Source of the DNA: Saccostrea cucullata
Taxonomy: Eukaryota
Direction of reading: 5' to 3'
DNA: 64,000 nt
Assembly: GCF_032062105.1 (NCBI RefSeq)
Contig: NW_026939106.1
Span: forward strand, 1 to 64,000
This document shows positions 1 to 64,000 of this stretch, one piece after another. Below the pieces are notes generated by a model that saw only the letters and a list, made by a program, of their open reading frames with translations, was not told the origin of the DNA and made no database searches. Each line of letters starts with the position of its first letter. Position 1 is the first letter of the stretch. A program made the position numbers and the translations under genes.

Positions 1-11826: not shown

Positions 11827-12916
11827 TTTGATTTTACCGCACTGTAAAATCTTTACATCTGAGGCCTATCAGATCTTTGTCTATTGTGACGTCATAATGA
11901 ATGACGTAACCATACCTACTCGAATAATATAACAGACTATTTAGTTAATTTCGGACAAAACAAAGGGATATTTTTTTGTTTTTTGTTTTTCAATGCGACT
12001 TTTTTTATTATTCCAAATAGATTCATATAAGATCTCATTTTAAACGGTCATTTTTATATGTATATAAAAATATCTTTAAAAAGTTGTTAAAATAAATAAA
12101 CCTTTCGTTTCCTTTCATTGTAAAATCTTTAAATTAAGACTTCGTATTCTAAATATATTTCAGAAACTTTCTAAAACATTTTCCGGGTAATAATGCAAAA
12201 TTGATTACTTAATTGAGTAAATTTATAAATTAAATAAATAAATAAAATGAATAAAATAAATAAATGAATAAATAAATAAATAAATAAATAAAATTTAAAT
12301 GAATTCGCGTCAACTCAAATTATAATTACTTATTTAGATTTGAATTTAAATTTAACATACCTTATAAATTTAAGGTCATTGAAACTTTGGTCTCTAGCTG
12401 CTCAACTCGTAACTTGACCGTCTCGTGAACACGACATCTAACCCGTAAACAACAAAAAGAATAGAAAGAAAAAGAACAAGATCAGAAAGAAAAGAATAAA
12501 ATATTTCTTTTTGTAGTTTGTTATTCGTAGCCAGCTGAAGCCTTGTCATATTTCTGATTTTTGATGGGGAAGGAATATTTTCTATAGGGCCGGAACGCTT
12601 TTGACGATTAAAAAAATCAAATTGTACGTGTATTAGGGTGGGGATGTGGCTGATAATACGCGTCTTGATAATTTCGAGCAATGCCATATGCACGCAAATA
12701 CTAGATTTTTTTTTTCAATGTTTGGTCTGATAAATCTGAATTCTTTAATCTCTTGATTATTGATAAATATTTAGTTCACGATCACTTTGCCTTGAGATAA
12801 AATGAGATTCCATTCATACATATTTTATTGAAAGGAGATGGAAAACTGTATGGAAACCTTTTTAGAAATACATGTATATGACATTATCTCTTGTTGGTTT
12901 GAATATTCTAAATAAG

Positions 12917-13308
12917 CATTGGCGTCGGAAGCAAATTGAAAGTGGGGGGGGGGGGGCTTAGTGAAAAAAAATTATACACGTACCTGCAAAAAAACCTGAC
13001 AAGCAAAAAAAAAAGGGGGGGGGGGAAATGTCTATTTCCCAAACACGAATATCCTATTTCGTTTGGGAGCGGGGGGGGGGGGGGTGTTAGGTTCGAACTT
13101 CAGTACCAAAATTTTTTTTCCAAACACCACCACTTTCCCCTTCTTTAACCTATATTGCGATGTGTCTGTAGAAAGTGGGAGGGGGGGGGAGGGCTAAACC
13201 TACATCTACATGTACGAAGCAATGTTCAATGTCTATACTAAGTATATTTGGAAAAAAAAAGTGGGGGGGAGGGGGCTAAGCCCCCCACCCCCGGTTCCGA
13301 CGCCTATG
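12917..13308. mobile_element. G-run-rich MITE
   Basis: TIRs CATTGGCGTCGGAA / TTCCGACGCCTATG, with near-identical flanks AAATAAG / AAATTAG. Confidence 0.7.
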
Positions 13309-13890
13309 AAATTAGTTATTTAATGGATGGAAATATATTTTAAATTTTGAAACCAGTGAGTAAAAATAAAGTTAAGCACGTAAACGAGAAGCTGATATCA
13401 ATTAGAACCAATTCTGGTTAATAAAAAAGTAAAAAGGTTTACTGAGAAAACAAAGAAATAAACAAAAAACTTCAGAATTCTCATTCCAGGCAATTATAAG
13501 AGATGTCAAATACAATAAATCGAAAAATTGTGTATGGCTAAGCCACTTCAACCAGTTTAACTTATCATGTTTATTGAATTAAAATTAATTCGACCCGAGA
13601 TAAAAGACATCTGGATCTTACTTAGTTGGAAAAAACTTATAACAATACAATAAATACTTTAAAAGGATTGCTATATTATATTAAAGTATACAATTTTAAA
13701 GACGCGAAGTAAACAGATTCATTTTTTTTTTTTCGGAAATAAATATGGTTTCGCCTTAGGTTTTACAATTTTTTAGATAATCAGTCAAACGTTTTGTATA
13801 AGGGAAGAGCCATCCACTTTCAAAAGGAAGCTAATCTACATTGATCATTTGCCAACAAGTTCGCTGCGAGTGACAGAAATTATCTGGAAA

Positions 13891-16540
13891 ATGGCACTTG
13901 GACTTTATTCACTTATAGAAGCAGTAATATTGTGTTTAAACGCAGTTTGCGTATTGCACGAAGAACGATTTTTGGCAAAAAGTAATGTAACGTTTGTTTT
14001 TATTTTCGAAAATTAATGTATTGGGTGTCAAATAACTGGTAAACACCATAGTCCATCATGAACAATATTTTATACAGTACTGTCCCGTTTTGGATATATT
14101 AAATATCTCAATTGGGAGTAATTTGAATGTATTCAGTGCAAAAATGCAAAATTATATATGGAAAATTTTGTAAATCAGCATAAACATACATACTCAATGT
14201 GGCAACAGGAGTCAAGAATGATATCACATTGACTTGTTCTTGCAAGATATACAGTCCAATTATCAATTGTTAACCTGTTGATAATATCAAGTCATCATAA
14301 AAAGTATGGCAAACAGACCCTAGACAAATGTACATTAGGGTGGACAGATATCATGGTATGCTTTCAATTCAGTATTATTAAAAAAGGAAGGGGTCAGTTT
14401 TTTCTAGGGGGAGTGGGGTCCAATGTCACGTTTAGGGTGAATTCACCATGCATCGGACACCCTTTTACTGCAACAAGTTCTAGTGATATCGCTACCGACG
14501 GAAAATTATCAAAATATATAAATTTTGGACACAGTGATATGCCTTTTATTGAGAAAATATCACCAAAAATCGAGTTTTTAAAAATAACTCGGAATTCACC
14601 ATGGATCGGATATTATTTACAATGCATCAGACAGACGGTATTTTGACCGAAAAAATATCATACCTTAAGCACAGTGCTTTAAAGTCCTTGATATGGATAT
14701 ATTTTTATTTTTTATCTAAGAAATAACCCTCAACTTAAATTTAATTGATGATATGGTTGCACAAATGAAGAACGATTCGAGATAACTCACTCTGCCTTAG
14801 AAATGCTTTAAAATGCTTTTAATGCGGTAATTCGCGCCATTTTCTCATGGTTTATCAGACTCTGGTTTGTAGAAATAAATTGAGTCAAATTCTAGACGTA
14901 ATATATCAATAATGTGTATTTTGACTGAAAATATAGAGTTTTTATTCTCTATTTCCCCAAAAAACAGCTGTCAGTTGGGTTTTGTATAAAAATGGTAGTG
15001 CTTACCTTTGCAACGGAAAGTGACCGATGCATGGTTAATTTGTGTCCGATGTACGGAGAAATGAACATACTAGTGTAAACCAGCTCTAAAAAAAGATTAT
15101 ACAAACATTGAAGAGAAACTTCTTTAAAATTTATGTAAAAATCTTTGAAAAAATTCACCAAAGTCTGACTCCTTAATGTACATTTGTCTTCCGTTGAAGT
15201 CGAATTTAAAAGAACGATAACTCTAAAAATTGCAAAATCATAAATTTTTGGTTATTCCCCTTTGATGATGTAAAATATTACGTAACTTCAAGGCCATTCT
15301 CGGAGTATTTTTATCACAACGTGATAAAAACAATCGGTATCATTAAAATTTTCAAATCTTCAGCTTCAAGACAGAAACAAATAAATACACGGAACTCTTA
15401 AATTGAAAGAGAGTTTATTGCCTAAAGTTGTTCGAAGCAAGGTATGTGTCCGATGCATGGTGAACTCACCCTGCTTGGTTTACTTCATAAATATTAAATA
15501 GGCCTACTTTATAAATATTAAATAACAGGAATACTATAACAATAGAATACTTTTTTTACTTTAAACGTTCATGTATTAAATTTTTAATTCAAGTATTTGA
15601 TTTTTAGTTGGATGGGGATCAGATCAAAGAGGATTTGGTGAAGAGCCTGGAATGAAAACCCAATTATTAAATCTTATTCGATCAATTAGAACCGTCATGA
15701 GATGTAAGTATTTATAGCCATTTGTCAATATAATGTACATGTTGACAACAGATTGAAGAAGTATTAAGGCATTTGTATTTATTGTGAAGAAGTTGATAAT
15801 GGATAACTAGGAGAAAAATGATATTGTGAAAAAATTACCCTATTTTTTTTTCTTAGAAAAATGCAAGGTTAGCAATTAAGCACTAAAGCTAGGTTTCTAA
15901 TTTTAGAAAGAATTAATTGAAAGTAGTGATTTGACAAAATTGTTTAAGGTAGCATTACCATCTTAGCACTTAATGTAATGTTAGCAATATGCAATGTTAG
16001 CAATCTCAATATCTTTTCTAATTATGAATATGCAATGTTAGCAATCTCAGTACCGGTATCTTTTCTAATTATGCCAAAAATGAATCTTCACTAACATCTG
16101 CTTACATGGACTAATGGTATTGAAATTTAAAAACTTCTGGAGAATGCTAAATTCCCATCTGCCCTCCTTCCTTTTTAGTAATGCTGTTAAACAAAATTTT
16201 CTGGAACTCTAAGCTAATTCATTGTCCCATTCAAAATTTTAAAATACAGATCTTTTACACTATTTTACAGATAAATACACTTAGTCCATCTAGGTAACTG
16301 CATCCAGCTAATGCATCTGAAAACACGTTCTTTCAGTTTTCAGTGTACATGGTTTTCAAAGCACTGAAATCCCTCAAAAGGCGTGATCATTTCAATACTT
16401 TACAATCGGAAATTATTTTCAATGTCAGCTAGAGCATCTACAAAATACAAGCACAAGTAATACTTATCTCTTTTTATTTTGCAGTCCCACTCATAGGAAT
16501 AAACATTGTGGTGATAGCACTAAAACTGGTCTTTGGATAA
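13891..16540 (+). CDS. IER3IP1: Immediate early response 3-interacting protein 1 (Yos1 family), 80 aa
   Basis: Exons 13891-13981, 15608-15703 and 16485-16540 translate MALGLYSLIEAVILCLNAVCVLHEERFLAKIGWGSDQRGFGEEPGMKTQLLNLIRSIRTVMRFPLIGINIVVIALKLVFG. This closely matches the IER3IP1 motifs HEERFL, GFGEEPG and LIRSxRTVMR. Confidence 0.95.
14434..15472. mobile_element. ~1-kb non-autonomous DNA transposon in IER3IP1 intron 1
   Basis: TIRs AGGGTGAATTCACCATGCATCGGACAC / GTGTCCGATGCATGGTGAACTCACCCT. Confidence 0.85.
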
Positions 16541-17105
16541 TAACTCACTGTGATCATGACACAACTGTTAAAAATTACTCATCCATCAGGTGTATGGAAG
16601 GAACATTGGACCATACTTATGTGTTTGTTTTGAGAGATGCTGCAGATCATAGTCAGGATTGAGAGTTTTCTACATAGTCAAATGTTGAATATATGGGGAA
16701 TTCCTTTCCAGTGCAGCTTGTGATATTTAATGTGCCTGTGTGAATGTGATGCATTCGGTGTAAAAATTGGTTCGTTTCATGCATTTTTGAACCATTTCTT
16801 ATCCATTATATATGTTATTTATACCATAAACTGCCAAATTAAATGTGAACATTTGTGTTGTATCAGTTAAGAACAGGTTTTAATTTACATGTATATTTTA
16901 CATGAAGTATTAGGTATACAGTGTGGATGTTTAAGGTGCAAAGTGACACTAAATTTTTTAACTTAGTAGATAAATTATTCAGTATAATAAATACTAACTT
17001 AAGACATAACAATAATGTGTATCATTTTTCATTACATTATATAAGAATGGAGTTCCAAGACTAGATTTGGAGATTTTATTAAATTAAGAGGTGTAAAAAT
17101 ATAAA

Positions 17106-17723
17106 TACAGTCAAACTTTATTATCTCAGAGTGCATGGGACTGAGAAAAAACTTCAAGATATCCAATCCAAGGATTCAAGATATCTAGGGTAAAATAATT
17201 AAAGAAATTAGTGTTTGGAACGTCAATATAACTTCAACATATCCATTTTAGGACAATTCTTTTATCCTTGGACTTTCGTGACATTCTTGACTTTACATAA
17301 TTAGGGTCTGATATTTACATAGCCTTCCATTCACGGTTGATATATACATGGGAAAGAAATTCGGGCAAATGTCAACAAGTGTAGCAAGGATTCAATGATA
17401 ATGTTTCGGCAAAGAGGTCTCATTGTTGTCAAGAATAATTTAAAGTTGCTGATATTTTTAATTTTAATTTCTTAACCAATGAGAATCTATGTCGACATTT
17501 GAGAGACGCTAATTACATAGCATTGAGAATGCCATGCCTTACTGAAAGTCCAAGGATGACTTAGAATTGTGCTATTCAAGATCTAAGGGTTCGAGTACTC
17601 CTACAAGTAAGAGCCTCGGTTAACGTCCCTACGCTCCTGTTACGCGGCGCCATGTCAAAAGTATCTTGCGGTGAACCTCTAGCATGCTGGAGTAAGGGTT
17701 CGAGATACTGAAGTTCAACTGTA
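17106..17723. mobile_element. Tc1/mariner-type MITE (TACAGTC...ACTGTA) carrying two nested MITEs
   Basis: TA-flanked CAGTCAAAC/GTTCAACTG ends. Nested element at about 17248-17574 (same family as 38059-38391) and at 17596-17694 (TACTCC..GGAGTA). Confidence 0.75.
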
Positions 17724-18282
17724 TACATAAATAGATTTAACAACAGTAAAATGATTGATTATGTTTTCTGAAACTCATTACACATGATAGTGCAGTTTTT
17801 CTTCCGTTAAAATGTGTATATTTTATGTTTAAAGTTAAAGAGATAAAGAAAGTCTCAGTCAGAAAATTTTCACATATACCAAAGCTAAACCCAGGGATGG
17901 AAAATGTTTCATCCATCTTACAGAAAAAAACGTGGTCTTCTCACATCCAGATTGCTTTTTACACCTCTTCAAGCATGAACTCAAATTGAAAAACCAATGA
18001 TTACGAATAAATTTTGAAATTTGCAACACTTATTTTTTTACTTGCAAAAAATTTTTTTGGTATCAAATGTCACCTTAATAAAATTCACACATAAAACATG
18101 AACTAAATATATCTCTTTCAAACAAATTTTTATTTGCAAAATCACACTGCATTCTCTTCAAATTGAACCCTAGTCATGATTTATGTACAAGTATTTGTTC
18201 TTTTTGAAAATATGTAGTATTATGCTAAAGGATTCAGAATTAATGCACATTATTGTCAAAGGGATCACCTTAATTTTGGATT

Positions 18283-20595
18283 TTAACTCAGCTCAAATAT
18301 TTTCAATACGTTTCTGTTATCATCACCAACGTCGGTCAAAAAGAATTTATTGTGGTTGAAACCAATTGCTGCCGGGTGCTGAATACCCCCGGAAGTCGTC
18401 AGGATGGCACGTGATTGAGAACAGTCAGGGGTGAATTGCACGACATTGGAAGAAGTTTGTCCGCAGATATATACATTTCCCTCAAAGTCAATGTCAACAC
18501 CACGTGCCCAGCGGATATCTTTGTGATGTATTTCTGATTTCACATCAAAATCTTCTCGGAGGATCAAACCACGCTTGTCTCGTGCGGCTGTTGTTTTCTG
18601 CGTCACGTAGATTTCGTTCGTGTACTTGTTGACGGTGATATGAAACGGTCGGTGCTCGAACATTGCTCTTCCGGCGCTGTCTTTCTTTATGGTATCGTTT
18701 ACTGTTCCGTCCAATTCGATAATATTCAAACATGGAAGTGGTTTCTCCATTGGCAGAAGTACAAGCAATTCGTCGTTGAATTTTTCGATTCCGTAACAGA
18801 CTTTGCCAAGAACGATAGAGTTGACCTCATTCATTTGGTCGTCTGCAATGGCGATGGTTGTGATTTCGCGAACGTTCGGTTGGGTTACTGCTACTGTAGC
18901 ATTATCAACTTTGCAAATACCGAAAGGCTCAGATTGCAGAAGGAGTTTTGTTATAAAAACGCCGGTATCTCGGAACATTTTGACGCAGCGATTATGGAAA
19001 TCGCAAACAATTAGGCGTCCGTCGGGCAAGTAGAGACCACTTGTGATGACACAGTCGATATTGTCTGATGGAAGCCTCACAAAGAAACGATGGATTTCCT
19101 TGGCCTTTCTTCCAAACATTGGTTTCATGCTTGAAATAGACTTTGGGATCCCTCGTTTGGCCCTTACAATTTTTATTTCCCCAAATTCCTGTATAACTGT
19201 AGGTAAATCGCGCACCTGTTTGTCCATTTTGAAAGAAAAATCCACATCTTCGGTTTTCTCTGAGGTTTCTATGGCTTTCTGTTTGTAATCCAAAGAGTTG
19301 GACTTCGCTTTCAAAATAGTTGACAGCAACTGCGAATCTCCACCGTAGGTTATGGTAGCTTCAACCATTTTCTTCGAATTCTCAACAGCTGATTGCAATA
19401 TTTTGATTTCCCGCACTTGGTTGTCAATTTTGTCAACTTCCTCTCTGTGGGTCTCATTTAGTTTGTCTAGAAAGTTATTTTGAATATCATCGAGATGGCT
19501 GTTGATCTGTCGCCTGCATTCCTTGATTTTGCTTACGATCTCTTGCTTTCTGTTGGTGATATGAGTGCTCTGTCGCAAATTTTCTTGCACTATATCATCT
19601 AGACTTTGCAGACATTCGCTATACTGCTGAACAACTCTATCCAATTCTTCGGTAGATTTCAGTTCTTTTGCATAATCCTCTGATGTCATCACTCGTAAAC
19701 AACGCCGATGTTCAACTGCAACACACGTTGGACAAGCAAGAACTTGATGGTCGTTGCAAAACAAATTAAGGTTTTCTTTGTGGCGCGTGCATTGCATGTT
19801 TTGACCCTCCCATAGCGTGGTTGGCTCTCTTGTAACCTTAGTTATCGAGACAGGTCCATGGTCAGGAAACATAGCATTGTGAAATGACAAACAGTTTCTA
19901 CAGAGGCAGACTTTACAATGCTTGCACCACATATCGGCCTTGACGCCCTTTTTGTGCTGTCTGTCACAGGGTTCACATGTTTTCTCAGCCTTATCAAAAC
20001 TAACCATGTCCATAACGCTTAAGATGAAATTATTGGTTGGAAACTGCTCGGCCCACATGGAAGCGTCGACAGTTGTATCGGTCGGAATAGCAGTAGTTCG
20101 ACATGTCGGACAAGGAAAACCGCTCCATTTGACTGCCTTATCTTCCTGTATGAATTGGGTGACGTATCGGGATAGACACGACATACAAAACGTGTGCAAG
20201 CAGGGCAAACTTTTGGGATTTCGGAATTTGTTCATACAAATCGAGCACTTGGTTACGCTTTCATGTATGGACTCCCTGTTGCTAGTTGAAGGCAAAGGGT
20301 TCTTTCTGGACACTTTAGGAGCAGTGGTTTCCATATTTTCATTATAATCGGGCTCGCTATTTGAGTCTGAATGCTCGAGATCCTCAGAACTGTCCGTTGC
20401 GGAACGTATTCTTGGACTGTCTATCAGTTCTACCTTCTCTATCAAACCTGTCTCCCGATCTTTCTCATTGCTTTCAGTTAAATGTGGCGATTGCTGATCA
20501 TTCAAGGGTTGCTCTTTTTGATTGTAGTCCTGAGAATAAGTCGCATTGCTCTCTGATATACTAGTATTCACACTTCCTCTATATGAGCGATACAT
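18283..20595 (-). CDS. TRIM E3 ubiquitin ligase-like protein (RING, two B-boxes, coiled coil, NHL/beta-propeller-like C-terminus)
   Basis: RING CSICMNKFRNPKSLPCLHTFCMSC...CPTC. B-box1 CEPC..CKHCKVCLCRNCLSFH. B-box2 CTRHKENLNLFCNDHQVLACPTCVAVEHRRC. Helical region then repeats such as LPDGRLIVCD and GVDIDFEGNVYIC. First ATG at 20595. Acceptor immediately upstream of exon start 20656, with candidate 5' donors after 21579 and 21715. Confidence 0.9.
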   Translation of the reverse strand: MYRSYRGSVNTSISESNATYSQDYNQKEQPLNDQQSPHLTESNEKDRETGLIEKVELIDSPRIRSATDSSEDLEHSDSNSEPDYNENMETTAPKVSRKNPLPSTSNRESIHESVTKCSICMNKFRNPKSLPCLHTFCMSCLSRYVTQFIQEDKAVKWSGFPCPTCRTTAIPTDTTVDASMWAEQFPTNNFILSVMDMVSFDKAEKTCEPCDRQHKKGVKADMWCKHCKVCLCRNCLSFHNAMFPDHGPVSITKVTREPTTLWEGQNMQCTRHKENLNLFCNDHQVLACPTCVAVEHRRCLRVMTSEDYAKELKSTEELDRVVQQYSECLQSLDDIVQENLRQSTHITNRKQEIVSKIKECRRQINSHLDDIQNNFLDKLNETHREEVDKIDNQVREIKILQSAVENSKKMVEATITYGGDSQLLSTILKAKSNSLDYKQKAIETSEKTEDVDFSFKMDKQVRDLPTVIQEFGEIKIVRAKRGIPKSISSMKPMFGRKAKEIHRFFVRLPSDNIDCVITSGLYLPDGRLIVCDFHNRCVKMFRDTGVFITKLLLQSEPFGICKVDNATVAVTQPNVREITTIAIADDQMNEVNSIVLGKVCYGIEKFNDELLVLLPMEKPLPCLNIIELDGTVNDTIKKDSAGRAMFEHRPFHITVNKYTNEIYVTQKTTAARDKRGLILREDFDVKSEIHHKDIRWARGVDIDFEGNVYICGQTSSNVVQFTPDCSQSRAILTTSGGIQHPAAIGFNHNKFFLTDVGDDNRNVLKIFELS

Positions 20596-21714
20596 CAGAA
20601 ATCGACATATTCCCGGGTAGCCACTTTGTGAAATACTACTCGTTGACACTATATTCCTACAAATATAGAACGCTTAAATATATTTTATAATTTTCATGAA
20701 CAGAGACTCTTATAAAGCTGTAATTAGTGAAAGTGACATAGTTAAATTTGCCAATACACAAAATTAAAGTCAACAAAACCAATGCTATGGAATTTCTTTG
20801 GTGTGCATTTAACGGCAGAGCGCTTCCATTGGAGAGAGTTGGCGGTATTATGTACTAAGTTTTATGTGTACTGTTAAATCTCTACGTATGATAAAAAGGT
20901 AATACATTGCTACATGTATATTTTACTTTGGGGGATTTTTTCTCCAGAAATTAAACTAAAAAGCCGTTAACTTCCGTGTTGTTTTTCATTAAGTTTGATA
21001 AAAAATGACATTTTAACACAAAAATTACATTAATTTAAGTTTAAATGCATTGCATGTGAAATCCTCTTTCGTAATCGCATAATTATCTATAGAAGAAAAA
21101 CCTGTGTATTACGGCTTCTAGAGAGGAACATGTACATATAGAGAACATGTCCCCCTCCCCCATTTTTCCGTACTCATGATTTGTGGAAACTAGGGCCTCA
21201 AACGAATTAGTTCAAAAACACATCTATGTCTCATCTATACTAAACTTTGATATGAACAAAAAAAACCCAATAAATTATCAACTTTCTTATATTAACGCCG
21301 TAATTTTTTGCCCTATTATTTTTTTAAATGTAGGTGTCTGTCATGGAGTGATTGCATGTGTCTATTATTTGCGCTGTATAACGCGTTCACTTATTCAAGA
21401 GTTCATTGTAATTTCCTATTTTTATGTTCAAACTAATGTCAAACCTTTGAAATAGAATTAACATTACTGACAATTTTCTCATTTAATCAAACGTCATTGT
21501 ACTCACAACTGACGTCAATAAAAAAAAAAGGAAGTTGAGAAAGGGACGCAACTTTAACAATTCTTGAACGTTTCTCACCTGAGACTGACAGTCACCGCGG
21601 CAAAAATTAGACCAATGGCAACCTGGCAGTTTTGAAAGGAATTTTTATTGATTGGGATTTCAGTTTTCATTGCATGTTGCAATCGATGATCAGCGCCTAG
21701 GTATAACATCTTAC

Positions 21715-21883
21715 CTGAGATATGCAGGGACATTTCGGAACAAGGACCGTAACGGATTTTATCGATAACAATCGCTTGATTGGACTGGAGGTCCTGTAAA
21801 CAACCCTATACCAAATTGATTATCATAAGTCATGGGTCAACTTGTGATCAATAATAGGTGTTTATGTCTAAAGTGAGACGATA
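21715..21883. promoter_or_regulatory. Probable compact bidirectional promoter between the TRIM gene (-) and the Hv-like gene (+)
   Basis: A minus-strand donor (CAG|GTAAG, exon end 21715) and a plus-strand ATG..AG|GTAAG (21883-21900) lie less than 200 bp apart. CCAAT/ATTGG motifs at about 21612, 21651 and 21779. Confidence 0.45.
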
Positions 21884-24800
21884 TGGGAAGAGATGAAAGG
21901 TAAGAATCGTCTATTTTTTTTCACTGTAGGAATTTTTCAAATGTTTATCGAGATGTGGTTAATTGATTAGAAATTGATCTATTGTTTGTATGGCCAGGTA
22001 AGGAAAAAAAAGGTAAGATTTCATTATCGACGCCGATTCACGTGGATACTGACTAAACATCACCAACTTTATAATCTTGTGACAATCTGACAACGTGGTA
22101 TTACTGTCGTACAACTAATTACTTTCTTTAGAAGTCTGTGTATTGCGGGGGAAAATTCCTGTTAAACATTAATGCAAGTTACCAATTTAGAGCCCATTTA
22201 CTGATGGTCGATGTACATCATCAGTTCAAACACTGTTTTCCCTATATCTAGTCACTTGCCATTTATTCAGTGGCAATATTAGTAAAAAAACAGACCATCT
22301 TTGCCTTAGATATTTTTTTCATGCATTTAAACAGGTATTTGTGTTATTCGTCCTTTTGTTGGTTTGTACTACTTGGTAAGCCGACATAATCATCAAGGCA
22401 TTGACATCGTCTTTTTTATGTCCGTGTACCTGTCCTATCGTATGCCACCTGTCAAAGAACAACTACTGTCTGCCTCTTGTGTGTCATTCTACTCCATTGA
22501 TTACCGGTGCCCAGGAGCGAAGTGTAATCGGCACAGAAACAAATTTGTCCCGTTACACACGGTTCACCGTTATTTATTTGAAAGATTTATCCCACCAGAA
22601 AATATACCGATTTTGGGATGTTATTTTTAATACGTGTCTTCGTAACAGCTGGATGAGATAATCGTTATACACCACTAAGACGCTTTCAATTTCAGTTTCG
22701 AATGGCTACATTTCATCTATGCATGTAATACATTTAAACATTATTTTTATCGTTTCACCGATCTTACTAAGATGGACAGATTCTCTCAATTATTAGATTG
22801 AAATTTCATGTATTAAAAAGATTGATTTGACCAAACGTTAATTGCCTAAAAGACGCGCAGTTTCAAAGAATCGTATTTCCTTTAAACTTCGACATGTACA
22901 TAGCGTAGATTGGCACCGGTCTTGTTTTAGTGTTTCTTGTAGAATCAGATCTTGTAAATTATCATCAGGAACAACGTTTAAAAAGATTTTCCTCCTATAG
23001 GTAGACTTAATAGAGCTTTGTATTCAACACAAGGATGAAGGTTCCCTTCAAACATGCAAAATTAATGAAAAACATCAAGAACTTGCTTCCAGGTCGGCCA
23101 CGGACATAAGTGAACATTTTATTGTATTTGTTATTCATCTGACGAAAAACAATTAAAATCAAAATCAAAAGTAGTAATGATACAGGAACTTTACTGAATT
23201 TTAAGAAATTCGCTGTTTCTTTTTCCTGAAAAGAAAAACTAAGTTACGCATGAATACAAAGGTGTAAAATAAGGACAGTACACCGCAATTACTGCAACCT
23301 TGCTATATGGGATGTTAAGGTGTGATTAAATATTTATCATTATTATGCTTCCTGTCAGTTTGTCTCTATATAACCCATACCCTACTATTCTCGCATAGTG
23401 GTCTAAGGATTTATATAGCGTAAGCATACTATGCCGAAATAGTGCACGGCTTTATTTACTGAATAAAATTCTTCTATGCACATGCCGGGGATCGAACTGA
23501 CGACCATGAGATTGTCAGTCCGATGCCTTATCAATTACGTCATAGAGACGATCACTGATTGGTATAATTTTATGAAATATATAAACTTAATTTATACAAT
23601 TGACACAAGAAGGAGAAAATAGACAAATATTATTTGAAAACAGTTATATTATTCTAAGGAACTTTAGATTAATGTGTACAACAAACTTTCAAACTAATTA
23701 CATACAGATCGTTAGATGAACTGATTTTATAGGGTCATTAAAACGCTTTTTTATATGACGCTTGATTGAAGGATGTAAAAGAAAATTATCAATGAGAATC
23801 GACGTCTGCAAACAAATAAGGCTTACGAACAAAACAGAAAATAAAGATGCGTTGCTTTGGGACAGAAAATCCCGACTTATTTAGAGAAAATACTAGTAAC
23901 CAAAATAACTAAGCATGCAAACAATTTTAGCATGAATATTTTGAATTAGTTCTTGCAGGTGCGCTGTTTAAGCACCGATATTTTCAGGAAAAAGTCAAAT
24001 AGATTGCCGCATAAATAATTAACAGTCAGCATAATAATAACAATAGTGTTGCATTATGCATGTACTATGCCTAAATAGTAGGCAGGGTTTGACACATAGT
24101 GCACTCGCCTCCGGCTCGTGCACCATGTGTCAAACCCTGTTATTTAGGCATAGTACATGCATAATGCAAATATTATATAAATAGTGTTTAATGCGTAAAA
24201 AGATGCAGTGTCCTTGCAAGTAATTTTTTTTTTCAATTTACTTGTTAGTTATTGTTTTAAAATAAAAAAAAATCAGGATTCCACAGGAGTATACCATTAA
24301 GTTTATAAATTCAAACCTTGCTTTCGTTCAAGAATTTTTTTTTTTTGAAGACCACGCCTGCTATCATATTGAACTATGAAAAGGTGGATTCAAATAATTG
24401 TTTGCATTTGTATAAGTACTCTGATCTCGATGTGAATCTACTGTTTTTATTGTAGCTTAATCGTGAACTTTTGACCTCTGAAATTGTATTTAATTTACCC
24501 TGTAGCAAAGTTGTTTAATTTTCAGTAAGATTTCTTTTCTATTGGAGAAGAAGTTAGAACTATGAATTCAAAAATGCATGACAAGCGATAGACAGACAAA
24601 CCAACAATATCTCAAAATGCCATACTGGATATATATAGGTCCTTCTTACATATCATTTCTGAAAAATTAAGACTTGGCCCATATAATTTTAAAGAAACAG
24701 CCTATTCGATATAGCAAGTCTCATTTTTTGAAAAGCATTATGCGATAAATTCCGAACTTTACCCACTATACCCGGATTCTGTCGTTATAAAGGCACATGC

Positions 24801-25091
24801 CCCCTCCTTATGATGCAACGAACTCGGTATCAGCGCACGCTGATGTGTCAATATTGACTTGAGATAAAGGATTACATAGTAGGCGGGATGATTGCCCGGT
24901 AGGTCTCTATAATCTCCGCAAATTAATGAGCATTGACTTTTTTCTTTTAAATTTATGATGATTTAGTATATTCCATGTGTGTAAAAAAAAACAACAACGC
25001 TCGTGCCTTAATGAACAGAGAGACCATTTGCATGCACTGTGATACGGGTATGTGGGGATGATGTGGCACACTTAGTTCACTTTCTTACACG

Positions 25092-25130
<39 letters not shown>

Positions 25131-28100
25131 AGATTACCCGTTGTTCGCCGTCCGTCCGTCTGTCTGTCTGTCCGTCCGTCTGTAAACTTTTTACATTTTT
25201 AACTTCTCAATTTTAACCAAATCGGTACAATGCATCCTTGGGTGAAGAGGAGTTGAAGTTGTTAAAATAAAGGGCCAAGTCCACTTACTAGGGGAGATAA
25301 TCAAGAAAAGTAGGGTTGGTTCAAAAAAAAATCTTCTCAAGAACCAATGGGCCAGAAAAGCTGACACTTACGTGAAAGCATCCTGGAGTAGTGTAAATTG
25401 TTTAAATCATGACCCCCAGGGGGCCACAATAGGGAATCCAAGTTTTGCATTGAAACATATAGGGGAAAAATCTTCTTCAGAACCATTGGACTAGAAAAGC
25501 TGAAAGTTATGTAGAAGCATTTTGAGGTAGTGTATATTTTAAATTGTTTCAGTCAAGACCTCTGAGGGTAGGGTGGGGTCACAATAGGTATCACAAGGGG
25601 GAAATCTGGTAAAGATTGGCTAAAGTGTTACTCAGGTGAGTGATGTGGCCCATGGGCCTCTTGTTCCTCAGTGGAACACACCTTAATTAATTAACAAAGC
25701 TCCTTAAAATATGGAACACGTCGTAAGGTTTGAAAATTGAAATTTTTATATAAATTTTGTAGTTTTATCTTCAGTAACTCTGTAAATATTTTTAAATAAG
25801 GAAAGAAAAAAATAGAATGTGTCTATCAAATGATAATATAAATTTTCTCTGTCTATGAAATTGGATGATAAATTGAAAGACAAATTTCCATACAATATTC
25901 AATACTTGGTATGATTAAATACTTTTATGTTACTGGTATAACGTCAGTATGAGTTGTTAATTATCTTGATTATCTAAATATATATCTTTTAAGGTTTTTT
26001 AGGAAACCCAACTTCGATTTAGGAACGGTGCACTTTTATCAAAGGTGTTACTACGTTTACTTCTTATAGCCATTCCTAAAGGTTCTTCCGTTTCGTCTGA
26101 ACACAAGAATCCATGGGATTTTGTCCTTTTATCGTAGTGTTTTTAGTGTGATTAGTTTTCTATATTTCCTTACTCATTGCCAAGTATAAACAAAAGCCTT
26201 TCCTCTTTCATTTCGCAAAGTTTGCATATCAGAAATTCAGGAATATTAGTTTTCCTTGCGTAAACAGGAATTTCGCCTAATATACACTATTACACCTCAA
26301 TTTTTTCTTTGATAAAAATTGTTTAATGAAGTGTTTATTGAATTAATCAATGTGGAAACGATACAGCACAGCAAGTTCGATTTTTTTTTGTTCTAATTCA
26401 AATCTTTTTTATTTTCTTACTGAACCATAAAAAGCAAACACGTTATAATCTCAGCATACCATTGCATATAAATATTTCATTCATGTGTATATTGATCCCT
26501 GGGTGAAAAATATTGTGACAGTCCTTTAAGGGTGCTGGGTGGTGCTGGGTACCCTGAAAAGAATCAGGGGCAGTAAGCATATATGAGCTGCCCAATATTT
26601 TTAAAAAATTTTTTACACCAGTGCTATCGTTAAGTTGGTTTATTTTTCATATAATGATATGTCCAGTTTGATGTAAATAGCAATAAAATTTTCAACATTT
26701 GATTTGTAGTTGAGTTATCACGATGTGAAGTTGTGTGATTTTTCCGGAATTGAGAAATTTCCATCAAATTCTCACATTCCAAAGAAGATTTAGATATGGC
26801 CGCATGAAAACAACAGAGTAAAAATTTGATAGATTGTTTAAAATGACATAATAAATTATATCCCAAAATATCATTCTGTTGTTCGCATGCGGCCACCCTG
26901 AAAAATATAAAAAACGATGTTTTTTGAGGCCGATTTTGATCGCTTCCGGTTTCGGTTTTTATATTCAGACGTAAACAAAGTTGGAGGAAACAGAAAATGT
27001 GACAGTAGATTTATCGAAGTTCTAACCATTTAACAGGTAGGGATGAATTGAAAGTCAGAGTAATTGTAATTTTACATCCACTACTTACATGCACTGTTCA
27101 AAATTAAATCCCCTCCAAAACTTATTAATGATAAAAGATTCGACATGACAGACTCCGCGAACTCCATGAACTCGGGGGGACGGTAATCAATGCATGTCAA
27201 ACAGTTGAAAATATGTATTTAAAATATATTAAACAGGAACACAACATGCTATCTTCTTTCAAATAAAAACTAAATTATAAAAAGTTGACTTATTCATCGA
27301 TTTCTCTTTGATTTAGGCCCGAATATTCATGATTCATGAACCCTCGATCGGCCGGTTGATCTGCATGATTAGCCGCGTTTTATCAGTTGTGAAAATCTTT
27401 ACATATACGGCATTAAAATATAAATATACTACATTTCTATGTTGGTGTTTATTACATATTTTTCTGTCTGAGTACAAATACAACCGAGTCTAGCGTTTGT
27501 GTATTCAAGAGACCTTACCCTGGTACCTGTGTACTTTGTGTAAATGTATGGTGTGCTATAACAGTCAAAAATAAAAAAAAATTGTAAGAGTTTTTTTTTT
27601 TTTTTTTTTTTTTTGTTGCAGAGACATATAAAACCATTGTAAATACAAAACCATGGTTTTATATGTCTCTGGTTGTTGTAAAACCGTTAAAGAAATAAAA
27701 AAAATTAGTTTCTTAAAAATAAGCTAACATCACTAAATCTAATTAATGTTCTTTGCAGAATAAATAATAATTATAAATAAAATTCTTTCTATTTTTCTTG
27801 TGGGAACAATGTATTTTTTGTTGTTTTTTAAACCAATTAATTAAAATATTATTAACGTAAAATTAAACTTTTGTAAGTATTAAAAAAAATAATTAGATTA
27901 CCAAGGAATATTTCAAATTCATTTAAGTCACCATTTAGATGAAAAAAAAATGTTTGTCATTACAAGGTTCATCTTTTTTGTTTTAATTTAAAGTACACAA
28001 TAATGTCTTTGCCTCTGATTTTATTCATTAAACTCAAATAGGTAAATCAATAAAACTGCTATTTAAATTGATTTCTTGAATGAAATAATTATATATTATA

Positions 28101-31100
28101 CCTGGTAATATTAATACATGATTCCCTTTTTTCATATATAAAGAAAATCTTATGCAAATGTATATACACTGTACAAGTAACCCCCCCCCCTCCGTCCATA
28201 GTTATAGACAAAATGTGCATACATAACATATATAGTAATTTAATTTTGATATTCATATTTTAATTGTAGGATATGCCTGGAGATGGTCCAAAACAATATC
28301 CTGTTACTGGAGCTGTTACTTGTTGGTATTGTCAGTGCCGTGCCCATGTGGCCTCAATATTGTGGTTTCTTGGCTATGAAAGACACACAAACTTTGCAGT
28401 AAGACCTACTCAAGACTAGGCAGACTACCTTGATGCAGCTGTGCTTCCTGCAGTAATGGATGGCTCATCAGAAAGTGAAATGGGTGCAACGGAAGAGTGA
28501 CATGAATTGCAACATTGGTTTATTGAGAGTGAACATTATTGAGAGTGAACATTCTGCAGATTATAGGCGTCTCCATATGTGTGAAAATTATCGAGAGGGA
28601 TGTTAAACAATATACAATCAATCAATCAATCTGCAAGTTATGATATCCACTGCATTAGGCTCCCATTGTTGTTTTCAACAATATAGTGGAAGGCTGTGTA
28701 TATATTGTTATTTATTAATTGTAAATAGGGATTTTTATGTATCTATGATTTTTTTTGTGTTTAAATTGTGATTTCTTAACATCTGTTATATAATCGAGAA
28801 ATTAAAATATAGTACATTGTACATCCCAAAAACATATTAGATTCATTGCATGAGTTTAACAAGTTCGGTTGTAAATATTGAAAGATTAATTATGTACATT
28901 GACAAATGAAATGATTTGTTATTATCATATGATTATTCTTCATGAATAATTGTTATCAAAATTAATATACTGATGTAAAATACATAATGCATCACAAAAT
29001 GTTTCTCAGATAATAGTAACAATTATAGTTTATTACGCAGCGTGTTTATTTGCATATTGAACTTTGTTAATAATTAACATGACTATATACAAGTACTTGT
29101 TATTTTTTGTAATACAATGTAATTACAAAACCTTTCCAGACAAACATGTACTAGTATAACTAATTCTTTGATACTTAGTTCATTTTTATGACATTGTGAG
29201 GATGATAAACATTATCTTATTATGAGTAAATGTAGTGTATAAGGCATGAGTGGTGTGATGTTAAACTTCTATGATCTTTTTGGTAAAAGTATAGGTGGGT
29301 GATGGTAGTTCTGGAATTTGTTTATGCAAACTGAAATCTCTTATTGTTATTTTTGTCAAGTTTTATGAATTGTTATTAAAAATGTTAGTTGAATACATTT
29401 CTTGTTTGTTCACTTTGTGCATTCAATGTATTTTTATGTTAAATACATAACAAGCAAATTCAAAGAATTGTGGTGCCCCGCTTTCGGTGTCTTTGTGAGT
29501 GAGATGTTATTTTTTCTGACATATTATGTCTAATATGAACACCATATCATATGTAATTTATTTAGTAATTATCATTGAAATTGATTTTTTTGAAGGATGA
29601 AAACCCTAATCCTGACCGTTAAAAACTTATGGCCAAAGTGAAAGTTTTAAAAGTAGGTCAACTCCAAGGTCAAGATCAAAGGGTCAAAGTTGTTGATATC
29701 CAATGAAAGGTCTTCTCACAAGGATTACGTATGTGAAGTATGAAAGTCCTAGCCATTACCGTTCAAAAGTTATGGTCAAGGTTAAAGTTTATTCATAAGT
29801 ACGTAAATCTTTAAGGTCAAGGTCAAAGTTGTTGATATCCAATTAAAGCTCCTGCCACAAAGAATATATATGTGAAATATGAAAGTCTTATTATCTACCG
29901 TTCAAGAGTTGTGACCAAAGTTAAAGATTTTTAAAAGTAGTGAAAACTCCAATGTCAAGGTCAAAGGGTGAAAGTTGTTAGTATCCAATGAAAGGTCTTC
30001 TCAAAGGATTACATATGTGAAGTAGAAAGCCCTAGCTCTCACATTTCAAAAGCTATGGTCAAGGTTAAAGTTTATTCATAAGTACGTAAATCTCAAAGGT
30101 CAAGGTCAAAAGGTAAAGGTTGTTGGTATCCAATGAAAGGTCTTGACTCAAAGAATACATATGTGAAAAATAAATTCCTAGTATCTACTGTTTAAAAGTT
30201 GTGACCAAGGTTAAAGTTTAAAAAGTAGTTAAAACTCCAAGGTCAAGGGGTAAAAGTTGTTGGTATCCAATGGAAGGTCTTTTTACAAGGATTACATATG
30301 TGAAGTACGAAAGCCTTAGTCCTCACCGTTCAAAAGTAATGGTCAAGGTTAAAGTTTTTTCATAAGTACGTGGAACTCCATGGTCAAGGTCAAAAGGTCA
30401 AGGTTGTTGGTATCCATTGAAAGGTCTTGCCACAAAGAATACATATGTAAAATATGAAAGTCCTAGTACCTACTATTCAAAAGTTATGGCCAAAGTTAAG
30501 TTTGGAATTTTTGTGTAAAAGTGGGTTAAACTCAAAGGTCAAGGTCAAATGGTCAAATTTGGTGGTACCCAAAGAAAGGTCTTGTAATAAGGAATACACA
30601 TGTGTAATATGAAAGTCATAACTCCGCTAAATCAAAAGTTATGGGCAAGGTTAAAGTCTTTGTGACTGACAGACTTACAGACTGACAGACAGATGAATAA
30701 GATTTAATGTACCCCCGCTTTCGCGAAAACTGGGGACAAAAACAACTGTTTTACATTCAAATCTGTTATTTCACCACTTTTAGCTAAAAAAAATAGTTTC
30801 TATTCACATGTTTAAGATCATTTCTGTTGTATTTGTATTAAACATCCATCTTTTATTTCTTTAATCATATTTACAGGGAAAAAATATTATTAAGAATTTC
30901 CAGAAATCAGTGAAAATAGTGTTATTTTTGTATTGACCCCCAAATGTCTTAATAGTGGTTTTTTCATCAAAATATGTCTAAAAAGGTGTGATTCAATCAT
31001 AATTCTTTTAATATTTATAATATTTTGTCCATTATGGTTGGGGCATATTTAGGGTCTTAATGCCCCTGATTCTTTCACCTGAAATTTTTTAGCACAAAAT

Positions 31101-34100
31101 GCAAATTATTAAGTAAAAAAAAAAAATCGCTTGCTATAATATTTATTTTTTATGCACTTTTGTGTACTATCAATTAAAATGATAAAGACCTTCATTTCCA
31201 GGAGGTTTTAAAAATAGTCTAAAAAATGGAAATTACCGCCAGGCCCTCTTGATTAATGATAAAACAGTTTTATTGCAGTTTTATCGAGATACGTAAACAT
31301 GTACATGTACTTCCGATCTTTTTATCGAGTTTTTAAATAGAGTAAAATGTAAGACAAGGACACGACAATGACTAACATTAATTTCAATGGAAAACTAAGA
31401 CATTTCAATCAAAGATTTTTTTTTTAATTTAAGATAACACTTTAGGTTTACACATTCACATCGCATCGTACTTCTTAAAAGTGATAAGTGATGATAAATT
31501 AAAATTTGAATTTATGATGTATGACTTAGGAAGTCTCATGGCAGCGATTATTGTTCCCCGCTCCCCACAACCAGGGAATATTAATTAAGATACGTTCGTC
31601 CGTCTATCTGTAGAATATAACAAATCGTCATGTATAGATTTATCTAGCAAAAGGCATTGAATACAACATTGAAAAAAATATCCAGCTGAGTTGTTTTTTT
31701 GTTTTTTGTTGTTGTTGTTTTTTTTTTTTATATACAAGAAACATGATTTTGGTATAACGTGTTATTAACAATTTGAAATACTATCAAATACCTCTCATAA
31801 TATAATTTATTTTGTTTATTTTTTTTTTAATTTCACAGCACGAATTGCATGGAGGCCCACGCCTTTCTAAATGGCCTGTGTATGGAATGTTACGTCACAT
31901 TGCTCACCATTCTAGACATCCTCTGCATCACCACAGAGCTCGTCATTAGACTGGGAATAATTAAAGGTATATGTTTAAGGGGGGACCTATGTCGTTCTAC
32001 GTCAAAGCAGCGTTATGTGACGTCACAATAGCGACGTTTGATTTTACCTGACTTTTTCAACTGGGATATAGACATAACATGGTTAATAATCAATAACGTA
32101 CACAATTCAAAAGAAAAAAAGAAACTAGATTCATCATTAATAACAGTTTTATTTAATTTATGGATGTTGTTGAAATCAGAATTCCCTTCCTTTGGGTTGA
32201 TAATTCATAGCAATTTCATTTGTGAAGAAATGCCTAGATGATATGCTGATATAAAAGTGCAAAAAGATAAAATTCAGCAAAGAAAGCGGCTTAAATCAGG
32301 GAAATATGTTTAATTTTATGTTTATCATTAATTGTATTTTCTGGACAAAACTAAGAAAAAGATTAAGAAAGGTATTTGTGCCAATATTTGCTTAATGATT
32401 TATAGAACATGTAGATTTTATTGTATAAAGCCATTCCTAGGTTCTAATAGGTGTTGGTTGTTGACGGGGAAATGGGGGGGGGGGCGGAATAATTGGAATG
32501 AAGAAGAAAAGAATTAAACTGTTTGAATTGTTTCTAATCAAAACAAAATACTTGTTTTTCGCAAAATAGTTTTATATTCAGATGTTTGTCAGTGCTTAGT
32601 TACCTTTTTGTAGTGCAGAAAGGTCAATATATATGACACAGGAGTACGAAAATAAAAGAAAACGTCATATTTCTCGTTTATTTGATCATAAAGGTATACT
32701 TTTTTCTTTGTTGAAATAAAGATATGAATCAGTTCTTTCAAAAAATATGAATTACAGTATTTTCACACAAAGACTTTTTAAGATATTACCTATTATGCAT
32801 GTCGGAATTGTAAAATATACGACAAGAAAAACGGGGTGATACTTACATTGTGCTCCATTATAATTTTTTATGCGAGATGAATTACAATGAATTTGCCTTC
32901 ATTTTAAAGATACAAGTCATATAAATTAAATACCTGTTGATTTTGAATGTGATTTGAATTTTTGTTTCTTTTTAGCGCATATTCAGGGTAGAACAATAAT
33001 GTCTGAAAATAATCTATTTTTAGCATTTCACAGTGTTTTTGCACGTGCTCCTGTGTAAAAATAAGCACATAAAGGTATTGTTTTTAATACCTAAAAATTA
33101 AGAGCAAGTGGTCAGGAAAGAAATGTCAAAGTTTTGAAAATTTCACACAAAGACTTTTCGGACATAGGTCCCCCCTTTTGTTTGTTGTTTAACGTTCCTC
33201 TCGACAATATTTCACTCATATGGAGACGCCACCACTTGCTGATGGAGAGCTTGTTTTGTCATACACTTAGGGCCATTGAGCAGTACGGGATCCTTTTTCG
33301 TGCTTGAACCTACTGCGACACGGGACTTCGGTTTATACGGTCTCATCCGAAGGACCGGTCTCCGCGTCCCACGTAGGGATTCGAACCCGCGACGTAAGGT
33401 TCAACTCCTTACTTGGCGAGTCTAAAGCAGACACTCTAACCACTTTGTGACTCTAGAGCAGACACTTTAACCACTTCGCACTCTAACCACTTCGCCACGC
33501 GGACGAATAATATTCTAATGAAACATGGCCAATGGATGGTGTGAACTTATAAACAAGAACCTCACGCTACCTTTCTCCATATATTATTCATGAGTTGAAA
33601 CCATATGCAAATTAATGGCTGTTTGCACCCAACCGGGTGTCATATCTTTCATCTGATCAGACTTTCAGTATAGTTAACCGTCAGTTTTGTTGTGTATTAA
33701 AGCTTGGTCCATCGGGAACAACTGCTCTAGCTAGAAGTCAATATTGTTAAATTATGTTCAATCTCATTTTTAGAACGGAGGCTTAGTCAATTAATGTATT
33801 GATAGACACCTCTCTCTCCCTCCCGATTTGAAATTTGACAAGTAAATTTAGAGTAGTATCCATAGTAGATCTTAAAGGGGCAAATTGAGAGAAAAAAATG
33901 TCAGCACTTGATATGGCATTCCAAGATATTCTTAAACCAATATGGCAGATTTCTCAAATATTATTTAGAATATGCATTTAAAAATGAAAACAATTGTTAT
34001 CATAGATACTAGTATAAGAACAAAAATTAATTATCATTAACTGTTTAAAACTCGATCAGTGCATGTTTTCAAGTGAGGTCATTCCAAATTTATTTTGTGT

Positions 34101-37100
34101 TTAACGTCCGCGTGCTTGGCATGATTTTTGATAGGCTAGATCTGGAAGAAAAAAAAAACAAACAAACAAAATCAGGTATCTTCAAATTAATTCTTTCTGT
34201 CAAAATATTGTGTCATTTTTTTCCCTTTATTTCTCTATATATATCTGACATATTTGGTACATATTAAGCGTTCGAAACCTTGATTTTCCTAAGACATAAA
34301 CTGATCTATGAGAAAAGCAGATCAATGAAATCAAATCATTGGATTGACGTCATTTTTTAAATTATAAAGTCTATGCTTTGGTTTTTGTTGGGGTTTATCT
34401 ATTTATTTTTGAACTGGTAGGTACATGTAGGTACTAGTACTTCAAAGATGAGGAGTGGACACTACACAGAGGATAAAATTGGAATGGCCTAGAAACAAAC
34501 TCAGTGATACAGAGGCGAGATATGTAATGATACAAAAGTGCACATTTAGTGATATGAAAATACATGCATATCGTCTAAATATCAAACATAATTGCATGGA
34601 GCGGAAGATCTCGTGATTTAATAGTCAAAAAGAGGAGACTTGCATAACAAAATAATTAAAATTTACGTGGACGTAAATGGTATGGAAAATGTCGCATTTC
34701 CTTTGCGAAAATTATCCTAATGTGAACACACAGCCATGATAAAAAATAAAAAAATGTTTCATTTATTATTAGAAAGATGTCGGTTATAATACATGTATAT
34801 GGCATTACGAATCGTGTACTGCTTCACAAGCTAAGATTTTAAGAACTGAATAAATTCTAGAAAATGTGAGATCAAGTACTCCTTAAATTCATATATATTT
34901 TAAAGATTTGAGCAAATAAACTTTCTTTAGATACGAGTATTGCAGCTATTCATCCTTATCTTTTGCAAAATGGTTCATAACTACATGCTAATGTACATGC
35001 ACATGAATTTACTTGAATTTACATGGGCCTTTCAACCACTCTTGAATTGTTTTGCAACCACTCTTGAATTGTTGACAACTACCTAAGAAGCACAAAATCT
35101 CTTAGGTATTATAATGGACATATTTCATGTAGTTTAACAATTGATGGAAATTTGGAGGTATGCATCTATATATGCACATGCAATTGTAACATTGTAAATT
35201 GTAACATTATTCACGGGTGTATGTTAAGCTTTATTGCCATCTTGCACTTATAAATATACTTAGCATATTCTTAAGTCACAACTTTGCTAATTGCCATACA
35301 TGTTGTAAATTCTGAATTTACCTGGTGGCAGTAAATACGAAATTTACATGTCACAGCTGAAGTTAATAACAATTTTATCAATATCAATAGACCCACACGC
35401 CGATCCTACGGAGAGCCCTCTGGTGTCCAGTCTCAATGTGACCACTGAAACTTACAATCCAGATCCAGGCGGAACGTGCCAGCAGTGCTCCATGGAAACC
35501 TCTCTAGATATCGCACACTGCGTGGTGCATTACTCCAGCGTCACCATCTCATGTGTATTCATGATTGAGGTGAGTAGTTTTAAAAATACTCTGAAAATTT
35601 GTGATTTTCATATTTTTTAAGTATGTCATTTGTAAGCCTTACATTGACTTTGACTCAACCTATTCAAGTTAGAATACGTTGTTCTAATTACCTCCAAACA
35701 TTTTAGTCAAAGACTTAGACTTAAGCTATGCAAGCTATGCAAGAGCATGCTCTACGTATGAACAATTTCTAAAACGAGGTAAATTATTGACAAACAAGTT
35801 GATTAAACAAGAATATCAGTAGTCTCGTTTAAATCATCATTTTGTAAATTCTATGCTCGCTGCAATGACCTTGTCAGCAAATACATTATCGTTGAGTCAA
35901 ATGCTGACTAACGTATTTCATACTTATTGTCAGTCCATTATTTATACACTGAATTGACAACTGATTTTTCTGTTATTTCCCGATCATAATAAGTAGCACA
36001 CGGCTGGTATGACCGGTCGGCAGGGGTTGCTCACTCCCCCATGGCATCTGATCCCACCTCTGATGTTTTGGAGGTCCGTGTTTGCTCTGCTCCTATTTTG
36101 TATATTGTTTAATGGACTTTTGATCTTGGATACTGTTCTTAATCTCCATATGTGCTATTTTTCTCCAAGTTACATTTAGTCAGTGACTTAGATTTAAGTT
36201 ACTCAAGTAAGACTACTGTGTCCACTTCTTCTCCAAGACATGTCTCAGTACGTTAGTGACTTAGACTTAAATTAATCAAGTAAGAGTACAAGGTTACATT
36301 CTTTCTAAGTCATATTTCAGTCAGAGACTTACTTAGACTTATGCTATTCAAGCAAATTTTAAAACCATGGTTATCTTTTGAAAATTTCCGACTGGAATAT
36401 GAGGTTAAATCACTGGCGGAATGATTAAACCTCATTTTCCAGTCGGAAATGATTCACTCGAGTATTTAAGTCTGGAATAATTTAACCGAACATTCCAGCT
36501 AGATTCATCTTGACTTTTTCAATCTGCATTTATTTCTGGATTGATTAAACCAGTCTTGACAGAATTCATCGAGTTTTTCAGTATGTTAAATATTTTTTTG
36601 TAGATATTTCGAGACTCTCTGGATAACACTGTATTAATCTCTTTAAAGTTGTCTTTTGTTCCCTGAACGATAGCTTATTGACATGCTAGGATCTTAGAAA
36701 TACCTGGTACTTTATACTAGATAATCTAAACAACCCAGTCATATGAATCAGGATTATATTTCACAAAACTTCTGAATCTGATACATGAGATTTTTACTCC
36801 TGCAAATCGATTTGACCCGGTACAAAGAATATTACATGTACACCCATGTCTTTTACTTTTGTGCAAAAGATAACCATGGTTTTCAAAATTTGCTTTTTAA
36901 GCCGCCGAGGCCGAAAAATTTCGCATTGTCTCATCATGCTCAGATTTCAAAGTGCATGTTTATAATCATTCAATATTACTCCAATTCTTCAAAGGACGCC
37001 AATAAACTTTTCATAATTCTTGTGATGCGATTAAAAAGAAATTGAAAAAACATATTCCTTTAATATTCGAGAGGGGGAAAAGGGGTATGATAAATTCTAT

Positions 37101-40100
37101 AAAAATTAAATGTTGAATACTTTATGGCTAAAAAAAGGTGGAGATGGGAATACATGTTGTAAATAATTTTTTTTTGCCATGAGCTAAATTATGTTTTTCT
37201 TTCACGTAAAGGTGGTGGCACGGGTTGTTGCTGGATGTCCAGGCTGCTGGAAAGATGTTCTTAACGTAAGTTTGTTTTCTTCATCTAGCTTGTCCTGTTT
37301 AGGAATAAAATCTTCAAAAGATGAAATACTTCTTAATACACCGATTCAAAGTATCCAAACTTTGGAACATGACCATTAAATGTTCTGGGTTATTTTTTCT
37401 TCTCTTTCTAGCTATTAGTCTAGATAATAAAAAAGCGCCCAAATAATCCAATATTAATATACTAGTATTCAATAAATGCGGCTTTTTAAGTTGTGTGTGT
37501 GTGTGTTATGGGTGGCATTTTGCTACAATGTGCAATTAACATGAACACCATAATATAAATACGTACATATATGAGTAAAGTCTTGTTTTAAGGCACCGCG
37601 TACAGTTATTTACAAGGTATCGGTGGTCAAAATGGGCGAGGTCCGACCGTCAGACAGCTTTTTATTACGGACAATAAACACTGTAAACGATAATAAAACG
37701 ATAATGCCAAAAAAACAATACATAACTTACGTTCAGACATTTATTGTTATCCGATTTCACTGTTCCGGCATTCAGTGGTATATAATGATTACCAAAAAAT
37801 GTATATGAAGCTTTAGAAATACTAGTATATATATGTTCCAAGGCCTTATCACTGTTATTAATTCATCATTCAAATCTTTCCAGTTGTAATTAAATGACGC
37901 AATTTTTCCTTTTTTGTCTCTTTCACATAAAGCCATTTTTGTTGTAAGAATTTAGCCATGTGGAATACTGATTGTAGACACACGGAAAACTAAATCTAAA
38001 TCCTTTGAAGTAGTTTCAGATAAGTTTGCTCTGATGGACAGTCACTCGTTGTTCATTATAGTACAATTCTCAGTTAACCTTGGACTTTCAGTAAGGCGTG
38101 GTATTCTCGACGTTACAGAATAGCGTTTGAAATTTACACAGCCTTTTATTCACTGTTGAAATATACATTCCGGCGAATGTCAACGAGTGTATCAATGAAC
38201 CAATGATATCGTTTCTTACGGCAGAGAGGTTAGGCTTAAGTCGTCTCATCGTTGTCAACAACAATTTTAAAGTTGCTGATGTTATTAATTTCTTAACCAA
38301 TGAGAATCTATTCGCCATTTAGAGACGTTAATTACGTAGTGTCGAGAAAGTCACCCTACTGAAAGTCCAAGGTTAACTGAGAATCGTACTATCACACGAA
38401 CAAAATATATTTACACATTGTTTGAAAGGTGCGAAAAAAATGAGACGCGGTCGATGGGGCATGCTTATCCCTAAATGGTACCTGATCCCATCTCTGATAT
38501 TTTTAAAGGTCCGAGTTTGCTTTGCGCCCAATTTGTATTATTTCAGTTGACTTTTGAGACTGATTACTCTTCAATATCTCAAAATTTCATTTTAACCTAT
38601 GACAATACAATTGCTCCAATTTAACATCTTTTTTAATTTGTACGCTTTTTCTTTCAATTCTTACTCATGTTGTTTTATTTTCAGGTTTTTGATGGTTTTG
38701 TTGTACTATCTGTCTGTTCTATGGAAGTTCTGTTTACCGTGTTTTGGAATGACGTCATCTGTTACCACGTGGCAGTAGAGGCAGCCACTTATGTGGTGGC
38801 TCTTCGCTTTCTCCGAATTCCAAGAGCTTGCAGTGGTAAAGATATGCTAAAGTTATAATGCTAGATAAGAACTAATGGTTTCTTCATCACTAGGTTTGTG
38901 GACAGAAATCGTTATCCTGTATTTATTTTAAATGGGTATATAATTTTTTTTTCGCTTCAGTTCGAAAGAGAATTTATGCGGAACGATTAGAAAACGAAAT
39001 GCACTACTTAAGGAAGGCAAAATCTAAATCAGAAGAGCATTCAAGGGAGCTTGCCACAAAACTAAAACGCCAACAGGTAAATATCCTTTGAAGTAGTCGA
39101 TACGATACATTGAATTAATGTGGGTACAACATGGTTAGCTTTCATTTTTTCGCCGTGTTGCATTAAATTTAATTTGGATTGCTGTACATTTATTTTCAGA
39201 AAGAAATACTAGAATTACAAAACCGACTATCAACAGCATCGATGGACTATACACATGAAAATATATCATCTATATCAATCAGCGATTTAAGTAGGAATTT
39301 TCCTGTCATCTTTAATTGTTGCAATTAATACTGGTATATTAAAGTAAAAAAGTCTACAAACGGCAACCGATTTTTGAATAAAAGTTAATTTTTCTGATTA
39401 AATTACTATTTTAATTTCCCTTTTGTGATAGGTATTCCTCAGATAAGTAATGGAACCTTGCCTAACGGGTTCCACACCACCTCACTTGATGAGCTAGACT
39501 CTGTTACGTCATCAATTACTGCTGCCAAACAAGCTGATCTTACAGACACCAAAGAAAACGGCCCAAAGGAATCGGCTTCAAGACAGAGTAGTGTGCAATA
39601 TAATTCCCTTCTCAGTGAAATTAACTCAAAACGAGATGAAATTAATAAAAAGAGTCTCAAACTAAAACCGGGTCACTCCCGAAACACGTCTCCAAAGAAA
39701 GAGGCAAATGATCACGAAGTGATCTACTCCAACGCACATGAGACTACTTACATGAACACTTCCGGTATGTATGACGGTTGTGGCGGGAGTTACCATGACA
39801 GTAATGCAACTGACATTGTGTACCAGTTGGATAAAATCATTAGAGACAATCAGTCGAATGGCACGGTATCCGCCATTAGGGATTCTGCGCAGTCCGCACA
39901 GTCTGTGGAAACGGATGATGATGAAGCACTCCTTATAAGAAGTGAGAGTCGTACCGAGTTTACATCGGATGTCTGTTTTGTTGCTTGATTATTGTATTTT
40001 TAAAACACATAAGCATATTCATATGCTAATTATACACGAATTTAATGATAAATCAAAGCACCATGAAAAATTGTGTATCCTGTAACAACTTAGGCATTTT

Positions 40101-41193
40101 TCAAGATGTCCGCATTTTTGTCTCCTGCAATTGGACGATTTTTTTTCTATTGTATTTTCAGGAAGTTATGGTGCTAAATCTGGTTCCCATGTTCGAGCCT
40201 CGTTTGCAGGAAGAGAGAATAAAGCGTTTAGTTACGGAGACAAGACTAGGGCTTCGTTTACAACTGCCCGCGAAAGTAGAACCAGTTTTCATCCTGGACC
40301 TGAGGTTAACGAAGTAGTCAAAATGAGAAATCTAGAAGTAATGGCTGAGTATGAGGGAACAAGAACGTACCGTAGTGCTGTAAGTTAATTTTGTTTCTTA
40401 TTCAGTAGGTCGTTAATATCAGGGATGTAGCATCGTTTTTGAAGGGGGGGGGGCGAAAAGACAAAAAATCTTGAAAAGCAAAAGAAAAGGGGGATTTCCT
40501 AAACTCGAAAATCCTTAAATTTATATTATCCTATTGCATAGGAGGGAGGGGTGGTAACCGGACTTTCAATGAACAAAGTTATGTCTGGAAATAAGTGGAT
40601 GGGGGCAACCGGACTCTCAAGAGCCTCTACTCTATAGAGTGGATCCGTACATCGCGGATACGAATCCCGTTGCGGGACGTGAAGACCGATCTTTCGGGTG
40701 TGAACCTAGATCTGTGTAGCTGTAAGTGCTAGCACAAAAAAATTCCTCGCTGCTCAGTGCCCTCAACTGCCAAGTATTTGTAAACTGCATTCTTCCATCG
40801 GCATGTGGTAGCGTATCCATGTGAATAAAAAAAAATCCCAAGAGGAACATTAAACAACAACAAAAAAATGAGAGAGAGAGAGAGAGAGGTGGATCTAGAA
40901 TAATTTTGTTACGTGGTGTCAAGAATTGACAACAAGTACCCCAAAACTCAAAAAACATTATTTCCTGTCATAATAATATTATTTATTTTGTGTTTGTACT
41001 CGGAACCACATGCTTGGTATTAGCTCTTCCATTTATGGTTTTTTAGGGGTATAAATGGTCATTTTGGGATGTACTGGAAGCCTTGGTAACTCGGAAATGT
41101 AAATATATGTTTCGTTAATCTACCTTAATATACTAGTATATGTTAATTCTTTTTTTCTTTTTTCAGGAGGGCATTCCACTTACAGACCTTTAG
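21883..41193 (+). CDS. Divergent voltage-gated proton channel Hv1/TMEM266-family voltage-sensor-domain protein, 496 aa
   Basis: Ten phase-consistent exons: 21883-21899, 31839-31966, 35391-35569, 37212-37265, 38685-38835, 38961-39076, 39200-39290, 39432-39941, 40162-40379 and 41167-41193 (1491 nt). S1 LTILDILCITTELVI, S2 VHYSSVTISCVFMIE, S3 VFDGFVVLS, S4 ALRFLRIPR, followed by a coiled coil and a long low-complexity tail. Exon 1 and the exon-8 donor are the least certain parts. Confidence 0.85.
23483..23545 (-). pseudogene. Degenerate tRNA-like sequence / tRNA-derived SINE head
   Basis: Reverse strand reads ..aattgataaggcatcggactgacaatctcatggtcgtcagttcgatccccggc, with a T-loop-like GTTCGATCCC and a GAC anticodon-like loop. 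Acceptor stem is poor. Confidence 0.4.
24049..24169. repeat. Imperfect long palindrome (MITE-type)
   Basis: TTGCATTATGCATGTACTATGCCTAAATA..CAGGGTTTGACACAT / ATGTGTCAAACCCTG..TATTTAGGCATAGTACATGCATAATGCAA around a CTCGCCTCCGGCTCG core. Confidence 0.85.
25092..25665 (-). mobile_element. HINE-like element (reverse orientation)
   Basis: ttttagctcacctgagctgaaagctcaagtgagct hairpin, (GTCC/GTCT)n, and tcaggtgagtgatgtggcccatgggcctcttgtt end. Confidence 0.8.
27619..27671. mobile_element. Minimal MITE remnant (TIRs only)
   Basis: CAGAGACATATAAAACCAT ... ATGGTTTTATATGTCTCTG with a ~15-nt spacer. Confidence 0.65.
28270..28500 (+). pseudogene. Transposase C-terminal SWIM-like zinc-finger relic
   Basis: One frame reads ..WYCQCRAHVASILWFLGYERH..QD*ADYLDAA. 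This resembles the WYCxC(x)nCxHVASxLWxLG motif of DNA-transposon proteins, with an internal deletion and a stop. Confidence 0.6.
29449..30742 (+). mobile_element. Helentron-associated/pearl-like element with internal ~140-147-bp satellite array
   Basis: aacaagcaaattcaaagaattg head, about seven monomers starting near 29621, 29765, 29904, 30048, 30194, 30332 and 30479, a GACA tract and a terminal hairpin cccccgc..gggga. Confidence 0.8.
31979..33175. mobile_element. Non-autonomous TTAA-targeting DNA transposon (Kolobok-like)
   Basis: TTAA|GGGGGGACCTATGTC ... GACATAGGTCCCCCC|TT. The right target site is interrupted by a SINE. Confidence 0.75.
33176..33502 (-). mobile_element. tRNA-derived SINE (Nin-like core)
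   Basis: B-box GGTTCGAATCC (reverse of about 33377-33387) and A-box-like TGGCGAAGTGGTTAGAG. Core shared with 11097-11373. Confidence 0.8.
35734..36150 (+). mobile_element. Truncated Penelope-like retroelement (RT C-terminal relic plus downstream UTR/pLTR)
   Basis: Translates YARACSTYEQFLKRGKLLTNKLIKQEYQ*SRL..FYARCNDLVSKY..QMLTNVFHT, a PLE RT thumb-like sequence. It is followed by a gaccggtcggcagggg..ctgatcccacctctg..ggtccgtgtttg segment also seen at about 38450-38560 (+) and 50200-50295 (-). Confidence 0.7.
36361..36883. mobile_element. MITE
   Basis: TIRs AAAACCATGGTTATCTTTTG / CAAAAGATAACCATGGTTTT. Confidence 0.8.
38059..38391. mobile_element. MITE
   Basis: TIRs TAGTACAATTCTCAGTTAACCTTGGACTTTCAGTA / TACTGAAAGTCCAAGGTTAACTGAGAATCGTACTA. 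Second copy at about 17248-17574. Confidence 0.85.
40650..40830 (+). mobile_element. Degenerate SINE (Nin-like core)
   Basis: Degenerate B-box (ggatacgaatccc) followed by gaccgatctttcgggtgtgaacc..gcacaaaaaaattcctcgctgctca, the reverse complement of the other SINE cores. Confidence 0.5.
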
Positions 41194-44100
41194 ATTTTAC
41201 AAGATCCCCCTGCTGGAACAGGAAGTTTTGATGGCCTGTATTTATCCTACTTATTGTAAAGACCAAACCAAAACCTGTCTCTGATTACCCCCCTTTTTTA
41301 CATTTTGTTCATTTCCTAAATATATATCAGTAGTGCAATAACGATGCTTTCTCAGAATTAAGATTGTGTTAAAATGTCATTGTCATACGTATATTTTTGA
41401 CTTGCAAAATTACGGTATGGTAATATTCAATACTGAATAATTTTTCATTACTAATTTCGGCAGTAATTTCAAAAGAACGCGGGTGAAAAAGTGGTAAATG
41501 CCTACGGCTGGACACAGAAGCAATTAAGTTTAAAAATCATCAATTACATCTTTTAATGAAGCTACATGTAGATGAAATCAATATATTATAAACATATTTA
41601 GTTTATTTACTCTTTAAAATGAAACATGGAACAATCCCAGTAGTGCTAGAAGTATGTAATATTTAAGCTGTAAAATGGCATAAACACACCGACGTTGGCA
41701 AAATTGATATTAATTTTCGCGAACATGTTTATTACAGTTTTTTTCTTTGTGAATAGATTCGAAATTAATTTTATTGAAAGAATATTTTCTAAAGTTGAGT
41801 TATGATATATAAAAAGAGAGTACATTAATCATAAAAAGTACTCATTTATTCCAATGCAATTGTATTTTTATTCAACCATTTCGATAGCTGCAGGACTGTA
41901 GCTCTTCAGAAAAATAATAGGGGTACATTGGCAGAATCTGATCATACCTCCCATCGAGGTACAGATCAGCAGCCACTTATTCAGGGGACAAGTTATGCAT
42001 TCCATTAAATTACATCAGTGATAAAAACATTGCATTTAATTATTACTAATTTGATAGCTATTCGATTGGGGCATTTAATACACCTCTTTCACCCATGTTC
42101 TTTTCAATTTTCTTCCACAGTACTGTAACTTTTCCGAGAATGATTTTATCGTTTTTTCTTCATGCTTTATACCATGTCTTTCTTAATAATTATAATATCA
42201 TATAATATCAAAACTTAAAGAACCCATAAGACATGATCAGTTGGTTAATTAATTAAGCTATGTAAATTATATTCTGATTGAAACCAAAAATAATGCAATA
42301 CTTGGCATTGTTGAAATGCGGGTCGTTTTTGCGATGCTTGATCCTTGGATATACATGTATTTAGTCTGTGATTTTATTTTAATAAATAAATAGCAATATG
42401 TCATATTTAAATAAATTAATAGCAATATATGTCAGGTGTGAATGTCAATATTTTTTTTATAGCCACCCCGTTCCTTCTTAGTGTATTTAATCTCCATTCA
42501 AATAAATGTATGACTGTATATTAATTCGTAGAAGATGAATGCATCCTGCTTAGAATTTGAACTGTGCATAAACATGAACATGTAGAGCTTTCATATTTTT
42601 GTATTATTGTATTTACTATATGCGAAATATACATATTGATGTATTTTTATGGTTATATTCGTTGAAGATTGTTTTGCTTTCTAAATAATATATGTGACAA
42701 TAAAATGTTATCCAAATAATTTTAATGTCTTAAAATTAATTGAAAAAGACATTGGTTGATGTTATAATTCACTGAAAGGGGGGGGGGGCTTACACTATCA
42801 GTATTTTAGATGCATGTGACTTTTAGAAATAACGATTTTAATTCAATAAAGAACATTATACCCTTTGTGAATTGTGGGTCCAGCACTACAAACGGAGATA
42901 ACTCTTGAATACACGTGTTCCTTTAATACCAGAAACCAGGGTCCAACATTTCCACCGAATAAATAACAACAGAAACTTTTACATTTATACTTGTATTTAA
43001 AATTAAGTTTAATAACATAATTTTCAGGACTTCAATTTGATGGGAAGGGGTACATGTATAAACGTAGAAAATTGCCCTTTTCGGGAAAACGGGAGGGGGG
43101 ATTTAATTCCAATGAGACTTGGGCCTTGTTCAATCCAAAAGTTACATATTTAATTAAAACTGATATCTACAAACATTGGTTGGGAGAGGAAAAAGTTATT
43201 AACACTGCAATATTTAAATATGCATAGTACAGTTTATATCTTAATAAAAAACAAGTTTGCTTTATAAAGTCACAAACCTGTTATTTTGTGAAACATAAGA
43301 ACATCATGGTATGACCATTCCACATGTTAAGTATTGTTAGAAAATAATACAATTACAATAAATTACAATTAAAATATTAGAGAAACTTTCTTTCATAATG
43401 TTAATTTAAATAGAACTGTAGCTCCATTTGAAAATTTGAACATTTTAATGAAAAATCATCAGAGACAAACTGCCAAGTTTTTGAATTTATGTTTTTCACT
43501 AAGACAAAATTATTTATATCAATCAAATTAATATTATAATGTCCATCATGCGCGCTTTAAATGATTATAGTAATACTGTACATATATTAAAGTGACATAT
43601 AGGTCCAATTGGCCGGGTGTGATGTATATACGTTTATATTGCATTTACTTGTTGTCTATACACATGTCACTATAATAAAATATTCACTAATACTACAATG
43701 CACACAGTTCTGAATTTAATTCCATCATGGCAGTATTGATGAGAAAATTAATCCTTTACTTAAAATTTACAGGCAAAAATGTTAAATAAAACACTGACAA
43801 ACTCTGCTAATAAATGAACATTCAATTAATTGTATAATTTGTTAATATGTATCCATCTGAGATTTTGTTATTTAATGTTAAAAAAAGTATAAAACAAAGT
43901 GCACAAGCCCAGAATTGAGACACGGGAGTGACTTTGTGTAGATTGTTATTAAGCTCCCTGAAATAATTCAAAAGGTACATCATATAAAGCTATAAATGCA
44001 TCAATTCATAAATGTATGATGAATCAAAAAATACATAGCATCAAAAACAACAAATTCTTTCTCCAAATATTATGAATATCAATCATTATTACACGATGAT

Positions 44101-44328
44101 AAAGAAAAATCTAAAAATTCAGCTTTGTGTAATTTCAAATATTTTGTTAAAAATGAAGAGTTTTTTTTTTCAATAAGTTCATGGCATATCAATATATAAA
44201 GCACAGGTTTTGTTCTTAAATGAAAGTGCTACTTTGATCTGATTTTCAACAAAGATAAATTATCATTATCTAATAACACACGCTAATGATAAAATGTACA
44301 ATATCTTACAAAATACTGTTTAATATAC

Positions 44329-45125
44329 ACAGTCAAACCTCATTAACTCAAACTTGATAGACTGAGAATATACATTTTCAAGGATTCAAGATATACAGGG
44401 CAAATATTAGAGATTTAAGATCATGAGACTAGAAATTCACTTCTACATATCCATGGTATTCAAGAAATCAGTGTATGGAGAAACCCATGTTCAACTGTAG
44501 TTTAAAGCAATTATATAACCTTGAAAAATTAACTATCTAATATTTGAACACACTATAATTTTACATTTTAAAGCTATTGTCAAGAAGATAAAATAATTGC
44601 AAAACCCTCACTAAATTTGTTTTAGAATGTGAAGTGGTACATTGATAAGACATTCACACACTGTCATAAAATCATCACTTATACATTTGTGTTTAAAGAG
44701 TTTTGCAATGTTCTAATAATGCTACATGTTCTTTTCTCTTAAATCATCTTAAAATGAAATACTGTTTATTAATATATTGCAAACATCAATTTTTAATTTA
44801 AATTAAAAAGATAACATTTTTCAAATTCAAAATCATTTTAAAGCTTGTTTACATGTAATAATGTCAATGATTGTTAAAAAAAGCAAACTCCCTATCAATT
44901 TACTAAGCCAACTTTTATTCGTGATGTCTTTATTTCACGATTTTATGAAGGCAAACTACCGGTAGTTCACGACGATTAATTTTTCGTGATGAAGCCTTTT
45001 TTTGATCTGTTGTTAATAGACACAGACTTTAAGGATCGGTTCGCAGTTAGAAATATTCGCGATGACGACTCTCTCAAAACTCGCAAAAAATTTCTCACAC
45101 GCAAATAAAAGTTTGTTTACAGTAT
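44329..45125. mobile_element. Two short Tc1/mariner-type MITEs (44329-44499 and about 44901-45125)
   Basis: CAGTCAAACCTC..GTTCAACTGTA, and a second element ending ..aaataaaagtttgtttACAGTA. Confidence 0.55.
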
Positions 45126-45317
45126 CTGCAATAATCATTTAAGAATTTATAAGCAATTAAACATGTTAAACATATTTAAAAAATTGAGTCTCCTTTGTTA
45201 ATATAATAATTAGATATGTTACCTTCAAAATTATCCCTCTTTAAGACATTCCCACTAAAAAAGAACCCCACATATTTATGGTTTCAGAATGTGAAAGTTA
45301 TCTATAAATGCTCGACA

Positions 45318-47892
45318 TCACCTAAGAAAATCACTGACAAATTCAGAAAACATAAGTCCTGTGGCTGATATAGAATCCCCTAGTCCAACTGTTTTCAGTG
45401 GTTGTTTACAAACTAACACAGGACTAAGAGCGAAGTGAAATCCGTCTTTTTTCCAGGTCATAATAGGCTGACTCTCGTTAAATGTCCTTTCTTTGTCGCC
45501 ACTAAACAACTTGAACTGCTGCGGAAATTTCAAGGTCACGAGATCTGGGTCGGGAGATTCGACGTCGCACGCTTGGATCCCTGCGACCCTCGTCCCAGCT
45601 CCGACAGCTGATGGATTGTTCCGCCATGCTGACGAATGGATGCCTATGATGTGATAGGTCAGACAGTGGAAGTGAACTCTTGTCAACTTACGGGATGGGA
45701 AATCTTTAGAGTAGCCATGTGTCTTTAACACCCATGAAATAATATCACTGATTTTATGTATTTCTGGCTGGCCTTGAATGTTCTCAAAATAATCCCTATG
45801 GGGTCCTTTTGCAGCATGGGACAAAAATGTGATTTCTTGTTCATTTAATCCAAGGGAAGAAACTTTTGAAACAATCTGAAATTCAAAAATACATTTGTGA
45901 TTAATTGAATAAAGAAGTTGTTTTGTTCTTTGTTCATGATGTACACATGCAATTAGATGTTATTCCAGTAGGAATTCAAGAAAAAAATGTACCATAGTGT
46001 AGGAAATATGTTAAAAATTGAAGAATATGAGAAATTTGTGCTTTTACAACAACTGAAGTAAATTACCTGGTCAGCTATAGCTTTAACAAACTTCTGATTC
46101 GCCATACTTGCAAGTTCTAGATGCACTGGTGTTGTTTTCGGAATTTTCACCAGTTCATTTTGTATAAATAAAAGCTTCTGATTAAAAAACTCTGGTGACT
46201 GTCCCTCTAAAAGGTGAAGCCCTGAGAGAATAATCAAGTCTGGATTGACCTTATTTGAGTATTCAAAGAAGCTTTCTATCATTGTTGCCTTAGAATTAGA
46301 TTCATCAAAGCTGGTGATGAATCGAGTCGCCACTGGTGCTGTGTGATTTCCCCAGGACTCCTCCATGTGGTATTCCATAATCAGGTGAACTTCGTCCTTT
46401 GGTATGTGACTCATTTTCGGAATAGTTATGGATTTGGGGAGCAATTCCAACAACTTTGGACCTACAGGCCCAACCAAATGAAGCTACAAATACCAATTGA
46501 CATATCAGAGAAAAATATAATATACATTTATAAACTATGATTATAGAGACTCCCACAAGTAAAATTGACTATTAAAAGTGTTTTGGTGAAATTGACAAGT
46601 TACTTTAAAAAATACCTCTGCATTTGGAAATTCTTGGGCAATTTTGTTTCCAATCAAAGCTGCATTACCTCCAATGAAAAACTGTGATGTAAATAAGATC
46701 AATTAAAACAGCAAGAATTAAAAGGAAATCAAACAAGTGCGAAATGGATTTCAATACTGTGTGTACAATGTGCAAAACCCAAACTAATATTAAGTTTACC
46801 TGAGGGTTGGACAGTTTTTCTGCCTCTGAAACAATTTTTCTGAACAAATCAGCATCCATAAATGCCCTCTCGGCAGCTGACCCTTTTTTGAAGAAGTGTG
46901 AGAAAGTTTCTTGGAGATGATCCAGAGTAAAAAGCTGGTCATGGTTGAAATCTTCCCCAGGAGATATATCAAGCTGTTGAAGCAGTTCAACACCAGGAAC
47001 AATCAGATCTACATTGGAGTTTATTCTGAAAGAAGCATAATGAATCATATTCATAAACATATAACAACAACAAAAATTAACTGCACATTTACTTGATTAT
47101 ACAAAAACATCCTATATAATAAAATTAAAGCAGAATTCTTGATCATGTCTGGAGTAAGAGAATAAAACACTGAAAATTAGAATTCAATAGCAAGCCAGAA
47201 AAATATTTTCATAAAAGGTCTGATGACTGATAACAACAAGTTTCAAAACCCCCTTCTAAAATGGCTAAAATAAGCACTTTGATTTTCATATTTGATGAAT
47301 ATTTCTGACCCAGAGTATAAACCTGTTGGTATATGTGGACAGTCTGTATACATGTACCAATAAATCTGAAGAACTTCCCTGTTTAGAAGTTTCAAAATGC
47401 TTAAGCTGACTTTTTTTAAATCCCAAATTTTGATTATTTTTCTTTCACATTCCAACAAGTTAGCAGATTAAGTGCACAAGTTCAACCTGCTGCTGAAACA
47501 ATGATCCATCTGCATATAATTTAAAGAACCCATGGAATTACCCTTGACTAGTTTCATTTTGCATGGTCTGGGTGCAGTTTTCATTGAATTTCATTTAGCT
47601 CTTCTCAGGCACAGACTTAACAATGACATTCAGTAAAAGAGGAGGGTGCTATATATTGTTGTCGTCAGTTTTCCCGAACTTAACATACGAGTGTAAAATG
47701 TAAACATGAAAAACACGTGTCATCTTACCCAACAAGTAATTTCCTGAATTGATTTTTAGGCAATGAAATACTTTCTGACCAAGATGATATAATTTCCTGT
47801 TCAATTTCAGTGTTGTCTGAAATTTGATTTTTGTAGACAATGTATCCAATGAATACAGAAAGCACAAGAACAACCACGGATTTAGCAATCAT
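45318..47892 (-). CDS. ADPGK: ADP-dependent glucokinase, 476 aa
   Basis: Exons 47892-47729, 47025-46800, 46681-46616, 46483-46067 and 45875-45318. Hydrophobic N-terminal anchor, plus GINSNVD, GSAAER, FIGGNAAL, DEVHLIMEY, HLELAS, SLGLNEQE and TVGLGDSISA motifs. Confidence 0.95.
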
Positions 47893-49307
47893 GTTGTTTT
47901 CGTGGTGCCGTGGAACTCAAGCAGGAAAACTCGGTGCAAGAAAATAATTCACCGTTTTATCAGTAATATCAAGTTACTCGTTCGAAAAAATTATTTCAAG
48001 GAATATATATTGAAATTTAATTGATTTATTTCACTTCATACTTTCTTTTCAAATAAAAACTAGCCTTTGAATTTATTTTATTGGTAAAAATTATATCATT
48101 GCGCGATACAATCAGTAAGTTGTACCGAGTTTAGTCGAGAACAAACAGCACGAGTGCTCCTTATAAATAATTTAAATAACCAATAACATTAACCATGATT
48201 AGAAATTAAAAAGACTGTGACACCTGCATTGATTTTATAGTAGAAGGATAGGGCCTATATAGCATTTTTTAACATAGGCGCTTGGTTTCAGGAGTGGTGT
48301 ATTTTGTGTATTTAAGTGTTTTTTCTACATGTAGGTGTGTCTGAATACCCTCATCAAAATAAAAAATCGCCGAAATTAGCACGTTTTAGAAATGTCATAT
48401 TACTGTATATAAAAATATACCATCCTGAAACCAAGCTATGGTCAAACTATGGTCATAGATTCAGTAATAGGAAAGACCATTATAAACGGTTTAAATTGAA
48501 CCATGGCATTGAGAACCCGTTATGCATTTAAGTCTAATAGCTTACATGTATGAGACCCAAATGCTGCTAGGTTTACACTTTACAGACTGCTTATGTGTAA
48601 ACAAACTTGGAATCTCAACCAACCCCCCCAACCCGCACTCACAAGAAATGAAGTTTAGGCGTTTTTATGCTTATCATTCTTTTTCAGTGAAGAAAAAAAC
48701 TTAAAGCAATCCTTTACTTACTTTTAAATCATCAGTCTGAGTTGAAAAAAGCCCCCTCCCCTTTCCAGAAACAAATAGTTGTCCGCTAGTTAGGTACATT
48801 TTTTTTTCACATGAAACCAACTTGCAAAGTTACTTAATTTTCAAATTGTTAAACGAATATAATTTTAAACTACATACATGTATGTGCAACTTTTTTTTTT
48901 ATTTTGTAAAAAACAAATTAAACATCATGTAACAAAAAAGCAATTTTTTTTTTACATCACAACATATTCGATCAGTCTGTAATGCATCACATACAAGCAC
49001 AAAAAAAAATAATTATGTTCCTCATAGGACAAATCAATGTTCGTCTGTCTGTTGTAAGTTTAAAGATTGAAAGCTGTTACTCCGCAATGAAAGAATTTTA
49101 TCATCATTCTATAACGGTACACAAAATTCCATTCGGTACTTTAGACTTGAAGAGGAACATGTAGACATACATTGTTACGTGCTAAATACGTTCAATTCCG
49201 AGATTGTGCACGTGTTTTCAAAAGCTACCCAAAACAATACGCAGAAACAGATCCAGACTGAGAGAAAACACACAACTCTGGCCCTGGGGAAAATCAGTCG
49301 GCAAAAT

Positions 49308-52300
49308 TTATATTGTATTTAAAAACCAACTAGGATTTCCATCTTCGTCTAGATCTGGTATCATATATCGCTTGCCTTTAAAAGCAAACATGGATGCACT
49401 AAATTTGTTTTGTGTCGATGTTGGCTGTCCGAAGTCTTCAGTTATAGTCTCTGAACTTACTGCCGGTGCCAGCAGAGGTCTAGTCTCAGATGGTTCGGAC
49501 CACGACTGTCTCTCCCCAGATGCAAAAATTCCATAAAAGACAACCCCCGCTAAATGAATGGAAGCGGCAATGGTGAATAGTAATTGCCAAGATTCGATAT
49601 TCTGTTGAAGAAAAATGGTAAACGTACATTTACAATGTTAATGATTGCATTGAATTTTCTTTCAATTCGAACACTACCTCTAGCAGACTGTATATATTGA
49701 TACATGTATATAAGTTTCCCATACAAAGTCTTTCTTGAATTTTAAAAATAACATTACCGGTTCTGCTAACTTCCCTGCCACAGCCGTACTGAGAATGGCG
49801 CCCAGGGTTCCAAGTCGAGAGAGGCCCGTTAAAATGCTGACGTACTGCGGGGCGAGATCCAGAGGGTTTACTTGATAACCAGAAATGGCTAATCCACTGA
49901 AACCCACCCCTACACACAACAGTACGAGGGCTACCTCATCACTGTTTACAAATCGTAGCCCTAACAGACAGAAAGCCTCTATTCCAAACCCTAGAATAGA
50001 CGGACGGAAAAAATAGTAAAAAGTCATGTGATGATATGTATTTTCCATAAGTGTACGAAGCGGAATAATTATAGTAGCAGAGACCTTCTAAAAGGGTTAG
50101 TGTCTCTGAATTACATATATATACTTGCAATCATGTTTATCATGAGATATATAGAGATACTGAGCAATATTCAAAAGTCCATTCAAACAATACAAACCAG
50201 GAGCACACCAAACACGGACCTCTAAAACATCAGACTTTGGATCCGATGCCATGAAGGAGTGAGCATCCCCTGCCGACCACTCACTTCAACCGTGTGCTCA
50301 GACTATTCTTAAAGAACTTTCCCCCTGTTTTAACATTAAAAGGTTTTATTAGACTAACCCATGCACTGTGCTAGTTTTCTTCCATGAGTTGTGGACACTA
50401 GATGGTGTTTTATCAGTTTATCGATTAGAACACCTCCCGAAATCGTCACTATTGTCATCAAGACTTCCGGTAACGCTGCTGTGAATCCAATCTATGAAAA
50501 AAATAAGAAATTGAGGTTTTTCTCTTATGCGTATTTTATGCGTACAAAAAGCTCTAAAATACGTTCGGTATATAGATTTTCATCTACATGGATACCCCGA
50601 GAAGCTTTATATTATTAATTTGTTGGTGATACAGCTGATACATGTGTTACAGTCAACTAGGCGATGACACACTCTCTGTTCACCAGCATTCTTTCAACAA
50701 ATTCGTACTTGGGCCTCTGCCTCGAAAAGAATGTCTTAGTTTCATATTTATGTCCCAGATAAAATTTCATACTTCTGAATCTTATTACGGAGGTAAATTA
50801 TTAAATACAAAATGTGATTTTAAAATCTGGAACACAGGTGTAACGTAGATCTATAAATGTTTTTTTAAAAATGTAATTTCTGCAAAAAATGAAAGGGATA
50901 AATCTCCAGACGAAGACTTTTTATAAAAAGACGTGTAGACAAAATGACGAGAAGGATAGTTCATTTAAACCTTAGCTTAGTTTTCAAAAAGGCAGGGGAC
51001 AGGGTGAGTGTTAAGGAGGAGGTTTCAAGTAAAGTGTGACAGATGAACGAAAGTGATTTATAAATTTCTTGAAGGTAATTACGAACTCACTGTAGCAATA
51101 TCCTTCTTGAAGGCATCCTTGAAGTATTGTGGAACCTGTGTTATCATCATAGAAAAAATCCAGTTTCGACAAAAACTTCCAAGAATGATGGCCCATACTG
51201 GTAAAGATCGTAAAATTTTGGTCCAAGGAATCTCCCTTGCCTAAAATAGCACGGATAATTTTTTAGTGTATTAAGTTTCGTATAAGGTACACACCCTACT
51301 TGTGGTAAAAATAAGTAGGGGGTGTACCGTATACGAAACAAGTACCTGTGATTAGGAATCATCAATTACATAATTATATGAACAAACTTTGATAAAAATT
51401 TATGACTTGTTTTTGGAATTAAATCAAATTTACCACACTCTGGGATCCTCTGGCAATATTAGCTCCTTCTCTTGCAAACAATTCCGCTTCTGAATGGTGC
51501 AAACTTGGGTGGAGACCAGGAGTATCGTAAATTGCACACACCCATACAACGGACCAAATGAAACCTATTCCACCTACAAACATTTGAACAAAAGAAATAC
51601 TTGAACAACCATACGATGACCCTCTTTACGTTTTTAATTTTTTTATGCTTTTATTTTATTTTGACAATTTGAGCAACTTATGCATGTTTAAAAGTTTTCA
51701 CGTTTTTGTATGAAATTTTAATCTAATTTTATACTTGAAAGCAACACTGTGAATTTTTTTTATACAACAATTGTTTCTAAATGAAATATACATATATATA
51801 TTGCTCCAACTTAAAAGTACGAGATAATTAAAACTCAGAGTACTCCAAAACATGTACGAGTTGTGCATTATTAGTTATCCAGGTTCAATCAAGGGTGTAC
51901 GGGGATTTACCCCGAGTTGTATTCCATACTCCCTTCGGCCGATTTACCCTGGGTTTTATTCCATACACCCTGAGGCCGAAGTTTTACCCGGGGTAAATCC
52001 CCGTACACCCTTGATTGGACCTGGATAACGAATTTATTTCCTATGTACCCAAATAATTCTTAATAAAACTGCGTATCAAGCTATCGATATAAGATTTACT
52101 ACATCCTTCAATGCATATAGTGACGTCCTGTTATTTGCTTTCTATCATAGAAAAACAATGCATTGTGACGTCATGTTTTTTACCCCCCAGCTGAAGTCGG
52201 GTGTACGGAATTTTACACCCGACTTTGTAACCAACCAAAGCTCGTATTAGAAGCTAGACAGGAAATAATATATTCAATATTAAGGTGGACCCTCTCAAAG

Positions 52301-55300
52301 AGCGATAATTCTAACCATTTAAATTGCTACAATTCCTTTACCTATTTTGTCAATTTAAAAGTTAATATCAATTTTTTTTCTCCGCATGGTTTTCTGAAAC
52401 TTTAAACATTTAAAGATTTTGCATGTAAATAAAACTTCTGTCAGAAATTCATTATCTTTAAAGCATTTTTGTATGAGTGACAAAGAAAGACAAACCTTAA
52501 AAGAAAATTAACGTATACTTCTGGACCCATTTCCTGGTACAGGTGTTTTACTTTAATATGTTTGTACTTCAATTGTTATACGAACCGTAGAGGAATAAGC
52601 TTGCGTTCCAGGACACCCAACACGAGGTTACACCAGTTATCACCATAGCTAGGGCCGGGCTCAGGTACGCCCCTAATGATAAAGATATAAAGGTGATTTT
52701 AAGGATCGTTGGTTCTCTTATAAGAAAGATAACTCTCTATGTAATAACGAATAACTAGAGCATAATTGACAAATTAAAAGGCTACTTTCATTTAATTGTT
52801 TGCATGTGATTTATAAATTGGATCTTTTCGAAAATCATTGACGCAATCTAATAAAAAAAAAAGTTAGATTCGTTCGTTAAGCTACCGTTAGTTTGTCATT
52901 AACGTTAAATTAAAAAAAACTATATGAGCGAAGGGGGCTTTTAATTTTAACACTTATTGCTGAAAACTAATTTTTGGATAGTACATTCACTGAAAGAAAA
53001 ACCTAGTGAATTAAACTAGTGTGTTTCGTAAAGCGTTGGTCGTGATTAGTAAACTTTCAGTTTACTGGTAAAGATAGTGAGTTATGGAGCGGGGGTTACT
53101 TAGATACCTAGTGAAAGTTACTCATCAATTCTAAATTTACTAATCTTATCTAGTAAATATACCAATATCTGGTAAAACTACTATTAAGGTAGTGATTGTA
53201 TGGACAGTGAATCTTCTAGTTTTCTTCGTGACATTAACTACTTATTTTTTTACAGTGTTGATATTCGTATACTATAAGCTACTGGATAGTTTTCTTTTTT
53301 AGATCCTGTTTGAGGAAAAAATGTTGATATATAATCAGTGTTGTTTTTTTTTTTTAAATTAAACGTAACAATTTTACTCTACTTGAATTTTGGAATGTGA
53401 CACTTTGATTTAACTTCCGGTTTACTACTCAGTTTTATACTGGTGTTATATCTAATTGAATTATTTCAGGTATTTAATAATGAAAAGCTTGAGGAATGCA
53501 TATTTTTTCGTGTGTTCTGTACCGTCAGCACAATATGTACAGTAATTAAATACATCTATCTATTTGAGTGAAGAATTACAACTGTACATATTATAATGTA
53601 TTATTGAATCTTTGGTCTTTTGCCGGTCACATACTGTTTATCCTGACACATCTATCTTTCATAGGCGTCGGAACACACCTTACCTTTTTAATACTTTTTT
53701 TGCTACTTTTACTTTCAATTGCATATATCCATTGTACTTTTATATTACATAAATATTACTGTATAAATGAATGATCTTCATGGGGGGGGGGATAAGATGA
53801 ACATGTTTACTTTGTGCATGAATACTTACCTGCATACACAACTGTGACCATTCGGCTTTTCTCGGACTTGGGCGCCCAGGCAGATATCACACCATTCATA
53901 GCGGGTACCGACCAGCCCTTCCAAAATAAGACGAGATCCTTATATTAGGGGCACATACATCTTTTTGCAATGTCTGTATAATATCCCTACATCCACAGAA
54001 ATGTATCACAGTACAAAAACTGAAATGTGTTTCGTGCCATGGGTGATTTTATTTTACAAGATAAAATGAATTGATACAACATGACAGAAACTTATACGGT
54101 ACCTCTACTAGTCCTTGTAGAAAGCGTATGACAAACACGGGGATGGGGGTGGTGAGATATTTGATCGGGAACGGTAATACAATCATTAGAATACTGCTTA
54201 TCATAATGGACAGACCACATACTCTACAAAAAAAAAAAATTGAATAGTAACTTAGATCTGCCGTTAGACCAACAACAAAGAGACACTTTTGTGTTGGGTC
54301 ATCAATTTTCGCATCCACTCAATGTTCGGGTTCTTGAATCTATACACTTTAACGTCGTCCCATTGCAACGTGTTGACCCAGGACCCCTGAAGTTGTGAAG
54401 ATTCAATTTTCATTAACAAAGCTAAAACACTAATGTCATTATATCATTGCAATTAGTCTGTCATTGCACTATACAATAAACATTTAATAAGTATTTCTTG
54501 GATGTTTTTGACGATGTTTTTGAACTTAAAAAAACTACATTGTAGGATCTTGTAGAAAAGGCAGGCTTACGCTTTAGCTTACAAGCACTGCTTATCGAAC
54601 ACTCGTATTTTTACCTTCTGGGTGAAAATCGAGTTGCCAAATATCCCCCGGGTAACTGCATTATAAAGGAACCGAAGAAATAAGAAGTCTGAAAGTATTG
54701 CGCCTCTCTACTAGTCCATCCCGTTGCCATAAAATCCCGAGAGGTTCCGTTCACAGTGCACTAAAATAGGAATTTTCAAAATACGTATGCGATTTTGAGA
54801 TGCAGGGGGCCGTTTTTCAAAAGAACTTACGAATAAGACCAAAAACTCAAGTTGATTGTAAAATGTTGCAAAATTAATGATTGTTATTAAAACCACTGTC
54901 ATGAAAATATCTTTGCTACATTCGTTTTATAAAGTTTATTACTTTTTCAATTTCATGCAAATAACAAGTTTATAAGCAAGATAAATTTTGGTCTTAGTCG
55001 TAAGTTCTTTTGTAAAACGGGCCCCTGAATCTTAAAAAATAAAATTAATACAAATTGCGTAAATTTCGCATAAAATTGACTTATCTACATGTATGTCATT
55101 TTGATTATGTATTAAATAAGAAGTGTCTTTATTGATTGTCTACTTGGGATTTCTTCCGCAAAATGTTACCTTTGTTATCTTATATCATATGCATAATTTT
55201 GTCTCTTTTTATGAAATACTATACTTAAACTTCTATACGTAAGAAATATCATTTAAAGATCGAATTATTCAATTGACTTTCCTTATATTTTATGAAACTT

Positions 55301-55531
55301 TATGCAGATGTCATAATATAAAATGAAAATTCTAGTATTCATTTCAATTTTTTTTAACATCTCATAGAGGCACTTTTCGATGTTTCTCACCTTTCCGAAG
55401 AGTCCCTCGTTACTTTGACTTGTTTTGATGATATGGACCATTACCATAGAAAATACAGAGCGATATCCAATGGATATCAGAAGTCCCATAAATCCAAGAA
55501 ATACAATAAAAATTCGTCTTTGGAAAGCCAT
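49308..55531 (-). CDS. SLC17-family (VGLUT/sialin-like) MFS anion transporter, 510 aa
   Basis: Ten phase-consistent exons: 55531-55391, 54760-54615, 54223-54103, 53917-53830, 52672-52586, 51573-51434, 51240-51091, 50491-50359, 49990-49758 and 49601-49308. Motifs [61 protein letters not shown] and FASGERQSW. Confidence 0.92.
51874..52029. repeat. Palindromic MITE-like element in an SLC17 intron
   Basis: ~40-bp arms GTTATCCAGGTTCAATCAAGGGTGTACGGGGATTTACCCC / GGGGTAAATCCCCGTACACCCTTGATTGGACCTGGATAAC. Related small hairpin at about 52195-52224. Confidence 0.85.
52988..53257. mobile_element. CACTG-ended MITE (CMC/EnSpm-like)
   Basis: CACTGAAAGAAAA ... TTTTTTTACAGTG ends with internal repeated (T)AGTAAA motifs. 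Confidence 0.5.
54803..55027. mobile_element. MITE
   Basis: TIRs CAGGGGGCCGTTTTTCAAAAGAACTTACGA / TCGTAAGTTCTTTTGTAAAACGGGCCCCTG. Confidence 0.8.
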
Positions 55532-56589
55532 CCCGACTGTCGATCGCTAACCTTCTTACACTATTAACTTCACATTGTGGTACACTTTCGCCTTTTTTAA
55601 TATATCTTCCTCATTCATATATCGAAATTAGACTCGTTAAGATATGGGAAACCCGCGTACTTGTATATGTTAATTTACGGAAAACTTTTAAGTAGGCTGT
55701 TCCCCTATCCATTTTTCAAAATGACAATGAGTTTTGAAATATGTACTTTTTTATATATAAAGTAATTAAACGACCACTTAAAACGATACTAGAAGCTTAG
55801 AAGCCTGCTTTTTCACTCATAATTGTCTGTGTGTTTGTCTGTTTGTATACACGTGATATCTTAAAACTTCAATGAAATTTTAGGGTGAAAATGTATGCCT
55901 TTGGATATGGGATGGAAATCATTACTCTTGAAGTGGGTCCTTTTAATGGATTACAATGTCCCACTACAACCTTCAGTGACGAAGAAGTAAATTACATGTA
56001 CTTAGTATACTTAGATTTACAAAGGTATAGGCGCAGTGACGTAGCATTTTTTTTGAAAGGGGGGCAGGCATGGAAAAAATTTTCAACTATCCAAAAAAAT
56101 GTTGAAAATCCTATTTCGTGTGTGTGTGTTGGGGGGGGGGGGCTTTTCTTTCCATACCAATTTTTTTTACCACACAGTTTACTAAATTCCACTGTACTGT
56201 ATCAAAACTTGGGGGCGGGGGGCAACCTGACTCTCATATACCCAGTTTCTAAATATAAAGTAGTTATTATCCAATAAAATGGTAGTCACAGTGGTGTCTC
56301 ATTGAGTGATGAACAAGCTAACAATACAGGATTTCACAATCACCTGATACTTGTAGGTGTATGTACTTTTTGTTTGTCCCTAATTAAGCTGATAATCAAG
56401 ACCAAACATTTCCATAAGTTTCATAGTTTTCAGTAAATAAATTTCTTTATTATTAGGTCATGACGAATAAACATCTATTAATACTTCAAGTATTATTCAT
56501 ATAAAATCCCATCATTTTTTAATGAAAGGTGCTTAGAGTTATCTTTAGAACTTTAATTAATTGTTTCTTTAAGAGGATCTAGAAATTTG

Positions 56590-58057
56590 ACGAGGCCTAT
56601 GGGTTATAACGCTCATCTGGACCTGTTGTTCTTCGTGTCAAAATTTTGTCATGTTTTGATTCCATATTGTTGCCCCAACCTACCCGAAGGGGACTTGCTT
56701 TGATTGATTGATTGATTGTATATATTGTTTAACGCCGGATCAGAAATATTTCAGTCATATTTTGGCAGAGGAACATGAGTTAATCAATGTAAGGTAGATC
56801 GCGGGTTTGCTGACGTCACAATAGGATTTGACGTAAAAAGCTTAGGTCTGCATTCAGATTAGCAAGCAAAATATATCTTCAGCAGTGCTGTATATATGCA
56901 GTAAAAAGTGAAATGTATATTAAAGGTTGTTTGGTGTATTAAAATAATTTTTGTATGTAATTGAGAATGAATGATGTTTTGATCAAGGTTGACTTTTACA
57001 TTATAAGTAGTTTTTAACGCTGATATCTGTTGTGTTTACGTACCTTTCTTAAATAGTATTGCCTAATTGTTGATACAATACAAAAACAGATCTACTGCCG
57101 GTGTGTCTGGCGCCTGTCCTGCAGTTTAATTTTATTGTTCAATTAATCTTATAGTTGTTTCCCCACTTTACTCCGAGGCACTTAAATTTGAAAATTTAGA
57201 ATTTTAACTACTCAAGAAAGCTGTCAAACAAGTTTCACCATTTCTGGCCCAGTGGTTCTTGAGGAAGAAATTCCCAAAGATTTTCCCTATGTATCATTGC
57301 CGGTATTTCAGTATAAAACTTTGTTTCCCCTGTTTTAGCCTCCACCCTACCGCGAGGAGCCATGATTTGAATAATTTAGAATATACACTATGTACTAACC
57401 TCAGGTTGCTGTCACACAAATTTCGCTATTTCTGGCACAGGGGGTCCGAGTAGAAGACTTTTGAAAGATTTTTTCCAGCATACATGTATATTTCAATGTA
57501 AAACTTTGATTCCTTATTGTGAGCAGACCCTTCACCCGGGGACATAATTTGAATAATTTAAAATCTTAACTATCTTTGGAAGCTTCCACGTAAGTTTAAT
57601 TATTTCTGGCCAAGTGAATCTTAAGACGAAGATTTTAAAGGATTTTTCCGCTTTATTCCAGTATATTGGAAGTATTTCAAATTATCAATATAAGAATTTG
57701 ATTCCCTATTGTTGTCCCACCATATCCCAAGGCCAATAGATGATCAGAGCTATTTAGATTCAACAATACCTTAAGTATCTTCCACTTAATCTTCAATTTT
57801 CCTGGTTCAGTTGTATTCGAGAAAAAAAATGTGTTAATGACCCAACCCCATTCTTTCCTTTGTCTTTATTATTTCCCTTGTAGGGTGAATTTTTCCTTCA
57901 TTTTAATAAATTTCAAATCCCCCTCAAATGCTCTGCACAAACTTTCGTTTAAATTGAACCAATGGTTCTTGGGGATTTGAAAATTACAGATGGACGGACG
58001 ATGGATAATGGATGATCAGAGAAGCTCACTTGAGCTTCCAGTTCAGGTGAGCTAAAA
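56590..58057 (+). mobile_element. HINE-like element with nested insertions
   Basis: gaggcctatggg..gctcatctg head, ~165-bp monomers at about 57150-57850, GACG tract, and agctcacttgagcttccagttcaggtgagctaaaaa end. Confidence 0.7.
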
Positions 58058-58439
58058 ATTGGTTCGTATACCACCTCAAAACAAATGAAGATCTGCATTC
58101 AATTTGTTTTTGTTTGCAACTGTAAAAAAAAGTATACCATCATGTACATCTACAAACAAAACAATGCAACATATGTAAAATAATATGATGATTTTTCCGC
58201 TTGTCTGGTCATGACAAATGCACCCCTCAGGATCCTTAATCATCCAAGCCACCTGATCTAACCCCTTGTTTTCAGATATTCGAATTTTCTCTGCTCACAG
58301 TTTAGATTGATTTTATTGAAGCTTTGAGTATAATAACAATTCTGAATCTTATAATTTCATGCATCTTCCTTCAACTGCGACTTTCAATATGTCAGTGTTT
58401 TTATATGCCACCGTTATTGAAGACTTGGGTTTTTTAAAA

Positions 58440-58940
58440 TTAAAAAAATTTTTTTTTATAGTTTTTAAAAGTATTTTGCACTGTCCGTCTTTGTCCGCAA
58501 AAACTTCATCCATATCTATAACTTGATGGGAGCTGAGGCTTTGATATTTCACATTTCCTGTGACAAGACCTTTCTATGGGTACCAGCGCATCTGATTTTT
58601 TGAAATTGGAAATTGAACCACTTTAGCAAAAAATTTGCAATAATTTAACCTTGGCTATAAAAGTTGATGTTAGGGATTTCATTCTTCATATTTGATCTTG
58701 ACCTTAGAGTTTGACTTACTTAATATAAAAAGAAAACCCTACAACTACTCAAAAGTTACAGTGTATGACCAAGGTTAAGTTCCTTTGGATATCGATTTTG
58801 ACCTTGGAGTTTGACCTTTTGACCTTTTGAAAAAAAAATTAACCTTGGCCATGACTTTTGAACAGTTAATGCTAGAACGTTCACATTTGATGTGTATTTT
58901 TTGTGACAAGGTTTATCCTTGTGTACAACATTGGAACCCC
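58440..58940 (-). mobile_element. Degenerate pearl/HINE-like element with TTGACC-rich monomers (reverse)
   Basis: Reverse-complement similarity to the 29449-30742 monomers (gaccttggagtttgaccttt, aaccttggccatgacttttg). Confidence 0.55.
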
Positions 58941-59600
58941 TGGTCAAAACTTTTAAATAACTGGTGCTTTCATATTTCTTGGGTCTAGATCCTTTTCCTC
59001 TAACATATTTTGCATAGGAGTTATTCCCCTTAGCCACAATCTTGTAGGGCAAAGTAGTGAATTTACCTCTTTGAGCAACCAATTTTAAACATGCATGCAA
59101 GAAATATATAGGGAAAAAAATTCTACAATCTCAAAATTATGAATTAATAGAGGCTTTAACAAACGTATAGTCATAAGAAAAATAGTGTTATCTTTACTTC
59201 AGTAACCAGTATAACAAATTGAACTTGGTTAAATAATGAAGGGGATCTGGGAATGTTGCCCAACAATATAGCGGCTACGGGGAATAACTCCTAGGCAAAG
59301 TATGTCACAGAAAAAGGGTCTATATTTATTGAGACAAGTCCTCTCTTTGGGTAACATTTTTAATCTTGACCTTGAAAAACTTTAATCCTCATCATACGCT
59401 GCCATATGGAGGCATTCAGTATTTCTAAAACACATCTTTTTGTATTGATGCACAAAATGTAACCACTGACAATGATCAGTTCTAAGATGTGTTATTGCTG
59501 GAAAGAACAATTAACCCCCCTTTTACTTGTTTCATATTTAATTGATTGTGAATAATTGAAGTTTACATGAATTAGCCTACTCTGTTCAATTTTCTACATA

Positions 59601-60522
59601 CTACTGTATACAGGGAAATTTTCGCTCCCATTTTATTTTCGCCCCTTTAGTGCATCCCTCATTTGGGCAAATTAAAAAAGAGCGAATTCAAAGAGTATAA
59701 TTTCTGGAACAAAATTATGATTGGGTGAAATTAAAATGGGGCAAAATTGTTTGCAAGAGTGAAAGGGCGAAAATAACCCTGTATACAGCATTTAATCAGA
59801 TATGCACACTATTTATCTGTATGAATGAGTAAAAAATAAAGTTTTAAACTTGCCAGCTACCATAACAGTTCAAAGTCGGTGCTTCTTAATTAAATATCTA
59901 CAGGTCAAATTACTATGTAATGTATCATGCCTGAAGAAAATGAAAAAAGAAGTTTTTACAAATATAAAAAAATAAATTTTAATCAGCACTTTTTTTCTCT
60001 ACAGCAAATGGAGTATCTACAGGAAGTGAACCACAATCTTTTATAACAACTTCCTCTTTTGGCTTATCACCACCTGCTGTTGGATTTCTTTCAATTTTTC
60101 TTACTACATCCTAGAAGAAAATAAAGTTAACATAGAATTTAGACAATTAAAATCTTTTAATTCTATCATCTAAAACAAAAATATAAATCTACTATATACA
60201 GTTGAACACCAGTATGTCAAACACTGAAATCTGGAAAATTGATATGTCAGATTGAAAGTCTCAACCACTTAATTTCTTATGTATTACTGTAAAATCACAG
60301 ATTTTCGAGGCGTCAAATTTTCGTGGTTTGAGGAAAATAAATCGGTTCATGGGGATTTGAATTTGTGGTTGGAGAATTGTTCAGTAGTAATATATGTGAA
60401 AAATTTCATTTCGTGGTGGACATAAATTTGTGGGTCTCTTCATACCTTGAAAACCATGAACATTAAACTCCCATGAAAATTAGTGATTTCACAGTAAATC
60501 CTTTATAAATATTTCAAATACT
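59601..60522. mobile_element. Tc1/mariner-type MITEs near and within PPIB (59601-59789; 60197-60522 with nested 60285-60496)
   Basis: TACTGTATACAGG..CCTGTATACAG, TACAGTTGAAC..GTTTGACTGTA, and nested TACTGTAAAATCAC..GTGATTTCACAGTA. Confidence 0.7.
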
Positions 60523-62446
60523 CAGATATCTCAATGTTTTTTCTTGCTCCCATTGAATTTGAGTTAACTAAGTTTGACTGTAAACTTGAAATAGCAAAAA
60601 TCTTAAAATTTCCCATATAAAACAAAATTAACCAAAAAAAGCCTTCAGTTTCTTTATATTTATCAATGATTACCAAAAAATGCATTTGGATATAAAGTAA
60701 AACTGGTCAAATCTGAACGTTAATGGTTCCAAATAAATTGGCCGGATTAAACAACCTTTCAGTTTAAACAACTTATTAAACTATCAAATTTACTGAAAGT
60801 GACTTAAAAATTTAGATCGTATTAAACAAGATGTTAGTTTACACAGCATCAGGATTAGACAAGTTTCACTATAAAATCATACCATGCCCTCCAGGACTTT
60901 CCCAAATACAACATGTCTTCCGTCCAGCCATTCTGTTTTCTTGACTGTGATGAAGAACTGAGATCCATTTGTGTCCTTGCCGGCATTAGCCATGGAGAGC
61001 CAGCCAGAGCCATAATGCTTCAGCTTAAAATTCTCATCAGCAAACTTCTCTCCATAAATACTTCTCCCTAAAATTACATAAAATCATGTTTACCTGTATG
61101 ACAATATAAACTGACATCCAAGAAGTACCTATATGAGTTGAAATTCAATTCAGAGTGTCAAGGATAAGGATCCAGTGAACATTTACCATATTCATTCTGA
61201 TTTTTTAAAAAATATTTAAGAATTGTCATAATTCTTAAATGCTTGAAAACAAAAAGCAAACTAATATAAATGATTTTGGCTGCTTAAATAACAATCAATT
61301 TAGCAAAGAAGATAGGACAAGATATATGTTGTATAGCCTCCAAGTTTTTAAAGAAATAATTGACTTGTAAATAAAAAGATCCCTTAATATTTTAAAAGTT
61401 GTAAATATGATTTCCTGTTAGGATTAGGTATACCTTAGAATTACATGTAATATTTTTTTAAGAGAGGGCAATGAATGGTTCTTGTCCTATCTTGTTCTTT
61501 AAATCTTTGGTTTGACCTGAAAATATCCTAACTGTGTTGAGGGCTTGTCTGGACAATGGATTATTCTAGCTACATGGGTTAGTGAACAAAAACTTCATAT
61601 ATTCCCTACCCCCAGTTCCATCTCCCCTGGTGAAGTCCCCTCCCTGGATCATGAAGTCTGGAATCACACGATGGAATTTACTACCTTTGTAAGTCAGCTT
61701 TTTACCATCTCTCTCCTACAAAAGTGCATATAATATTGATTCAATACTTACAAGACATAGATCTTTGGTAATATACATTGATGAACAGCTTTTATGAGAA
61801 TGCATATGTTGTCTTTTACAGAATAGAACAAAGTTAAATACCTCTGTTCCTTCTGCAATAGTTTTAAAATTTTTCACAGTTTTGGGGACGGTTTTACCAA
61901 ACAACCCTATCACTATCCTCCCAGCATCTTTTCCTCCTATTGTGATATCAAAGTAAACCTACAAGGAAATAAAACAAGACAAATGAAAAAGAGTCGCAAG
62001 AAACAGAGTGACCTATTAAAAAACAGCTTGCAAAATAAGTTAAATTCAGTACTTATAGTGCCAGCTTTAATGCAAAGATATTGTGCAGTCATCCTTGACT
62101 TTATTTCCTCTTCGACTAGCTTGGTATAGAATTACATGTAGAGAGGTATTACTTTACTTTTGAATTAACATTATGACTATATTAGCCCACCGTACTAACT
62201 GTATAAAATACAATTTCTTAACAATAGAGCTAAAATTTATATCATGTGCACTGTTACACAGTCATATACCTGTAAACATTAAATGGCATATGAGCCACCT
62301 GTAAATGTAATATGGGTACAGTCAGTGTGCAAGTTGTACACGTGTTTATTACTTACTTTGTCTGTGACTTTGGGCCCCTTGGGCTTGTCATCACCTAAGA
62401 GACCTGGGACTATCAGAAATAAGGCTAGAGCACTGAGGACAAGCAT
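59979..62446 (-). CDS. PPIB: Peptidyl-prolyl cis-trans isomerase B (cyclophilin B), 209 aa
   Basis: Exons 62446-62357, 61958-61842, 61715-61610, 61067-60883 and 60110-59979. Signal peptide, [83 protein letters not shown], and C-terminal PFAVEK. Confidence 0.96.
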
Positions 62447-62539
62447 TATGACTATAACTTTCCTGCGCCAAAGCAGAGATACGACTTTACTCAATGAAAA
62501 ACCTATGGCTTTGCTTGACTGACTACACCGGTGTTGTTT

Positions 62540-62590
62540 GTCTAAACCGGAAGACCGGGTTCTGAGTTGTAGCAATTTGATTGGTTGTTA
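62540..62590 (-). promoter_or_regulatory. Probable PPIB core promoter
   Basis: CCGGAAG (ETS-like) and GATTGG (CCAAT) motifs about 100-140 bp upstream of the ATG. Confidence 0.4.
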
Positions 62591-64000
62591 TTGACTCCTA
62601 TGGAAAGCCAGTGGGTATTTTATGAAATACTAGTTAATCGGTAAATTCAAGATATTAAAGCACTACTCTTGTTTAAAAATAAACACTTTTTGTTTTCTGT
62701 CTGCTCCTACTCCATTTTTTGAAATTAAGACGATTTGTTATATTTAAAAATCGAAAAGTATCTCCTAATAAAGGGGCATTACTCTGTTATTCTTAATCAA
62801 AACTGTACAGTGAGCATTATACATATCGAACATTTTTGCAAGCTCAAACAACCCGAAATTATTTCATCCTTAAAAGACATATCTTCTTGTTGGGTCGTCT
62901 TTGTATTGTACGTCATTTGTAAACTTGAACATTTTCATTTTTTTATGTCTCTTGATAGGCCAGCAGACAACATTTCAAACTATTTCTGATACTTGCAACG
63001 TCTATGCCGTCTACTGATTTTTATTAGAAAATGAGACTAATTTTCAAATAGAAATCAATAAACGACAAATATAAAACATCAACGACATACTTATGAGTAA
63101 AAAAGTGAATTCAATTCTGCTTTCTACTCCCCCTAGGCTCCTAGAACTCTCTTCCCAAAGGGGTCTAAACCATCAAATTCAATGTAATTTTCAAAAATAA
63201 ATCTCAAGTTAACAAATCACATCAGGGGTTAATTGATTTGCATGATTATAAAGAACAATTACCCTGTAATAAAATAAAAACTTAATAAATATGTTGTCTG
63301 GTTGCTACAGAATTGTAGCTCTCTGCCTGAAATATTAGGACATATAAAGCTTTTAATAACTGTCCAAATTTTCTCAAGTAGAGAGCGGGGCTACAGCTCT
63401 GCAGTTAGTTGTCTGGATCTTTGGCATCTTCGCTAGCCAAGGGTTTCCGATCCGATACCTACTCTTCAACCCTTGGCAGATTTAGCTGAAAATTTTAGAA
63501 CTCGCGCAAACGAATTTGATTGGCTGCGAAGTCCGAGTCTACGCAAGGTTTTTACTAATCGACGATTTTCGGCTGAATTAAAGTCTGTTCGTGTTTTATG
63601 CAAAATAAGAGTAATATTTACAAGGGATGAAAGTTAGGACGTGATATATGCTTAAAAAACAAGGGATTAATTAATTTGAATTTTTTTCTTTTAATTATAT
63701 ATGTTTTCAAGAATTATTGAAAGGACCACATAAGTCCGTGTTCCGCATTTTAGGTGCGTCAATTTAAGCCAATCAAATGTCACGGCTCATTGATAATAAT
63801 TGATACCGCAACAAGTAGAAAGTGGGGTCAAACTCTTGACTAAAAATCCACGACGAACAATATTTTCTACAACTTTTGAGGTGTGCCCACTGCCCACAGC
63901 TGTGTGAAGTTGTTTGGATATATTCCACATCAAATTGCATGGAGGTCGCCATATTGTTTTAAACGTCATATTGATCTACGTATGTTACAGCTATTTTCAT

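What the first reader, a model, noticed from the sequence alone, without database searches (positions are those of the whole stretch)
21883..41193. Atypical Hv1/TMEM266-like voltage-sensor protein: selectivity Asp kept, signature S4 Trp lost, Pro in S4
Seen in sequence: the spliced product has a four-helix VSD with no pore domain, then a coiled coil. By manual alignment to human Hv1 it keeps D112 (D32, codon 31915-31917), E119 (E39), H140 (H95), F150 (F105), E153 (E108), D174 (D129), an acidic residue at D185 (E140) and three S4 Arg. S4 reads R-F-L-R-I-P-R (38805-38825) rather than RxWRxxR. D123 becomes Arg and N214 becomes Ser. Established knowledge: the S4 Trp is near-invariant in Hv channels and is also present in TMEM266, whereas TMEM266 lacks the S1 Asp. 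The VFDG S3 start and the long tail here are TMEM266-like, and molluscs are known to carry extra Hv paralogues. Inference: this may be a distinct VSD-only subfamily with altered gating or selectivity, relevant to acid-base handling or calcification.
Basis: partly seen in the sequence, partly recalled or inferred. Interest (0 to 1): 0.85.

Follow-up and report, generated by a model that had tools for sequence, protein, structure and literature searches.

The report
Tryptophan-less proton-channel relative in oysters

Summary
Observation confirmed. The ten-exon gene (21883-41193, +) translates exactly to RefSeq XP_062590646.1 (Saccostrea cucullata, 496 aa). It is spliced in RNA from three studies and is under purifying selection (dN/dS about 0.05). 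It encodes a pore-less S1-S4 sensor, a coiled coil, a long tail and a conserved C-terminal P-x-T-x-L motif.

New here: the bivalve orthologues split reciprocally. All 12 pteriomorph sequences keep the S1 Asp and lack the S4 Trp (Cys, Leu or Ile). All 7 clam-type loci keep RxWRxxR/K but carry His at the Asp position. The S4 Pro is shared by both groups, so it is not part of the Trp loss.

The lineage is not wholly unknown. An apparent Aplysia orthologue and large Limulus relatives are listed, untested, in a 2023 review, which also notes another Trp-free Hv-like sequence. Asp without Trp is also the state of non-conducting Ci-VSP, so conduction is open: about 0.45 atypical proton channel, 0.35 silent sensor. 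TMEM266 orthology is plausible but untested. No evidence links it to calcification. The scan had noted this same stretch for its cysteines, and no such gene on other DNA.

The parts
21883..21899 (+). Exon 1 (start codon, isoform X1)
   Evidence: Model equals P0016; orthologue transcript starts alike
24888..24898 (+). Alternative first coding exon (isoform X2)
   Evidence: Matches start of P0017 with GT donor
31839..31966 (+). Exon 2: S0 and S1; D32 (31915-31917), T29, E39, R43; C9, C20, C23
35391..35569 (+). Exon 3: extracellular S1-S2 loop (N-glycan sequon N64; C78, C81, C92) and S2 with H95, F105, E108
37212..37265 (+). Exon 4 (54 nt): end of S2 and S2-S3 linker, R112, D123, N126 (E171 equivalent lost)
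38685..38835 (+). Exon 5: S3 (D129, E140), S3-S4 loop (C152, H154, E158) and S4
38805..38825 (+). S4 motif R167-F-L169-R170-I-P172-R173, Trp replaced by Leu
   Evidence: alignments
38961..39076 (+). Exon 6 (116 nt): coiled coil continuing S4
   Evidence: helix 170-224, pLDDT above 90 for residues 191-224; joints
39200..39290 (+). Exon 7: end of coiled coil, start of tail
39432..39941 (+). Exon 8: polar low-complexity tail, variable between families
40162..40379 (+). Exon 9: tail and first part of the conserved C-terminal motif
41167..41193 (+). Exon 10: C-terminal P-L-T-D-L (class I PDZ-ligand-like) and stop
   Evidence: joint 40379-41167 seen in raw reads and contigs; conservation

Best explanation
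The gene is the single-copy oyster member of an old, long-tailed lineage of Hv-type voltage-sensor-only proteins, separate from Hv1 and Hv3. Shown: it is spliced, conserved, has four helices, no pore domain, a coiled coil and a conserved C-terminal T-x-L. Inferred: it dimerises through the coiled coil and is held by a PDZ scaffold. S4 (R167/R170/R173) moves past F105, with E108/D129 as inner and D32/E39/E140 as outer counter-charges. In pteriomorphs the D32-Arg pair still passes protons. Without the Trp latch it should open fast and at more negative voltages, with weakened pH-gradient gating and leaky selectivity above external pH 8, close to seawater pH. A probable C78-C152 disulfide would tie the S1-S2 loop to the S3-S4 paddle and could stand in for part of the lost restraint.
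For: D32 is invariant in 11 aligned pteriomorph proteins plus Tegillarca although the core falls to 47-50% identity. E140 keeps an acid where the literature calls D185 unique to Hv1. F105, E108, D129, R167, R170 are invariant in 16 bivalves. Human W207A/S/F mutants still conduct, open about 100-fold faster and more negatively, and lose selectivity only above pHo 8 (PMC4621752; PMC10875263). AcHv3 conducts protons despite a damaged S4 motif (PMC10911540). Large Limulus relatives keep an S1 Glu and the Trp. Clams fixed a titratable His rather than drifting, which suggests a working aqueous path (inference). dN/dS about 0.05 against a Pacific-oyster-type orthologue.
Against: No current has been measured. 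Ci-VSP has the same Asp, no Trp, and carries no proton current (PMC10686229). Orthologues in clams lack the Asp, so proton selectivity is not the conserved core of the lineage. The E171 equivalent is N/Q in most members and R3 is Lys in mussels and ark clam. The disulfide rests on co-conservation only.
Confidence: 0.45

Rival explanations
1. Non-conducting voltage sensor, TMEM266- or VSP-like: S4 moves and signals through the coiled coil and PDZ-anchored tail; D32 is only a counter-charge that seals the sensor.
For: The residues invariant across all 16 bivalves are the sensor set, not the Asp or the Trp. TMEM266 has the same layout (S1-S4, coiled coil, about 250 disordered residues) and no proton current (PMC6392501). 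Ci-VSP D129 is a seal against anion leak. An amphioxus TMEM266-like protein ends in a similar P-x-T-x-L and one Limulus relative is named TMEM266-like.
Against: All tested Trp mutants of Hv1 still conduct. The Hv-specific second acid is kept. Atlas features rank Hv1 clusters (0.91) above TMEM266 (0.85).
Confidence: 0.35
2. Regulatory or redox/metal-sensing subunit: it works mainly by pairing with other Hv paralogues, or its cysteines and H95/H154 make it a redox- or Zn-tuned sensor.
For: C9, C78, C152, C175 are invariant; C81/C92 are pteriomorph-only; H95 matches the Zn ligand H140. The genome holds Hv1 and at least four Hv3 genes.
Against: H154 and C117/C120 are not conserved. No interaction data exist. 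TMEM266 co-expression with Hv1 was tested in PMC6392501, but I did not read the outcome.
Confidence: 0.1
3. Poorly selective or anion-passing leak pathway rather than a proton channel.
For: Polar T/S at the V109 gasket position in oysters and mussels. D112H gives Cl- current in three Hv1s, which is the clam state.
Against: The oyster protein keeps the acid; neutralising it is what produces anion current.
Confidence: 0.08
4. Decaying gene or mis-spliced reading.
For: Few raw reads on the exons in the one raw-read run.
Against: Intact frame, all tested joints seen in three studies, dN/dS about 0.05, orthologues across bivalves.
Confidence: 0.01

Closest known systems
Aplysia californica LOC101854637 (XM_013082371), listed as a putative Hv in PMC10377628
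   Same: By eye from the supplement text: similar Cys-containing start of S1, Gln at the E171 position, Pro after the second S4 Arg followed by C-N-I-R, similar coiled coil, and the same long C-terminal motif ending G-I-P-M-T-S-L. Apparent orthologue.
   Different: Keeps the Trp. Its S1 filter residue reads Ser in machine-read text that garbles highlighted letters, so it is uncertain. Never characterised.
Large chelicerate/myriapod Hv-like proteins (Limulus LOC106463214 'TMEM266-like', LOC111087200)
   Same: Over 450 aa, long tail ending I-P-M-T-S-L; short motifs in S0, after S1 and in the S2-S3 linker match the scallop orthologue by eye.
   Different: S1 Glu and intact RLWR; no S4 Pro seen; untested.
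Hv1 (HVCN1), Hv2, Hv4
   Same: S1-S4 only, coiled coil, D112/E119/H140/F150/E153/D174/acid-185 and three S4 basic residues.
   Different: No Trp, Pro before R3, D123 is Arg, long tail, 27% core identity to oyster Hv1, five introns in the core against one in oyster Hv1.
Mollusc Hv3 (AcHv3, xPWRxxR)
   Same: Same intron scheme (shown in full for two oyster Hv3 genes, in part for two more), long loops and tail, a Pro in S4.
   Different: Hv3 has Pro before the Trp and lacks R1; this protein keeps R1, lacks Trp and has Pro before R3. 17-20% identity, separate clade.
TMEM266 (C15orf27)
   Same: Architecture: S1-S4, coiled coil, long disordered tail.
   Different: TMEM266 lacks the S1 Asp and keeps RxWRxxR; reported as vertebrate-restricted. 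Orthology not tested here.
Ci-VSP sensor domain
   Same: S1 Asp with no S4 Trp; top Foldseek match of the model (4g7v, E 0.026).
   Different: No phosphatase domain here; a coiled coil and acid-185 are present.
Limacina antarctica 'tryptophan-free' Hv-like sequence (PMC10377628)
   Same: S1 Asp kept, S4 Trp lost, untested.
   Different: By eye Hv3-like and without the C-terminal motif, so probably an independent Trp loss.

Membership tests
Hv proton channels | S1-S4 voltage sensor without pore domain | tested here: met
   Four helices then coiled coil; profile best hits Hv1 structures; VSD folds lead the structural list but Z about 12 is not decisive for helical bundles
Hv proton channels | Acidic selectivity residue in S1 (D112) | tested here: met
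   D32; His in clam orthologues
Hv proton channels | S4 signature RxWRxxR/K | tested here: not met
   RFLRIPR; Trp absent in all 12 pteriomorph sequences
Hv proton channels | Second acid in S3 (D185) | tested here: met
   E140, invariant in 16 proteins
Hv proton channels | Proton-selective, pH-gradient-gated current | not testable with these tools
   Needs patch clamp
Mollusc Hv3 | xPWRxxR with R1 missing | tested here: not met
   R1 present, no Trp, Pro elsewhere; separate clade
Mollusc Hv3 | Multi-exon core with 54-nt linker exon and 116-nt coiled-coil exon | tested here: met
   shared, so not diagnostic
Bivalve Hv4 / Hv1 / Hv2 (conventional) | Small protein with RxWRxxR/K | tested here: not met
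   496 aa, no Trp; definition. Hv2 and Hv4 sequences were not in the tree
TMEM266 | No acidic residue at the D112 position, RxWRxxR kept | tested here: not met
   Oyster state is the reverse; the clam state fits this pattern
TMEM266 | Coiled coil followed by long disordered tail | tested here: met
   tail judged by composition and variability
TMEM266 | Phylogenetic grouping with vertebrate TMEM266 | not tested
Voltage-sensing phosphatase | PTEN-like phosphatase after S4 | tested here: not met
   No such Pfam domain

The most novel reading that the evidence does not exclude
One orthologous gene has been tuned in opposite directions in the two large bivalve lineages: a natural Trp-free, fast, low-threshold proton channel in oysters, scallops, mussels and ark clams, and a natural D112H voltage-gated anion-permeable sensor in clams. 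It would be the first wild-type Hv without the signature Trp and the first natural anion-passing Hv-type protein.
Probability: 0.2. Interest if true: 0.85.

Novelty: new variant of a known kind. Interest (0 to 1): 0.58.

Why it matters
The Hv family is recognised by two residues, the S1 Asp and the S4 Trp, and what each does is known from engineered mutants. This gene offers both substitutions as fixed natural states in one orthologous background, each held across whole bivalve lineages. Recording the oyster and clam proteins side by side would test whether the Trp is needed for a proton channel, whether D112H makes an anion channel in nature, and how conducting Hv1 and silent TMEM266-type sensors are related. 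It also shows that motif-based Hv counts can miss or misfile this gene.

Tried and rejected
Single exons gave no relevant Pfam hit, and the single protein gave no significant PDB hit; profiles were needed. Foldseek gave no match below E 0.001 and the atlas shape searches were uninformative. The first metagenome scan found nothing; the second found only clam-type loci. No gastropod, cephalopod, annelid, arthropod or vertebrate relative was returned as a usable sequence, so the tree lacks them. Alignment A4 misplaced C-terminal fragments and was dropped. No second copy of the gene was found in the genome. Rejected: Pro as a mark of the Trp-less form; VFDG or intron positions as TMEM266 markers; reading the Aplysia S1 Ser as certain; pseudogene. 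Searches for the bivalve locus ids found no paper; I could not map their XP numbers to the XM lists of the review, so I cannot exclude that they are among the listed bivalve genes. No paper was found tying this gene to mantle or calcification.
Full report
Observation. The gene lies on the + strand in ten coding exons: 21883-21899, 31839-31966, 35391-35569, 37212-37265, 38685-38835, 38961-39076, 39200-39290, 39432-39941, 40162-40379 and 41167-41193. Joined in a script they give 496 aa with no mismatch to stored protein P0016, RefSeq XP_062590646.1, Saccostrea cucullata LOC134252238, 'uncharacterized'.

Expression and selection. Contigs from three studies of a close Saccostrea relative show all seven joints from exon 3 to exon 10, and four raw reads cross the last joint. 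Two of those runs are only guessed to be RNA, but spliced joints show that the contigs derive from RNA. The S3-S4 exon had no differences over 147 nt in two of them, against about 3% in the other exons. Exons 1-2 were outside the 6,000-letter stretch; an orthologue transcript contig covers them. dN/dS against that orthologue is about 0.05, with dS near saturation, so the value is rough. The gene is single-copy in the assembly.

Anatomy. The AlphaFold model (mean pLDDT 69, pTM 0.51) has an S0 helix, four helices and a continuous S4-coiled-coil helix to residue 224, with no pore helices. A 12-sequence profile matches Hv1 structures best (E 6e-12 and 1e-9), ahead of Ci-VSP. Structure searches put voltage-sensor domains first but not decisively. 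After the coiled coil come about 240 variable polar residues and a conserved end, T-Y-[RK]-S-A-[ED]-G-[IV]-P-x-T-[DE]-L. T-x-L at the C-terminus fits a class I PDZ ligand (own knowledge; binding not tested).

The family. Searching exon 5 and then profiles returned orthologues across bivalves. They form one clade apart from the oyster's own Hv1 and four Hv3 genes (100/99), with long branches flagged by the program. Inside it the two signature residues split cleanly. Pteriomorphs (five oysters, Pinctada, three scallops, Mytilus, a mytilid-like transcript, Tegillarca) have D32; none has the Trp, which is Cys in seven, Leu in three and Ile in two. The eleven aligned proteins also share R43, H95, C81 and C92. 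Clam-type sequences (Mya, Mercenaria, Mactra, Dreissena, one unnamed transcript and two unnamed genomic loci) have His at 32, His at 43, Arg or Gln at 95, and keep R-L-W-[RK]-x-P-R. Invariant in all 16 aligned proteins are E39, Y96, F105, E108, D129, E140, E158, R167, R170 and C9, C78, C152, C175. The Pro is in 14 of 16, so it predates the Trp loss. C78 and C152 lie in the two outer loops and may form a disulfide (inference).

Gene structure. The introns after S1, after the S2 Glu, before S3 and after S4, and the 54-nt and 116-nt exons, recur in oyster Hv3 genes, while oyster Hv1 has its sensor in one exon. From memory, human TMEM266 has the same scheme; I did not test this, and because Hv3 shares it, it would not be diagnostic.

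What is known. The review PMC10377628 counts up to eleven Hv-like genes in scallop and lists Aplysia XM_013082371 among seven putative Aplysia Hv genes. By eye that sequence shares the start of S1, the S4 Pro context and the whole C-terminal motif, so it is the apparent orthologue. It keeps the Trp; its S1 residue is unreadable with confidence because highlighted letters are garbled in the extracted text. The large Limulus proteins, with S1 Glu, intact RLWR and an I-P-M-T-S-L end, share further short motifs with the scallop protein, and an amphioxus TMEM266-like protein ends in P-A-T-A-L. This suggests one old long-tailed lineage that may include TMEM266 (about even odds, untested); Papp et al. 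call TMEM266 vertebrate-restricted. The review also notes a Trp-free, Asp-keeping sequence in Limacina as untested; it looks Hv3-like. I found no paper describing the bivalve gene or the reciprocal split.

Mechanism. With Hv1 and Hv3 as outgroups (both Asp and Trp), the simplest history is an ancestor with both, then loss of Trp in pteriomorphs and of Asp in clams (inference). Human Trp207 mutants conduct, open about 100-fold faster and more negatively, and lose selectivity above pHo 8; smaller side chains shift activation further. That is the predicted behaviour if the oyster protein conducts (0.45). Against this, Ci-VSP has the same Asp without Trp and passes no protons, and the lineage tolerates loss of the Asp, so a silent scaffolded sensor is nearly as likely (0.35). 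D112H gives chloride current in three Hv1s, which makes the clam form as interesting as the oyster form. Nothing here supports or opposes a role in calcification.

Limits and steps left out. Exons were joined only inside scripts. Sequences seen only in the paper's supplement had no reference, so they were compared by eye and left out of the tree; no human sequence was fetched. Hv2, Hv4 and TMEM266 are therefore absent from the phylogeny.

Verdict. Real, expressed and conserved; a new variant of a known kind; fails the Hv signature test yet may work like an Hv. Interest 0.58.

Noticed in passing
P0134-P0138; L011:4350-6591; L052:1459-4136: Clam-type orthologues carry a fixed His at the D112 position with the S4 Trp kept; D112H makes engineered Hv1s chloride-permeable.
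   Followed up: partly
window:31846-31890, 35477-35521, 38760-38762, 38829-38831: Conserved cysteines: C9, C78, C152, C175 in all 16 bivalve proteins; C81/C92 only in pteriomorphs; the C117/C120 pair only in oysters.
   Followed up: partly
positions 43 and 95 (window:31948-31950, 35528-35530): Arg43/His95 in pteriomorphs against His43/Arg95 (Gln in one) in clams: an apparent swap at the outer mouth near the Hv1 zinc site.
   Followed up: no
G000 C7050 (L027), C17333 (L029), C12240 twice (L031, L032): Four Hv3-type genes with xPWRxxR; the first two have Gln at the E119 position; the two on C12240 lie about 25 kb apart.
   Followed up: partly
G000 C6794:8170-8676 and C13551:297061-297567: Canonical Hv1 present twice at 99% identity, probably haplotigs.
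   Followed up: no
window:18286-20673 (-): 796-aa open frame with RING, B-box and a beta-propeller repeat (TRIM-like ligase), divergent from the sensor gene about 1.2 kb upstream of exon 1.
   Followed up: partly
window:45321-45959 (-), 49311-50087 (-), 60880-62587 (-): Exons of an ADP-dependent glucokinase (Pfam), an SLC17-like transporter (by eye only) and a cyclophilin (Pfam).
   Followed up: partly
window:35739-36103 and 38059-38391: Two intronic repeats with very high RNA-contig depth; the second shows opposite-strand joints, as a hairpin element would.
   Followed up: no
P0014, P0015, P0006, P0023: Public gene models lacking the 54-nt exon or with a wrong end; probably annotation errors.
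   Followed up: no
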